Shown here one piece after another: positions 1 to 64,000 of a stretch of 64,000 nucleotides of DNA; within the stretch, counting starts at the first letter, position 1; every line of letters begins with the position of its first letter. A program made the position numbers and the translations under genes. Below the pieces are notes generated by a model, which saw only the letters and a program-made list of their open reading frames with translations, searched no databases and had not been told where the DNA came from. This stretch comes from an uncultured Clostridia bacterium (GTDB taxonomy: Bacteria; Bacillota; Clostridia; Christensenellales; UBA1242), in the NCBI GenBank assembly GCA_944345705.1, contig CALVML010000004.1, positions 16,965-80,964 of the forward strand, read 5' to 3'.

Positions 1-171
1 TATCTTGTCAATCACAAAAATATACAGGAAATAGGGCAGGAGATAGCAAAATTAAAACTCTATATTGCAGACAATGATATCCCTGCTTTCAAAGTTTCGC
101 TTGAACTTATAAAATTTTATTGTCATTCATATCTGCACTTTATGGGTGCAAATGTGCATAATGTTCTATAA
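1..171 (+). CDS. C-terminal fragment of an unidentified protein, truncated by the window edge
   Basis: Frame 1 is open from nt 1 to TAA at 169-171 (...FYCHSYLHFMGANVHNVL*). No recognisable motif. Confidence 0.3.
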   Translation, partial: YLVNHKNIQEIGQEIAKLKLYIADNDIPAFKVSLELIKFYCHSYLHFMGANVHNVL

Positions 172-190
172 AGAAATCTTTATGTATTAT

Positions 191-400
191 AAAAACGCCT
201 TGAATATTTAAAAATCAAGGCGCCAGACTGTAGACAAACTTCGCGACCGAAAAATTACGTGTAATTTTTCTTGCCTCGTTAACTGAAAAACGCCCAAAAC
301 CAGTCATTTAGGAATACTAAACTCCTGGCTTTGAGCATTTTTCGAGCCTTGCCTCGCTTGTTTCTCTACAGTCTGTTAATTTGTCGACACTCTGACGTAT
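191..400 (-). ncRNA. Candidate rod-shaped structured RNA with 6S-like architecture; family unproven
   Basis: Terminal arms 224-239 (cagactgtagacaaac) and 360-375 (gtttctctacagtctg) pair over 16 nt with one mismatch. Inner helices 285-303 with 325-343 have G-U pairs only on the minus strand (C-A on plus). Perfect hairpin at 249-270. Minus-strand intrinsic terminator: stem 196-203/215-222 followed by a T-run (A-run 191-195 on plus). No CDS. Confidence 0.3.
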
Positions 401-463
401 ATATAAATCAAGGTGCTTTTTGTTTAATAAATTGTTTTGTTTAATTTTTAATTTTTTAATTTT

Positions 464-1540
464 TTACCAAACTCTTTCTCTCTTATTTTTATAGATTGCA
501 ATTCCTATACTTACAATGATTGCAACTACTGCAATGGCAACAACTATGTATACGATTGTCATATCGCTGATAGGTGTGCCTGTTTCAACAGTTTTCTTTG
601 CACTTTGGATAGGAGAGTCGCTACTGTTATGTGCTTGGAATTCAACCCATACTGTCCATTTACCTGAAATAGAATTGTCATTAAAGTGGAAAGTAAGACC
701 TTGTCTATTCCAGTCGGATAGTGAAGGATAAAGCACTTGAGTACATTCAGCAAAATCTTCTCTTTGCAAATCGTCAGAGATGTAAGCATATCTAGTGCCG
801 TCATTCGCCTCGCCAAGTACATACCACTTAAAGCATGAAGTATCATAGTACTTAAAGTTATCTATATTATTAATAGTGAAATCATAGGAATAGTGCATGG
901 CGTTTGGAGCAATGACCTGCGAGTATGAAGTTTGCAACTCTTGACTTAAAGTCATTGTTGGCTCAATGAAATAATAGTCAGATACAGAATTAAGTCCATT
1001 TACAGAAAGGGTAAATCTATAGATACCCCAGCCTCCAATTGTCACTTCATTTTGTGTAATTCCGTTATCTATATCTAAAGTAAAACTGATTTGTTCAAGT
1101 TCGTCAAGCGAGTTTCGTGTTTCATTCAAAACGTTTGTGAATGTAATTTTATCGCCACCTTCAAATCTGTTGTCAAGATATACCTGTTTATACTCGATTG
1201 TGAGAGTCATAGTGTAATTGACAACTCCTTCGGTCTCGGTTGGCAAGCCGGTTGGCAGATGTTCTTCATCGCGAACATAACGAATTACAAAACTTTTTGT
1301 AGTTTGCCATGGACTTACTAAGGCAAGCCCTTCTTCATAACTACTTTCTGTAAAGTCTGTAACAACTCTATCTGCTCGATTGTACACAGTTACTGTATTG
1401 CTTGTGCCAAGAGTACCGCTACTTGCGCTTGAATTAAAATTTGGAATGTTTACGCCAAGTGCAAGTAAAAGAACGCACAATAAAGTTACAATGATAGTCA
1501 AATTTAATTTAACCAAACTTCTTTTCATAACTTTCTCCAT
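464..1540 (-). CDS. Surface/type-I membrane protein of unknown function (N-terminal signal anchor, C-terminal TM anchor)
   Basis: 358-aa ORF. N-terminal hydrophobic segment LNLTIIVTLLCVLLLALGV. C-terminal TM MTIVYIVVAIAVVAIIVSIGIAIY followed by KNKRER. Confidence 0.55.
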   Translation of the reverse strand: MEKVMKRSLVKLNLTIIVTLLCVLLLALGVNIPNFNSSASSGTLGTSNTVTVYNRADRVVTDFTESSYEEGLALVSPWQTTKSFVIRYVRDEEHLPTGLPTETEGVVNYTMTLTIEYKQVYLDNRFEGGDKITFTNVLNETRNSLDELEQISFTLDIDNGITQNEVTIGGWGIYRFTLSVNGLNSVSDYYFIEPTMTLSQELQTSYSQVIAPNAMHYSYDFTINNIDNFKYYDTSCFKWYVLGEANDGTRYAYISDDLQREDFAECTQVLYPSLSDWNRQGLTFHFNDNSISGKWTVWVEFQAHNSSDSPIQSAKKTVETGTPISDMTIVYIVVAIAVVAIIVSIGIAIYKNKRERVW

Positions 1541-1689
1541 TTTTAATATGATAACATATATTTTTTAATTTAAAAAACATTTTTCTATTATTTTAATTAT
1601 TTTAACTCAAAAAAATAAATTTATTTGTAAAAGGTGAAGTCATATTTATTTCGTTGACAAAAATAAAAAATAAAGATATACTTATTTAC

Positions 1690-2550
1690 ATGGAAAAAGA
1701 AGAAATCGATTTAATGATAGCAGAAAATCAAATAGCCTTTGATTTGGATGGCGGTGAAAATGTTTTGGAAGAAACAACGCTTTTTTCAAAACCACTTCTC
1801 AAACCTAAAAACAATGACTGGATAAAGGAAGAGGTACTTTTTGTCGGTGTAAAGTGTAATCATTTCAATATATCGAGTGATTTTTCAAATATGCTTTTGT
1901 GTGGCAAAAAGATGATTGACTGGATCATGCTTGCAGGAAGAAATTGTGAAAGTATCATAGTAAATGACGGCGAAGATTTGATTGATAGACTTATAAGGCT
2001 CAACACCGATAAGAAAATCATTGCTGTTTTCTATAGTGATACACCGCTTCTTGATAAGGTTACATTTGAACATATCTGCAATTATTTTTCATCTCATGCT
2101 TGCAATTATCTAAAACTCAACCGTGGATTTTTAGTGCGAAGTGACTTTTTAAAATTTTCTACTCAATTTGTGCAGGGGAATAATTTTTTACAAGAAAAAA
2201 ATCTTTATGTAGTAGAAAACAGCAAAGATTTGAATTTTGTTGCCAATGCTTTATATAACAAGATTTTAAACTATCATATTTCAAATGGCGTAATCATATA
2301 TGGACAGAATACTGTATTTATTGATGGTGATGTGGAGATTGAAAGTGGAGTTATAATCGAGCCAAACAACATAATAAGCGGACAGAGCATAATAGAAAAA
2401 GATTGTGTAATAGAAAGCGGAAATATTATCAAAAATAGTATTATAGGTCAAAACTGCAGGCTTAAGTCAAGTTATATTGAAAATAGCAAGATTTCAAACG
2501 GCACAGTGGTCGAGCCATATTCAAAGATAATAAATGAGGAAATAAAATGA
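1690..2550 (+). CDS. GlmU-like protein: degenerate nucleotidyltransferase-like N-domain plus left-handed beta-helix hexapeptide repeats
   Basis: C-terminus has hexapeptide-type repeats (GVIIYGQNTVFIDGDVEIESGVIIEPNNIISGQSIIEKDCVIESGNIIKNSIIGQNC...). It occupies the glmU position upstream of pth-mfd. The canonical LAAGxGTRM loop is not visible. Start set at ATG 1690; the ORF track starts at TTG 1654. Confidence 0.5.
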   Translation: MEKEEIDLMIAENQIAFDLDGGENVLEETTLFSKPLLKPKNNDWIKEEVLFVGVKCNHFNISSDFSNMLLCGKKMIDWIMLAGRNCESIIVNDGEDLIDRLIRLNTDKKIIAVFYSDTPLLDKVTFEHICNYFSSHACNYLKLNRGFLVRSDFLKFSTQFVQGNNFLQEKNLYVVENSKDLNFVANALYNKILNYHISNGVIIYGQNTVFIDGDVEIESGVIIEPNNIISGQSIIEKDCVIESGNIIKNSIIGQNCRLKSSYIENSKISNGTVVEPYSKIINEEIK

Positions 2551-3059
2551 TAATCATAGTTGGTCTTGGAAATGAAGGAAGTCTTTATCAAAACACATAT
2601 CACAATCTAGGCTTTATGACGGTTGATAGACTTGCAAAAAGGCTTGGTATCGAGTTTACTAAAAAGAAATATAAAAGCACAATCGCTTTAGGCAAGGTAA
2701 ACGGACAAAGTGTAATGCTTGCGAAGCCTTCAACATTTATGAATAACAGCGGACAGGCTGTGGTGATGATGAAAGAAAAATATAAAGATGCAAGAATTAT
2801 TGTTGTAGTCGATGATATAGATCTTGAAAAAGGAAAGATAAGATATAGACAGCATGGCCATAGCGGTACTCACAACGGTCTTCGCTCTATCACTTCCTTT
2901 ATAGGTAGCGAGTTTGAAAGGGTGAGAATAGGAATAGGTCGAGATGAAAGCAAGGACCTTGCCGACTTTGTACTTTCAAAGATAGACAAAAATGATCTTC
3001 CGCTTTTTGACAAGGCTATAGATGAGGCTTGCGATCTTATCATGGAGAAGATATCTTGA
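2547..3059 (+). CDS. pth: Peptidyl-tRNA hydrolase
   Basis: 170 aa. IIVGLGNEGSLYQNTYHNLGF and HNGLRSI motifs. ATGA overlap with the upstream gene. Confidence 0.9.
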   Translation: MIIIVGLGNEGSLYQNTYHNLGFMTVDRLAKRLGIEFTKKKYKSTIALGKVNGQSVMLAKPSTFMNNSGQAVVMMKEKYKDARIIVVVDDIDLEKGKIRYRQHGHSGTHNGLRSITSFIGSEFERVRIGIGRDESKDLADFVLSKIDKNDLPLFDKAIDEACDLIMEKIS

Positions 3060-6000
3060 AATTACTGACAGAGCAATTAGAAAATATCTATAAAAATAGG
3101 ATTATTTCTGGCGTAGGCGATGGAGAAAAGGTGATTTTGTCGCAAAAATTTGATCGCGTACTTTTTTTATGTAGTGATTTTGTAAGCGCTGGCAGAATTA
3201 AACGCGGACTTGAAGGTTTTGGAAAAAAAATCGAGATTATTTCTGCATCAAGAGAAAATAACGATGAATTAGACGCAAATCTCTTGCCATTTTCTAGTGC
3301 AATCAATCGCTACTTGCTTGGCGACACTGATGGCTTGATTTTTTTGCCATCTTCATTGCTTGTCAAGTTTGACAAAGAAAAGTTTTCCACCTTTGATATT
3401 AAAAAAGACTGCTCGTATGATCTTGATAAACTGCTAGCCACTCTTGCTGAATACGGCTATGAAAGGGTATCTCTCGTGCAAGAGATAGGTCAATTTGCAA
3501 GGCGTGGAGATATTTTAGATATCTATATGCCTATCTTCGACAATCCTATAAGAATTGAATTTTTTGACGATTTAGTCGAAAAAATCTATTTTTTTGATAT
3601 CATTTCAATGAAAAACACAGCCTCACTAGACAAGATATCAATCTGCCAGTGCAAAATGCCACTTGGTGAGAATAATGTCTTTGATCTTGATGGCGTCAAA
3701 TTTGTTGATCAACCACTTAAGATACAAGAAGAAATTGATCTGCTTTTGAAAAGTTATAGTATACTTACAAATTTTTCTCATGAAAACTATGCAAATTTTG
3801 ATAAAATGCTTGAAAAAAGTGACTATATTTTCGACAATACTCAGTATGAAAAGGATTGCTATTACAACGATCGAATAGCATCTCGAAGCTATTTGACCGA
3901 TTTTATGGCTTTAAAAAAGGATATTTTAGAGTATAAAAAACTGCATCAATCTATTATTCTCTTTGCAGGAAATGAAAAGCATAAACAAAATATAGAGAAT
4001 TTTCTTGTCGAAAATGGCCTTACTTTTCATGATGAAAGCGAAAATCGCTTGAAGCGAGAAGAAGTGTATGTTTCTTCTATTGCCATGCCTTATACCTTTT
4101 CATTTTTAAAGGAAAGGCTGATTGGAATAGGCGCGGATAACCTATTCAAAAGTACACTTTCAACATTTTCAAAAAGCAAGCATTCTGTATTCTATCTTCC
4201 AAAACTCAATGACTATGTTGTACATTCCTTTCATGGTATAGGCAAATGCATCAAAATTGAGAGAATGAAGATAAGCGATGTCGAAAAAGATTATTTCGTC
4301 ATTGAATATAAGAATGGTGATATCTTATATCTTCCAAGTGAAGAAGCGAATACCATCTCTGCTTACATTGGAAGTGAGCAACAGCCTAAACTATCTTCGC
4401 TTGGTGGGGCTGAATTTGCAAGACTTAAAGAGAGAGTAAGCGCTTCAATCAAGCAGATGGCAATAAGTCTTGTCGAAATCTATAATGAAAGACAAAAGGT
4501 CAAAGGCTTTGCATTCAAGCGCGATGAATTTTTGGAAAAGCAATTTGCAGATAGTTTTCCTTATGCACTAACAGTTGATCAGCAGAATGCGATAATTGAT
4601 GTCGATCGAGATATGGAAAGTGACAAGGTTATGGATAGGCTTATATGTGGCGATGTTGGCTTTGGCAAGACTGAGGTTGCCTTGCGAGCAATATTCAAAT
4701 GTGCATATAATGGAAAACAAGCCTGCTTTGTCTGTCCTACTACAATACTTTCACAGCAACACTATGCTACGCTTTTAGAAAGACTAGAGCCTTTTGGTGT
4801 CAAGGTTGAAGTCATCAATAGATTTAAAACTCCAGGGCAAGTTAAAGAGATCTTGCGTAGAACTCAAGAGGGCGATATCGATGTTTTAATCGGCACTCAT
4901 AGAGTTTTAAGCAATGATGTCATCTTTAAAGATTTAGGACTCTTGATCCTGGATGAAGAGCAGAGATTTGGTGTAGAACACAAAGAAAAGATCAAGGATA
5001 AAAAGCGAGATATTGATGTGCTTACCCTTTCTGCAACTCCTATTCCACGAACTCTCAATATGTCGCTTTCAGGCATACGCGATATTTCAGTCATTGAAAC
5101 GCCACCTAAGGATAGACTTCCTATTCAAACCTATCTTGCCCCGCAAAGTGATCAACTTATAAAAGATGTTTTATCGCGAGAACTTGCAAGGGGTGGGCAA
5201 GCATTCGTTGTATACAATCGCGTTGACAGCATTGATGAATTTGCCCTTCATCTTAAAAAATTACTACCAAATGCACGCATTGGTGTCGCACATGGTCAAA
5301 TGTCAGAAAGAGTGCTTGAAGATGTAATTGCAAAATTATATCAGGGGCTTTACAATGTCCTTATCTCGACTACTTTAATAGAAAATGGAATAAATCTTCC
5401 ATCTGCAAATACCATGGTCGTAATAGAGGCAGATAAACTTGGTCTAGGTCAACTTTATCAATTACGCGGAAGAATAGGGCGAAGTGATAAACTTAGTTAT
5501 GCATATTTGACATTTATAAAAGACAAAAATATTGGTGAAGAAGCATATAAAAGACTTGAGGCAATAAAGGAATTTTCAAGCCTTGGCAGTGGCTTCAAGA
5601 TTGCTATGCGCGATCTAGAAATTCGTGGTGCAGGCAATATATTTGGACGCGAACAACACGGTCATATTGCAAAGGTTGGATATGATATGTTCGTCAAGTT
5701 GCTTGATGAAAAAGTCAAAGAGATCAAGGGTGAAAAGGTATATAAGCCAAGTGAAGTAAAACTTGAAATTGCCTTAAGTGCATTTATAAGTGAAAAATAT
5801 ATTGAAGATAGCGATAAGCGTATTTCATATTATACAAGAATAAGTGAAATTCGGGAATTTGAAGAGATTAAAGAGATTTTATCGAGCCTTGAAAATGGCT
5901 TTGGCAATCCGCCTATCGAGATTGAAAATCTTTGCGTGCTTGCATATCTTCGCAATCTATCAGGTCAATATGGTGTTAAGAAGATAAGAATTAATAGGCA

Positions 6001-6184
6001 AGATTTCTTTGTCGAACTTGAAAAGAAAGAAGAAATTTTAGACTCTCGTCTAGCACAAAATCTCTCTGCTTTTAATGGTAAACTTGCATTTGATAAGGGC
6101 ATAAAGATCAATTTTGCTATCCAAAATGCCGATGTTAAGGCAAAGGTACTTCATTTAATCAAATTTTTCGAAAGCATTAAGTAA
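3029..6184 (+). CDS. mfd: Transcription-repair coupling factor
   Basis: 1051 aa. Helicase Walker A GDVGFGKTEVA, DEEQ box LLILDEEQRFG, RGRIGRS. Follows pth as in Firmicutes. Start uncertain (TTG 3029 or TTG 3056). Confidence 0.9.
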   Translation: MRSYHGEDILKLLTEQLENIYKNRIISGVGDGEKVILSQKFDRVLFLCSDFVSAGRIKRGLEGFGKKIEIISASRENNDELDANLLPFSSAINRYLLGDTDGLIFLPSSLLVKFDKEKFSTFDIKKDCSYDLDKLLATLAEYGYERVSLVQEIGQFARRGDILDIYMPIFDNPIRIEFFDDLVEKIYFFDIISMKNTASLDKISICQCKMPLGENNVFDLDGVKFVDQPLKIQEEIDLLLKSYSILTNFSHENYANFDKMLEKSDYIFDNTQYEKDCYYNDRIASRSYLTDFMALKKDILEYKKLHQSIILFAGNEKHKQNIENFLVENGLTFHDESENRLKREEVYVSSIAMPYTFSFLKERLIGIGADNLFKSTLSTFSKSKHSVFYLPKLNDYVVHSFHGIGKCIKIERMKISDVEKDYFVIEYKNGDILYLPSEEANTISAYIGSEQQPKLSSLGGAEFARLKERVSASIKQMAISLVEIYNERQKVKGFAFKRDEFLEKQFADSFPYALTVDQQNAIIDVDRDMESDKVMDRLICGDVGFGKTEVALRAIFKCAYNGKQACFVCPTTILSQQHYATLLERLEPFGVKVEVINRFKTPGQVKEILRRTQEGDIDVLIGTHRVLSNDVIFKDLGLLILDEEQRFGVEHKEKIKDKKRDIDVLTLSATPIPRTLNMSLSGIRDISVIETPPKDRLPIQTYLAPQSDQLIKDVLSRELARGGQAFVVYNRVDSIDEFALHLKKLLPNARIGVAHGQMSERVLEDVIAKLYQGLYNVLISTTLIENGINLPSANTMVVIEADKLGLGQLYQLRGRIGRSDKLSYAYLTFIKDKNIGEEAYKRLEAIKEFSSLGSGFKIAMRDLEIRGAGNIFGREQHGHIAKVGYDMFVKLLDEKVKEIKGEKVYKPSEVKLEIALSAFISEKYIEDSDKRISYYTRISEIREFEEIKEILSSLENGFGNPPIEIENLCVLAYLRNLSGQYGVKKIRINRQDFFVELEKKEEILDSRLAQNLSAFNGKLAFDKGIKINFAIQNADVKAKVLHLIKFFESIK

Positions 6185-6313
6185 AATTTGCAACACCTTA
6201 TTTTAAATATATTTATAAAAAAAGTTTGCTTTAATTATATAAAATAGTTTAATTTGCTTGATATTTTTTGTTTATATATGCTAAAATATGTCTATAATTT
6301 TGACGGAGATATA

Positions 6314-8065
6314 ATGAAAAAGAAACTGATTGGCTTTTTGATGTGCTTTATGCTGGTCTGCATGAGTTTACTTGCAGGCTGTTCTATTGTTGAAGCAGAT
6401 TACGATAAATATTATAATCAAGTAGTTTCTGTTGTAGTAAATAAAGAAAATGAAGATATTAGGGCTGAGATTACAAAAAGAGATCTTATCAGTGCCTATC
6501 AAAGTTATGGATACAGCTATGAGCAGTATTATGGTATGACAAGAAGCGAAGCAATCGATATGACGCTTGAACTTTTGCAGGGAAGAAAGATCACTCTTTT
6601 GACAGCAGAAAATGAGTTTGGCGTTAGCGAACAGGGCAGGTATGGCTTAACTGAAAAAGAGCAAACCTATCTTTATCAGCAAGTTGTAGATTCACTTGAT
6701 AGTAATTTAACTGCTTATTATGAGGACATCACTGGCACTAGTGATGAAGAAGAAAGCGATGAAATCACATTTGAAGGATACACAAAGACTGCAAAACTTG
6801 TTTCTGTTAATGGCTCGTATGCAATAGAAAAACTTGCCTCTAGTGAAGATCCGCTTGCTTCGTTTACTTACAAAAACGCAAAGAATTATTTTGACAGCGA
6901 AGACTATGCTTTAATCTATTCAAATTTTAGAGATTTTGTTCTTTCAGCAAATCAAGATTATAAAGACGCATTTAAAGAATATACAAGACAACTAAGAATT
7001 TCAGAGTACGGACTAGGTCTTTCACAGGATACACCATCACTATTTGATAGGGAAATACAGAGATTGTATACTGTAGCTTATGAAAACTATATGATACAAA
7101 AATATTCATATTCAAACCGCAACTTAAATGAAATTTCTTCTGTAACCGTTAGCGATATTTTAAACAGATATTCAAGCCTTGTAAGATCTAGTTACACTCA
7201 GTATGTGATCGAGCAAGATGAGAGTTATGATGATAATATGCAAAGCTCTTTAAATGATATCTATTATTATAGAACTGATAGTGATGCTACTAAATTCTTC
7301 ACTGTTGCAAACATACTCTTTATGTTTGATGAAGATCAGCAAGCAGAATATGAGGCTTTAACTGCAAGCAATACAAACGATGGCGGAATGAGTAATGCAG
7401 AATACCAGCAAAAACTCGACGCACTTTATGCTTCAATCAAACCTGTTGTCAGAGTTTATAATGAAGAACTAGACATCTATAAAGAAGTGGAAAGTGACAA
7501 GACAGTTGCAGATGTATGCAAGGAGATCTATCAGGCACTCTATAATGCTCAAATAAATGGCAGTGTCAATGAAATTGGTGATGTGATTAATGACTTTATC
7601 TATAGATATAACGAAGATACAGGAATGTTCAATGCTGACTCAAACTATGTTATTGGTATAGACAGCGAAGGTGAAGTTGTTTCAAGTTTTGTTGATTCTT
7701 TCAATACTGCATCTGTAGATTTATATGATGGTGGCACTGGAAAATTTGGCGATAGTGTGCTTACAGGAAATTCAAATGATTATACAGAAGGGCTTGTTCG
7801 CTCTGAGTATGGTCTTCACTTGATTATATATACTGGTGCTTGTGAAAACCTATTTGATAGTTTGTCGGTGAGTGATGAACAGGCAATTGAAAAATTGAAT
7901 AACACAAGAGTTAATCCACTTGTTGATAAAACTTACTTCGATGTGCTTTATGATGAAATTTATCAAGACAACTATTCATACTATGAAAGTATAAACCTTG
8001 AATATCTTAAAGAAAATTACAACATTACAGTTTATAAGGGAAGATATTCAGATTTGATTGGCTAA
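6314..8065 (+). CDS. Lipoprotein with a PrsA/SurA-like (parvulin-type) foldase appearance
   Basis: Start moved to MKKKLIGFLMCFMLVCMSLLAGCS (lipobox LAGC) behind a GGAGA RBS. C-terminal SEYGLHLIIY resembles the parvulin core. It sits downstream of mfd, a position where I recall PrsA/SurA-like foldase genes in Firmicutes (from memory, unverified). Confidence 0.45.
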   Translation: MKKKLIGFLMCFMLVCMSLLAGCSIVEADYDKYYNQVVSVVVNKENEDIRAEITKRDLISAYQSYGYSYEQYYGMTRSEAIDMTLELLQGRKITLLTAENEFGVSEQGRYGLTEKEQTYLYQQVVDSLDSNLTAYYEDITGTSDEEESDEITFEGYTKTAKLVSVNGSYAIEKLASSEDPLASFTYKNAKNYFDSEDYALIYSNFRDFVLSANQDYKDAFKEYTRQLRISEYGLGLSQDTPSLFDREIQRLYTVAYENYMIQKYSYSNRNLNEISSVTVSDILNRYSSLVRSSYTQYVIEQDESYDDNMQSSLNDIYYYRTDSDATKFFTVANILFMFDEDQQAEYEALTASNTNDGGMSNAEYQQKLDALYASIKPVVRVYNEELDIYKEVESDKTVADVCKEIYQALYNAQINGSVNEIGDVINDFIYRYNEDTGMFNADSNYVIGIDSEGEVVSSFVDSFNTASVDLYDGGTGKFGDSVLTGNSNDYTEGLVRSEYGLHLIIYTGACENLFDSLSVSDEQAIEKLNNTRVNPLVDKTYFDVLYDEIYQDNYSYYESINLEYLKENYNITVYKGRYSDLIG

Positions 8066-8071
8066 AAAAAG

Positions 8072-8101
8072 ATATGCTTAATTTCTAAGCATATTTTTTT
8101 A
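8072..8101 (+). terminator. Intrinsic terminator
   Basis: Stem atatgctta (8072-8080) / taagcatat (8086-8094) followed by a T-run. Confidence 0.6.
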
Positions 8102-8164
8102 AATTCTTTAGTAGCATTTTAAATCTTGCTTGACATGATAAAAGGAATTTGATAATATATTTGC

Positions 8165-9625
8165 ATGGCTGTGAAAAAGAAGGAAGAATTAGAGATTGAA
8201 AAGCCTAAGACCCGAGAGGCTTCTTTTTTGCAACAAACTGACATTGAAGATTTGCTAAAAGAGCAAAAATATAGAATTATTTTAAAGCAAAAGAAAAAAT
8301 ATAATAACGTAAAGGCAATTAAAAATATATACTTAAAAGATTTAAAGATCGTTTCCTATGAAAAGATACTCAATAAAATTCGAGAAAGTGAACTAAACGA
8401 CATCACAAGCGAGCAAAGAAAGAAGTATGACGAAATTGAGATGAGCGTATCAAAACAAAAGAGTAAAAAGAGTAAATATCTTAATCTTATCTTCTTCATT
8501 CTCAACCTTGTCATTGTTGCTTGTATTATGGCATATCAACTGACTAGAGAAGACTTTGGTACGATTGAAGGGTTGCGACTAAACCCTGTTGCAATTCTTG
8601 AAATAATATTGTTTTTTGTACTCGTTATCTTTTTTGAAACCATGTGTATAAGTTATCTTGTCAAACAAAGCACAGGGAAATGGAAACTTGGACTTGCTTA
8701 TAAGGTTACTGAGATAGGAAGATATTATGATAATGTGACGCCTATGGCGACAGGCGGGCAACCTTTCCAAATCACATATCTAAAAAATCGAGGTATACCT
8801 TTTCATACTGCATTATCAATACCTATGGCAAAATATGTTTTCTCTCAGATTGCTTGGGTGATTGTAACTTTTGCATGTCTTATCATCTCATTTACAAACA
8901 AAAGCTATGGAACTTTTGTATCTATAACAAGTGTTCTAGGTTTTGTTCTTTCTTTTATTGTTTTATTTGTCACAGTGTTTTTATCAGTATGTAAGACTGT
9001 AGGCAAAAAACTAGTGGTCAACATCTTAAAACTCTTGAAGAAGATGAAGATTGTCAAGAACTATGAAAAACAATATGAAAAGATTTCAAAATATATAAGC
9101 GATTTCCAAGATGTTATGAAGCAGTATGCAAAATCGCCTAAAGATTTCTTGATAATGACTTTCTTCTCGCTTTGTAGACTGCTTGCCAACTATTCAATTC
9201 CTTTTTTTATAGTAAAATTATTCTTGCCAAGTCTAGATAATAGTATGTATCTCAATCTTTTCGTGATGAGCGTACTTGTAGACTTATCTGCCTCTTTCTT
9301 CCCTCTGCCTGGTGGTACGGGTATGAATGAAATTTCCTTTACTGCAGCATTTGGCTCAATAATAAATAGTCCAAATTTGCTTGTATGGGTGCTTTTAATT
9401 TGGAGATTCTTTTCATATTACATCTATCTTCTTCAAGGTATATGTATATTATCTTATGATGTTGCTTATGGAAATAAGAAATATAAGTGGGAAGTACGGC
9501 GAAACAATCTTGCAGAAGAAAGTATGCTTTTTAAACAGCGTCAAATAGATAGATTTCGTCATGAACGCTCTAAAAGACGAAAAAACAAAAACATTAAATC
9601 CATTGATAGCCAGCTATTTAGATGA
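8165..9625 (+). CDS. Polytopic membrane protein, LPG-synthase-TM / flippase-like (UPF0104-type), with a charged N-terminal extension
   Basis: 486 aa with multiple TM helices. TPMATGGQPFQITYL and LPGGTGMNEISF motifs are typical of this family. Confidence 0.5.
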   Translation: MAVKKKEELEIEKPKTREASFLQQTDIEDLLKEQKYRIILKQKKKYNNVKAIKNIYLKDLKIVSYEKILNKIRESELNDITSEQRKKYDEIEMSVSKQKSKKSKYLNLIFFILNLVIVACIMAYQLTREDFGTIEGLRLNPVAILEIILFFVLVIFFETMCISYLVKQSTGKWKLGLAYKVTEIGRYYDNVTPMATGGQPFQITYLKNRGIPFHTALSIPMAKYVFSQIAWVIVTFACLIISFTNKSYGTFVSITSVLGFVLSFIVLFVTVFLSVCKTVGKKLVVNILKLLKKMKIVKNYEKQYEKISKYISDFQDVMKQYAKSPKDFLIMTFFSLCRLLANYSIPFFIVKLFLPSLDNSMYLNLFVMSVLVDLSASFFPLPGGTGMNEISFTAAFGSIINSPNLLVWVLLIWRFFSYYIYLLQGICILSYDVAYGNKKYKWEVRRNNLAEESMLFKQRQIDRFRHERSKRRKNKNIKSIDSQLFR

Positions 9626-9645
9626 TTTTCAGTGCTGGCTTTTTT
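9608..9645 (+). terminator. Intrinsic terminator overlapping the stop codon
   Basis: Stem agccagc (9608-9614) / gctggct (9634-9640) followed by TTTTT. Confidence 0.5.
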
Positions 9646-9683
9646 ATTAGAATAGTTTTTTTAAAAATAAACAAAATATATCT

Positions 9684-10247
9684 ATGAAAAAGGTTAATAA
9701 AGATAATTTTATATGGATTTTTGCCTGCGGATTGCTTGTTGTGCTTTTAGGAATATCAATCTATTTAGGAGTATCTGGTTGGTATTTTAAAAATGACTTT
9801 TCCTATACAACAGACTTAGAGCTTGGCAAAACTGTATCCACAGGGATAGGCATCAATGAAGCACAGGCGATTGCTTTTGGAGTAGACGGAAGTTACTTAT
9901 CAGGCGAAAAACTTCCGCAAATCATTTCTGTTTCAAATAACGGTGAAGAAGATATATATTTGCGTGCAAAAATATCTATCTATTCAGGTCAAAATCAAAC
10001 CTTAAAGATGGATATGCAGACAACTATAAACTGGACATATAACGATCAAGATGGATACTATTATTTTAATAGCACTCTGCCAAAAGATGAAAAAGTGACT
10101 CTTTGCTCCTATGTACTACTTGACAGCGAAGAAAACTACAAGACCGACACCAAATATATTGCGACTGTAGTTTTTGAGTCATTGAAAGCAACCGAAGATA
10201 TTCAAAACTTTTGGGGATATAATATTGAAAATGATTTGACAATTTAA
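9684..10247 (+). CDS. Signal-anchored exported protein of unknown function (weak TasA/camelysin-like look)
   Basis: 187 aa. N-terminal hydrophobic FIWIFACGLLVVLLGISIYLGV. NNGEEDIYLRAKISIY resembles the N-G-x-x-D-x-Y-x-R strand of SipW-dependent matrix proteins. Resemblance only. Confidence 0.4.
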   Translation: MKKVNKDNFIWIFACGLLVVLLGISIYLGVSGWYFKNDFSYTTDLELGKTVSTGIGINEAQAIAFGVDGSYLSGEKLPQIISVSNNGEEDIYLRAKISIYSGQNQTLKMDMQTTINWTYNDQDGYYYFNSTLPKDEKVTLCSYVLLDSEENYKTDTKYIATVVFESLKATEDIQNFWGYNIENDLTI

Positions 10248-10281
10248 TTTTATTTATCTATATTAATATTAAGAGGTTAAT

Positions 10282-10533
10282 ATGGAAGAAAATATGCCAC
10301 AAAATCAAAATAGACAAGTACCACCGCGTCCACCATTTATTCGTTCAAATTTAAACAATTCCGAAAATGAATTGAGTACAACGCAAGATGTTAAAGAGCA
10401 GTTGAATGAAAAAGCAAAAGCAAAAAAAGCGTCAAGATTAAATCCGCAAGCCAAACTTGTGATGATATCAATGTTTAGTGCACTTTGCTTTGCAGGGGCT
10501 ATAGCTTTGATTGTGCTAATGTTTATACTGTAA
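10282..10533 (+). CDS. Small tail-anchored membrane protein
   Basis: 83 aa. GAGG RBS. C-terminal TM LVMISMFSALCFAGAIALIVLMFIL. Confidence 0.45.
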   Translation: MEENMPQNQNRQVPPRPPFIRSNLNNSENELSTTQDVKEQLNEKAKAKKASRLNPQAKLVMISMFSALCFAGAIALIVLMFIL

Positions 10534-10612
10534 TCTATAAATCGACAAAATTTTTTAAAACTATAGCTTTATTTAAAGAATAATGCCATGACGATAAGTC
10601 AATCATCATATT

Positions 10613-11065
10613 ATGAAAAAGATGATTGGCTTTTTTTTGATAATAGCGCTTTTGATAGGCGCATCCCTGCTTAATGGCTTTAATCATGAAATAATATCTT
10701 CTTATAATAAGATTGCAATTGTTAGTTCAAATTATGTTGAAGAATATAAAGATAAAGCAATCGAAAGCGGAGGCAAGTATTATTATTTTTTTGATAACGA
10801 AAGTCTTATTGACTATGAAAAATTTGGAAATATTGAAGGCTTAAACTTTTACTTTGATAAAAATACATCATTTTCGTTTTTTGAAAATAATGTAGATTTT
10901 ATCTATAAAAGTGAAGGGGAGATAAATGGTTATGATATCTATTATGGCTATACAGTCAAATATAAAGATTTTTTAAATACAAACAACAAAAAGGTGAATT
11001 TTCAACTTGTAAATACTCAGGATGAATGGATAATGGGCTTTCCGCTGATTTTAACAGGTTTCTAA
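10613..11065 (+). CDS. Small secreted protein of unknown function
   Basis: 150 aa. Signal-like N-terminus MKKMIGFFLIIALLIGASLLNG. Confidence 0.45.
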   Translation: MKKMIGFFLIIALLIGASLLNGFNHEIISSYNKIAIVSSNYVEEYKDKAIESGGKYYYFFDNESLIDYEKFGNIEGLNFYFDKNTSFSFFENNVDFIYKSEGEINGYDIYYGYTVKYKDFLNTNNKKVNFQLVNTQDEWIMGFPLILTGF

Positions 11066-11164
11066 TGTCGAAAATTGACTAAACCAAAAAATTACTCAAT
11101 ATTTTTATGAAAACTTTATGTATAAACAAGATAACTTCGGTCAATAACCACAGTAGGAGGTAAT

Positions 11165-11728
11165 ATGGAAATAGGAAGAAAAAATCGTTTTGTTGAATTT
11201 ATCAAAAAGTACGGAATTTTTGTCGCTGTAGGACTTGTGATCTTTATAACAGCTCTCACATTTACTCTAATTGCGACATTAAATTCTGGTGTTCCAACAG
11301 GTACTACTAATTTAAGTTTTAGTTTGCCTATGGAAAATGCCACTGTGATTAAAGATTTTTCAGCTACTGAGCTTCAAAACAATGAAACTTTAAATCAGTG
11401 GGAAGCACATAAGTCGGTAGACTTAACTTCAGAAACAGGAGAAGTTTTTGCAGTGCTTGATGGTGAAGTAATTGGCGTAGACTATGACTACTTAAGTGGT
11501 TATACTATTACAATTTCTCATTCTGATGGTTTCCAATCAATCTACTCATCACTTGCTGAAAAAGTTGAAGTTGCTGTGGGCGATCAAGTGGTAGGTGGAC
11601 AAAAGATAGGTCAAGCTTCAACTAGTGCGAACGGCGAACTTGAAATGGCAGAACATCTTCATTTCACTTTGAAACTTAACGATAAAGCAGTTGATCCAAA
11701 CAGCTATCTAGACCTTCAAGCAAAATAA
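11165..11728 (+). CDS. Membrane-anchored M23-family metallopeptidase
   Basis: 187 aa. AGGAGG RBS, N-terminal TM. HSDGFQSIYSSL and AEHLHFTLKLNDKAVDP (HxH) motifs. Confidence 0.75.
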   Translation: MEIGRKNRFVEFIKKYGIFVAVGLVIFITALTFTLIATLNSGVPTGTTNLSFSLPMENATVIKDFSATELQNNETLNQWEAHKSVDLTSETGEVFAVLDGEVIGVDYDYLSGYTITISHSDGFQSIYSSLAEKVEVAVGDQVVGGQKIGQASTSANGELEMAEHLHFTLKLNDKAVDPNSYLDLQAK

Positions 11729-11840
11729 TTCAAATTGTTAAGAATTAGATAAATTCAACAGATAAATTTGCGATAAAATATTATCGCATTTTTATTTACA
11801 TATTTTTTTAGATATGCTATAATAATAAGCGGAGGGATTT

Positions 11841-12077
11841 ATGAGTACAATCGATAAAGTGAAACAACTTATAGCAGAACAACTTTGCATTTCGACTGAC
11901 GACATCAAAGATGATGCTAATATTATTGAAGATTTAGGTGCTGATTCGCTTGATGTGGTGGAACTTTTGATGAGTTTTGAAGATGAGTTTAAGGTTTCAA
12001 TTCCAGATGACCAACTTGAAAATTTAAAAACTATTCCACAAATCGTCAAGACGATTGATGAATATACAAAAAAGTAG
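11841..12077 (+). CDS. acpP: Acyl carrier protein
   Basis: 78 aa. DLGADSLDVVELLMSFEDEF phosphopantetheine-attachment motif. Confidence 0.9.
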   Translation: MSTIDKVKQLIAEQLCISTDDIKDDANIIEDLGADSLDVVELLMSFEDEFKVSIPDDQLENLKTIPQIVKTIDEYTKK

Positions 12078-12123
12078 ACAAACTTGTTAAAAATTTTTAG
12101 ACACGATGTTTATCTAAGGACTA

Positions 12124-12159
12124 GAGCGTTAGATTTGAAAATATTTCTAATGCTTTTTT
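12124..12159 (+). terminator. Intrinsic terminator after acpP
   Basis: Stem agcgttaga (12124-12132) / tctaatgct (12146-12154) with one G-U, then a T-run. Confidence 0.55.
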
Positions 12160-12337
12160 ATTTTAAATTTAATTATAATACAATTTTATTCAAAGATTTA
12201 TTGTTGTTTTTAATAGTTTGAAAGCATTATTAAATATTCCTTAGCAAAAAATCAAAATTGCCTGCCTTTCAACAAAAATCTACAAATTTTGACATATATT
12301 TCCTTTTTTCATCATAGTTTATAGGGTGGAGGAATGT

Positions 12338-12604
12338 ATGAAAGATGCAATAAGGGAGCGGGTATACATGCTTGCTAGTCACATACTTGAAACTCATGAC
12401 ACTGTGAGGAAGACTGCTTCTATTTTTGGATTTAGCAAAAGTACCGTTCATCATGATGTATCAATAAAACTGCAAGCAATTGATTTATCTCTCTTTGCGC
12501 AGGTTAAAGATATATTAGATGAAAATTTTGCTGAAAAACATTTGCGAGGGGGACAGGCAACAAAGGAGAAATATTTGAGCATAAGCGAAAAACATGCTTT
12601 ATAA
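12338..12604 (+). CDS. spoIIID: SpoIIID-family transcriptional regulator
   Basis: MKDAIRERVYMLASHILETHDTVRKTASIFGFSKSTVHHDV...HLRGGQATKEKY closely follows the SpoIIID pattern (HTH FGVSKSTVHKD, RGG-x-ATK). ATG at 12338 sits behind a GGTGGAGG RBS. Confidence 0.75.
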   Translation: MKDAIRERVYMLASHILETHDTVRKTASIFGFSKSTVHHDVSIKLQAIDLSLFAQVKDILDENFAEKHLRGGQATKEKYLSISEKHAL

Positions 12605-12613
12605 ATACAATAA

Positions 12614-12658
12614 AAAGAGAGTTTAAATTTTGGTATGGAAATCTAAACTCTCTTTTTT
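12614..12658. terminator. Bidirectional terminator between spoIIID and fba
   Basis: Stem aaagagagttta (12614-12625) / taaactctcttt (12644-12655), flanked by A- and T-runs. Confidence 0.6.
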
Positions 12659-12689
12659 GTTCTGTTTATTATAAACTAAACATTATAGT

Positions 12690-13610
12690 TTAATTTATAT
12701 TATTTGCGCTAAATAATAGATTTTGATTTTTATCCATCACAACGCGTTCTATTTCTTCTCGTCCTTTGCCTAAATATTTTCGAAGATCAAATTCTTTTGG
12801 ATTTTCGCTTAAGACTTTTCTTACCTGCATTGACATAGCAAGTCTTAAGTCTGTGTCAGTATTGATTTTTACGATATTGTGATTTTTTATCGCTTCAATT
12901 AGAAGATCTTTTGGCACACCGACAGCATGTTCAAGGCATCCACCGAAACTATTGAATTTATCTACAAGCTCTTTGTCGACAGTTGATGCGCCGTGAAGCA
13001 CAAGTGGAAAAGATGGCAAAAGATTTTCTATCTCTTGCAAGATATCAAATCGCAAAGTTTGCTCGCCTTTATATTTATAAGCGCCATGACTTGTGCCAAT
13101 CGCAACAGCCAAACTATCTACGCCAGTGCTTTCTACAAAGATTTTGGCTTGGCTTGGGTCAGTAAAATGATGGTTAGACGATGAAACATTATCTTCTATT
13201 CCTTTAAGTTGTCCAAGTTCGCCTTCGACCTGTACATCAAATTTGTGAGCATAATCACATACCTTTTTTGTCAATGCTATATTTTCATTAAATTCCAAAC
13301 TACTTCCATCGATCATGACACTATCAAAGCCGAGATCTATTGCTTTTTTGCAAACCTCAAAACTTTTGCCATGATCTAGGTGTAAGAATAAGTGCGGAAA
13401 ACTTGCTTTTGCGCCTTTTGCAAGTTCGATGATGAAATCATCACCAATATAAGATAAAGCACCTTCGCTGACAGCAATTATTGCCGGTGCATTAGTCTTT
13501 TTGCAACCACTAACAATGCCTTGCAGACTTTCCATATTGTTAAAATTGAAAGCGCCAAGAGCAAAGTGATTTTTAAGTGCGATTTTGTAATATTGCTTTA
13601 ATTTATTCAT
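12690..13610 (-). CDS. fba: Class II fructose-bisphosphate aldolase
   Basis: 306 aa. LHLDHG, VEGELG and LVLHGAST motifs. Confidence 0.9.
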   Translation of the reverse strand: MNKLKQYYKIALKNHFALGAFNFNNMESLQGIVSGCKKTNAPAIIAVSEGALSYIGDDFIIELAKGAKASFPHLFLHLDHGKSFEVCKKAIDLGFDSVMIDGSSLEFNENIALTKKVCDYAHKFDVQVEGELGQLKGIEDNVSSSNHHFTDPSQAKIFVESTGVDSLAVAIGTSHGAYKYKGEQTLRFDILQEIENLLPSFPLVLHGASTVDKELVDKFNSFGGCLEHAVGVPKDLLIEAIKNHNIVKINTDTDLRLAMSMQVRKVLSENPKEFDLRKYLGKGREEIERVVMDKNQNLLFSANNIN

Positions 13611-13681
13611 AATTTCCCCTTGATAATTTTAACACATTTTTTGAATTTGTCCAACATATTGTTATAAAAGGGGAGAAGAAT

Positions 13682-14338
13682 ATGAAAAAAAAGATATTAA
13701 TGATGTTGTCATCACTTGCAGTTGTGCTTTTTCTTTTTACGGGGTGCAGTGGCTTATCAATCAATAATTGTATAAGCGAGATAACTTTCACTTATTTCAA
13801 GGGACAAGATAGTTCGAGCTCTAACGTTTATGCAAGTATCAGCGTAGGAGAAAGAGAAGAGCCATACAAAATGGATGGAAAACATAGAAAAAATGTTGAT
13901 TTTGCACTTATTAACTTAATCCTTGATGATGTAAGTCAAAATGAAGTTATGGCTACCATTGAAATAGATGGCACTGCAAGCGAAATCATGCTAGAATTTA
14001 ATCCGCGCACCAGTTCGTATATGGCAGATTTAGGATATGCAATCAGTGGCGACAGCGTTGTAAATTTAAAAGTAGACAATTACAGTATTGATTTTTCTAA
14101 TATTAGCAAAGATTTCAAAGTGGACTACAATAAGGCATTAGAGATTGGCGAAAAGTTGTTAAGCGAAAATGTTGCAAATTTTTCAAGCAGCAATTTTGAC
14201 GGAGAAATTTATTTAAAGCTTTTCACAATGGAAGGAAGTGATGTGCTATATTGGATATATACTGCTGTCTATGAGAATGGGGTAACCTATAACTTTGCTA
14301 TCAATGTCAATGATGAAAATGATGTTTATGTAGATTGA
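13682..14338 (+). CDS. Lipoprotein of unknown function
   Basis: 218 aa. Signal plus lipobox LFLFTGCSG. GGGGAG RBS. Confidence 0.6.
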   Translation: MKKKILMMLSSLAVVLFLFTGCSGLSINNCISEITFTYFKGQDSSSSNVYASISVGEREEPYKMDGKHRKNVDFALINLILDDVSQNEVMATIEIDGTASEIMLEFNPRTSSYMADLGYAISGDSVVNLKVDNYSIDFSNISKDFKVDYNKALEIGEKLLSENVANFSSSNFDGEIYLKLFTMEGSDVLYWIYTAVYENGVTYNFAINVNDENDVYVD

Positions 14339-14405
14339 TTATCTTAAATAAAATGATTTTATTAATTGTATTTGATTTTTAGATCAAATTTGCTATAATA
14401 AAGCC

Positions 14406-15521
14406 ATGTTAGATTTAAAGACTAGTCAAACTATAAAAGAAAATGCTGTTGTGATCTGTGTGCTTACAAAGAAAACTGACAGCTTGAATAGAAAGATAGA
14501 CGAAATCAATCGTCTATGCTTTTCTAGTGATTTAAATGTCATTAAAAATTTTCATCAAAACATTAAGGAATTTAATAAGGCAACTGTTATTGGAAGCGGT
14601 AAGGTGGAAGAAATCAAACAATTTATTGAAAATTGCGAAGAAATTATTGATGTAGTAATTGTAGATTATGCATTATCAGGCTCTCAAATGAAAAATCTTT
14701 CAAGTGCGTTTAAGGTTAAGGTAGTAGATAGAGTTGGTTTGATTATAGACATCTTTGCAAAAGGTGCAAAGTCAAACGAAGCCAAACTGCAAGTCAAACT
14801 TGCTCAAGATCAATATCTATTGCCAAGGCTCTCACAACTTCAAGGTACAAGCGGACGATTTGGAAGTGCGGGGGTTGGTATGAGAGGACCGGGCGAAACT
14901 AAACTTGAACTCAATAGGCGAGTTTTAGAAAATGAAATCGCATCGCTCAAAAAACAGATTGCCAAAATAAAAAATCAAAGGGTTGTCACGAAAAAGGATC
15001 GTCTTAACAGCAATTTGCCACTTATTGCACTTGTAGGTTATACAAATAGTGGAAAATCTTCTCTGCTTAAGACTTTGACTAAAGAAGAAATATATACAGA
15101 TGATAAATACTTTGCAACTCTTGATACGCTTTCTAGAAAATTTCGATTTACCGATGGCACTCAAGCGATACTAACTGACACTGTTGGCTTTATAAGTGAT
15201 CTTCCACATCAACTAGTGGATGCCTTTTCTTCAACTTTGGAAGAAGCGGTAAGTGCCGATCTTATACTCCACGTTGTCGATATTTCATTGCAAAAAGAAG
15301 AAAATGGCATGAAAGAGTTTGAGTCCAACATGAAGGTGACAAACGATCTCCTTGACAGCCTTGGTGCAACAGATAATAGGATAGTAGTATATAATAAATG
15401 TGATCTTTTATCTAAACCAATCTTACTAAAACAAAATGAAGTTTTGATATCAACAAAGCTTAAAAAAGGTATAGATATCATGCTTAACAAAATCAAAGAA
15501 AATTTGGATAATTTAAATTAG
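14406..15521 (+). CDS. hflX: GTPase HflX
   Basis: 371 aa. GPGETKLELNRR, G1 GYTNSGKSSLL, G3 DTVGF, G4 NKCD. Confidence 0.9.
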   Translation: MLDLKTSQTIKENAVVICVLTKKTDSLNRKIDEINRLCFSSDLNVIKNFHQNIKEFNKATVIGSGKVEEIKQFIENCEEIIDVVIVDYALSGSQMKNLSSAFKVKVVDRVGLIIDIFAKGAKSNEAKLQVKLAQDQYLLPRLSQLQGTSGRFGSAGVGMRGPGETKLELNRRVLENEIASLKKQIAKIKNQRVVTKKDRLNSNLPLIALVGYTNSGKSSLLKTLTKEEIYTDDKYFATLDTLSRKFRFTDGTQAILTDTVGFISDLPHQLVDAFSSTLEEAVSADLILHVVDISLQKEENGMKEFESNMKVTNDLLDSLGATDNRIVVYNKCDLLSKPILLKQNEVLISTKLKKGIDIMLNKIKENLDNLN

Positions 15522-15625
15522 ATCTATAAATTTTCATGAAAAAACTATAAAATATTTAAAAAACAATGCAATTTTATGTAATTTTTTTGAAATTTGTAAA
15601 ATTTAAAATAGTGAATATAATAAAA

Positions 15626-15672
15626 AAATCATGCAAGAAATTTGACGCGTTAAAAATATTGCATGATTTTTT
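15626..15672. terminator. Bidirectional terminator between hflX and the convergent small gene
   Basis: Stem aaatcatgca (15626-15635) / tgcatgattt (15660-15669) followed by a T-run. Confidence 0.55.
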
Positions 15673-15744
15673 ATAAACTTTTTTATATTGAATTAAAATA
15701 CAAGTTGTTTAGGCAAGACACATAAGTTTTAGTGTGCAAGATCT

Positions 15745-15969
15745 TTACTTGTTTTTCATATCTTGCTCATATACTTCATTTAGCTTTTTTACAAGAAAGT
15801 CTACATCTACTTCATGTACACTTGCAGCTTCTTCAACCGTTTCTTCAAGTCCAAAATGGCAAAATATGCAGTGCATGCCGAAACCCATAAATACATCGCC
15901 AAGATTTTCGTCTAGTGCGATGACATCATCAATAATCATGTCTTTTGTTATTTTTTCAATCTTTTTCAT
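15745..15969 (-). CDS. DUF1858-like small redox-disulfide domain protein
   Basis: MKKIEKITKDMIIDDVIALDENLGDVFMGFGMHCIFCHFGLEETVEEAASVHEVDVDFLVKKLN matches the hybrid-cluster-associated GMHC-x-x-C pattern. Start moved to the internal Met; the ORF track extends to 16155. Confidence 0.55.
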   Translation of the reverse strand: MKKIEKITKDMIIDDVIALDENLGDVFMGFGMHCIFCHFGLEETVEEAASVHEVDVDFLVKKLNEVYEQDMKNK

Positions 15970-16127
15970 GGACTCAAGAATAGCACAAAGCTTAAATTTT
16001 GTCAAGATTTTATTACAATTAAAATATTCTCTTTGATTTTTAATTTTTAAAAGAAGAATAATATGTCGAATAGTGTCTATTTTTGTAAGTATGTCATTTT
16101 TGTGTAATTTTGTTAGTATGTTATAGC

Positions 16128-16823
16128 ATGGAAAAGTTGAGCGATTATATTTCAAAAAAGATTATTACCATAGAAGAAGGAAGTTTGGTTGGTTATGTTT
16201 TAAATGTAAGTATAGATGAAACATATTCAAAAGTTGTATCTTTGGTGGTTGTAGATGAAGAAAGTGAGCAAATTTTTCTTCTTGATATAGGCAAGATTTG
16301 TGCAATAAGTGAAGATTGTATCATGACTCGGTCGAAACAAGATTTATCTTTTTCGTTGCAAGAAGATTTCAATAATCCTATCGGCAAAATTGTGCTTGAC
16401 AAGGACGGAAAGACACTTGGAAGGGTTATGGATATCTATTTGGATAAATTCAATATCCGTGCAATAGTGACCGACTTATGTCAATTTTCACCTAGGTATA
16501 TCTATTCGTCAAGTGATAAATATTTAATTTTTGGTTTGCGTAAAAAAAGAAAAGCCATGCCTATTTTTAAAATAGAAAATAGCGAAGATCTGCCAAAGGT
16601 AACAATAAGTGATTTCCCAAAAAATGAAAATACCTTTGCTTACAGCAATCCTTACAAAATCATAGCAAATCAAGAAAGTCTGATAGGAAGAAAGATGACC
16701 TGTGACATTTTAGGCTATAACAACGAACTTGTAGCCAAAAAAGATGAGGTGATCAGTGCAAAAACAATAAACAAAGCAAAAAAGCACAACAAGATTTCAT
16801 TATTAAGTTATTATAGTAAATAA
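16128..16823 (+). CDS. PRC-barrel-like domain protein (tentative)
   Basis: About 231 aa. The N-terminal KKIITIEEGSLVGYVLNVSID...VVSLVVVD and a second GKIVLDKDGKTLGRVMDIYLD segment resemble PRC-barrel repeats. Confidence 0.4.
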   Translation: MEKLSDYISKKIITIEEGSLVGYVLNVSIDETYSKVVSLVVVDEESEQIFLLDIGKICAISEDCIMTRSKQDLSFSLQEDFNNPIGKIVLDKDGKTLGRVMDIYLDKFNIRAIVTDLCQFSPRYIYSSSDKYLIFGLRKKRKAMPIFKIENSEDLPKVTISDFPKNENTFAYSNPYKIIANQESLIGRKMTCDILGYNNELVAKKDEVISAKTINKAKKHNKISLLSYYSK

Positions 16824-17114
16824 ATTTTAAATTAAATTTAAAAAAATGATAAAAAATATAAAAATATCTAAAAATTAATAAAAAATTAAAAATATTGAAT
16901 TAAAAATCGATTTTTTTGTCGATTTTTATTTTTTTATTCTTTTATTTTTCAATTTTATTTTATAAAATAATGGAATTTGAAAACATGCACAATTTTTTTC
17001 GATTTTTATCTTTATTTTTTACTTTATATATTTTTTAAAAAAATATAAAAATCTAGTTGAATTTATTTGTATTTTTGATGTATTTTGTAGTAAAATAAGT
17101 TAGCGAGGTAAAAT

Positions 17115-19775
17115 ATGATTAGAGTTATACCTAGAAGAACCAAAGTAAAACTTGAGTTTATGAAGGGCGTCACAGCGGTCGACCTTATTATTGGCGTGAT
17201 TGCTGTTGTAATTTTAATTGTACTTGCAGCATCAAACTTCTCAGGTCATATCTGGGTTGCAATGGTCTGGGCGATACTTGCCTTATCACTTTTTTTCAAG
17301 CTTGCCGATAGTGACAGATTTTATGTAACTCTTATGCACCTTGCAAGATTTTCGATGCAAAAGAAAAAGTATGTAAAAGTTGATAAGAAAGGTAAAGGCA
17401 ATATTAAAGATATCATTCCTTTCCAATCAATTTATCAAGATAGATGCATTGCCTATGGCAATTATTACGCAGAAGTTTTGGAAGTCAAACCAATTCTTTT
17501 TGACCTATTAAATGAGTATAGTCAAAACAATGTTATTGACATTGGTTTTGGTAATGCTTTAAGACGACTTGATGATAATCAAGTTTGTGAACTTGTAAAA
17601 GTCAATAAAGCAATGGTGCTAGATAGTTACATATACAATGAAAACAAAAAGTATGATAGACTTCTTGATCAACAGTTTGAAGGACAGATGTCACAAGAAG
17701 AGGTTGATGCTAGAGCTCCAATTCTAGAAGAGAGAGTTGCTTTCATTGAGGACAGGAATAGAACAAACAAAATCTATAAAGATTATTTCTATCTTGTAGT
17801 ACTCGGTAAAGACCTTGAAGCACTTGACAATACTATAAGTGGTATGGCAACACAGCTTGCATCTTCTTTAACTCCTGTTACCACCAAGAGATTGACGGGC
17901 AGTGAACTTGCAGTATTCTTGCGTGCCAACTATAATAGAGAGTTTAATGAGCGTGAGCTTGAGAGTATGCCGTTTTCAGAATTCATCAACTGGGCAACTC
18001 CTGATAAGATTAAATTTTCATCAGCAAAATACAATATTGATGGTCAAGGCTATCGAACTTATGTTGTTACTGAATATCCATTGCAGGTTGGAAATGCATG
18101 GGGTGCATCATTCTTCCTTCTTGACCGAACAAAAGTTGTCATGAAATTTAAGAAAGCGCCAAAATTTGAATCAGAAAAGAAGATTGATAAGGCTATCATG
18201 GATATGGAAACCAAGCTTTATAAAACTGGTAAGAGTAGTACTCGTATTGAACTTACTACACACCTTGAAACTCTCCGTAATCTTCTTGCAGAACTTAAGA
18301 ACAACAATCAGCAACTTTATGATGTAAATACATTTATTACTTGCGAAGAAGCAGCTCGAAAAGATGTTAAAGCGATGCTTAAACAGGAAGGCTTTAGATT
18401 TAGTGAAATGTTTGCAAGACAAATTGATGCTTTCATTTCCACTGGTATTTCAATGAGAGATAATATAAAGGAATATCAAAGAGGTATACCTACTTCAACT
18501 CTTGCTGGTGTCTTCCCGTTTGTATCAAGTGAATTGCAAGATGAAAATGGCTTCTATATTGGCGACAATGCTTATCCTGTGTTTGTCGATTTCTTTAGGC
18601 GTGATGCACAAAGAGTCAACTCAAACATGATGATCATTGGAAAATCTGGATCTGGTAAAAGCTTTGCAACCAAAACGCTACTTGCAAACTTTGCGGCTGA
18701 TAATACCAAAATTTTCATTTGTGACCCAGAAAAAGAATACTCAAAACTTGCCGATAGCCTGCATGGCAAACTTATCGATGTCGGCTCTTCACTACAGGGT
18801 ATAATTAATCCTTTCCATGTAATTCGAGCTCTAGATAAAGACGAGGATGAAAAGATTGGTGGAAAAGTTATAGAAAAACAAGATGACTCATTCAATCAGC
18901 ATCTTCAATTCCTTGAACAATATTTTAGAACTATCTTGGAAGGTATCTCGTCTGATGCGTTCGAGGTTATCAACTCACTTGTACTTGATCTTTATAAAGA
19001 ATTTAATATAGACGAAAATACAGAATTGAAAGATTTGAAACCGACAGACTATCCAACTTTCGATGACCTATATGCTTTGCTTCAAAGAAGACTGAAAGAG
19101 GCTAAAGAGGAGTTTGTGCTTAACAATCTTCGTGTCGCAGAAACATATATTAGAAAATTTGCAAGTGGCGGACGAAACTCTAACCTTTGGAATGGACCAA
19201 CTTCAATTGAAACAAACGAAAACTTTGTCTGCTTCAACTTCCAATCACTTATTGCAGGAAACAATGATATGCTTACCAACGCACAAATGCTTTTGGTATT
19301 TAAATATATTGAAAACGAGATCATCAACAATAAAGATTATAACAAGATACACAATACTAATAGAAAGATTATTGTTGTCGTGGATGAAGCGCACACTTTC
19401 ATTAACCCTAAGTATCCTATAGCGCTAAACTTCATGACTGCAATGGCTAAGAGAATTCGTAAATATGGCGGTATGCAGATTGTTATTACTCAGAACATCA
19501 ACGACTTCGTAGGTTCAGAAGAAATCAAAAGACAATCAACTGCGGTTATTAATGCCTGCCAGTATTCAATGATATTCTCGCTATCGCCAAACGATGTAAA
19601 CGACCTTATCGAACTATATAAAAACTCGGGTGGTATTAATAAGGAAGAGCGTAACAGAATTGTTTCAGCATCTGTTGGTCAAGCGTTTGTTATTACATCG
19701 CCGACCGCTCGTACCATGGTGCAAATCCGTCCACTTGATTATGTAGTTTCAATCTTCAAAGAGAAAAACGAATAA
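17115..19775 (+). CDS. virB4: VirB3/PrgI-like two-TM segment fused to a VirB4/TrsE-family type IV secretion ATPase
   Basis: 886 aa. TM helices VDLIIGVIAVVILIVLAASNF and IWVAMVWAILALSLFFKL. Walker A MMIIGKSGSGKSFATK, Walker B IIVVVDEAHTF, GGMQIVITQNINDF. An ~500-aa pre-ATPase region is typical of VirB4. GAGG RBS. Confidence 0.75.
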   Translation: MIRVIPRRTKVKLEFMKGVTAVDLIIGVIAVVILIVLAASNFSGHIWVAMVWAILALSLFFKLADSDRFYVTLMHLARFSMQKKKYVKVDKKGKGNIKDIIPFQSIYQDRCIAYGNYYAEVLEVKPILFDLLNEYSQNNVIDIGFGNALRRLDDNQVCELVKVNKAMVLDSYIYNENKKYDRLLDQQFEGQMSQEEVDARAPILEERVAFIEDRNRTNKIYKDYFYLVVLGKDLEALDNTISGMATQLASSLTPVTTKRLTGSELAVFLRANYNREFNERELESMPFSEFINWATPDKIKFSSAKYNIDGQGYRTYVVTEYPLQVGNAWGASFFLLDRTKVVMKFKKAPKFESEKKIDKAIMDMETKLYKTGKSSTRIELTTHLETLRNLLAELKNNNQQLYDVNTFITCEEAARKDVKAMLKQEGFRFSEMFARQIDAFISTGISMRDNIKEYQRGIPTSTLAGVFPFVSSELQDENGFYIGDNAYPVFVDFFRRDAQRVNSNMMIIGKSGSGKSFATKTLLANFAADNTKIFICDPEKEYSKLADSLHGKLIDVGSSLQGIINPFHVIRALDKDEDEKIGGKVIEKQDDSFNQHLQFLEQYFRTILEGISSDAFEVINSLVLDLYKEFNIDENTELKDLKPTDYPTFDDLYALLQRRLKEAKEEFVLNNLRVAETYIRKFASGGRNSNLWNGPTSIETNENFVCFNFQSLIAGNNDMLTNAQMLLVFKYIENEIINNKDYNKIHNTNRKIIVVVDEAHTFINPKYPIALNFMTAMAKRIRKYGGMQIVITQNINDFVGSEEIKRQSTAVINACQYSMIFSLSPNDVNDLIELYKNSGGINKEERNRIVSASVGQAFVITSPTARTMVQIRPLDYVVSIFKEKNE

Positions 19776-19808
19776 CACCTAAGTTATGCCTATCAAAAAA
19801 GGAGTAGA

Positions 19809-22800
19809 ATGACAAAATCTAAAATATTTTCAATTTTAGCTCTTGGACTTATGCTTGTTTTGGCAGGCATTCTTTTTGTTGCTTGCGGTAGTAATGGTTA
19901 TAAAAATGTAACTGTTACAAGTGATCGTGATAGCATAACTTTGTTTGTAAATCAATCTGACGATTCTAGTAGTGAAGATGACGAAGGCGCTACAACAATC
20001 ATTTCTGAACTCGTTACTTTTACAATCAATAATCCTGTTGGTAATATGGACAAATCACTCCGCATTACTGTTTCTAATCCTAGCATTTGTCAAGTCAATC
20101 TATACAGTAGACAAAACAACTCCTCAACCTATGAAATCATAGGCTTGAAGGGTGGCACTACTCAGATTGAAGCAAAAACTCTAGAAGGTAACAAATCTTG
20201 TACAATTACTATCAATGTAAGGCAATATTCTAATAATCTATCACAAAACTCAAACTCGCTCTACGTTTCTCCGTCAAGTGCATTGATTCCAAATGCTTCT
20301 GATTTCATCTTTGACGACAGCGCAACTGAGAGAGATTTAGATTTCTATTTCTATGGCTCTACTTATGACGGCTACATTCTTACTGAAACAGATTTAATGG
20401 CTAACGGTGAATTTATCAATCAATTTACTCAAGCTAATTTAATCACTGTCAATGGCAATTATTATATAATTTTCCAAGATGAAAACGGCGCATTATTTAC
20501 ACTCTATGATAGAGAAGAAATAATAATTGACGATGAAAGATCAAACTTTGTCTATCAATTTATGCCTGTGACTTATGAAAACGGCGAGTATTCATTTGAT
20601 TTGGAATCTGCAATAGCTGTGCAACCTGGAGATTCATTCAAGTTTGGTGCAGTTTATCAAAAGAGTGAATCAGAAAGGCTTGTTTGTGCAAGAGATTTTT
20701 ATGTACTTATAGATATAGATTACCAAAGCGTTGCACATGAATATGGCTATAGAATAATGGAATATACCTATGACATTGGTACAGATGTTTCATACAAACT
20801 TGATGAACAAAAGAATGGTGATATTACCTTTATTCCTTCTTATTCAATTGTTATTGAAGATAATCCTTTACTATTTGGATACACAGCAAGTTTTGCAACT
20901 ATATATCTAAAAGTTTCAATCAACTCAACAAGTGATCTTATCAAAGAAAACTTCTATCTTTCTGATGCCAGCCTCGAATATGCAAACTGCACAAAACTTG
21001 GCTCGCTTGTTGAAGATGGAGTCACAACATATTTTTATGAAATAAATTGCTCTACAAATAAGAATATAACTACAGAATTCAATGTAAATTTCTATTATGA
21101 TGGCTTTGAAAATAGTCAAGACGATAATGTCAATTTTACTTATACTATTCCAATTATCGTAAGGACTGTTCCTAATACAATTTTAGTAAATAATATCGAC
21201 TTGAACTCAGTAGAAAGAGTGCATACTTTCTATAATCACTATGCTGGTTCTTCTTATGGCTGGCAAGAATTTGTTATAAGTGTTATGCCAACTGATGCAA
21301 GTTACACAAATCTTCAAATTGATTTGACAGGCTCTCAACTGCAGTTGAGATATAACGATAGAACTTATGTAGATGAACTTGTAACTATTAATGATCTTTC
21401 AAGTCCTATCTATTTAAAAGGAAAGGACGGGGCAGAGATTACAGAAGAAGATGCTCAAGAAAGTTTACAATTTGTTCTAAACTATGACGTACTCGGTCCT
21501 GAAACATGCACAGTAGATTTTGATTATGTTATTGCTCAGGGTGCAACTGCATTAAACTTTAACACAACAGAGTTTCAAGAGGGAATTTATCTTGATATCA
21601 ATGATGGTTACCTAGATTTTACCGATATCTATGCTGATGCTCCATTTGAGTCATTTACAATTCAGTACTCATCTGGTGAAGATATAGCAACCTTTGATAT
21701 CAATTCACTTAATCCATATATTACATATCCAAATGAAGAGGGCAAATATTTCCTTAATTTTAGCATTAGTGCCTTTGCGCTATCAAGTCAAGGACTAAGT
21801 GGAACATATACAATAACTCTTGACAATGGTCAAAGAATCTCACTTATTATTACCTCAATTGAAGCCTTAGAGAGCATAAATGTTTCAACCTCTAATGTAA
21901 ACGCAAATGTGCAATATACTCAATATGTTGAAAATGATGGACAGCAGACGGGTGTGCTCTATTATGCTTATAATAATTTGTCAAATTCATATTTTGATAT
22001 ATCAATTGTCGCAAATGGCAATGTTAATTCGTCTGGTATTAGAAGTGTAAGTTTTGGCGACTTCTCATCTACAAGTATATCTCTTAGTGACGCTCAAAAT
22101 TCAAATAAAAACTTTAATATAAATCTTATCGCAAATGGCTCAACCGACATTCCAATTTCAATCTATGGTTATAGCGTAAGGAATTTTGCTCGTGAAGAAT
22201 ATGTTATCAATTACAATATTCATGTAGTTGTTTTTAACTATGTCAACAAGTTAAACATATATAAAGAAAAAGACGGATTTGGCACTTATAGAGATGAATC
22301 AAGTGGTGTAGAGAGTGTACGAGATTATGGCGTAAATGCTGCGTATATTGATGTCTACACAAATACCACTAAAAATGACGCTTTAACTGCAGTTTTAAAT
22401 TATAACATTGAAAACGAAAATGCTTATCTATTTTCAAACCCTATATATCTTTCAAATCCTAATAATTCCTATGAAGAGCAAAGTTTTGATCAAGGGTATT
22501 TGTACTGGACAGTCACTGATGCTTCAATAACACTCAACAATAGCCCTGTTGACTATATGTATCTAAATAGTAATGGCAACAATGTATATGTTATTACTGG
22601 AATTGGTACATTTAACACTGAAACACTTGAATTTGTTGCTTTCCAAAACAATACAAGTTCCATTCAGTTTACACTTACTGCACATGTTAGACAATTTGCA
22701 AGGACTTTCTCATTTACTATAAATGTAAGGATAAGTGTATATCAAAATGTGGAGCAAATCTCATTGCAAGAAGGAATTGATTCTCTTGAATTTTCTTCGC

Positions 22801-25800
22801 TTAATAAAGAGCATTCGCTTGTTGCCTATGCTGTTGGTGAAAATGCCACAAACAACGAACTTAAAGCATTTATAAGTGGCGGAGTAATCGTAGTAAACGG
22901 AATAAGTTATACATTATTAGACGAAAATTCTATCTCTACAATTGAGAGTGATGGCAGATATCAATTTACTTTTACTGCAAATCCTAGTTTCATTGAAGCG
23001 GCTGAAGGGTATGAAGAAGAAATCTCTGCTACAATTACAATAGTTGCGACTGACTGGCTTGATGAAGCAGATAATGTCATGCCGACATATCAAGACAGAG
23101 TTATAACTATACGTGTAAGTTATGCTAATGGTACAGAGTTAAATCGCTTTACTCTTTCATCGGCACAAGATGTACTTGCAATAAAAGATAATCTATCCGC
23201 TCATTACAAAATTGGTACAACTATAGATATTTCATCTATTAGTTCAAGCTTGCCACTTGGACAATTCAATGGTTCAATCATTGGTATAAATCAGTATGCT
23301 AAAATTACAGGTATCAATATTACCAATAATACATCGAACTATTATGGTCTATTTACAGTACTTGGACAGGATAGTTATATTGAATATATCTCTTTTGAAG
23401 GAAGCATAAACATAGGTCAATCGGGTGACACTTCTACTTATGCTGGAAATGATAGCAAGATAGGACTTCTTGCTGGTGAAAATTACGGACATCTTATAAA
23501 TGTAAATGTGACAATCAATACATCATCTGTCTATATCTATTCAGGATATGTTGGTGGTATTGTTGGAATTAATTATGGTGAAATTTTACAAGATTTAACC
23601 TTGTTCGAATCGGCAACAAGTCAAACTCGCTCACTAAACGAAAATCAATTGGCAAGTGGCGGAACAAGCATTGTTGGAAAGGGCAGAAGAATGTATGCTG
23701 ATTTCTCGCCTAACATCCCTGCTTATTATAACGGATATTTGACTGTCAACTATGTATCAACAACTGTAGCACAAGGTGGATACAATACTTATGTTGGTGG
23801 ACTAGTTGGCATGAATGGTACAACAACTATAAGCGCAGACGACAGTCAAGTTACATTTATAGGCTCAATCAAAAAGATTGATAGTACTGGTGCATCCGGT
23901 CTTTCTCTTACAGGCTACAGCAATTATACAGCCTATGTTCTTCTTCGTGCAAATAAGTTATCAGGCTCAGGTAGCTATCCTAATACCCTTAAAATAGGCG
24001 GTCTTGCTGGTGAAAGTGTTGTATCAGCTGGTGAAAATGCGAATAATATTGTTGCAGGCTACAATACAAGTACAACTCAAGGTCAATCTGCAACCGTAAC
24101 TTTTAACAAGTATTCAAATTATAAGTATTCAGACTCCTCAGGCATTTCTACTGGTAATTTTACAGCTGGCAATGGTATAATCGTTGGTGGCAAGATTGAA
24201 GGTTATGATTATGTTGGCGGTGTAGTTGGATATATAGGAAGTATAGACAACAACACAAATTTCATAGGAATAACTTCTCGTGCATTCGTTAAAGGTCTTG
24301 CAGTTTCAAATGATTATACAAGAACTGCAATCATTGCAAACATCAATGCATTAGGTACGAATATATATTTATCATCAGCTTATGCTATTCAAGCAGTTGA
24401 TGATGGTGGTTATGGTGCAGACGCATCAATGATGGTGATTCAAAGTACAGACAAAGTCGCTGATTATTATGAAGATCCTTCGGATATTGACAATAGCGAG
24501 ATAGATGCCGATAAATTAGCCTTTGGAACTTTGCTATCGACTAACATATCTGATATAATGTATCGTCATGATGATGAGTTGAATGCAGGTATAGACAGTG
24601 ACGCTAGTTATACCAATGTCTGTTCTTTTGTAACTTCAAGAAATAAGATTTTTATAGAAAATTCATCAACTATTTCGACTACATCAAGGGCTCAATATTA
24701 TGGCGACTATATTGTTGCAAGTGATAATGATACTCAACTTATAGATCAAACATATTTTGCAGAAGGCGATGAAAGTGTAATGTCGGTTAGCGGGGCATTT
24801 AACAATAAAATGATCAGCGGAGATAGTTCACAAAAAGAAATATATTATATGTTCTATTTCCAAACTGCAAGCACAGATATCACTCAAGATGATGACGCAC
24901 AGTCACTACTAGATTCATATATTAATAGATACAATGTTTCAAGTATACTTTATCCTTTGATAATAAATGGAGAATTGACATTCACATCTCGCAACACTGA
25001 TATATTGACTATTGACGCACAGGGCAATATGACTGCTAGGGCAAGCGGACTTGTGCAGGTTGTTGGAACTAGTGTGCTTAATCGCAACAATGCGGTTGAA
25101 TTCTATATCTATGTGACAAACTATTTCAACCCTGATCAGCCAAGCTTTACAAATAGTGATAGTGAAAATTACGAAAATGTGTCTATTATATATCCAAGTG
25201 GTTCTACTTCTGGTACACCTATAGATGACACAGTTATCAATTTACGCGGAAACAACAGTGCAAACCTTGTTGTTCAGCCTTATTATTCATTAAATCTTTC
25301 TGTGGCTACAAATAGTCAAGTTTCATCATTTAATGTGGCTTCTGATGGATCAGTTAGTTTTATGAATAAGAGTTTTAATATTTCAAACAACAGCAATGTT
25401 TCAGCAGTTATTACACGAGCAACTCGCGCTGGTGCTAACGAAAATGAAATTATAGAAGCACTTGATGAACTCCACATCTCTTATGTCGGACAAAATATTT
25501 CTATTAGAAAAAACGATAAGACCGAAAGCACTATATATTCTTTGACGATTGTACCAAGATTGCAGGTGCAAGTTGAAGAAAATGGCTCAAATATATCATA
25601 TTATTCTAGTGTAAACAAGACAATTACAGATACAACCTTACAATACAACAAGGGTGCGTCAAGCATCAATCATGTACAATATGAAGAAGTGACTCTCTTC
25701 TCATCAAGAGAGATAAGTGAAACAATAGAAATTATTTCCGATGTTAAAGAGGAAAATCCTTATTACTATATTACTGACAGCAACGGAAACATTTTGCAGG

Positions 25801-28800
25801 GAAGTCGAGAACTCGACGAGATGTTTGAGCAGGAATTTGCTATGGATGCAGGTAATGGCGTTCTAGCATCAATGCTCTTTAGCGTTACATTTACAAACAT
25901 CACTGGTACAGTAGATTTGACTAAAGCTCAAAGCTTCTCACTTTCTGTAGCAATCAACAAAAACTCAGACTTATATAAGGATAGATATAATCAAGATATA
26001 TATGGTGATTATACAATATATATTTTAGCATCTTCCAACACCGAAAAATTCACATCATTTACAATTCACTTTGAACAGACAGGCATAACTTCAATAATTG
26101 TAGATAATTATTCAAATCTCAATGACGCTATTTCAAGCACAGGTATTGGTGCTACAAGTGAGTACGCATATCCTGGACAAACAGGCTTTATTGCAATCAC
26201 AATTAATCCTGACGATGCTGACTTTGACTATATTGTTATTGAGAATGATGCTCAAAATTATCAAACTGGAAATTCAAGTGCAACTTTTGGCTTACTTGCT
26301 AGAAAAAGTACATCTGATGGTGGATCAGAGATATTCGAAGATGATAGAATTATAGGTCAAACTACAGATACAGGGCTTATTGTCAATCTTGAGGATATCG
26401 TAAATTATTATGGCGAAACTGATCCTAAAACTTCAAACAATAATTACTATATTTATAATGGTGTTATCTATGTTAAGTATGATTTTGGCTCGCTAAATGT
26501 CAATGACGAAAGCGTTTCTTATATAAACATCTCGCTCTTTAAAGACGGACAACAAGTTTATGAAACAATAAGAAAACCTGTAACAATCAAACTTCAATAT
26601 TATGTTGCTGTAGATATAGTAGGCAAAGAGCCACTTTCGGCAAATGATAGTGCATATTATGCTTCATATCAGGTTGCAAGGGGACTTCGCTATGAACTAG
26701 CAGTGAATTCCTATGGTTTTAGTGCTGAGAATATAAATATAAGCCTATCAAATGAAAATCTCGGCTCAATTATACAAGAAAATGGAAGATATTATCTGCA
26801 GATTACAAATCAAAGCATTGACTACTCGCAAGCAGGAAATAATGTTTTGAATATAACTGCAAATGCATCTCAAGCAGATGGTGAAAATATAAGATCGGCA
26901 AGTAGTACGACGCACATTGAAATACTTGAGTTTGTATTTAACTACAATAAGGACACTTCATCTGAAACCGAAGATCTTGTCAGTGGTATGGGTGATGGAA
27001 TTATAAATGTGCAGGTTGGAACTCAGACAACATTTGCGATTGATATGTACGATTATATCGAATACGACTCAACCAGCCTTGATATCGTCAATAGAATTAA
27101 TAATTTCTTTAGCGAATTAACATCGAGCGGTGAGTGGAAGGCTCATACTAATCTTATCAATGATACACTGCCAGACTATGGTCAGGCTGTTGAAAATATG
27201 AATGGTAGAGAGCAGTATATATTAGCAAACGGTGTACAATTAGAAACATACTATTTTAATTCTAATGGATTAAATGTCACACCTGTAAGAACTCATGACA
27301 GTAGTGATTTATTCTATTTCTTTACTTATACTGGAGGCTATGAGATCCAAAATGGTCTTTATGTAGCAACAAAAGATGCAGATGCTCTTCCTATTAAAAC
27401 TAGATTTGTACTTAATGTATATTCTTCAAGCAGTGAAGATAGTCCACTTCCTATATATGATTATGAAGACTTTATCAATATGCAACAAGGTCAGTACTAT
27501 ATTCTATTAAACGATATTGTATTGCCAAATGCAGATAATGAAAGTACGGGTGTGACTCGCTTCACTCCACTTACTGGAAACTTTGCATCGCTTGATGGCA
27601 ATGGTCATACTGTCATCTTCTCAGGCACCTATGATATGGGCTCTCTAAGTTCGATCGGTGTTTTCTCAAGCCTTGCGCTTGATAGCCAAATCAAAAACTT
27701 AAATGTTCGATTTGCTTTTGCGTCTAATGGCTCCGATATGAATGATAGTGAAACAGACGATGGTTATCAGCTAGGAGGACTGCGAACTGTTAAATTTATT
27801 ACAACCGCATCGTCATTCAGTTTTGCAGGACTTGTTGTGCAAAACAATGGTATAATCACCAACTGCCATGTTCAAACTGAGTCAAATTACACCTCAGAAT
27901 TATACATTGCAGTCATAGCAGATAATGCCTCAACAGGCTCTTATGTAACAGGCTTTGTTGCGCAGAATAGCGGATATATAACAAATAGCAGTGTGCGTGT
28001 AAATATCAAATCTCCATTTAGAATTGGTGGGTTTGTAGGTACAAACACTGGCAAGATTGCAGCATGTTACTTTAGAGAAGGCAAGATTATCAACAACTCA
28101 AATCAAAATCAATATGCAGCAGGTTTTGCGTATTCAAATGGCGAAAATGGACAGATTATTACAAGCTATGTTTCAGGCATGACAAGTTCATCAAGTTTAT
28201 ATTCACTTGATAGAAATAGCTATGTCAGTGCAAACGAAAGAGGCGCGGGCTTTATCTATCAAAACTTGGGCTATATTAGTGATTGCTACACAGATATATA
28301 TCTTGCTGTTACACCAAATATGGCTGGCTTTGTATATGCTAATGGCGGACAAATCAAAAATTCTTTCTCACTCTCTGTCCTAAGCAATCTAAACTCTGCA
28401 GCTGCTGGTTTTGCCTTTGAAACAACTGTAACTACAGGCACCGATGAAGGTAGTTCAGGTGTATATACTGGCGAATTCTCAAATTGCTACTATTTCTATA
28501 ACGAACAACAAGGAACAATAGGAAATAACACTGTAGAAATTGCTGATAACGGATTCCTTACTAATACTGAAGATATTAACACATCATTGCAAGAGCGTAA
28601 TTTTGAGGGTGTATCAAAATTAAATGCTGGTCAATTCTATAATGTAGATGAAAATTTTGCAGATTTTGCCTACTCATCAACTGCAAATGCGAGTGCTGTT
28701 TGGTTCTTCAGTAGCGGAAATGCAAATTCTAATTTTGTTGATTATACTCCTACTACCGAAACTACCATTGTAGGTGGCGAGAATGGTCAAAATCAAGTTA

Positions 28801-35594: not shown

Positions 35595-38500
35595 ATGTTT
35601 GAATTAAACAATTTTGATTCTATTAGAATAGGTATTGCGTCGCCTCAAAAGATTAGAGAGTGGTCGCATGGCGAGGTGACCAAACCTGAAACAATCAACT
35701 ATAGAACTCAAAAACCTGAAAAAGATGGACTTTTCTGCGAAAAGATTTTCGGACCTAGAAAGGACTGGGAATGTCAATGCGGAAGATATAAACGCGTTCG
35801 TTATAAAGGTGTTGTTTGTGATAAGTGCGGGGTTGAAGTTACAAGAGCAAAAGTGCGCCGTGAAAGAATGGGACACATTGAACTTGCTTCTCCTTGTACT
35901 CATATATGGTTCTTTAGAAATGTGCCTTCTAAGATTGGTACACTTCTAGAGATGACTCCAAAAGTACTTGAGCAAATTGTTTACTATGTTTGCTATGTTG
36001 TACTTGATCCAAAGAAGACAGACCTTGCATACAAACAAGTAATCACCGATAAAGAATACTACGAAGCGTGTGACAAATATGGTGCTGATGCTTTCGAAGT
36101 TGGAATGGGCGCTGAAGCTATCAAGCGTTTGCTTGGTGAAGTTGACCTTGAAAAAGAGTCAAAAACTCTAAAGCAACAGATTACTACTTTCAAAGGTCAA
36201 AGAAAGATTAAAGCCATGAAGAAACTCGAAGTGGTTGAAGCTTTCCTTGCAAGCGGTAATAATCCAACTTGGATGGTACTTGATGTTATACCTGTTCTTC
36301 CACCAGATTTAAGACCAATGGTTCCACTTGATGGTGGAAGATATGCTACAAGTGATCTTAACGATCTCTATAGACGTGTTATAAATAGAAACAACAGATT
36401 AAAGAAACTCATGGAACTTGGTGCTCCTGATGTTATCGTAAGAAATGAAAAGAGAATGCTTCAAGAGGCAGTCGATAACCTAATCGATAATGGTAAACGC
36501 GGAAAGGCAGTGCAGAGTTCTAAGCAAAGAGATCTTAAATCTCTTACCGCTATGCTTGGCGGTAAACAAGGCCGTTTCAGATTAAACCTTCTTGGTAAGC
36601 GTGTTGACTACTCTGGTCGTTCGGTTATCGTTGTTGGACCTGAACTAAAAATGTATCAATGCGGTCTTCCAAAAGAAATGGCTCTTGAATTATTTAAGCC
36701 TTTCATTATGAATCGACTTGTTGAACTTAATAAATCGAACAATATTAAGGCAGCAAAGAGAATGATTGAAAAAGAAAAGCCGGTGGTATGGGATATCTTG
36801 GCTGAAGTTATCAAAGATCATCCAGTATTTTTGAACCGTGCTCCAACACTTCATAGACTTTCTGTTCAAGCGTTCGAACCTGTCCTTGTTGAAGGTCGTG
36901 CAATTAAATTGCATCCTGCAGTTTGCGGTGCGTTCAACGCAGACTTCGATGGTGACCAGATGTCAGTCCATGTGCCACTTTCAATTGACGCAAGGACCGA
37001 AGCAAGAACTTTGATGCTTGCTTCAAACAACATTTTGAAGTTGTCTGATGGTGAGCCTATTGTTACTCCATCACAAGATATAGTTCTTGGTTGTGCATAC
37101 ATGACACTAGATAAACCAGGAATGCTCGGAGAAGGCAATATATTTGCATCTCCTGATGAGGCAGTAATTGCATATAGAACACAAAACTTGCATATTCAGG
37201 CAAAGATCAAAGTGAGAATTGAAAAAGAGCTTGATGGTAAAAAATATTCTAAAGTCATTGACACTACTGTTGGACGACTTTTGTTCAATGAGCAAATTCC
37301 GCAAGACCTTGGCTTTGTAGATAGAACAAATCCTGACAACATTTGCGATCTTGAATTTAATAAGTTTGTAGTTAAAAAAGATTTAAGTGCTATCCTTTCA
37401 AGATGCTATGATGTACATGGTACTACAGAGTGTGCTAAACTTGTAGATAAGATCAAGGAACTTGGATATAAATATGCTACATTAAGTTCTCTTACTGTTA
37501 ACGCATTTGATATTGCTGAACCTAAGGAAAAGCAGGCAATTATAAGTGAAACAGATCAAAAAGTTATCGAAAATGAAAAATTATTTAGACGCGGTCTAAT
37601 CACACTTGATGAAAAAGTACGCAACAATATGCAACTTTGGGCAGATGCTAAAAATCAAGTTGAAAAAGCACTGATTGAAGATATGGATGACTATAATCCA
37701 TTTAAGATCATGTATGTATCTGGCGCGCGTGGTAATAAAGAGCAAATCAACTCGCTTTGCGGTATGGTTGGACTAAAGACTACCGCAAGTGGTGAAAAGA
37801 TTGACGTGCCTATTAAATCTTCATTCGTTACAGGGCTTTCTCCTATTGAGTATTTCCTAACTGCCCGTGGTGCAAGAAAAGGTCTTACCGATACTGCACT
37901 TAAGACTGCAGACTCGGGATACTTAACAAGAAGACTTGTAGATATATCTCAAGATGTAGTTGTTACAACTGAAGATTGCTTTGCTAATGCTGGCGAAAAA
38001 GTCAAAGGTGTATGGGTTGGTGATCTAGTTGTTGATGGCGTAGTTCACGAAACACTCGCAGAGAGAATTTATGGTAGAGTAAGCGTTGATCAAATTGTAG
38101 ATCCTCAAACAAACGAAGTTATTGTAGAGGCAAATCAAATGATCACAAAGGATCAAGCTGACGCAATTGCTAAGGCAGGATTCAAACAAGTTCAAATTAG
38201 ATCTCTCTTCACTTGCAAATGCAAACATGGTGTTTGTGCAAAATGTTATGGACGAGATTTGTCAAATAAGAAAATGGTAACAGTTGGTGAAGCTGTAGGT
38301 ATCATTGCAGCACAGTCAATTGGTGAACCTGGTACACAGCTTACAATGAGAACATTCCACTCTGGTGGTGTTGCTTCAGCTCTTGATATTACTCAAGGTC
38401 TTCCTAGAGTCGAAGAAATCTTTGAAGCTAGAAAGCCAAAAGGTGAAGCTCTCCTAAGTGAAGTTGCTGGAAAACTTACAATTAGACAAGATCCTAAGTA

Positions 38501-39161
38501 TTATTATTTCACTGTTGCATCACGCGAAGGCGACATTGAATATGAAGCAAAGAAGCCAGTTGTATTGATGGTGAAAAACGGCGAAAATGTTGAACCGGGA
38601 ACTCAACTTACTGCTGGTGCAATAAATCCTTCTGATTACTTGCGTATGAAGGGTGTAAAAGGCCTACAAGAATATCTTCTCAACCAAGTTGTTTCAACAT
38701 ATAGAGGACAAGATGTTAAAGTTAATGATAAGCATGTTGAAATAATTATTAGACAGATGCTTAAGAAAGTTAAGGTAGAGTCTGCTGGTGATACAAATCT
38801 ATTGCCAGGTGAAATTGTAGATATCTATAAATGCGATGAAGAAAACGAAAGAATTTTGCAAGAGGGCGGTGTTCCTGCAACTGTTAAGAGAATATTGCTT
38901 GGTATTACTAAGGCATCTCTTTCAACAGACAGCTTCCTATCTGCTGCTTCCTTCCAAGAAACTTCAAGAACATTGACAGATGCATCTGTTAAAGGTAAAG
39001 TGGATAACTTGCTTGGACTTAAGGAAAATGTCATCATTGGTAAACTTATTCCAGCTGGTACTGGACTTAAATCTTATCGTTCAGTTATGCCAGTAGTTGT
39101 AAAGGATGAAAGAGAAGAAGATGTCTATTCTGACGATACAGCTGTAACAACAATTGCATAG
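35595..39161 (+). CDS. rpoC: DNA-directed RNA polymerase beta-prime subunit
   Basis: 1188 aa. Zn-finger CQCGRYK...CDKCG and catalytic NADFDGDQM. Confidence 0.97.
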
Positions 39162-39192
39162 TAAAGATAAGTTTAATACTTTTAAATAGCAA

Positions 39193-39225
39193 AAAAGGCA
39201 TATTTTGAAATATGTCTTTTTTTTC
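39193..39225. terminator. Bidirectional terminator after rpoC
   Basis: Stem aggcatatt / aatatgtct (one mismatch) flanked by A6 and T8 runs. Confidence 0.6.
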
Positions 39226-39234
39226 AATGTTTAA

Positions 39235-39774
39235 TTATATTAATTTTAACAAGTCTTCAAATGTTGTATAACCTGCATTCTCGTTAAAATGTCCGGCATT
39301 TTCATATATATAAGTTTCTGCTTTAATTGCTTTGGCAAAATTTTCCAACGCATCTATTTTTACATAAGGATCATCTTTACTATATATGCAAATTCTTTTA
39401 TTACATAAATCAATAAATTTATATATTTCATCTGTATACATATCTTTATTAATTTTGTCAAAGTTTTCTAAGGAAAAATAATTGTTACAGCCACTTACAA
39501 ATATGCATTTTTCAATTTTTAGATTATTGTTTATACAATATTTAGCAAGAAATACACATCCAATGGAATGACAAATAAAAACACTTTCTTCATTTATCTT
39601 ATCCTTTACTTGATCTAAGACCTTTGACCAATTTTCAAAATTTTGTCCATTCGGAGTAGGATAATTAAAATTGAAAACATCATATCCTTTTTGTTTAATT
39701 TTTTCTTCCAGCCAAGGAAACCAATTCTCTTTGTTATGACCATACGATCCATGAATTATAAAATAATTTTTCAT
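39235..39774 (-). CDS. YdeN/RBBP9-type alpha/beta serine hydrolase
   Basis: 179 aa. FIIHGSYGHNKENWFPWL start and nucleophile elbow ICHSIGC. Confidence 0.6.
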   Translation of the reverse strand: MKNYFIIHGSYGHNKENWFPWLEEKIKQKGYDVFNFNYPTPNGQNFENWSKVLDQVKDKINEESVFICHSIGCVFLAKYCINNNLKIEKCIFVSGCNNYFSLENFDKINKDMYTDEIYKFIDLCNKRICIYSKDDPYVKIDALENFAKAIKAETYIYENAGHFNENAGYTTFEDLLKLI

Positions 39775-39844
39775 ATAAACACCTTAAAGTATTTTAGCAC
39801 AATATTTTTAAATTTCCTACCAATAAATTGAATTTTAAAATTTT

Positions 39845-39926
39845 CAAATTAAAATAAAAAGCCTCTTGACAGGGGGGGGGAATGTGATATAATCACAAAG
39901 TAAAAAGATAAAAAGGAGATTAATTT
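39845..39926 (+). repeat. Copy 1 of the duplicated promoter/5' UTR module
   Basis: caaattaaaataaaaagcctcttgacagggggggggaatgtgatataatcacaaagtaaaaa is identical to 40583-40644. Similarity continues through the RBS into the CDS. Confidence 0.9.
39866..39893 (+). promoter_or_regulatory. Consensus sigma-A promoter with a G9 tract in the spacer
   Basis: TTGACA 39866-39871, G9 39872-39880, aatgTGa, TATAAT 39888-39893 (extended -10 TGaTATAAT). Spacer 16 nt. Confidence 0.65.
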
Positions 39927-40484
39927 ATGAAAAAGACAAATAAGAAAAGCAGAGGTATATTAAAAAATGCTGATCACTTTACATTAAGTCATGGTCTTAA
40001 ATTATTTAGTGCTATATCGATAATAGGTCCAGCTCTGTTTCTATTCGGCGCGGGTATTACATATGGTCTTGCACGCGAGGAAGGCAGATCTAAAATTAAA
40101 GAAACTAGTGATTATAATAATTACTCGTTTGAATATAGGCGAGTTATTAATGAAAATGAGTTTTTGACTCAAGAAGATAAACAAAATTTAACTGAAGAAA
40201 GTCATGTATTTGATAGTTATATTGAAGGTAATCTAGATGAACCACTTGTTCAAGCTTATATTCAAGAGACTGATAAAAAAAGTAAAACTTTATCTGGAGC
40301 ATTGGTAACTTTCGGTGTGTCGGCAATGTTAGCAGAAGTATCAATGATAGCAGCAGGAAAAGTCAGCATTAAAGAAGATGCCGATAATAGAAAAAATAGA
40401 ACTGATTTGAGTGAAGTTGGATTTACTGATGATAAAGAAGAATACATTGACTTTGATGAAGAGAATATTAATTTAAGGACATAA
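39927..40484 (+). CDS. Small two-TM membrane protein, paralog A
   Basis: 185 aa. AGGAGA RBS. Basic N-terminus, TM1, conserved core SKIKETSDYNNYSFEYRRVINEN...DEPLVQ, TM2, acidic tail. Paralog of 40664-41206. Confidence 0.65.
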   Translation: MKKTNKKSRGILKNADHFTLSHGLKLFSAISIIGPALFLFGAGITYGLAREEGRSKIKETSDYNNYSFEYRRVINENEFLTQEDKQNLTEESHVFDSYIEGNLDEPLVQAYIQETDKKSKTLSGALVTFGVSAMLAEVSMIAAGKVSIKEDADNRKNRTDLSEVGFTDDKEEYIDFDEENINLRT

Positions 40485-40542
40485 TAAGCATATTAAAATT
40501 CAACTTTGATATTTTAAAATAAAATCATATTTATAAAATATC

Positions 40543-40575
40543 AAGCATACTATAAATTTCTTAGTATGCTTTTTG
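40543..40575 (+). terminator. Intrinsic terminator between the two paralogs
   Basis: Stem aagcatacta (40543-40552) / tagtatgctt (40562-40571) followed by a T-run. Confidence 0.6.
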
Positions 40576-40582
40576 TAATTAT

Positions 40583-40663
40583 CAAATTAAAATAAAAAGC
40601 CTCTTGACAGGGGGGGGGAATGTGATATAATCACAAAGTAAAAACATAAAAGGAGACTAATTT
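40583..40663 (+). repeat. Copy 2 of the duplicated promoter/5' UTR module
   Basis: Identical to the 39845-39906 core; see copy 1. Confidence 0.9.
40604..40631 (+). promoter_or_regulatory. Consensus sigma-A promoter with a G9 tract in the spacer
   Basis: TTGACA 40604-40609, G9 40610-40618, aatgTGa, TATAAT 40626-40631. Spacer 16 nt. Confidence 0.65.
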
Positions 40664-41206
40664 ATGAAAAAGAAAAATAAGACAAGTTATGGAATTTTAA
40701 AATCTGCTGGCAACATTGCACTAGGAATTGCTCCATTTGTATTTGGTGTAATAGCGATAGGTTCATTTCCTCTATATGTCATTGCTGCGGCTTTCGAAGC
40801 AGATAATTCTAAAATTAAAGAATCCAGTGATTACATTAATTACTCGTTTGAATATAGGCGTGTTATTGATGAAAATGATTCTTTAAGTCAAAGAGATAAG
40901 GAAAAATTAACTGAAGAAAATTATATTATTGAGAGATATATCGAAGATAATCCAGAGGATCCACTTGTTCAGGAGAAAGATAAAAAAGGGGAAATTGCAT
41001 TTGGAGCCATCTCTGCTTTTGTTGCATCTGCGTCATTAGCGGTAGGATCAGCTATAGCAAATAGCATAAAATATAGAGAAAATGAAGACTATCACATGAA
41101 TAATGCGATTGGCAATAATAAAGATAATAACATTTCTAATAATGATAATCTTATAGATGGAGAAGACATTGATCTTTTAAATAGTGATATTAGCTTTAAA
41201 GTATAA
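40664..41206 (+). CDS. Small two-TM membrane protein, paralog B
   Basis: 180 aa. Core SKIKESSDYINYSFEYRRVIDEN...EDPLVQ shared with paralog A. Asn/Asp-rich divergent tail. Confidence 0.65.
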   Translation: MKKKNKTSYGILKSAGNIALGIAPFVFGVIAIGSFPLYVIAAAFEADNSKIKESSDYINYSFEYRRVIDENDSLSQRDKEKLTEENYIIERYIEDNPEDPLVQEKDKKGEIAFGAISAFVASASLAVGSAIANSIKYRENEDYHMNNAIGNNKDNNISNNDNLIDGEDIDLLNSDISFKV

Positions 41207-41229
41207 AATCTCATAAGAAATTATAAGAT

Positions 41230-42147
41230 TTAATCGCTTCTTATTCCTTTTATTACAGGCTGGCGCATATTTCCATCTTTTGTTAGCATTATATATTGAA
41301 CGGTACAAACAAGTTTAGGTTTTATCCATACAATATCTTTTTCATCTTTGAAAATTTCAGAAAAAGGTTTTTTACTTTTGTTTTGTAATGCTGTAGTTAA
41401 AAGTAGAGATTTTTCTTGCTGTGAAAGTCTTGCAAACATCTTTGCTTTATATACGAGCTTATTCTTTTCTTGTTTTGCAAGTATTAAATCTTTAACACTT
41501 CCATCTTCAATTGTTAAACCAACTATAAAAAAGTCTTCATCATGAAGATTTTTTATTTTTATCCATTCATTCGATCTTTTTCCAAGCTTGTATTTGGCGT
41601 CTTTGCGTTTTGCAACTATTCCTTCTAGACCAAGATTTTTAGTTTGATTAAAAAGGGCAATGCCTTGATTTTCGATAAAGCGCGAGATGCTAATATATTT
41701 ATTTTCTTTAATTGCTTTAAATAGCAATTTTTTTCTTTCCATTTGATCAAGATTTGTCAAGTTTTTGCCGTCATAATACAGGATATCATAAGCGACAAAA
41801 TTTACAGGAGCTATTTTGGATGCCATTTCAATTTTAAATTTATCGTTAAGTAAACTTCGTTTTTGTAAGGCAAAAAAATCTGGGAAGCCATTTTTGCCAG
41901 TTACGATTATTTCGCCATCAAGAATGCATCTTGCATTTGCTTGTTTATGAATTTCGCGGAGTTCTGGATAAATAAGGGTAATATTCTTGTTTCTCTTATT
42001 GGCTAGAATTGTTTTATCTTTGTCAAGATATGCTATGCACCTTATGCCGTCAAGTTTCAGTTCAAATATATAGTTGTCATCGTCAAAAGGCTCCCTTATC
42101 TCTTTCAAAAGCATAGGAGAAATGTTTTTTTGTTCGAAAAGATCCAT
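41230..42147 (-). CDS. ligD: ATP-dependent DNA ligase, ligase domain only (LigD-type NHEJ ligase)
   Basis: 305 aa. Motif I ELKLDGIR, FVAYDIL, EGIVAKR, WIKIK. No polymerase/primase or phosphoesterase domain. 3-nt gap to ku. Confidence 0.85.
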   Translation of the reverse strand: MDLFEQKNISPMLLKEIREPFDDDNYIFELKLDGIRCIAYLDKDKTILANKRNKNITLIYPELREIHKQANARCILDGEIIVTGKNGFPDFFALQKRSLLNDKFKIEMASKIAPVNFVAYDILYYDGKNLTNLDQMERKKLLFKAIKENKYISISRFIENQGIALFNQTKNLGLEGIVAKRKDAKYKLGKRSNEWIKIKNLHDEDFFIVGLTIEDGSVKDLILAKQEKNKLVYKAKMFARLSQQEKSLLLTTALQNKSKKPFSEIFKDEKDIVWIKPKLVCTVQYIMLTKDGNMRQPVIKGIRSD

Positions 42148-42150
42148 TTT

Positions 42151-42996
42151 TTATGCCTTCTTTTTCAAATTTATCATTTCGCCTTTTTTAGCGATATTCT
42201 TTTCGTCTTTTTTCTTTTTATTTTCCTTTTTCTCTTTGACCAAAGTGACAGATTCTTTCAGTGCTTCCATTAAATCTGTTATCTTGACGGTTTTTTCTTC
42301 TTTAACTTTCTTTAATTTGTTTCCATTTGCTTTATCAAGTATGGCTTGTCTTATTCTCATTGTATACTCATCTTTATAGTCTTCGGCATGAAAAGAGTCT
42401 GTCATAGATTTGACGATAGTTTCAGCTAGGTCTACTTCTTTTTTATTTATCTCCACTTTCACTGCAATTGCAGGATTAGCTTGTACTTCTTCGTCAAAAA
42501 ATAATCTAGATAAAAGTAGATCATCATTTCTTACCCAAAGTGCAACAACGCACTCGCTACTTCCAAGTATTGTCTTTGCAATTCCTACTTTGTTTTCCTT
42601 TTCAAGCACATATTTGAGAAGATAGTATGCTTTTTCAGTGGCTTTGTTTTCTGGAACGACATAGAAGGTTTTATCAATATAAATAGGATTTATTTCTTTC
42701 AAATCGACAAATTTCTCTATGATAATACTCTTATCTTTTTTGCCTTTTAGTTTGTCAAGTTCTTCTTGATCAAAAATCACATATTCACCATTGTCTAAAT
42801 GATATCCTTTAACTATATCTTCATTTTTCACTTCTCGATCGTCACAATCTACACAGGTCTTTTTGTATTCCACACGTGATTTTGTCTTTTTGTCTATAAG
42901 ATTAAAGCCTATGTTGTTGTCCTTGATTGTGCTATGCAAGGTTATTGGAATATACACAAGTCCAAAAGCGATTGATGTTTTGTAACTGTAAGCCAT
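42151..42996 (-). CDS. ku: Ku DNA end-binding protein
   Basis: 281 aa. SIAFGLVYIPITLHS start and a lysine-rich C-terminal tail. Confidence 0.9.
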   Translation of the reverse strand: MAYSYKTSIAFGLVYIPITLHSTIKDNNIGFNLIDKKTKSRVEYKKTCVDCDDREVKNEDIVKGYHLDNGEYVIFDQEELDKLKGKKDKSIIIEKFVDLKEINPIYIDKTFYVVPENKATEKAYYLLKYVLEKENKVGIAKTILGSSECVVALWVRNDDLLLSRLFFDEEVQANPAIAVKVEINKKEVDLAETIVKSMTDSFHAEDYKDEYTMRIRQAILDKANGNKLKKVKEEKTVKITDLMEALKESVTLVKEKKENKKKKDEKNIAKKGEMINLKKKA

Positions 42997-43128
42997 GATA
43001 TCTCCTTGCTAGTAGTATTTGTAAAAAGGAGATTTTCATGACAAAAATTTAATCAAAATAATCGACATTTTTTATAAGTATAGTAATAAGTTTTTCACTA
43101 TTTTAATAAAACAATGCCTTGCGTTCTT

Positions 43129-43318
43129 TTATTTATCCATTGATTTTTCAATTAGAGTTTTAAAGATATCATTAAATTTATCTTCTTCGTCTACTAATAA
43201 TTCGGGATGGAATTTTACTCCTATAAGAAACTTTTTTTTTGGCTTCTACTACTTCAACTTGTCCATCGTCAGAATATGCGACAATTGATAATTTTTTAGG
43301 TATTTTTGTACCAATATA
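43129..43318 (-). pseudogene. Remnant of a class-I glutamine amidotransferase / peptidase C26-type gene: 5'-truncated and frameshifted
   Basis: Minus-strand translation gives ...IGTKIPKKLSIVAYSDDGQVEVVEAKKK in one frame and FLIGVKFHPELLVDEEDKFNDIFKTLIEKSMDK* in another. The frames join across the T9 run at 43232-43240. GV(Q/K)(F/W)HPE is the C-terminal GATase-I signature. The N-terminal ~2/3, including the catalytic Cys, is absent. Confidence 0.5.
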
Positions 43319-43427
43319 TTAAAAAAGTCTTTTATTATAATTTGAGATTGAAAAAAATTATTAATTAATAAATAAATTGATGTTTCTATTTTTAAATAGT
43401 AAAAAAACAAGAATATTTTTCCAAATT

Positions 43428-43484
43428 TTCGAACCGCATGGCGTAAATATAATAGAATTTTTAAAAACAAAGTCGCACTAAATG
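43428..43484 (+). repeat. 57-nt conserved block, copy 1; inverted partner at 62409-62465
   Basis: Hand alignment gives 44/57 identical, with the last 24 nt at 23/24 (ttaaaaacaaWgtcgcactaaatg). It contains TATAAT at 43448-43453. Confidence 0.7.
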
Positions 43485-43680
43485 CTTTAACTAAGGGTAC
43501 CCGCAAAATCAAAGATTTTGTGGGAAAGGAGCAAACGAGCGTAACCGCGTAAAATTACAAGGTAATTTTCGCCTAAGCGTAGTTTGTGACGCGGTTTGGT
43601 CGCGAAAACACCCAAAAAATGCAGGCATTTTCAGGTAACCCACGAACCCAGGGGTTCGATTCCCCATACTCACATAATAA
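43460..43680 (+). ncRNA. Candidate structured non-coding RNA ending in a tRNA-Glu T-arm copy; family unknown
   Basis: No credible ORF. An 11-bp hairpin at 43500-43524 has a G-U pair only on the plus strand. Hairpin 43551-43569. Helix 43544-43550/43589-43595. 17-nt T-arm copy at 43649-43665, then terminator 43682-43720. Possible -10 at 43448-43453. Confidence 0.35.
43649..43665 (+). repeat. Inverted 17-nt copy of the tRNA-Glu T-arm
   Basis: caggggttcgattcccc on plus equals the sense T-arm of the minus-strand tRNA-Glu (its complement is at 43735-43751). The arms are 69 nt apart. Confidence 0.9.
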
Positions 43681-43681
43681 A

Positions 43682-43720
43682 AAAACTAGAAACTCGATAA
43701 TATATCAAATTTCTAGTTTT
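43682..43720. terminator. Bidirectional terminator between the ncRNA candidate and tRNA-Glu
   Basis: aaaactagaaa (43682-43692) / tttctagtttt (43710-43720). Confidence 0.7.
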
Positions 43721-43722
43721 GC

Positions 43723-43797
43723 TGGTAGCCTCAAGGGGAATCGAACCCCTGATTCCGCCGTGAGAGGGCGGCGTCTTAACCGCTTGACCATGAGGCC
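43723..43797 (-). tRNA. tRNA-Glu (anticodon CUC), CCA encoded
   Basis: The reverse complement folds as a cloverleaf: GGCCTCA acceptor, anticodon stem CCGCC/GGCGG with loop CTCTCAC, T-arm AGGGGTTCGATTCCCCT, then ...GAGGCTACCA. Confidence 0.9.
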
Positions 43798-44104
43798 ATG
43801 TTAAACCTTAATTAATATATCATATTATCTTTGATTTTGCAATCTTTTTTGAAAATTTTTTCTTAATTTTTATTTTGCGTTTATCTAAATTTTGTTTATA
43901 ATCTAATTATATAAAAATATTAAAATAGTTTTATGGAAAATAATATTTTAATACTTTTTATTTTCTATTGAATGTTTAACAAATATTTTTAGGTATATTC
44001 ACATAGTTAATATGTCAAAAAATACTACAAATTCTATATATTTATATATAAAACCATCAATGTGAAATTGTCACGCTTAGTTTTGATAATATAGTGGAGG
44101 AGTA

Positions 44105-44932
44105 ATGTTTGGTCAAAGAGTAAAAATAGGTATTGCTTTTGGCGGTGGTGGCGCGCGAGGGTTTACCCATCTTGGAGCAATCAAGGCTTTCGAAGAGTTT
44201 GGAATAAAGTTTGATTTTGTGGCTGGTACAAGTGCGGGCAGTTTGGTCGGCGCTTTTTATGCGTGTGGCTATACTTTCAAACAGATGTATGATATAGTCA
44301 AGACAATAAAAGAAAAGGATATTCGCAAGAATTTAATACCATTTACTCCATCCAAACTCGACGGACTTGGTGAGATAATTATAAATAATTTAGGGGACAT
44401 CAATATAGAGGATACAAAAATTCCATTTGCTGCTGTGGCTGTCGACATAAAGTCGACAAAGGAAGTTTGTCTTGCAAAGGGTAATCTTACCAAGGCAGTG
44501 CTTGGAAGTTGTGCTGTTCCTGGTGTTTTTCAGCCTATAATTTATGATGATATGATATTATGTGATGGTGGTCTTCAAAATACTATTCCCGCTGATATGC
44601 CTAGGTATTTTGGTTGTGACTATGTGATAAGTATTGATGTTAACAAGTCAAGAACCTATGGTACTGAAAGTACAAAAATGCTTGATGTGCTTTCGTGTTC
44701 GATAAGAATTCTGATGAAGAGTAATGCGGTGCGAGGATATGTAAACTCAGATCTTGTAATTGCTCCAGAAACAAAGAGATTTAAGTCTACAAAGACTGAC
44801 GGCATGGAGGAGATGATTGAAGAAGGTTACAAAGCCACAATCGATGCTATGCCTAAAATTATGGAAATATTTAGAAAGAAGAAAAAGCACAAGATAAAGA
44901 ATTTGCCAACTGATATTAAGTTTATAAGATAA
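44105..44932 (+). CDS. Patatin-like phospholipase
   Basis: 275 aa. GGGGARG oxyanion motif, GTSAGS nucleophile, catalytic-Asp DGG motif. Confidence 0.85.
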   Translation: MFGQRVKIGIAFGGGGARGFTHLGAIKAFEEFGIKFDFVAGTSAGSLVGAFYACGYTFKQMYDIVKTIKEKDIRKNLIPFTPSKLDGLGEIIINNLGDINIEDTKIPFAAVAVDIKSTKEVCLAKGNLTKAVLGSCAVPGVFQPIIYDDMILCDGGLQNTIPADMPRYFGCDYVISIDVNKSRTYGTESTKMLDVLSCSIRILMKSNAVRGYVNSDLVIAPETKRFKSTKTDGMEEMIEEGYKATIDAMPKIMEIFRKKKKHKIKNLPTDIKFIR

Positions 44933-44935
44933 AAA

Positions 44936-46021
44936 ATGAATGCCAAATTAGCACAAAAGAAAAATGAAGATAAATTCTACAAAAAAGGTGATTTTTGGAT
45001 AAGAGTATCCTTATCTATTCTATTTTTGTCGATATTTTTTATTGTTTTCTTTTGGTGCAATGGACAACTTTATTTTACAAAGGTCAATTATGTTGATGAC
45101 TACCGCAATTTTCCTTTTCAGGTACACATAATTGATGTTGAGCAGGGCGACAGTTTTCTTATCAAATTTCCAAATAATCAGGTCATGTTGATTGATTGTG
45201 GAACACAAGATGAAGGCGAGAATGTTGTTCGGTATGTAAAGGCATTTTTTAAAAATGAAGGATTAAATAAAATTGACTATCTTCTATTAACTCACCAGGA
45301 TGCCGACCATGTGGGCGGGGCAACCAAAGTTTTATCTCAAATTAATGTTGAAAATTTGATAAGACCTAAGGTGGTGACTGAAAGCGAAAGCGATCTTTAT
45401 CCTTATTATCAAGTTTCACAGTCGCAGACTTATGATACAGTCATAAATCTTGCTTATCAAAATGAATGTAATATAATTTTTGGCGAAAAGGGACTTGAGT
45501 ATGATTTTGATGGTGCTGTGGTTGAATTTTTGTCGCCAATTCAAAATTATTATTCTGCATCAAATGACTATAGTGCAGTTGTAATGATTACATGTCAAAC
45601 GAAAAAATTTCTCTTTATGGGTGACGCAACAAAACAAATAGAACAGGCATTGATTGCTGAATATGGAGATTATCTCAAAGCCGATGTTTTGAAAGTTGCC
45701 CATCACGGTTCCTCCACATCTTCGTCACTTGAGTTTTTGCAGATTGTTCAGCCTGAATATGCTATCATTTCGGCAAGAGAGCAAAGTGATTTTCCATCAG
45801 CCCAGGTGAGTAATAATCTCAATTCGCTAAATATCGACATTCTATCCACTGCAAATTTAAATAATTTTGCTATAACAATCTACAACAATCAAATTGTCTA
45901 TGCAAAAGCGATATTTCCATCAAGCGAGCTTGCACTTTTAATATCAATCATTATTATTGCTTTAATTTTGACATGGGGAATTAAAATCAAGGATAATACG
46001 AATAAAAAGAAACAAATATAA
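44936..46021 (+). CDS. Membrane-anchored ComEC-family metallo-beta-lactamase-fold hydrolase
   Basis: 361 aa. N-terminal and C-terminal single TM segments. HQDADHVGG and VAHHGS motifs. The multi-TM competence channel domain is absent. Confidence 0.6.
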   Translation: MNAKLAQKKNEDKFYKKGDFWIRVSLSILFLSIFFIVFFWCNGQLYFTKVNYVDDYRNFPFQVHIIDVEQGDSFLIKFPNNQVMLIDCGTQDEGENVVRYVKAFFKNEGLNKIDYLLLTHQDADHVGGATKVLSQINVENLIRPKVVTESESDLYPYYQVSQSQTYDTVINLAYQNECNIIFGEKGLEYDFDGAVVEFLSPIQNYYSASNDYSAVVMITCQTKKFLFMGDATKQIEQALIAEYGDYLKADVLKVAHHGSSTSSSLEFLQIVQPEYAIISAREQSDFPSAQVSNNLNSLNIDILSTANLNNFAITIYNNQIVYAKAIFPSSELALLISIIIIALILTWGIKIKDNTNKKKQI

Positions 46022-46083
46022 AATTGTCAGTAACTAGGATAAAATCATTGCAAAATTGATCGCGTTTGTGATATGATATCAGT

Positions 46084-46551
46084 ATGGATAAAAAAAAGGA
46101 AGTAATAAATATCTTGCTTGTGTCGCTAGATGACAGGTTTACAAAAAATGTTGTAGAGAATCTAGCGGACATTTTAGATATGTATAATTGTGATTGTAAG
46201 GATCTTGTAGTATATGATTTAATTGATCCTAAAGACATCTTAGAAAAATGCGGAATCGATTATTTCAAAAAGCGTGAAAAGGCAGTGCTTGAGAATTGTG
46301 CAAGCTATCATGACACAATTATGTCGATTGATTATGATCTTTTTAAAGAATATCATGATTTATTTAAAAATTCTATAATTGTTTTCTTAAACTGTAAAAG
46401 TAGTCAAAATTTCAGGGTACCAAGCAAAATTGATAGAGTTAATCGTGAGAACTTCTTACGCAAAAATTCAACTTTCGAAATTTATGTAGAGCGCAAAGTT
46501 ACAAGAAAGGTTTGCAATATGATAATAGATAAATTGAAGGAGATAATATGA
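46084..46551 (+). CDS. Hypothetical protein (kinase-fold look but no Walker A)
   Basis: 155-aa ORF overlapping the tkt start by 4 nt (ATGA). No diagnostic motif. Confidence 0.45.
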   Translation: MDKKKEVINILLVSLDDRFTKNVVENLADILDMYNCDCKDLVVYDLIDPKDILEKCGIDYFKKREKAVLENCASYHDTIMSIDYDLFKEYHDLFKNSIIVFLNCKSSQNFRVPSKIDRVNRENFLRKNSTFEIYVERKVTRKVCNMIIDKLKEII

Positions 46552-48521
46552 AAATTTGGGATAAGACATTAAATTATGTAAAGTCGCTAACTGCTCAATC
46601 TATCACAATGGCAAAAAGTGGGCATACAGGATCTTCTCTTGGCATAAGTGCCATGATGCTTGCTCTTTTTAAAGACCACTATAACTTCGATATTTCAGAT
46701 ACCGACTTTTTAAATCGTGATAGACTTGTGCTGTCAAATGGACATGCATGTCCTGTCTATTATACGCTTTTATCTCTTTTTGGATTTGACCTTTCACTTA
46801 ATGATCTTAAAAATATGCGTGCTTATCAAAGCAAGACTCCTGGTCATCCTGAGTATAAGGTTACAGATGGAGTGGAAGTTTCAACAGGTCCGCTTGGTCA
46901 AGGTGTGGCAAATGCTGTTGGAATGGCGATAGCTTCTTCTATTATGGCTGAAAGATTTAACAGTGTTGGCTTTCCTATAATTAACAACTATACCTATTGC
47001 ATAGCAGGAGATGGCTGTCTTATGGAAGGAGTTGCACAAGAAGCCTGTTCTCTTGCTGGAACATTACAATTAAATAAACTCATTTTGATGTATGATTCAA
47101 ACGAAGTGACAATAGATGGAAACATCAATATCTCTAATAGAGAAAATGTTGCAAAAAAATTTAAGGCAATGGGCTGGAATGTTATAAGATGCAATAAGGG
47201 TAATGATTTTAAGGCATGTTCAAGAGCAATCGGCCGAGCAAAAAAATCAAGTTTACCTAGCATTATAATATTTAAAACTACAATAGGAATAGGCACTGAT
47301 AAGGAAGGGACTAGCGCTATTCATGGTGTTGCACTTAATGAAGAAGAATTAAAGTCTTTCAATAAAAAACTTGGCGTGTTTGAAAATTTCTATGTACCAA
47401 ACGATGTGCGTGATTATTGTATGGAAAGTTCAAGACGCGGAAAATTAAATCACGAAAGATGGAATCAAGAGCTTGCAGTTTATGCCACATCAAATCCTGA
47501 ACTCTACAGGCAATTCGTTGCCTTCTTTGACAAGAAAAAGGTAGATTTCGAAAAGATATATCGATCGTCATACAAGTTTGAAGGTAATAGTGGACGTGAT
47601 ATGAACCATGCAATTTTAAATATGGTTGCAGATAAACTATCGCAGATTGTCGGGGGTTGTGCAGATGTTGCTCACTCAACAAAAGCCTTTATTGAAAATG
47701 GTGGATATTATAGCGTGGCTAATAGACGAGGAAGAAATATACATTTTGGAGTTCGCGAACACGCAATGGCTGGAATTTGCAATGGAATTGCACTTTATGA
47801 GGACTTTGTGCCATTCTGTTCTACTTTCCTTTCTTTTGCAAACTATATGCTGCCATCGATAAGACTTGCATGCTCGATGAAACTCAAAGTTTTATATTTC
47901 TTCTCGCATGATAGTATCATGGTCGGAAAAGATGGTGTTTCACATCAACCTATAGAGCAACTTAGTCAACTTCGAAGTCTAATTGGTATGACTGTGTTTA
48001 GACCATGTGACCAAAACGAGCTTGTTGCAGGCTACAATTGTGCTTTAAATTATAATGGACCATACTCTATCATTTTATCAAGACAAAAACTTGAAAGTGT
48101 AGATGGAAAATATAAGGAGGCAATGCAGGGTGGATATATTTTAAGACAAGCAAAGTCACAAGCAGATATAGTGCTTTTTGCATCAGGCAGTGAAGTTGCT
48201 TTGGCGCTAAAGGTTGCCGATGAATTATCTAAAAAATATGATGTATCTGTTGTATCAATGCCAAGTATAGAACTTTTTGAAAGACAGACTCAAAGTTATA
48301 AAAATAAAGTTCTTCAAAAGAACGCTAAATTAAGAGTTGCGATCGAAGCTTCAAATGACACTGTCTGGTATAAATACATTGGAGATAATGGTCTATTTAT
48401 CGGTGTAGAGAACTATCAATCAAGTGGCGAAGGTGAGCAGGTCTATAGAAAAGCAGGCTTTAACGAAAAAGAAATTGTAAGAACGATAAATAGGAAGATG
48501 AGTGAGAAGGGTAACAAATAG
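46548..48521 (+). CDS. tkt: Transketolase
   Basis: 657 aa. SGHTGSSLG, TPP-binding GDGCLMEG, FGVREHAM. Confidence 0.93.
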   Translation: MKIWDKTLNYVKSLTAQSITMAKSGHTGSSLGISAMMLALFKDHYNFDISDTDFLNRDRLVLSNGHACPVYYTLLSLFGFDLSLNDLKNMRAYQSKTPGHPEYKVTDGVEVSTGPLGQGVANAVGMAIASSIMAERFNSVGFPIINNYTYCIAGDGCLMEGVAQEACSLAGTLQLNKLILMYDSNEVTIDGNINISNRENVAKKFKAMGWNVIRCNKGNDFKACSRAIGRAKKSSLPSIIIFKTTIGIGTDKEGTSAIHGVALNEEELKSFNKKLGVFENFYVPNDVRDYCMESSRRGKLNHERWNQELAVYATSNPELYRQFVAFFDKKKVDFEKIYRSSYKFEGNSGRDMNHAILNMVADKLSQIVGGCADVAHSTKAFIENGGYYSVANRRGRNIHFGVREHAMAGICNGIALYEDFVPFCSTFLSFANYMLPSIRLACSMKLKVLYFFSHDSIMVGKDGVSHQPIEQLSQLRSLIGMTVFRPCDQNELVAGYNCALNYNGPYSIILSRQKLESVDGKYKEAMQGGYILRQAKSQADIVLFASGSEVALALKVADELSKKYDVSVVSMPSIELFERQTQSYKNKVLQKNAKLRVAIEASNDTVWYKYIGDNGLFIGVENYQSSGEGEQVYRKAGFNEKEIVRTINRKMSEKGNK

Positions 48522-48665
48522 TTATCCTTTTTTTGTGGCAATTTTATTAATCATTTTAAGGTAGAAAAATAAAAGCGGTTTTTAGTCATTATTTGCTAAA
48601 TTTCGCTAAAAAAGTTTAAGCATATTCTTTTTTTAGAATATATAATATATGAAAAGAGGTAGAAT

Positions 48666-49586
48666 ATGCAATATAAAAAGAATATGGTTTTACAAGGTGT
48701 TGATGAGAAAAATAAAAAGGGGCTGTTGTCTATATCTAGTGATGGGAAAAGCGTAAAGGGACAGCTTCGTCTTTATAATTTTGGAATAGAGCCTAGAGGC
48801 ATTATAAGTCTTGGCGTGGTAACAAATGGCAAGGTGGAAAAGGCTGGACTTATAAGAAGCGGGAGCATGCTCTATACTTTCAATAGTAATTTTGCATTGT
48901 CAAATGATTTTTCATGTGCCGTTGTCAATTTTGATAATGGTCAGCCTAAGCCTATTTTATATGGTTCTACAATTAGTAGTGAAAGAGATATGGTTTACGA
49001 AGAAGTGATAAATTCTCTTTCGAAAACTAAAAGTGCAAGTGAGGTAGAAAATATTTTAGATGACTATGGCATCGATTTTGATGACGAAGAAAAGGCAGAG
49101 ATTGATGATTGTATCGATAAAGCAATGAGTGGGGAACTTGCATTACAAGAAGATGAATGCAAAAATGATTGTGAAAATTGTGAATATAAAATGTACTATA
49201 TGAAAAATGCTATAAAGACCAAGAGTGTTGAAAAACAAAGTGTAAAAAATCAGTCTTTCTATAATGAAATGAAAGGACAGATTGACAGTCTTTTTGAAAA
49301 TAATCCGACAGAAGAGTATCTAGAAACACTCATTCCAAATTCTAAATGGGTAAAAGTGGAATTGAAAAATGGTGACTATTATGTGCTAGGACTGATCTAT
49401 CAAGATCAGCAGTTAAAATATATCTGCTATGGTGTACCTGGTGTGTATCAAGCATTGCCTCCGCGACAACTATCAGGATATCCTGTTTGGTTTCCACTTG
49501 ACAGCAACAAAAATGAAGGCTTTGGCTATTGGCTTTCATATCAAGATGCAGAGAATGGGGAAAGTGTAAAAGCAGTAATCATTTAA
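48666..49586 (+). CDS. Hypothetical protein
   Basis: 306-aa ORF behind a GAGG RBS. Acidic middle region with CKNDCENCEY. C-terminal YICYGVPG...GFGYWLSYQD. No family recognised. Confidence 0.5.
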   Translation: MQYKKNMVLQGVDEKNKKGLLSISSDGKSVKGQLRLYNFGIEPRGIISLGVVTNGKVEKAGLIRSGSMLYTFNSNFALSNDFSCAVVNFDNGQPKPILYGSTISSERDMVYEEVINSLSKTKSASEVENILDDYGIDFDDEEKAEIDDCIDKAMSGELALQEDECKNDCENCEYKMYYMKNAIKTKSVEKQSVKNQSFYNEMKGQIDSLFENNPTEEYLETLIPNSKWVKVELKNGDYYVLGLIYQDQQLKYICYGVPGVYQALPPRQLSGYPVWFPLDSNKNEGFGYWLSYQDAENGESVKAVII

Positions 49587-49661
49587 TCTGCTTTTGCAAA
49601 ATAAAAAAAGATATTCATAAACCAAGTTTAAAGATAATATTTATATACAAAGGACAAGTTT

Positions 49662-50579
49662 ATGAAATATTTTTGTTTAGCCTGCCTTTCGTTATGCGTT
49701 ATATTTTTATTGCTATTTGGTATATATCTTTTACTTGGATATCTAGGCTGGCATTTTGCCATGTCAAGAAAGAGTGGTTTAAAGAAGGGAATTGAGTTTA
49801 ATTCAAAACGCAAACGAACGCAAGAAGATATGGACTATTTTAAAGATTACAAAGTGCTTGATTTAATCACTTTTGATAATTTGAGATTGAAAGGTTTTTA
49901 TAAGGATAATAACTTTTTAAAACTTGCAATCGTAGTACATGGCTACGGCGGATGTCACTATGATGTAGTAAAGCAATGTCAGATATTTGAGAAGGCAGGT
50001 TATGATATTTTTACATTAGACTTAAGGGCTCATGGCGAAAGCGAAGGAGACGCTCTAACAATGGGACTTTATGAAAGTCAAGATCTTTTATCATGGATAG
50101 AGCAACTTTCTTCCTTTAAAAATTATCGCATAGCACTTTATGGCATATCAATGGGTGCAAGTACTATACTTCTTACCGCATCAGATAAAAAAGCGAAAAA
50201 CATTAAGCTTGCGATTGAAGATTGTGGTTATGACAATGCAAACCGGGAATTTTCCTATATTTTTGCCAAAAGCAAAATTAAGAGAAAATGGCTCTATCGC
50301 ATTTTCTATAAATACACAAAACAAGTAAAGAAAATAGACCTAAGACAGATAGATATAGCAAAATCTATAAAAAATTTAAAAATTCCAGTCCTGTTTATAC
50401 ATGGCGATAAAGATGAATTTGTTCCAACAGAAATGGTTTACACACTTTATGATAGTGCAGGTACAGATAGAAAATTACTTTATATCGCAAAGGATGCAAC
50501 ACATGGCAACGCGTATGAAGTCAATCCAAAACTATATGAACAAAAAATCTATACTTTTTTAAATAAATATGGAATGTAA
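49662..50579 (+). CDS. Membrane-anchored alpha/beta hydrolase
   Basis: 305 aa. N-terminal TM, HGYGG, nucleophile elbow GISMGAS, HGDKDEFVP. Confidence 0.7.
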   Translation: MKYFCLACLSLCVIFLLLFGIYLLLGYLGWHFAMSRKSGLKKGIEFNSKRKRTQEDMDYFKDYKVLDLITFDNLRLKGFYKDNNFLKLAIVVHGYGGCHYDVVKQCQIFEKAGYDIFTLDLRAHGESEGDALTMGLYESQDLLSWIEQLSSFKNYRIALYGISMGASTILLTASDKKAKNIKLAIEDCGYDNANREFSYIFAKSKIKRKWLYRIFYKYTKQVKKIDLRQIDIAKSIKNLKIPVLFIHGDKDEFVPTEMVYTLYDSAGTDRKLLYIAKDATHGNAYEVNPKLYEQKIYTFLNKYGM

Positions 50580-50640
50580 AATAAAATAAAAATGTCGAAA
50601 ATATTCTAAAAAATAGAAAATAAAATAAATATTAATAAAT

Positions 50641-50700
50641 TAAAAAAATAAAAAATAAATAAAAAAAATAAAAAATAAATTAAAAAAATAAAAAATAATT
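50641..50700. repeat. Three tandem ~20-nt A-rich units
   Basis: taaaaaaataaaaaataaat / aaaaaaaataaaaaataaat / taaaaaaataaaaaataatt, in the convergent intergenic region. Confidence 0.7.
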
Positions 50701-50745
50701 AAATTAAATTAAAATAAAATAATAAAAAAATAGGTTTAAAAATAA

Positions 50746-50779
50746 AAAATGCAATATTTTTTTATTTATTGCATTTTTT
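50746..50779. terminator. Bidirectional terminator
   Basis: aaaatgcaat (50746-50755) / attgcatttt (50768-50777). Confidence 0.6.
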
Positions 50780-50787
50780 ATTTAATC

Positions 50788-53700
50788 TTAATTATTATTT
50801 TTGAAATTTTTCAGGAAATTATAGTCTTCAATTGCCTGCTGTTTTTGCTGTTCTAAAAGTTGTGACTTGCCATTCTCTATAGTTTGAGTAAATCGTCTTT
50901 CTTTTTTCAAGAAATCAAAGTATTTTTCTGGCTGGAAATTGCTATCAAGTTCAAGAGTGTCTAAAGACGGATTATAAATATAGAGTGGCCAGAATCCACA
51001 ATCAACAGCATCTTTAGTTTCATGAGTATGTCTTTCTAGATCAAAGCCTTGATTGATACAAGGTGAGTATGCGATAACAATGCTCACTCCTTTATATTCC
51101 TGCGCCTGTGACAGAGCCTTTATTGTTTGATTGATATTCGCGCCAAGTGCTATTTGAGCAACAAATACATTTCTATAGGTTAAGGCAATATTGCCGAGAT
51201 TTTTCTTTGGCAGATTTTTTCCGCCTTCTGCAAATTTTACAGATGCTCCCGTTGGAGTTGCCTTGCTTTGCTGACCACCTGTATTTGAATAGGTCTGATT
51301 GTCAAGTACAAGGATATTGATATCTTCTCCGCTTGCTAAGATATGGTCAAGTCCACCATAACCGATATCATAAGCCCAGCCATCTCCGCCAATTATCCAA
51401 ACCTTTTTATCTTTATTTTTGCTATTATAGTTGTTGCCAAGTTTAATACCAAGACCAAACTCTGCATTGTCTTCGAATAAACTGTTTGCCCAGAAAACTC
51501 CGCCGTTTTCATCTTTGCCATAAGGGCAAGCACCAAAAGTGCCACCGTAAATTGATGAGCAACCCGTTGCATTTGCTATCATCATATTTGAACCATTGAG
51601 CATAGTTAATATCTTGATATATGATGTTTCGCCACAGCCAGCACAAGCGCCACTGAATTCAAATAGAGAGTTCTTAAACTGCAGTCCTTTTGCCATCTTT
51701 TCGCTGAAAAGAGATTGAGTAACTTTAGGCAAAATAATATCTCTTTTATACTCATCGCGCTTCTCGTCTAAGATTTCTTCGGTGCTTGTCATCTGCAATG
51801 CCTTTTTGATGGCAGGGCAAGTGCTTGCACAAACTCCGCAACCCGTGCAATCTTCAGGAGAAAGCAAAATTTTGTAGAGCTTATCTTTTAGACCTATCGC
51901 TTTCGCAAAACTATCTTTATCTTCAACATTTTCATCAGCAAGTACAGCCTTAAGTGCACTATGCGGACAGGATAGTACGCAATGACCACATTGGATACAG
52001 TTTTCTTTTATCCACTTCGGTAAGTTAAGTGCTATACCACGTTTTTCATACTGAGAAGTTGCAAGTTCAGTCGAGCCATCACTTTCAAATTTTGAAACAG
52101 GAATACTATTTCCATCTAGTGACAAAATCGGCTTCATGATGTTTTTATAGAACTCATTTTCATAGTCCGGATGTGGTGGATAGGTTTTTCCGACAAGTTT
52201 GCTTATGTCGGCTTCTTCTATGGCTGATAGTGCTTTTAACACCGCCGAGTTATTTTTATCAACCACATCTTGACCTTTGCTTGCAAAGATTTTTGATACC
52301 TGTTCTGTTACGCTTGAGATAATCTCATCATCATTTAAGAATTTTGTAACTTTTAAGAGGGCAGTTTGCATGATAATATTTATTTTATTGCCAAGTCCGC
52401 ACTCGGTTGCAATTTTTTGAGCATTGATGATAAATAACTTAGCATTTTTTTCTTGTAATTTTTTTACATAGGCTATAGGTAAAACCTTGCCAATCTCGTC
52501 GCTATCAAAGATAGAGTTTATAAGCACAATTCCATTTTCTTTAAGACCTTTTAGGCAATCATATCTAGGTACAAAAGAGAAATTGTTGATTGAAATTACA
52601 TTGGCATTTTCTATTAAATATTCGCTTTTAATTTTACTATCGCTTAGTCGCAAGTGAGAAATAGTCATGCTTCCAGACTTTTTGGAGTCATATTCAAAGT
52701 ATCCTTGAATTTCCTTATTGTATTTTTCACCTAAGATTTTTACAGTTGACTTGCTTGCAGAAACAGAGCCATCAGATCCAAGACCAAAAATCTTTATTTC
52801 AGTCATGGCAGTGTTATATTCATAATGCTCAAGTGGCAGGGATGAGTGAGATTTATCGTCATTGATACCAACTGTAAAATTGTCTTTTTGCTCTTGTTTC
52901 ATATTATTAACTATCGCATTGACACAAGCAGGAGTAAAATCTTTTCCGCCAAGTCCATATCTGCCAGATAGCACATTAATATTTTTTCCGCTCTTTAAAA
53001 CAGCACTCATTACATCAAGTGCAAGGGGATTAGTCGCGCCATTTTCCTTTGTTCTATCAAGTACGGTAATGACTTTGCACGACGAAGGAAGCGCCTTTAT
53101 AAATTCTTCAGCATAGAAAGGTCTATAAAGTCTTACTTTGATAAGACCAAGATTGCAATCTTTGTTATTATCGATATATTCTTCAATAGTCTGACAAGAT
53201 GAGCCAATAGCGACTATCACATTCTCGGCGTTTTGATTGCCGTAATATTCAAATGGACTATACTTGACGCCAGTTATCTTTGCAATATCTTCAAATATTT
53301 CTTCTAAATCATCTTTTACCTTGTCATATTTATATTGATTTGCCTCTCTATTTTGGAAGAAAACATCTGGATTTTGTGCTGTACCATATTGTTTGTCTTG
53401 ATAGGTTGCCTTAAATTTTTCGAAATAATCTTTGATCACACTTCTTATTTCATCGTCAGTAAAGGTGTTGATTTTTTGAAGCTCATGACTTGTTCTAAAT
53501 CCATCAAAAAAGTGTAATACTGGCAGGCAAGATTTCATAGCGAGAGTGTGACTTGCAAGTGCCATATGCTGACTTTCTTGTACAGAACTTGAAGCAAGCA
53601 TGATAAAGCCAGTTGTTCTTGCCATCATCACGTCAGAATGGTCACAAAAAATTGATAGTGCACTCGAAGCAACCGCTCTTGCTGATACATGGATGACACA

Positions 53701-54012
53701 AGGAAGACCTTCGCCAGCCATTTTAAGCATATTTGGAAGCATCAAAAGAAGCCCTTGACTTGATGTGAAGGTTGTGGAAAAGGCACGCGACAAAAGAGCG
53801 CCGTGTACAGTGCCACTTACACCGCCTTCAGATTGCATTTCAACCATTTTGACATCTTCGCCAAATATATTTTTAACTCCTTTAGAGTTTAAAGTGCTAC
53901 AATATTCAGCCATAGGACTTGATGGCGTAATAGGGTAAATAGGAATTACCTGTGATAGCCTGTATGCTATATCTGCGATAGAAGCACAGGCGTCTATTAT
54001 TTTTTTAATCAT
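50788..54012 (-). CDS. nifJ: Pyruvate:ferredoxin (flavodoxin) oxidoreductase
   Basis: 1074 aa. Two 4Fe-4S motifs (CIQCGHCVLSCP, CTGCGVCASTCP). TPP motif GGDGWAYDIGYGG. Confidence 0.93.
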   Translation of the reverse strand: MIKKIIDACASIADIAYRLSQVIPIYPITPSSPMAEYCSTLNSKGVKNIFGEDVKMVEMQSEGGVSGTVHGALLSRAFSTTFTSSQGLLLMLPNMLKMAGEGLPCVIHVSARAVASSALSIFCDHSDVMMARTTGFIMLASSSVQESQHMALASHTLAMKSCLPVLHFFDGFRTSHELQKINTFTDDEIRSVIKDYFEKFKATYQDKQYGTAQNPDVFFQNREANQYKYDKVKDDLEEIFEDIAKITGVKYSPFEYYGNQNAENVIVAIGSSCQTIEEYIDNNKDCNLGLIKVRLYRPFYAEEFIKALPSSCKVITVLDRTKENGATNPLALDVMSAVLKSGKNINVLSGRYGLGGKDFTPACVNAIVNNMKQEQKDNFTVGINDDKSHSSLPLEHYEYNTAMTEIKIFGLGSDGSVSASKSTVKILGEKYNKEIQGYFEYDSKKSGSMTISHLRLSDSKIKSEYLIENANVISINNFSFVPRYDCLKGLKENGIVLINSIFDSDEIGKVLPIAYVKKLQEKNAKLFIINAQKIATECGLGNKINIIMQTALLKVTKFLNDDEIISSVTEQVSKIFASKGQDVVDKNNSAVLKALSAIEEADISKLVGKTYPPHPDYENEFYKNIMKPILSLDGNSIPVSKFESDGSTELATSQYEKRGIALNLPKWIKENCIQCGHCVLSCPHSALKAVLADENVEDKDSFAKAIGLKDKLYKILLSPEDCTGCGVCASTCPAIKKALQMTSTEEILDEKRDEYKRDIILPKVTQSLFSEKMAKGLQFKNSLFEFSGACAGCGETSYIKILTMLNGSNMMIANATGCSSIYGGTFGACPYGKDENGGVFWANSLFEDNAEFGLGIKLGNNYNSKNKDKKVWIIGGDGWAYDIGYGGLDHILASGEDINILVLDNQTYSNTGGQQSKATPTGASVKFAEGGKNLPKKNLGNIALTYRNVFVAQIALGANINQTIKALSQAQEYKGVSIVIAYSPCINQGFDLERHTHETKDAVDCGFWPLYIYNPSLDTLELDSNFQPEKYFDFLKKERRFTQTIENGKSQLLEQQKQQAIEDYNFLKNFKNNN

Positions 54013-54236
54013 AAAATCTCCTAGATAGTAGTATATATTTTTTTTGTTTTTAAGTCAATAAATTTTAAAAATCATTATATTAAAATTAAATATAGAATTT
54101 ACTTTATTTTTAAAGACAAAGAAATTTCTACATTGCTACTTCTTAAAAGATGATAATAGAATAAAAAAATGAATAAAACTATAAATAAAATTGCAATTAA
54201 TTTTGAAATTTTCTTTTAAAATTATATAATAGCACT

Positions 54237-54971
54237 ATGAGAAGAATTTTACTTACTATTGAATATGATGGCTCTTGCTATAGTGGCTGGCAAAAACAGC
54301 CTGACAAAAGGACTATTCAGGGCGAAATTGAACAGGCACTCTTTCGCATCCTAGGGCAAAAGATTGAAGTCTTTGGAAGCGGGAGAACAGATGCAGGCGT
54401 CCACGCTTTAAATCAAAAAGCACACTTTGATTTTGACACGCCAATACCTATTTCAAAACTTGCGATCATTATAAATAATCAATTGCCTGATGATATAGTG
54501 ATAAAAAGTGCAGAAGAAGTTGCAAATGATTTTCATGCAAGATTTTCTTTAACAAGAAAAGTGTATAGTTATACTATTTTTAATTCTCAGTATAAAGATG
54601 CTTTTTTAGCAAGACGAGTAGGCAGAATTGAATATCCACTCGACGAGAAGAAGATGGAAAAAGCAGGGAAATTGCTTATTGGCGAGCATAATTTTAAAGG
54701 CTTTGCTTCAGCCAATACCTGTACCGATAACTTTGTACGCACAATATATGATCTAAAAGTTGAAAGGGACGGCGATTTCATATATGTTACAGTGGAGGGA
54801 AGTGGCTTTTTGTACAACATGGTGCGAATAATTGTAGGAACGCTTGTAGATTATAGTCTTGGCAATTTGACACTTGATGATATACAATCTGCCTTAAAAA
54901 ATCAAGATAGATCAAAGGCAGGGCGTACAATGGTGGCAAGCGGGCTATATTTAAAAGATGCCATATATTAA
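54237..54971 (+). CDS. truA: tRNA pseudouridine(38-40) synthase
   Basis: 244 aa. GSGRTDAGVHA catalytic motif and FLYNMVRIIVG. Confidence 0.9.
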   Translation: MRRILLTIEYDGSCYSGWQKQPDKRTIQGEIEQALFRILGQKIEVFGSGRTDAGVHALNQKAHFDFDTPIPISKLAIIINNQLPDDIVIKSAEEVANDFHARFSLTRKVYSYTIFNSQYKDAFLARRVGRIEYPLDEKKMEKAGKLLIGEHNFKGFASANTCTDNFVRTIYDLKVERDGDFIYVTVEGSGFLYNMVRIIVGTLVDYSLGNLTLDDIQSALKNQDRSKAGRTMVASGLYLKDAIY

Positions 54972-55201
54972 TTAATTTTAATATTGCAATAAATTTAAAA
55001 AATGCTTTAAAAAGTTCTGATTTGCTTTTATTTAAACTAATAAATAGAATTTTTATTTAATATGTTTAAAATTGCATATAAAAAATTTATTAATCTTAAA
55101 ATGCGATTGATTTTATCAGCAGAATGTGATAAAATAACGTGAAAGTAAAGAAAGTCTTTTCTTTAAAAACAAACATATTTACAGATTGATTAGGAGATAT
55201 T

Positions 55202-57007
55202 ATGACTACTGATAGAGAAATTAAAGATTTATGGATAAAGTTTTTTAAAAATCATAATTTTACGCAAATACCAGGATATTCTATTATACCAGAGAATGAT
55301 CCAACTGTTCTTTTTACTACTGCTGGTATGCATCCACTTGTACCTTATCTATTAGGGGAGCCACATCCTTATGGTGACCGTATTTTTGATGTACAGAGAT
55401 GTATAAGGACCAATGATATTGATGAAGTTGGTGACTCTACTCATCTTACCTGTTTTGAGATGCTTGGAAATTGGACTCTTGGCAAATGTGATAAAAAGGA
55501 GATGATAAAATTAAGCTTTGAATTTTTGACTAGCAAAGATTATCTCAATCTTCCAAAGGAAAGAATTGCTGTGACAGTATTTGGTGGCGACGAGATTGCT
55601 CCAAGGGATGACGAGGCATATAATGCATGGAAAGAATGCGGTATAGAAAAGATTTACTTTAGCACTGAAAACAATTGGTGGGCTCTAGGTGGCGGAGTTG
55701 GTCCTTGTGGTCCTGATACCGAGATGTTCTATGATACAGGCAAGGAACAATGCGGAGAGAATTGCTCACCACTATGTGATTGCGGAAAATATGTTGAGTT
55801 TTGGAATGATGTATTTATGCAATATATGGTTGCTAAAGAGGGAGAAAAGGCAACAAAACTTGCTAGACCTAATATTGATACGGGTATGGGACTTGAGCGT
55901 ACTGTAATGGTATTGAATGGTCAAGAGAGTGTATATGACAGTGGATGCTTAAAGCGTGCTATCGATTTTATGGCAAGCAAAGCTAAAGATGGCTACAGCG
56001 AAAGTAATAAGAAAAATTATAGAATAATTGCTGATCATCTTCGCTCTGCAGTTTTCATTTTAGGAGATGAAAAGGCTGTTGTGCCTTCAAATGTGGGACA
56101 AGGATATATTTTGCGAAGATTTATAAGACGAGCAGTAAACTGTGCTCGCAGTATAGGTCTTGATAAGGAAAACTTTGCTCAAATTGTCGATATCTATGTA
56201 GATGAGTATGGCAAAGATTATGCAGATATCGCTTCAAAACGCGAATTTATAAAGGATGAACTTAAAAAGGAAGTTGAAAAGTTTTCTAAAGCAATAGAAG
56301 ATGGTTTTAAAGAATTTGAAAAGGTTATAAATGGCATTGAAAGACATAAACAATTCGCTAAAGAAGGCGAGATTGTTGAAAATAAATTAAGTGGTAAAGC
56401 AGTCTTTAGACTTTATGATACTTTTGGTTTTCCATTCGAACTTACGAGTGAACTTGCAAGAGAGAGAGGATACAGTGTAGACAAAGATGACTTTGATGCC
56501 AGATTTAAGGAACATCAAGAAAAATCTCGTGCATTAAGTCAAGGTCAATTTAAAGGCGGTCTTGCTGACACTTCACAAAACTCTGCATTTCTTCATACTG
56601 CCACACACTTGCTTCTTGCTGGGCTTCAAAAGATGTTTGGCAAACAGGTTGTGCAGAAGGGATCAAATATTACTCCTGAAAGACTTCGATTTGATTTTAA
56701 TTTAGATCACAAAATGACGAGTGAAGAATTAAAGGAGCTCGAAGATTTTGTTAATAACGCAATCGAGCGTAAAATTCCTGTTGTTCAAGAGATTATGACA
56801 CTTGACGAGGCAAAAAAGGCAGGAGCTCATGGTACATTTGACAACAAGTATGGTCAGGAAGTGAAAGTCTACACCATTGGCGATGTAAGCAAAGAGATTT
56901 GTGGGGGTCCGCATGCAGAAAACACAGGAGATCTCCATCACTTTAAAATTATAAAAGAAGAATCTTGCGCAAGTGGTATAAGAAGAATTAAGGCAATTTT
57001 AGATTAA
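55202..57007 (+). CDS. alaS: Alanine--tRNA ligase, compact form lacking the C-Ala domain
   Basis: 601 aa. NDPTVLFTTAGM and RCIRTNDIDEVGDSTHLTCFEMLGNW motifs. Editing-site HTATHLL and CGGPH. The protein ends right after GIRRIKAILD. Confidence 0.8.
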   Translation: MTTDREIKDLWIKFFKNHNFTQIPGYSIIPENDPTVLFTTAGMHPLVPYLLGEPHPYGDRIFDVQRCIRTNDIDEVGDSTHLTCFEMLGNWTLGKCDKKEMIKLSFEFLTSKDYLNLPKERIAVTVFGGDEIAPRDDEAYNAWKECGIEKIYFSTENNWWALGGGVGPCGPDTEMFYDTGKEQCGENCSPLCDCGKYVEFWNDVFMQYMVAKEGEKATKLARPNIDTGMGLERTVMVLNGQESVYDSGCLKRAIDFMASKAKDGYSESNKKNYRIIADHLRSAVFILGDEKAVVPSNVGQGYILRRFIRRAVNCARSIGLDKENFAQIVDIYVDEYGKDYADIASKREFIKDELKKEVEKFSKAIEDGFKEFEKVINGIERHKQFAKEGEIVENKLSGKAVFRLYDTFGFPFELTSELARERGYSVDKDDFDARFKEHQEKSRALSQGQFKGGLADTSQNSAFLHTATHLLLAGLQKMFGKQVVQKGSNITPERLRFDFNLDHKMTSEELKELEDFVNNAIERKIPVVQEIMTLDEAKKAGAHGTFDNKYGQEVKVYTIGDVSKEICGGPHAENTGDLHHFKIIKEESCASGIRRIKAILD

Positions 57008-57097
57008 ATAATGCTTAAATTTTATCATTTGTAAAAATATGTAAAACTATTGAATTTATATTAAAAAAATGCTATAATCATATTAAAGGGGGATTTA

Positions 57098-58546
57098 ATG
57101 GCACAAGGCGGAAATGTAAGAAAGGGATTTACCATATATCTACTTATATTGTTTTTTATAATCCTAGCTGCACTTTTAGGATGTATTGTAGCAATGTTGT
57201 TTTCTCCTTTTACAAATATTTTAGGTTTACAATATTATGTTTATAACTATAGCGACATCTTTAAAGAAACGGATGCAGGACAAGCCTACAACCTAGATAA
57301 CATCTCAGTTATCAATGTGGATACAAATTCGGCAAATGTTACTTTGCAACGAAGATATGATGTTGATCAACTTTATATCGAATTTACAGCTACCTCAAAA
57401 GGTTTTGCTAAGGCAGATCAAAATACAGACTTCAATCACTATATTGAATATGACGAAACAGCAAAAGCCTTAAACATATCGGTGCATGAGCCTGAAGGTT
57501 TCATTAGATTTGAAAATAATGTTAATATAAATCTACTTTTACCAATGGTTGATGCTAGCGAAGATTTTGACAATATAGATCTATATATCAATACAAACAC
57601 AGGAAATATTTATATTGGCAACAATGCAACCGATGATTTAAATCCAAATCTCAAATATGATACTAAAATCAAAAATCTTTATATTACAATGAATGATGGC
57701 AGTTTGAGATTTGCTGAAAATAGTACAAACGAGTTTGAAAATTTAAGAATTAATATCGGTGATGGCAGAGTGACTAGTGATAAAGACATTTCTTTTTCAA
57801 ATTCACTCAGCATTAATTCAAACAGCGCTAGATTTGATTTGGCTAACTTGGCCTATACTTCTACTATGAACCACAATATGCATATAAATCTCAATCTAGA
57901 CGATGCTATTTTCTATGCAGATAGTATTATTGGTAATTTAAACTTGAATATGCGTGGCGGTCATTTTATTGTAGATGGTGTGGAAGGCTCTATCAATTCA
58001 AACAGCGCAATTACTCAAATGAGCAATGGTAGAATAACAATAGGCAATGTTGCAGGAAACATTTCACTTCCTTATGCAAACAATTCCGATATTACAATTG
58101 ATTCTATGACTGAAGGTAGTCAGGCATATATTCACGCAACCGGCGGAAATATAACGATCAATTCACTGAAAGGCATGGCTTGGCTTGAAACTACTTCTGG
58201 TAAAGTGGATGTAACAACTTACAGCGATGGACTTGAAATCATCACTACGACTGGTGCAATTAATTTGGTCTATGATGTGGACACTGTCAGTGATGTTGTT
58301 TTAAAATCAAACAGCGGAAGGATCAATGCTTTTGTTAGATCTAATCTTTCATGTGTTATGAAATTCCACGATAAAGATGGCATTTATTATGATGACGACA
58401 ATGGACCAAGCACTGTTAATCTGATTTTGCATGACATAGGTTTCCAAAATCCAGCAATTATAAACAATGGATTAGATGCAAATTCAATGCTATTTTACTC
58501 GAATGGAAGAATCACAGTTGATTTAATTGAAACAACAACGTTATAA
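57098..58546 (+). CDS. Membrane-anchored beta-helix repeat protein (DUF4097-like, tentative)
   Basis: 482 aa. N-terminal TM IYLLILFFIILAALLGCIVAMLF. Repeated short G-x-I-x-(I/V) strand units (TGNIYIGN, GGNITINS, SGKVDVTT, TGAINLVY, SGRINAFV). Confidence 0.45.
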   Translation: MAQGGNVRKGFTIYLLILFFIILAALLGCIVAMLFSPFTNILGLQYYVYNYSDIFKETDAGQAYNLDNISVINVDTNSANVTLQRRYDVDQLYIEFTATSKGFAKADQNTDFNHYIEYDETAKALNISVHEPEGFIRFENNVNINLLLPMVDASEDFDNIDLYINTNTGNIYIGNNATDDLNPNLKYDTKIKNLYITMNDGSLRFAENSTNEFENLRINIGDGRVTSDKDISFSNSLSINSNSARFDLANLAYTSTMNHNMHINLNLDDAIFYADSIIGNLNLNMRGGHFIVDGVEGSINSNSAITQMSNGRITIGNVAGNISLPYANNSDITIDSMTEGSQAYIHATGGNITINSLKGMAWLETTSGKVDVTTYSDGLEIITTTGAINLVYDVDTVSDVVLKSNSGRINAFVRSNLSCVMKFHDKDGIYYDDDNGPSTVNLILHDIGFQNPAIINNGLDANSMLFYSNGRITVDLIETTTL

Positions 58547-58569
58547 AATAAAAATTTCAAAAACTCAAG

Positions 58570-58600
58570 AGATAGTTTAATTTTAGACTATCTTTTTTTG
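58570..58600 (+). terminator. Intrinsic terminator
   Basis: agatagt (58570-58576) / actatct (58587-58593) followed by a T-run. Confidence 0.5.
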
Positions 58601-58756
58601 TTGTTTACTGGTAAGTGATTTTTCGTGCTCAACTGATATTTGGTTGAATAGATTTTATCCTTGCACAAGTTTAAAAAGACAAATATATAATTCAATATAA
58701 TTTAATAACTTGCTTGCAAAAGAAAAATTTGTTATAATCAAATAAAGGAATAAAAC

Positions 58757-59800
58757 ATGAAAATTTTACATTGTGCAGATTTGCATCTAGGGGTTAAAAA
58801 CTCCAAGTTACCAATTGACAAGATGCAAATTTTAGAAAATGAGCAAATTGTGGCTACTCACAATCTATTTGATAAGGCGATAGATGATGGTTATGACATT
58901 GTGATAATAGTTGGCGATCTTTTTCATAAAAAAAGCGTGCCAAATAAGATTGTCAATTCCTTTTTTGATGCGGTAGAAAGGTTTAATAGACCTGTTTTAT
59001 ATACTTATGGCAATCATGATGAAAAGTTCGAGTTTAAAAATCTGCCATCAAACTTTATAATTTTAAATAAAGATTTATCCTATTATAAGTTGATTGATTG
59101 TACGTTCTATCATAATCAAATTGATTTAGATATGTTAGAAAATGTCTATGATGCTAAGGACAATAATATTCTTTTAGCACATGGTAATTTGATAAACAGT
59201 CGTGACAATGATTATATAAATTTAACTGAAATTTTAAATAAAAAACACTTTGACTATATTGCATTAGGACATAGTCACTCTTTTGAAAAATTTGAATATC
59301 TAAACAATCTTGCCGTCTATAGTGGAAGTTTATTCTCAAATGGCATTGACGAGATAGGTGACAAAGGTTATGTTTGCGTCAAAATCGAAAATAAAAATAT
59401 CCAGTTGGAATTTTGTCCGTTTGCTAAACGAAGATATATGAAAGTACAGGTCGACATTACCGATATAGACGACTTTAGCAAGTTATTCAATAAAATTATA
59501 TCCTGTATGAGTGATATCTCAAAGAATGATTTAGTAAGAATAGAACTTGTAGGCTATTTTAATCAGGATAGCGAAAAATATCTATCGCTTTTAAAAGAAA
59601 AACTAGATGACTATTTTTATGTTGAGATTATCGACAAATCTAAAATAAAGATAGATTTAGACAGTATAAAAAATGAAGAACTTTCTTTTAAAGCCGAATT
59701 TTTAAAACTTGTAAATGAAAGTGAACAAGATGAAATGATAAAAACAAAGATATGCATGCTTGGAATTGAAGCATTAAAAGGGGACAATTTATCTTTATGA
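58757..59800 (+). CDS. SbcD/Mre11-type metallophosphoesterase (DNA repair exonuclease family)
   Basis: 347 aa. HCADLHLG, VGDLFH, GNHD, LAHGN, GHSHS. Confidence 0.75.
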   Translation: MKILHCADLHLGVKNSKLPIDKMQILENEQIVATHNLFDKAIDDGYDIVIIVGDLFHKKSVPNKIVNSFFDAVERFNRPVLYTYGNHDEKFEFKNLPSNFIILNKDLSYYKLIDCTFYHNQIDLDMLENVYDAKDNNILLAHGNLINSRDNDYINLTEILNKKHFDYIALGHSHSFEKFEYLNNLAVYSGSLFSNGIDEIGDKGYVCVKIENKNIQLEFCPFAKRRYMKVQVDITDIDDFSKLFNKIISCMSDISKNDLVRIELVGYFNQDSEKYLSLLKEKLDDYFYVEIIDKSKIKIDLDSIKNEELSFKAEFLKLVNESEQDEMIKTKICMLGIEALKGDNLSL

Positions 59801-61503
59801 AACTTTTAAAATTGCATATAGAAAACTTTGGCAAATTGTCAAATCAAGACATTGATTTCGTCGATGGAATCAATCAAATTTATAAAGAAAATGGTTGGGG
59901 TAAAAGCACCTTAACTTTCTTTATAAAGGCAATGTTCTATGGAATGAGTGCAAAGACTCGCGGAGAAGACTATAAAAGTGAAAGGACTCGCTTTATGCCA
60001 TGGCAAGGCGGAATATATGGTGGATACATAATATATCAAATTGATGGGAAGGAATATAAAGTTACTCGAACTTTTGCTAAAACTCCAGAAGGGGATACCT
60101 TTGAACTTTTAGACAAATCGACAAATTTAATAGAAAAAAATGAAATAAAACCGCTCGGCGAACAGATTTTTGGTGTAGGGGTAGAAACATTTACTATGAC
60201 GGTGTTTTTCAGTCAACTAGATTTTAAAAGTTCTTTGAATGACAGCATATCATCTTCTCTTGTAGGGCTTGATAAATATCAAAATGACTTAGATAAAGTC
60301 GATAAGGCAATAAAAATATTGAAAGAAAACAAAAGTGGATTAAAAAGATTGATTGTAGGGAAAAGCGATCTCGAAAGATTAAAACTTTCATTTAATGAAA
60401 ATAATTCAAAACTCATTAAACTAAATGATGAAAAGCAAGGACAGTTAGAAAAAGAGCAAGATTTAATCAAGGAACTAGAAAATTATAAAAGTAGATTTGA
60501 TTTTGAAAAAGAAAAGATATCCTATCAAGAATTAAAATTTCAAGAAAAGGTAGAACTCGAAAGTCAAGTTAATCAATTGAATAATCAATTAAATCAATTG
60601 AAAAATCAAAAATCATCTCAAAGAAATGATAAAAAAGATAATTCAAAACTTTTGCTTTTAGGTCTATTTATTTCACTTGCAATTGCTATTTGTTTTTTAG
60701 TTATTGGCATTTTAAATGTTGTTAGTATCGTTGTCGGCATTGCCATATCTTTGGCGATGTTTATTGCAAGCGGAATATTTCTATATTTTTCACTTAGAAA
60801 GCGAAATAGAAAGCAAAATAATAGTGACGACTTTAGTAATGAGATTGTCAATCTTGAGCATAAACTGATAGATAAACAATCTTCACTTGCGAAATTACAG
60901 GATGCAATTTATCCAGATAGATGCGAACTTGATAATTTAAGTGATAAAATAAAAGCCTATGAAATGCAAATTTTGCAAATAAGGCATAATAAAGAAAACA
61001 TTGAAAATTTAATAGGTCGCTATATTGAAGAAAACGATGTCCTTGAAAATAAAATCAATCAAACAACTTCTGTAAACCGTGAAAATGAAGAAAAGATAGA
61101 TCTTATTGATAGGACAATTGGATATCTTACTAAAGCTCGAGAAAATGTTTCTTCGAGATTTGTAGGCGATATAAATAACGATTTTGCCAGTTTACTTGAT
61201 AATTTCAATATTGATAAAGATAGGTTTGTAGTTGACAGCAAGTGGAATGTTCTTGAAAACTCTATAGTTGGGATGAAAAGTTTTGAGTTTTCATCGCAAG
61301 GGTATAAAGATATAATTTCTCTTTGTCAAAGATTGATATTGATTGGGAAAATTTTCAAAGGGGAAAGACCATTTATTATTCTCGACGACATATTTGTAAA
61401 TCTTGATGATAAAATGTTGAAGCTTGCAAAAGACCTTATAAAGTCAATTTCACAACAGTATCAAATAGTATATATTTGTTGTAACGAACGCTCTAAAATA
61501 TAA
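59797..61503 (+). CDS. SbcC/Rad50-like (YhaN-like) ATPase with a transmembrane hairpin in place of the coiled-coil apex
   Basis: 568 aa. ATGA overlap with the upstream gene. Walker A ENGWGKSTL, heptad-rich arms, two hydrophobic helices (nt ~60646-60796), Walker B PFIILDDIFVNLDD. Confidence 0.7.
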   Translation: MKLLKLHIENFGKLSNQDIDFVDGINQIYKENGWGKSTLTFFIKAMFYGMSAKTRGEDYKSERTRFMPWQGGIYGGYIIYQIDGKEYKVTRTFAKTPEGDTFELLDKSTNLIEKNEIKPLGEQIFGVGVETFTMTVFFSQLDFKSSLNDSISSSLVGLDKYQNDLDKVDKAIKILKENKSGLKRLIVGKSDLERLKLSFNENNSKLIKLNDEKQGQLEKEQDLIKELENYKSRFDFEKEKISYQELKFQEKVELESQVNQLNNQLNQLKNQKSSQRNDKKDNSKLLLLGLFISLAIAICFLVIGILNVVSIVVGIAISLAMFIASGIFLYFSLRKRNRKQNNSDDFSNEIVNLEHKLIDKQSSLAKLQDAIYPDRCELDNLSDKIKAYEMQILQIRHNKENIENLIGRYIEENDVLENKINQTTSVNRENEEKIDLIDRTIGYLTKARENVSSRFVGDINNDFASLLDNFNIDKDRFVVDSKWNVLENSIVGMKSFEFSSQGYKDIISLCQRLILIGKIFKGERPFIILDDIFVNLDDKMLKLAKDLIKSISQQYQIVYICCNERSKI

Positions 61504-61510
61504 ATAAAAG

Positions 61511-61545
61511 GGCAGATATTTAATATAAAATATTTGCCTTTTTTA
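61511..61545 (+). terminator. Intrinsic terminator
   Basis: ggcagatattt (61511-61521) / aaatatttgcc (61528-61538) followed by TTTTTT. Confidence 0.6.
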
Positions 61546-61648
61546 TATTGTTTTATATTTAGCTTAAATTTTTATTGTGAAAGGTGTTAATTAGTTATAA
61601 ATCAAAAATAAATTTTCGAGATTATTTTTAAAAAGTATATAAAAACAC

Positions 61649-61677
61649 TTGATTTTTTAAATCAAATTTGCTATATT
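61649..61677 (+). promoter_or_regulatory. Promoter of the tRNA-Gly/tRNA-Cys operon
   Basis: TTGATT (61649-61654), 17-nt spacer, TATATT (61672-61677). The upstream 19 nt aaaaacacttgatttttta are identical to 62075-62093. Confidence 0.55.
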
Positions 61678-61721
61678 AATAGAGCAAACCTTAGCTTACT
61701 GCATATAAATATATATAACTT

Positions 61722-61796
61722 GCGGGAGTGGCTCAGTGGTAGAGCGTTGCCTTGCCAAGGCAAATGTCGCGGGTTCGAATCCCGTCTTCCGCTCCA
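61722..61796 (+). tRNA. tRNA-Gly (anticodon GCC), CCA encoded
   Basis: GCGGGAG acceptor. Anticodon stem TTGCC/GGCAA with loop TTGCCAA. T-loop GGTTCGAATCC. Ends ...CTTCCGCTCCA. Confidence 0.9.
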
Positions 61797-61801
61797 AATT
61801 T

Positions 61802-61876
61802 GGTACCATCGCCAAGTGGTAAGGCCAAGGTCTGCAAAACCTTTATTCCCCGGTTCAAATCCGGGTGGTACCTCCA
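61802..61876 (+). tRNA. tRNA-Cys (anticodon GCA), CCA encoded
   Basis: GGTACCA acceptor pairs with TGGTACC. Anticodon stem AAGGT/ACCTT with loop CTGCAAA. T-loop GGTTCAAATCC. Confidence 0.9.
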
Positions 61877-61889
61877 ATGAAGAAAAAAC

Positions 61890-61916
61890 AGCGGGCTTTT
61901 CGTCCGCTTTTGTTTT
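61890..61916 (+). terminator. Intrinsic terminator after tRNA-Cys
   Basis: agcgggc (61890-61896) / gtccgct (61902-61908) followed by ttttgtttt. Confidence 0.6.
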
Positions 61917-62082
61917 ATCTAAAGTAATATAATACCAAAGTTTTTTTAATATCAAATAATTTATTTGCTTATAAAATTATCCAATTTACTTTTAAAAACT
62001 GATTAATTAAATATTTTATAAAGAGATTTCAAAATTGAATTTTATCTTAAAGAAATTGAAAATAGAAAGTTTTTAAAAACAC

Positions 62083-62111
62083 TTGATTTTTTATATTAAA
62101 AATGATATATT
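62083..62111 (+). promoter_or_regulatory. Promoter of tRNA-Leu
   Basis: TTGATT (62083-62088), 17-nt spacer, TATATT (62106-62111). Confidence 0.55.
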
Positions 62112-62133
62112 GAAATATGTAAAATTTAAATAT

Positions 62134-62219
62134 GCTGGTGTGGCGAAATGGCAGACGCAAGGGACTCAAAATCCCTCGAAGGCAACTTCATGTGGGTTCG
62201 ACTCCCACCACCAGCACCA
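62134..62219 (+). tRNA. tRNA-Leu (anticodon CAA), long variable arm, CCA encoded
   Basis: GCTGGTG acceptor pairs with CACCAGC. Anticodon stem AGGGA/TCCCT with loop CTCAAAA. Variable arm present. T-arm GTGGGTTCGACTCCCAC. Confidence 0.9.
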
Positions 62220-62277
62220 GCAAACTTAGTTTGCATCACTATATAATAAAATTTGAATAATATTAAAATAAGAAAAG

Positions 62278-62295
62278 GGGAGTCGAACCCACATG
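62278..62295 (-). repeat. Inverted 18-nt copy of the tRNA-Leu T-arm
   Basis: gggagtcgaacccacatg is the exact reverse complement of catgtgggttcgactccc in tRNA-Leu (62189-62206). The arms are 71 nt apart. Confidence 0.9.
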
Positions 62296-62331
62296 GGAAA
62301 GGTTTGCACCATCAGTAACAAAGAAAAAACT

Positions 62332-62388
62332 GCGCTTCTGCCTAGGTAATGCTTTCCGCGTGCCGTATAGGCGGGGCGCTTGTTTTTT
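62332..62388 (+). terminator. GC-rich intrinsic terminator
   Basis: A 10-bp stem with one bulge and a T-run. It stands out in an AT-rich intergenic region. Confidence 0.55.
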
Positions 62389-62408
62389 CACACTAATTTC
62401 ATATAGTA

Positions 62409-62465
62409 CATTTAGTGCGACATTGTTTTTAACAATTACATTGAGGCTACGCCAAACAGTTCGGA
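62409..62465 (-). repeat. 57-nt conserved block, copy 2; inverted partner of 43428-43484
   Basis: The reverse complement tccgaactgtttggcgtagcctcaatgtaattgttaaaaacaatgtcgcactaaatg aligns 44/57 with copy 1. Confidence 0.7.
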
Positions 62466-62625
62466 TTTGTTATTTTTCATAGTTAAACGTAACTAGCGAT
62501 TTACTTTAAGTGTCGCATATTGTTTGGAAAATTCTAGTAAATATCTATCTATAACGAAAATTTAATAAAAAAACAATACAAAGTAAGTTTTTTATGATAT
62601 AATTAAACTATTAAGGAGTTTTAAA

Positions 62626-63210
62626 ATGAAAAATATAGTTATTGTGCATGGAATTGGTGGAATTGAAAGAGAAATGTATTTTTCACATTTAAAATCTTTT
62701 TGTGAAAGTTTAGGACTTAAGGTTTTTATGCCTTCGCTTGGAAGTTATAGAGATGGCACAACCTATGACAAGTGGAAAAAATATTTTGATGAAAATATTG
62801 CAAGTGTTATAAATCATGATACTATTTTCGTTGGACAATCTGTTGGAACAAATTTTGCAATAAAATATTTAGTTGAAAGAAATTTAAATCCAGCCGTATA
62901 TATCTCTATGGCTGGACCGTTTGATATTCTGCAATTTAGAAAAGATGCTCCAGATAAAGTACATTCCTTTGCTCCATGCGCAAAATTATTTAAGCCATCA
63001 AAACAAGAATTTGAAAGTTTTAAATCAAAACCATTTCTAAAATATTCATTTTATTGTGACAATGACATATTCTTTGAACAAAGCAATTTGGAAAGTTATT
63101 CAAAGGCAATAGGTTCAAAGGCAATTTTAGTAAAAGGCAAAATGCATTTTAATGTTGAAGTAGTTTCCGAACTTGAAACCTTAATAGAAAAGCTTGTAAA
63201 GAATTCTTAA
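62626..63210 (+). CDS. YdeN/RBBP9-type alpha/beta serine hydrolase, second copy
   Basis: 194 aa. IVIVHGIGG start and nucleophile elbow VGQSVGT. AGGAG RBS. Confidence 0.6.
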   Translation: MKNIVIVHGIGGIEREMYFSHLKSFCESLGLKVFMPSLGSYRDGTTYDKWKKYFDENIASVINHDTIFVGQSVGTNFAIKYLVERNLNPAVYISMAGPFDILQFRKDAPDKVHSFAPCAKLFKPSKQEFESFKSKPFLKYSFYCDNDIFFEQSNLESYSKAIGSKAILVKGKMHFNVEVVSELETLIEKLVKNS

Positions 63211-63412
63211 TACGATTGAATAAATAGAGAAGATTAGTAGCGAATTTATAATTATATCTTCAAATTTATAAATAATGGTAAGTTTGTTGAAACCACTGTG
63301 GAATTAGTACAAGTATTATAACTATTGTGAAGTTAAAGACTAAAGTAAATTCCTTTTTTAGACTTGAAAAACTCAAGTATTATGTTATAATATATTGTAA
63401 GAAGGTCTATTG

Positions 63413-64000: not shown

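Follow-up and report, generated by a model that had tools for sequence, protein, structure and literature searches.

Two tandem membrane-protein genes of an uncultured gut Clostridia lineage each lie behind a near-consensus promoter whose -35/-10 spacer is filled for the most part by a run of nine G residues, and the length of this run differs among related strains. We give about an even chance to the reading that the locus is of the same kind as porA, opc and vlp, with a homopolymer in the promoter spacer, a graded effect and two promoter modules coupled by gene conversion; as judged from sequence, it would be a credible, if unproven, instance of the homopolymer-in-promoter-spacer class. The DNA analysed here (the window) is a stretch of 64 kb with a composition of 33% G+C, in which the upstream and downstream genes of the pair are termed P1 and P2, respectively.

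Results

G tracts in the spacers of two duplicated putative promoters

The promoter/5'-leader module, composed of an A-rich upstream stretch, the -35 hexamer, the G9 tract, a TRTG/extended -10 element and the start of the leader, occurs twice on the + strand, at 39844..39906 (copy 1) and 40582..40644 (copy 2). The exact duplication noticed in an earlier sequence-only reading of this DNA is real, its extent being 63 nt, one base longer than the ~62 nt claimed there, and the 63-nt duplicate forms the core of an 81-nt repeat that is 95% identical. In the P1 module (all elements on the + strand), the -35 hexamer TTGACA (39866..39871) is followed by the G9 tract (39872..39880) inside a 16-nt spacer (39872-39887) and by an extended -10 (39883..39893) made up of TGTG (the TRTG of the -16 region), A and TATAAT; in the P2 module, also on the + strand, TTGACA (40604..40609), G9 (40610..40618, inside a 16-nt spacer) and TGTG + A + TATAAT (40621..40631) occupy the corresponding positions. 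Both copies thus read, in order, A-rich stretch, TTGACA, G9, AATGTGA and TATAAT. The P1 transcription start, deduced from the promoter spacing, would lie near 39899-39900 and that of P2 near 40637-40638, and the Shine-Dalgarno sequence AAGGAG (39913..39918, +) is placed 8 nt 5' of the P1 ATG, with AAGGAG likewise 8 nt 5' of the ATG of the P2 ORF.

A promoter scan confirmed the perfect TTGACA, G9 tract, 16-nt spacer and perfect extended -10 in both modules, each of which matches TTGACA-N16-TATAAT at 12/12 positions with TG before the -10; these two are the only perfect 12/12 matches in the 64-kb window, and the 31-nt promoter core gave 2 matches against 0 expected (100 shuffles). The assignment of the G tracts to the spacers of putative SigA-type (housekeeping sigma) near-consensus promoters is supported by this 12/12 consensus together with the TRTG element, and the earlier placement of the tract in a promoter spacer fits accordingly at the level of sequence. 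The tracts are also as conspicuous in this AT-rich DNA as had been remarked: they are the only G runs of at least 7 in the 64-kb window (0.44 expected), and the spectrum of G/C runs over the 64 kb (15338 of length 1, 2607 of 2, 206 of 3, 44 of 4, 5 of 5, none of 6-8 and 2 of 9) contains no other run longer than 5. Both tracts exceed the length of ~8 G/C that is taken as hypermutable for SSR loci. An Rfam search over the window found tRNAs only and no other RNA element. An inverton was considered as another kind of switch and rejected, the inverted repeats being weak, AT-rich, 74-88% complementary and ~645 nt apart, enclosing the whole P1 gene, with a single orientation in all assemblies of the locus.

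Properties of the P1 and P2 genes and proteins

The P1 gene (39927..40484, +) encodes a 185-aa two-TM protein with a basic N-terminus and an acidic tail, and the P2 gene (40664..41206, +) a 180-aa paralog that shares the two-TM layout and ends in an Asn/Asp-rich tail, all of which agrees with the products of ~180 aa described from the sequence alone. Between the genes, a P1 intrinsic terminator (40545..40575, +), consisting of an 8-bp stem (AGCAUACU/AGUAUGCU) followed by UUUUUG, was overlooked by a simple terminator scanner and found by folding (z = -3.6 for the fold of 40482-40600); because this terminator separates the two genes, P1 and P2 are regarded as separate transcription units. The two proteins are 49% identical over 142 aa (E 1e-36), and the N-terminus has a net charge of +5 in both. 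The hydrophobic segments (residues 22-49 and 122-144 in P1, 11-47 and 109-135 in P2) enclose a strongly charged loop of ~70 residues (about 72 aa in P1), which is probably helical. On the basis of the positive-inside rule, both termini would be cytoplasmic and the loop outward-facing. The proteins are not lipoproteins and contain no repeats.

The P1 alleles are intact in every strain recovered, as are the P2 alleles, and piN/piS among strains is 0.41 for P1 and 0.25 for P2, with 0.17 for the flanking hydrolase and 0.16 for the flanking ligase. P1 and P2 are under purifying selection, and this diversity, together with the intactness of all alleles, identifies them as real genes. The paralogs are old, as seen from their divergence (dS about 0.6-0.7, dN about 0.35-0.39). 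The variable residues of P2 are few and mostly located in the predicted cytoplasmic tail, and no sign of diversifying selection on the loop was found among the strain alleles of P1 and P2. The proposal that the two products are surface-exposed and serve in immune or phage evasion finds no support here, the alleles being conserved (piN/piS 0.25-0.41) and varying mostly in the predicted cytoplasmic tail.

The sequence-only reading had assigned the proteins to no family by eye, and the database searches likewise ended without one. Pfam gave no significant match (best DUF4834, E 0.061, under the cut-off), searches of NCBIfam, PADLOC and PDB profiles gave no match, and the best hit in PHROGs, phrog_33624 (E 0.004), is a family of unknown function that is not usable as an assignment. 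A profile of both paralogs, searched against 1.84 billion (1.84e9) representative proteins, retrieved only their own two clusters, apart from one extra marginal match to a 6474-aa protein; two word-indexed searches returned allelic variants only, and the GTDB representative genomes contained no homologue. Judged by these 1.84 billion representative proteins, P1 and P2 appear to be restricted to one uncultured gut Clostridia species. The AlphaFold2 model, built on a 15-sequence alignment, was unusable (mean pLDDT 38). A class II holin (about 65-100 aa with a short inter-TM turn) was rejected in view of the 180-185 aa and ~70-residue loop of P1 and P2, the neighbouring genes (rpoC, hydrolase, LigD and Ku), and the lack of an endolysin and of any PHROG holin or viral-contig match. 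A prophage or mobile-element origin was rejected as well, the module being missing from viral contigs and the neighbours not being phage-like.

Host lineage and a variable islet downstream of rpoC

Over its C-terminal part, RpoC shares 99% identity with the protein of the uncultured Clostridia MAG BRZ_B__bin17, and the RpoC relatives at 78-92% identity belong to MAGs labelled Christensenellaceae, Christensenella, Eubacteriales or Clostridia, those with a stated source being from the gut (human cohorts, mouse gut, deer colon). The gene order is rpoB, rpoC, Ser_hydrolase (-), P1, P2, LigD-type ligase (-), Ku (-), tRNA-Glu (-) and patatin. In the sister species, different cargo fills the rpoC-patatin interval and the hydrolase-P1-P2-ligase-Ku block is missing as a whole, and in the GTDB representative MAG of the species itself, a 1.88-kb deletion, with no repeat at its junction, takes the hydrolase N-terminus, P1 and P2. 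From this deletion and the different cargo of the sister species, it follows that P1 and P2 are dispensable and that the islet downstream of rpoC in which they reside varies among strains and species. The G9/C9 runs found near rpoC in two sister-genus MAGs (L026, L027) encode Gly-Gly-Gly and are unrelated to the promoter tracts.

Tract length among related strains

The comparison comprised 36 records, the window and 35 public assembly contigs, one of which (L003) is apparently the window's own contig; all records are consensus assemblies, in which the P1 tract could be read in 32 and the P2 tract in 36. A G-rich tract of 8-11 nt is kept at both promoters across the 36 records. At P1, G9 with a 16-nt spacer was found in 16 records, the interrupted form G4TG6 (18 nt) in 10, G10 (17 nt) in four, and TG9 (17 nt) and G8 (15 nt) in one each, while at P2, G9 (16 nt) was present in 30 records, G8 (15 nt) in five and G6TG (15 nt) in one. 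The comparison thus shows the tract conserved in position and variable in length (G8, G9, G10, TG9, G4TG6 and G6TG; spacers of 15-18 nt), as the earlier proposal had anticipated. The G8, G9 and G10 forms, predicted to give 15-, 16- and 17-nt spacers, all exist among the related strains, and the tracts of the two paralogs vary independently of each other among the strain records, also as expected.

The P1 G10 form was seen in L034 and in L037, two contigs that differ in both study and assembler, and a second time in a separate clade (L045/L050); the P2 G8 form occurs in L001/L002, L010/L017 and L059. G10, P2 G8 and G4TG6 are clade-consistent, following the tree of flanking SNPs, and each was found in at least two independent samples or assemblers; tract-length variants are heritable among strains and not random miscalls. 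A mere 2 SNPs in 2.9 kb separate contigs with G9 from contigs with G10; G8 is present on two different module haplotypes, and so is G9. Four contigs (L035, L036, L039, L041) with 0 SNPs between them are all G9/G9, indicating stability of the consensus length at that timescale. The P1 allele P0004 lies, identical and intact, behind 16-, 17- and 18-nt spacers, and P1 is therefore presumably used in all three states. At least one paralog has the 16-nt spacing in 32/32 records in which both promoters were read, a count made up of few independent events. In the Logan contig L059, the hydrolase is joined to P2 via a hybrid module and P1 is absent, by unequal crossover or else through repeat collapse.

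Other homopolymers of the locus provide a measure of this variation. In the same set of 23 sequences, a T8 run downstream of rpoC (39217-39224) underwent 5 Fitch changes, equal to the 5 of the P1 tract, and the P2 tract underwent 1, whereas the A7 and T7 runs in the locus alignment are constant in length throughout. Since the T8 run is as variable as the P1 tract, the length variation of the G tracts is that of any long homopolymer, which counts against a special status of the G tracts in this respect; they are peculiar in their position and in existing at all in this genome. Homoplasy is abundant in the 23-sequence set, with 24 ordinary columns having at least 3 changes, because the strains recombine; homoplasy of the tracts as proof of hypermutation was consequently set aside, being weakened both by this recombination and by the equally variable T8 run.

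Module identity and gene conversion

The identity of the two modules, exact in the window, is specific to the strain, and in most other strains the modules differ at 2-3 positions (A/G, C/T, and an A/T directly behind the tract). In the window strain, L003 and L006, the P2 module carries the P1 states at those three positions, and other strains show mosaic combinations of module states. This homogenisation of three polymorphic positions in the window strain, together with the mosaics elsewhere, argues for gene conversion between the modules. The 90 nt upstream of P1 and P2 are near-identical in all strains and far more conserved than the synonymous sites of the paralogs. The likeness of the modules is attributable to gene conversion, probably combined with selection acting on promoter and leader, and for the exactness of the duplication, recent gene conversion in the window strain takes the place of selection as the cause. 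The exact duplication, being a strain-level event, therefore gives no evidence of two independent tract origins; the two tracts share one ancestry, by duplication and then gene conversion.

Discussion

Predicted mode of action of the G tracts

In the predicted mechanism, P1 and P2 would form two separate units, in each of which a near-consensus SigA-type promoter drives a small, apparently species-restricted two-TM protein. The G run, occupying more than half of the spacer, would slip during replication, gaining or losing a G, and thereby shift the -35 relative to the -10 so that the spacer moves among 15, 16 and 17 nt, with the interrupted variants giving a fixed 15, 17 or 18 nt. The outcome would be a heritable retuning of transcription strength for each paralog separately, and gene conversion would keep the promoter copies alike and could reset a tract. 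An independent analogue of the arrangement is found in a metagenomic contig, L083, in which two tandem autotransporter paralogs each follow an identical TTGACA-G7-N9-TATAAT. We expect graded expression ('volume control') rather than a clean on/off response, because of the extended -10 and because the P0004 allele is intact behind 16-18-nt spacers. On/off switching, which had been proposed alongside graded expression from the sequence alone, is accordingly disfavoured: the TRTG/extended -10 should leave the promoter partly active, and P0004 is maintained at 16, 17 and 18 nt. The persistence of interrupted tracts (G4TG6 in a large clade, TG9 and G6TG) argues against strong selection for mutability.

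The same observations bear on the possibility that the G tract is a passenger of strong constitutive promoters, having been duplicated and homogenised and now drifting neutrally in length with little effect on expression. We regard this as possible but rather doubtful. It is in keeping with a T8 control varying as much as the P1 tract, with interrupted forms fixed in whole clades and the same P1 allele standing at 16, 17 and 18 nt, with a tract length that is stable among identical strains, with the evident gene conversion between modules, and with the TRTG/extended -10, which lessens reliance on the position of the -35. However, a G9 run should erode fast at 33% GC if it were a passenger, yet 36/36 records keep a G-rich tract, and the 90 nt upstream of the paralogs show much stronger conservation than their synonymous sites. 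Spacer length, moreover, is known to affect the strength of sigma-70-type promoters.

It is also conceivable, though unlikely enough to be given little weight, that the G run is a recognition element, either an operator or a spacer contact of sigma or RNA polymerase, which is kept for its sequence and whose length variants are mildly deleterious. Against the retention of G-richness in all strains and both paralogs, and the conservation of the whole module including its flanks, stand the length variants and T interruption tolerated in large clades; no dyad or second half-site is visible at the G-tract modules in the repeat analysis, and no regulator gene adjoins P1 and P2, whose neighbours are Ser_hydrolase, LigD-type ligase and Ku. 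The combination of TTGACA, at least 7 G and an extended -10 does recur in unrelated metagenomic contigs, a JGI metagenome search with the pattern TTGACA-G7+...TGnTATAAT having retrieved 45 contigs, L083 among them, but many of these are high-GC DNA, where a G7 run is unremarkable. Finally, although homopolymers are error-prone in sequencing, a duplicated module may mislead assemblers, some contigs begin inside or just past the module (L062, L063) and the single-gene contig L059 might have arisen by repeat collapse, an artefact of sequencing or assembly is very improbable, with G10, P2 G8 and G4TG6 recurring in at least two independent samples or assemblers and tracking the flanking-SNP tree, and with the A7 and T7 runs invariant in the same alignment.

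Comparison with known switches

The candidate promoter-spacer switch is worth comparing with those described in other bacteria. In meningococci, expression of porA, with poly-G between -35 and -10, and of opc, with a promoter poly-C, is varied by the tract. Promoter-region G/C tracts constitute one class of SSR phase variation in Neisseria, for example the intergenic C tract of fetA, and SSR tract mutability increases with tract length (PMC5953494). The locus studied here resembles porA, opc and gonococcal fetA in having a G/C tract of about 9-14 nt in the core promoter, where a one-base change alters the -35/-10 spacing, and in the strain polymorphism of the tract; the graded, multi-level expression of envelope proteins seen with those genes is matched here by a graded effect that is only predicted. 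Unlike in Neisseria, the host is no proteobacterial pathogen but an uncultured low-GC gut Clostridia lineage, the promoter combines a full TRTG/extended -10 with a perfect -35, and the module is duplicated before two tandem paralogs and homogenised by gene conversion. The products, moreover, are small predicted inner-membrane proteins without relatives, and the switching that is known there is here a prediction.

In Mycoplasma hyorhinis, a poly-A tract in the promoter of each vlp paralog sets its transcription. Adjacent paralogs encoding membrane proteins, each with its own conserved promoter module carrying a homopolymer and varying independently, are common to both loci. However, the Vlp proteins are abundant surface lipoproteins whose exposed regions are repetitive, vary in size and are subject to immune pressure, whereas P1 and P2 are non-lipoprotein and repeat-free and have conserved alleles; the vlp tract consists of A, while that found here consists of G and precedes only two paralogs. 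In Haemophilus influenzae, TA repeats lie in the overlapping divergent promoters of hifA and hifB. There too the repeat is in the -35/-10 spacer, and its copy number sets spacing and output, but it is a dinucleotide repeat in one shared bidirectional promoter region, in contrast to the mononucleotide tracts in two unidirectional promoters of the present locus.

For the sortase-dependent pilus loci of Bifidobacterium breve, an ON/OFF switch by replication slippage has been described, with in-population variation detected by deep sequencing (PMC9187656). Both cases concern slippage in a Gram-positive gut bacterium, a commensal in which the switch is documented there and a candidate switch in the present case; the difference is that an ON/OFF pilus switch was measured within populations there, whereas the present tract occupies a promoter spacer, its expected effect is graded and the variation is at the level of strains. 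The B. breve pilus tract is reportedly intragenic.

Catalogues of programmed heterogeneity in gut commensals consist mostly of DNA inversions, and slippage-based switches have been documented mainly in pathogens, plus a few actinobacterial commensals. In the literature searched, neither this locus nor any SSR promoter switch in Clostridia was described; what would be new is a known class of switch in a lineage and in proteins without prior description in the literature found. If confirmed, it would represent a repeat-based transcriptional switch in uncultured Christensenellales-like Clostridia and provide a handle on two conserved membrane proteins seen in one species only among 1.84 billion representative proteins. 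The strains also offer a natural test set, in which spacers of 15, 16, 17 and 18 nt are placed on otherwise identical consensus promoters and which would reveal how much -35 spacing still matters to a Gram-positive TRTG/extended -10 promoter. Should the tract be neutral, the locus is merely an unusually strong duplicated promoter before two genes without known relatives.

A more far-reaching view, which we consider improbable at present, is that the locus constitutes a coupled two-channel dosage switch for a new membrane-protein family, in which slippage would retune the paralogs singly and gene conversion between the modules would reset them, and that the poly-G layout hints at a general, unrecognised design of graded phase variation in gut and environmental bacteria other than the classical pathogens. 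The layout in question, tandem paralogs of envelope proteins each preceded by TTGACA, a directly adjoining poly-G and an extended -10, recurs in an unrelated organism with the autotransporter pair of L083.

Variable gene content between rpoC and patatin

The interval between rpoC and the patatin gene (window 39162-44104) is a hotspot of variable cargo. In sister species (contigs L019, L022 and others), the block consisting of the hydrolase, the tandem two-TM paralogs P1 and P2, the ligase and Ku is missing, and unrelated small genes lie between rpoC and patatin, including those for an XRE-like regulator, an SGNH-like hydrolase and a TM2-like protein. In many strains (e.g., contigs L034, L035 and L011), a gene for a GATase/Peptidase_C26 protein of 217-234 aa lies in the stretch from Ku to patatin; in the window, this stretch is just 1.1 kb long (42997-44104), contains a tRNA-Glu gene (43723-43797, minus strand) and holds no intact GATase/Peptidase_C26 gene.

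The P1/P2 pair itself can be lost and may also be rearranged. In BRZ_B__bin17, the MAG that represents the window's species in GTDB and whose RpoC is 99% identical to that of the window, a 1.88-kb deletion (window 39350-41227 versus L018:11680-11705) has removed hydrolase codons 1-142, both promoters, P1 and P2. The deletion directly adjoins the Ku and LigD genes, and no repeat was found at its junction in the comparison of the window with L018. In another arrangement, seen in a Logan contig (L059:1-1260), the hydrolase gene is followed by a hybrid P1/P2 promoter module with a G8 tract and then by P2, P1 being absent, which reflects either unequal crossover between the P1 and P2 modules or assembly collapse of the 80-nt repeat.

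Homopolymer variability is also found outside the promoter modules, as the intergenic T8 run 3′ of rpoC (window 39217-39224) is 6, 8 or 9 nt long depending on the strain and is as variable in length as the P1 G tract. Farther upstream, genes for a TraG/VirB4-like P-loop ATPase (886 aa) and then a 3882-aa ORF, without a Pfam match, occupy window 17115-31457, both directly upstream of rpoB.

Poly-G promoters in other contigs

A metagenomic contig from an organism of 43% GC (L083; UMAI01019924.1, region 1-7401) encodes two tandem autotransporter paralogs with PF03797 β-domains, of 732 aa (12-2210, minus strand) and 913 aa (2631-5372, minus strand), each preceded by the same TTGACA-G7-ACATAGTGC-TATAAT promoter. 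In its layout, the pair is an independent analogue of P1/P2: both loci combine tandem paralogs with identical TTGACA-poly-G promoters, an extended -10 and a 16-nt spacer, whereas G7 and autotransporters in L083 replace the G9 and two-TM proteins of the window. Poly-G directly 3′ of TTGACA and 5′ of an extended -10 also occurs in low-GC metagenomic contigs, as G12 with a 17-nt spacer (L104:17-45, minus strand), G8 (L107), G9 (L108) and G7AGGG (L076).

The G9/C9 runs in sister-genus MAGs (L026:13999 and L027:12936) are unrelated to the promoter tracts; they are intragenic and encode Gly-Gly-Gly, one in a gene for an SIS-domain-like protein and the other in one for an M16-peptidase-like protein; these coding runs could give rise to frameshifts.

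What the first reader, a model, noticed from the sequence alone, without database searches (positions are those of the whole stretch)
62134..62465. Second instance: an 18-nt perfect inverted copy of the tRNA-Leu T-arm lies 71 nt downstream, inside a terminated trailer
Seen in the sequence: gggagtcgaacccacatg (62278-62295) is the exact reverse complement of catgtgggttcgactccc in tRNA-Leu (62189-62206). The spacing (71 nt) is almost the same as at tRNA-Glu (69 nt), although the two T-arm sequences differ. The first convincing terminator after tRNA-Leu is the GC-rich hairpin at 62332-62388. Its G-U pairs favour plus-strand transcription. The tRNA-Leu primary transcript may therefore include a segment able to form an 18-bp duplex with its own T-arm. 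Inference: two independent tRNAs each have a matched copy at a conserved distance. That argues for a templated or selected feature rather than coincidence. Candidate roles are control of precursor tRNA processing or stability, a guide-like RNA, or a footprint of a tRNA-homing element. The strand assignment conflicts with the 57-nt block homology (next finding), so the true transcript structure is unresolved.
Basis: partly seen in the sequence, partly recalled or inferred. Interest (0 to 1): 0.7.

Follow-up and report, generated by a model that had tools for sequence, protein, structure and literature searches.

The report
Inverted T-arm copy: tRNA-homing element scar
The exact backwards copy of part of the tRNA-Leu gene is real and not chance; it is the end piece of small gene-less mobile DNA elements that pile up behind two tRNA genes in this chicken-gut bacterium, and in one set of samples the 71 bases between the two copies appear flipped, which would break the tRNA gene.

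Summary
62189-62206 and 62278-62295 are a perfect 18-nt inverted repeat, and the tRNA-Glu pair is a perfect 17-nt one. These are the two longest spaced G+C-containing inverted repeats in the window. No shuffle gave arms of 17 nt or more.

The copy is not an isolated motif. It is a recurrent end module of small non-coding elements stacked at the 3' ends of tRNA-Leu(CAA) and tRNA-Glu(CTC). The module is an inverted T-arm copy, a short linker, then a direct copy of the tRNA 3' end.
- Another strain of the species carries three such modules, with two exact 17-nt copies of the tRNA-Leu 3' end.
- A related species has an imperfect (14/17) Glu version with an 18-nt direct repeat.
- Three other related species have nothing there.
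- In the window, a decayed 3'-end copy (62300-62315) follows the inverted copy.

The RNA-duplex and guide-RNA ideas are not supported.

New here: four runs of one study carry both junctions of a flipped 71-nt spacer at depths comparable to the reference form. A flipped junction was also seen at the Glu locus in one of these runs. Six other distinct runs and all 10 assemblies that span both arms show only the reference orientation. This is therefore a local inversion polymorphism or a library artefact.

The parts
62134..62219 (+). tRNA-Leu(CAA) gene
   Evidence: ARAGORN; Rfam tRNA, 58.5 bits
62189..62206 (+). Inverted-repeat arm 1: CATGTGGGTTCGACTCCC, inside tRNA-Leu (end of the variable region, 5' T-stem strand, T-loop, 3 nt of the 3' T-stem strand)
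62207..62277 (.). 71-nt spacer. It holds the last 13 nt of tRNA-Leu (rest of the T-stem, acceptor 3' strand, CCA), a small hairpin GCAAACTTAGTTTGC and an A+T-rich stretch. This is the segment seen in both orientations in runs X19-X22.
   Evidence: Both flipped junctions are present (left flank + arm + CTTTTCTTATTT; GGTGCTGGTGGT + arm + right flank). ARAGORN no longer finds tRNA-Leu in the flipped sequence.
62278..62295 (+). Inverted-repeat arm 2: GGGAGTCGAACCCACATG, the exact reverse complement of arm 1. It is the 'anti-T-arm' part of the element end module.
   Evidence: The same module occurs three times in strain L032 (positions 622, 1013, 1153).
62300..62315 (+). Decayed direct copy of the tRNA-Leu 3' end: AGGTTTGCACCATCAG against AGGTTCCCACCACCAG of the intact units. 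Read as an old attachment-site core.
   Evidence: 13 of 16 identical; 2 of 2000 shuffles score as well. In a read-through RNA it pairs with the tRNA acceptor 5' strand.
62322..62394 (.). G+C-rich hairpin between an A-run and a T-run (terminator-like on both strands). It resembles the terminators that follow each tRNA 3'-end copy in stacked units. Copies about 92% alike exist elsewhere.
   Evidence: paralogous contigs whose likeness ends at 62389
62409..62465 (.). Block shared with the tRNA-Glu locus (23 of 24 in CATTTAGTGCGACWTTGTTTTTAA), ending in a T-loop-like GTTCGG. It includes TTGAGGCTAC (62441-62450), which equals the tRNA-Glu 3' acceptor end.
43723..43797 (-). tRNA-Glu(CTC) gene, with arm 43735-43751 in its T-arm
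43666..43734 (.). 69-nt spacer of the Glu locus (tRNA 3' end plus a strong terminator at 43720-43682). A flipped junction was seen in run X20.
43649..43665 (+). Inverted copy of the tRNA-Glu T-arm (reads CAGGGGTTCGATTCCCC on the + strand)
43428..43648 (.). Body of the Glu-side element. It contains hairpin modules and a multi-copy core (43514-43590, 7-15 times the genome's depth). A copy 86% alike sits in the tRNA-Leu array of strain L032.

Best explanation
The inverted T-arm copy is a built-in end module of small, gene-less elements. These elements insert by site-specific recombination into the 3' end of tRNA-Leu(CAA) and tRNA-Glu(CTC) and stack there.

Each unit starts with a replacement tRNA 3' end and a terminator. 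It ends with an inverted copy of the target's T-arm, a short linker and a (pseudo) T-arm/3'-end copy. In the free form of the element, the attachment site would therefore read: anti-T-arm, linker, tRNA 3' end.

In the window, tRNA-Leu is followed by:
- one minimal unit: a 58-nt trailer plus the anti-T-arm;
- a decayed old 3'-end copy;
- an older unit: terminator hairpin, body and shared block.

The copy matches its neighbour because it derives from, or is kept identical to, the element's own target tRNA. It is not there because the tRNA transcript needs it.

As a side effect, the tRNA's T-arm and the copy form a close inverted repeat. Recombination or template switching across this repeat can flip the roughly 70-bp segment that carries the tRNA 3' end, which inactivates the tRNA gene.

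Shown: the module architecture, the direct repeats, presence/absence among strains and species, and flipped junction sequences in one study.
Inferred: integrase-type insertion by a recombinase acting in trans, the reason the module contains an inverted T-arm, and that the flip happens in vivo.
For: - The inverted repeats are far beyond chance.
- The Leu and Glu elements are homologous along their length and share a 57-nt block.
- Strain L032 of the same species reads: tRNA-Leu, terminator, anti-T-arm (1 mismatch), linker and hairpin, an exact 17-nt copy of the tRNA 3' end (TCCCACCACCAGCACCA), a 391-nt unit whose body is 86% identical over 186 nt to the window's Glu-side body, anti-T-arm, hairpin, a second exact 17-nt copy, then the window's spacer, anti-T-arm and Leu-side body.
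- The same array junction is seen in runs X27 and X35.
- A related species has the Glu version (AAGGAATCTAACCCCTG, 14/17). In two of its three loci there is an extra unit bounded by an exact 18-nt copy of the tRNA-Glu 3' end.
- Three other related species with the same tRNA-Glu/patatin synteny lack the module.
- The window keeps a decayed 3'-end copy directly after the anti-T-arm (13/16; 2 of 2000 shuffles).
- The Glu-side core is multi-copy at the genome's own depth, and long contigs end in it.
- In strain L036 an island has replaced the 5' part of tRNA-Leu, so the site is an integration hot spot.
- For the flip, runs X19-X22 hold all four predicted 42-nt junction contigs. Contigs break exactly at the arm edges. 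Flipped junctions are as deep as or deeper than the reference junction specific to this organism (X19: 6 and 5 against 3.3; X21: about 6 against 2.1). A Glu-locus flipped junction occurs in X20.
- The concept of decayed, att-flanked elements without recombination genes that accrete at tRNA 3' ends is described in PMC5704250.
Against: - No recombinase gene was found in the window, and the rest of the genome could not be searched.
- No free or excised form and no empty site within the species was seen.
- Known integrative elements are not described as carrying an inverted T-arm copy in the arm of their attachment site, so the role of that part is unexplained.
- Stacked units could in principle arise by local duplication and recombination rather than by insertion.
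- The flip is seen only in the four runs of one study. It is absent from 6 distinct runs of other studies, one of them at depth 37 and one at 24.5, and from the 10 assemblies that span both arms.
- In the flip-positive runs, spacer and junction contigs are about twice as deep as the right flank. This would fit fold-back or chimera artefacts at an 18-bp inverted repeat.
- My control repeat was not covered in those runs.
Confidence: 0.62

Rival explanations
1. Local inverted duplication kept identical by concerted evolution. A piece of each tRNA's 3' region was duplicated in inverted orientation by replication template switching or fold-back repair. Repeated switching between the close arms keeps 17-18 nt identical and occasionally flips the spacer. 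No mobile element is involved.
For: - Weak residual likeness continues beyond the arms on the variable-region side (GCAAACCTTTCCCATG against GGCAACTTCATG; CGAACCCAGGGG against CGGAATCAGGGG) (read).
- The copy is imperfect (14/17) in a related species but perfect at both loci here, as expected if homogenisation is active here.
- Flipped spacers are seen.
Against: - It does not explain the exact direct copies of the tRNA 3' end that bound units of different content.
- It does not explain the shared element bodies at two different tRNAs, or the multi-copy body.
- It may still be the process that keeps the arms identical, so it is partly compatible with the best explanation.
Confidence: 0.17
2. 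RNA-level regulator. The tRNA-Leu primary transcript runs through the anti-T-arm to the terminator at about 62390. The 18-20-bp duplex with its own T-arm then delays or controls processing or stability of the precursor.
For: - No terminator lies between tRNA-Leu and the copy, and the first terminator-like site is 62367-62393.
- The predicted fold of 62134-62395 pairs the T-arm with the copy: -94.7 kcal/mol, z-score -6.6.
Against: - At tRNA-Glu a strong terminator precedes the copy.
- In strain L032 a terminator directly follows tRNA-Leu.
- Related species with the same tRNAs lack the copy.
- No RNA contig covers 62229-62302 in four metatranscriptomes.
- The low fold energy follows trivially from the repeat itself.
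Confidence: 0.1
3. A convergent non-coding RNA gene (tmRNA-like, Y-RNA-like or another tRNA mimic) that ends in a T-arm mimic. On this reading the shared block is its 5' part.
For: - On the opposite strand the elements end in a T-arm hairpin, and their two ends can pair.
- The Glu-side fold has a z-score of -3.1.
- One hairpin shows compensatory changes between copies: CCCGCAAAATC/GATTTTGTGGG against CCCTAAAAATC/GATTTTTAGGG (loose ends).
Against: - No Rfam family matches even at E-values up to 10.
- ARAGORN finds no tmRNA or tRNA there in either orientation.
- There is no acceptor stem and no promoter-like site in that direction.
- The Leu-side fold is no better than shuffles: z-score 0.11.
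- Identity to the neighbouring tRNA is not needed for any known T-arm reader.
Confidence: 0.05
4. The flipped junctions are a library artefact. Strand switching at the 18-bp inverted repeat during amplification or library preparation in one study gave the flipped sequences, and the DNA never inverts in cells. This rival concerns only the inversion, not the origin of the copy.
For: - The flip is seen only in the four runs of study P12.
- It is absent from 6 distinct runs of other studies and from the 10 assemblies that span both arms.
- Spacer and junction contigs are over-represented relative to the right flank.
Against: - Flipped junctions equal or exceed the reference junction (about 3:1 in X21), which is far above usual chimera rates.
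- In X19, a divergent variant of the Glu locus (9 differences in 168 nt; whether its arms are intact is unknown) is one unbroken contig while the Leu locus is split.
- Both junctions appear at similar depth, as a true inversion predicts.
Confidence: 0.35

Closest known systems
CIMEs (cis-mobilizable elements) and accretion of integrative elements at tRNA 3' ends (reviewed in PMC5704250)
   Same: - The elements have lost, or never had, integration and transfer genes but keep attachment-site repeats.
- They sit at the 3' end of a tRNA gene.
- They stack in tandem, each unit bounded by a direct copy of the tRNA 3' end.
   Different: - The units here are only about 75-400 nt with no genes at all.
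- They carry an inverted copy of the target's T-arm next to the direct 3'-end copy, which is not a described feature of CIMEs.
- Mobilisation by a helper recombinase is not shown.
Integrase-driven inversion between inverted att or tRNA-derived sites (Thermococcus pTN3 integrase, PMC5495485)
   Same: Sequences derived from the attachment site of a tRNA-targeting element, lying in inverted orientation, serve as arms for DNA inversion.
   Different: - There the inversions span large chromosome segments, and the enzyme is identified and was tested in vitro.
- Here the segment is about 70 bp, it includes the tRNA's own 3' end, no enzyme is known, and the inversion rests on contigs from one study.
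Invertons: short invertible segments flanked by inverted repeats in gut bacteria (PhaseFinder survey, Jiang et al. 2019; from my own knowledge)
   Same: Inverted repeats of 10-30 bp flank a short segment found in both orientations within a metagenome.
   Different: - Known invertons mostly flip promoters, are usually longer than 100 bp, and lie next to an invertase gene.
- Here the flipped part is the 3' end of a tRNA gene, and no invertase gene is nearby.
Folded single-strand attachment sites (CTX phage attP, integron attC; from my own knowledge)
   Same: Two inverted copies of a target-like sequence, a short distance apart, could fold into a hairpin that imitates the double-stranded target site. 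The anti-T-arm/linker/T-arm layout of the module would allow this.
   Different: This is purely a resemblance of layout. There is no evidence for a single-stranded stage, for Xer or IntI-type enzymes, or for the extrahelical bases that define attC.
Delocalised homing crRNA of type V-K CRISPR-associated transposons (Saito et al. 2021; from my own knowledge)
   Same: A match of about 17 nt to a tRNA gene, carried by an element that sits some tens of bases downstream of that tRNA.
   Different: - There are no Cas12k or Tn7-like genes, no repeat next to the match and no transposon ends.
- The units are bounded by direct copies of the tRNA 3' end, as in recombinase-type insertion.

Membership tests
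Att-flanked decayed integrative element at a tRNA 3' end (CIME-like) | Direct repeats of the tRNA 3' end bound the element | tested here: met
   - L032 has two exact 17-nt copies of TCCCACCACCAGCACCA at 687 and 1078, besides the tRNA's own 3' end.
- L023 and L024 have an exact 18-nt copy of TTCCCCTTGAGGCTACCA.
- The window has only a decayed copy at 62300-62315 (13/16; 2 of 2000 shuffles).

Att-flanked decayed integrative element at a tRNA 3' end (CIME-like) | Present or absent, and in variable number, among strains and related species at the same tRNA | tested here: met
   - Within the species there are one-unit, 75-nt-spacer and three-module forms.
- At tRNA-Glu the module is perfect here, 14/17 in one related species and absent in three others.
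Att-flanked decayed integrative element at a tRNA 3' end (CIME-like) | No integration or transfer genes of its own | tested here: met
   The units are 75-400 nt. Only short ORFs overlap them, without conserved reading frames. None of the 15 window ORFs scanned matched a recombinase family in Pfam.
Att-flanked decayed integrative element at a tRNA 3' end (CIME-like) | Derived from, or moved by, an element with a site-specific recombinase of matching specificity | not testable with these tools
No phage or plasmid record resembles the element.
Inverton (phase-variable invertible DNA) | Inverted repeats flank the segment | tested here: met
   Perfect arms of 18 and 17 nt with spacers of 71 and 69 nt
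Inverton (phase-variable invertible DNA) | Both orientations are found in DNA of one population | tested here: inconclusive
   Both are present in X19-X22, all from one study. Only the reference form appears in 6 distinct runs of other studies and in the 10 assemblies that span both arms. Only contigs were available, not raw reads, and the control repeat was not covered.
Inverton (phase-variable invertible DNA) | A dedicated invertase gene is nearby | tested here: not met
   No recombinase family in the window ORFs scanned. The rest of the genome was not searchable.
tmRNA or another tRNA-like RNA gene on the opposite strand | Acceptor stem plus T-arm, and a match to the family model | tested here: not met
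   ARAGORN finds nothing in either orientation of the spacer. Rfam finds nothing at E-values up to 10. No acceptor pairing is present in the reference orientation.
T-box or other tRNA-sensing leader | Match to the family model, and a regulated gene downstream | tested here: not met
   No Rfam match
MITE (miniature inverted-repeat transposable element) | Terminal inverted repeats plus a target-site duplication | tested here: not met
   The two element ends are T-loop-like and partly complementary, but no target-site duplication is seen at either locus (read). The units are instead bounded by copies of the tRNA 3' end.
CRISPR-associated transposon homing guide | CRISPR repeat next to the match, plus Cas12k/Tn7-like genes and transposon ends | tested here: not met
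   None of these are in the window. The matching segment has no repeat-like flank shared between the Leu and Glu loci.

The most novel reading that the evidence does not exclude
The T-arm inverted repeat is a working DNA switch. A tRNA-homing mini-element supplies an inverted T-arm, so that the 70-bp cassette holding the tRNA's 3' end can flip. This would reversibly turn off tRNA-Leu(CAA) and tRNA-Glu(CTC). Both have C at position 34 and read only G-ending codons, which U34 isoacceptors can usually also read. That would be phase variation of tRNA supply. A related possibility is that the anti-T-arm/linker/T-arm module is a folded hairpin attachment site imitating the duplex T-arm of the target gene.
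Probability: 0.15. Interest if true: 0.8.

Novelty: new variant of a known kind. Interest (0 to 1): 0.48.

Why it matters
The matched copies at two tRNAs looked like a guide or a regulator. They turn out to be signatures of very small gene-less elements that home to tRNA 3' ends and stack there.

If confirmed, three points would be of interest:
- An attachment-site architecture with an inverted T-arm next to the direct 3'-end copy has not been described. It could reveal how the responsible recombinase reads the tRNA gene.
- Such elements plant a close inverted repeat inside an essential class of genes. If the flip is real, it inactivates the tRNA and would be a new way for mobile DNA to modulate or erode tRNA gene sets in reduced genomes.
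- For annotation and assembly, these modules explain contig breaks and spurious ORFs next to tRNAs in these uncultured gut Clostridia.

Tried and rejected
**Closed or exhausted tools**
The requested survey of all tRNA genes of the genome was therefore not possible.

**Searches that found no relatives of the element**
- The block pattern AAAAACAANGTCGCACTAAAT in GTDB genomes gave one chance hit inside a coding region.
- The same block in JGI metagenomes and IMG/VR gave only chance hits in coding DNA.
- blastn against phage and plasmid records found nothing relevant.
- The pattern GGGAGTCGAACCCACRTGG in viral contigs hit only the antisense strand of ordinary phage tRNA genes.
- Homologues of the downstream hydrolase gene gave loci without conserved synteny and without inverted T-arm copies at their tRNAs.

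**Ideas tested and dropped**
- tmRNA. The block resembles the region before a tmRNA resume codon, and a T-arm lies at the 3' end. But ARAGORN and Rfam find nothing, there is no acceptor stem, and the Leu copy has no stop codon in the would-be tag.
- Decayed inverted whole-tRNA copy. Local alignment of element bodies to the tRNA loci gave only short A+T-rich or 14-nt matches.
- A new tRNA or tmRNA formed by the flip. ARAGORN finds none.
- A promoter for a convergent RNA. None was found.

**Control that failed**
- The control inverted repeat (50740-50783), meant to test for library artefacts, was not covered in the four positive runs and was uninformative.
Full report
**1. The observation**

tRNA-Leu(CAA) lies at 62134-62219 (+) (ARAGORN; Rfam). 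The repeat finder reports 62189-62206 (CATGTGGGTTCGACTCCC) and 62278-62295 as an 18-nt, 100% complementary inverted repeat with 71 nt between the arms.

The arm inside the tRNA covers the last three bases before the T-stem, the 5' T-stem strand, the T-loop and three bases of the 3' T-stem strand. Identity stops before the acceptor stem.

The tRNA-Glu(CTC) gene (43723-43797, minus strand) has the same arrangement: 17 nt, with 69 nt between the arms (43649-43665 and 43735-43751).

In a scan for perfect inverted repeats with spacers of 10-400 nt, these two pairs rank first and second in the window. In 40 block-wise shuffles the longest arm was 15 nt.

**2. What surrounds it in the window**

- The regions beyond the two copies are homologous. 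They share a block with 23 of 24 identical bases, and there is weaker likeness in between.
- No Rfam family matches either region on either strand, even at E-values up to 10.
- ARAGORN finds no tmRNA or extra tRNA.
- Consensus scans find the tRNA promoters, a strong terminator directly after tRNA-Glu (43720-43682), and a terminator-like hairpin at 62367-62393 after the Leu-side copy. They find no promoter for a convergent RNA.
- The Leu-side region does not fold better than shuffles on the opposite strand (z-score 0.11). The Glu-side region does (z-score -3.1).
- None of the 15 window ORFs scanned matches a recombinase family.

**3. Relatives**

Pattern scans of genome, metagenome and viral collections, and blastn against phages and plasmids, gave only chance matches. 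Useful material came from contigs that encode the neighbouring proteins.

*(a) The same species, tRNA-Leu locus: ten assemblies*
- Four have the window's form.
- Four have a 75-nt spacer variant with intact arms.
- L036 has an island that replaces the 5' part of tRNA-Leu.
- L032 carries a stack, in this order:
  1. tRNA-Leu and a terminator;
  2. an anti-T-arm with one mismatch;
  3. the linker GGTGAGACAC;
  4. a T-loop-like GGGTTC interrupted by the hairpin CCTGAAAATGCTTGTATTTTTAGG;
  5. an exact 17-nt copy of the tRNA 3' end (TCCCACCACCAGCACCA);
  6. a 391-nt unit whose body is 86% identical over 186 nt to the window's Glu-side body;
  7. a second anti-T-arm, linker and hairpin;
  8. a second exact 17-nt copy;
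  9. the window's 58-nt trailer, anti-T-arm and Leu-side body.
- Runs X27 and X35 show the same junction (…TTTTTAGGGTGAGGT before 62203).

*(b) The window itself*

Directly after the anti-T-arm comes AGGTTTGCACCATCAG (62300-62315). It matches AGGTTCCCACCACCAG of the intact units at 13 of 16 positions, and only 2 of 2000 shuffles score as well. I read it as a decayed copy of the tRNA 3' end. The G+C-rich terminator hairpin that follows corresponds to the terminators that follow each 3'-end copy in L032.

*(c) The orthologous tRNA-Glu(CTC)/patatin locus in five related species*
- One species (patatin protein 83% identical) has AAGGAATCTAACCCCTG (14/17) about 88 nt downstream. It is followed by the same GGTTCGTGGGTT and a hairpin. 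In two of its three loci there is an extra unit bounded by an exact 18-nt copy of the tRNA-Glu 3' end.
- Three other species have no inverted or direct copy at all.
- The genes between rpoC and tRNA-Glu differ in every species, so this flank is a variable, island-prone site.

*(d) Copy number*

The Glu-side core (43514-43590) has 7-15 times the depth of the surrounding genome in four metagenomes. It is carried by several contigs of the same depth as the host genome, and long contigs end in it. The body is therefore a dispersed multi-copy sequence. Earlier notes on this genome describe dispersed structured repeats and a tRNA-Arg islet with 21-nt direct repeats 160 bp apart and no integrase. I did not test those notes.

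**4. Interpretation**

The repeating order is: tRNA 3'-end copy, terminator or body, anti-T-arm, linker, next 3'-end copy. This is what successive site-specific insertions into the 3' end of a tRNA gene produce. Each incoming unit supplies a new 3' end and terminator and pushes the old 3' end downstream.

Elements that keep attachment-site repeats but have no recombination genes, and that accrete at tRNA 3' ends, are known as CIMEs (PMC5704250). The units here are an extreme, gene-less version.

What is unusual is that the end of each unit contains an inverted copy of the target's T-arm next to the direct 3'-end copy. In the free form the attachment site would read anti-T-arm, linker, tRNA 3' end.

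The same body type is found with Leu-specific ends at tRNA-Leu and Glu-specific ends at tRNA-Glu. The Leu-side block also contains TTGAGGCTAC, the tRNA-Glu 3' end. The tRNA-specific parts are therefore exchangeable modules tied to the target.

Why the inverted copy is there is not shown. It could be an extra recombinase-binding site, a folded hairpin site, or a product of template switching.

The copy is perfect at both loci here and in all same-species assemblies that carry both arms, but 14/17 in a related species. This suggests ongoing homogenisation between the close arms.

**5. The flip**

Logan contigs (31-letter words) of runs X19-X21 break exactly at the arm edges: …-62206, 62189-62295 and 62278-….

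A focused lay on X19-X22 shows all four 42-nt junction contigs:
- the two reference junctions;
- left flank + arm + CTTTTCTTATTT, where the added letters are the reverse complement of 62266-62277;
- GGTGCTGGTGGT + arm + right flank, where the added letters are the reverse complement of 62207-62218.

These are exactly the junctions of an inverted spacer. Depths of the flipped junctions are 6 and 5 against 3.3 for the organism-specific reference junction in X19, 9.25 and 6 against 11.7 in X20, and about 6 against 2.1 in X21. A flipped junction of the Glu locus is present in X20 at depth 7, against 6.4 for the reference.

In the flipped sequence ARAGORN no longer finds tRNA-Leu or tRNA-Glu, and no new tRNA or tmRNA appears.

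Against a real inversion:
- Runs from other studies (X24, X26, X28/X29, X40, X27, X30, X35; depths up to 37) give one unbroken contig in the reference orientation. The listing warns that rows of equal size may be one data set filed twice; X28 and X29 gave identical contigs and I count them once.
- The eight Leu-locus and two Glu-locus assemblies that span both arms are all in the reference orientation.
- In the positive runs, spacer and junction contigs are about twice as deep as the right flank.
- My control repeat was not covered in those runs.

For a real inversion:
- The flipped share is far above usual chimera rates.
- In X19, a divergent variant of the Glu locus (9 differences in 168 nt) is one unbroken contig while the Leu locus is split. 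Whether that variant's arms are intact could not be determined.

I put the odds that the inversion is real in those samples at about 60-65%.

Integrases of tRNA-targeting elements are known to invert DNA between inverted attachment sites (PMC5495485).

**6.

A read-through tRNA-Leu transcript would indeed pair its T-arm with the copy, and its acceptor 5' strand with the decayed 3'-end copy (-94.7 kcal/mol, z-score -6.6).

Several results argue against a selected RNA function:
- At tRNA-Glu, and in strain L032, a terminator precedes the copy.
- Related species do without the copy.
- No RNA contig covers 62229-62302 in four metatranscriptomes (contigs show presence, not absence).

A local effect on tRNA-Leu maturation remains possible.

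**7. Verdict**

- The copy is best read as part of the end module of gene-less tRNA-homing elements stacked at tRNA-Leu(CAA) and tRNA-Glu(CTC) (confidence about 0.6).
- It is a new variant of a known kind (att-flanked decayed integrative elements). The unexplained feature is the inverted T-arm.
- One consequence is possible but unproven: inversion that breaks the tRNA gene.

Noticed in passing
window 43514-43590 (also 62334-62357): The core of the Glu-side element has 7-15 times the genome's depth in four chicken-gut metagenomes. Several 5-18-kb contigs of the same depth end in it. It is therefore a dispersed multi-copy sequence of this genome. Its other locations could not be looked up.
   Followed up: partly
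loose ends at window 62145/62146 in runs X9 and X23: Some contigs carry a tRNA-Leu-like gene whose D-loop is interrupted by about 38 nt (TCCAGGTTCCCTGAAAATCGTTAGATTTTTAGGGTGTA). This is the same small hairpin module that interrupts the pseudo T-arms in the stacked units. The hairpin seems to be a mobile unit of its own, able to land inside tRNA sequences. One of the runs is a metatranscriptome.
   Followed up: no
L036:1020-1153 (same species, other strain): The 5' part of tRNA-Leu is replaced by other DNA. The retained 3' part is fused to a stretch with a TAA anticodon loop (CGGGACTTAAAATCCCG), and ARAGORN calls no tRNA. An island with two ORFs that have no Pfam family lies upstream. This looks like a second kind of element using the same tRNA-Leu site.
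   Followed up: partly
L032:494-579: The tRNA-Leu at the head of the three-module stack differs from the window's gene at six positions, all changed to C. These include the universal U33 and a T-stem base. It is either a damaged gene or an assembly or sequencing fault.
   Followed up: no
window 62441-62450: TTGAGGCTAC, identical to the 3' acceptor end of tRNA-Glu, lies in the shared block of the element next to tRNA-Leu, in the same strand sense as tRNA-Leu. It is possibly a remnant of a Glu-type attachment core. By my rough estimate, the chance of such a 10-mer match is about 0.03.
   Followed up: partly
window 43503-43516 and 43827-43840: A 14-nt perfect inverted repeat, GCAAAATCAAAGAT, links a hairpin of the Glu-side element with the -35 region of the tRNA-Glu promoter, 310 nt apart.
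   Followed up: no
L069:1638-1662 (IMG/VR contig, 56% G+C): The hairpin CCCACAAAATCTTTGATTTTGCGGG, flanked by GGTTCC…GGGAACC, occurs unchanged in an intergenic region of a high-G+C viral contig. The hairpin module is therefore not confined to this A+T-rich clade.
   Followed up: no
window 62506-62525: AAGTGTCGCATATTGTTTGG resembles the shared block motif AGTGCGACATTGTTTTT. It may be a third, partial copy, lying before the hydrolase gene.
   Followed up: no
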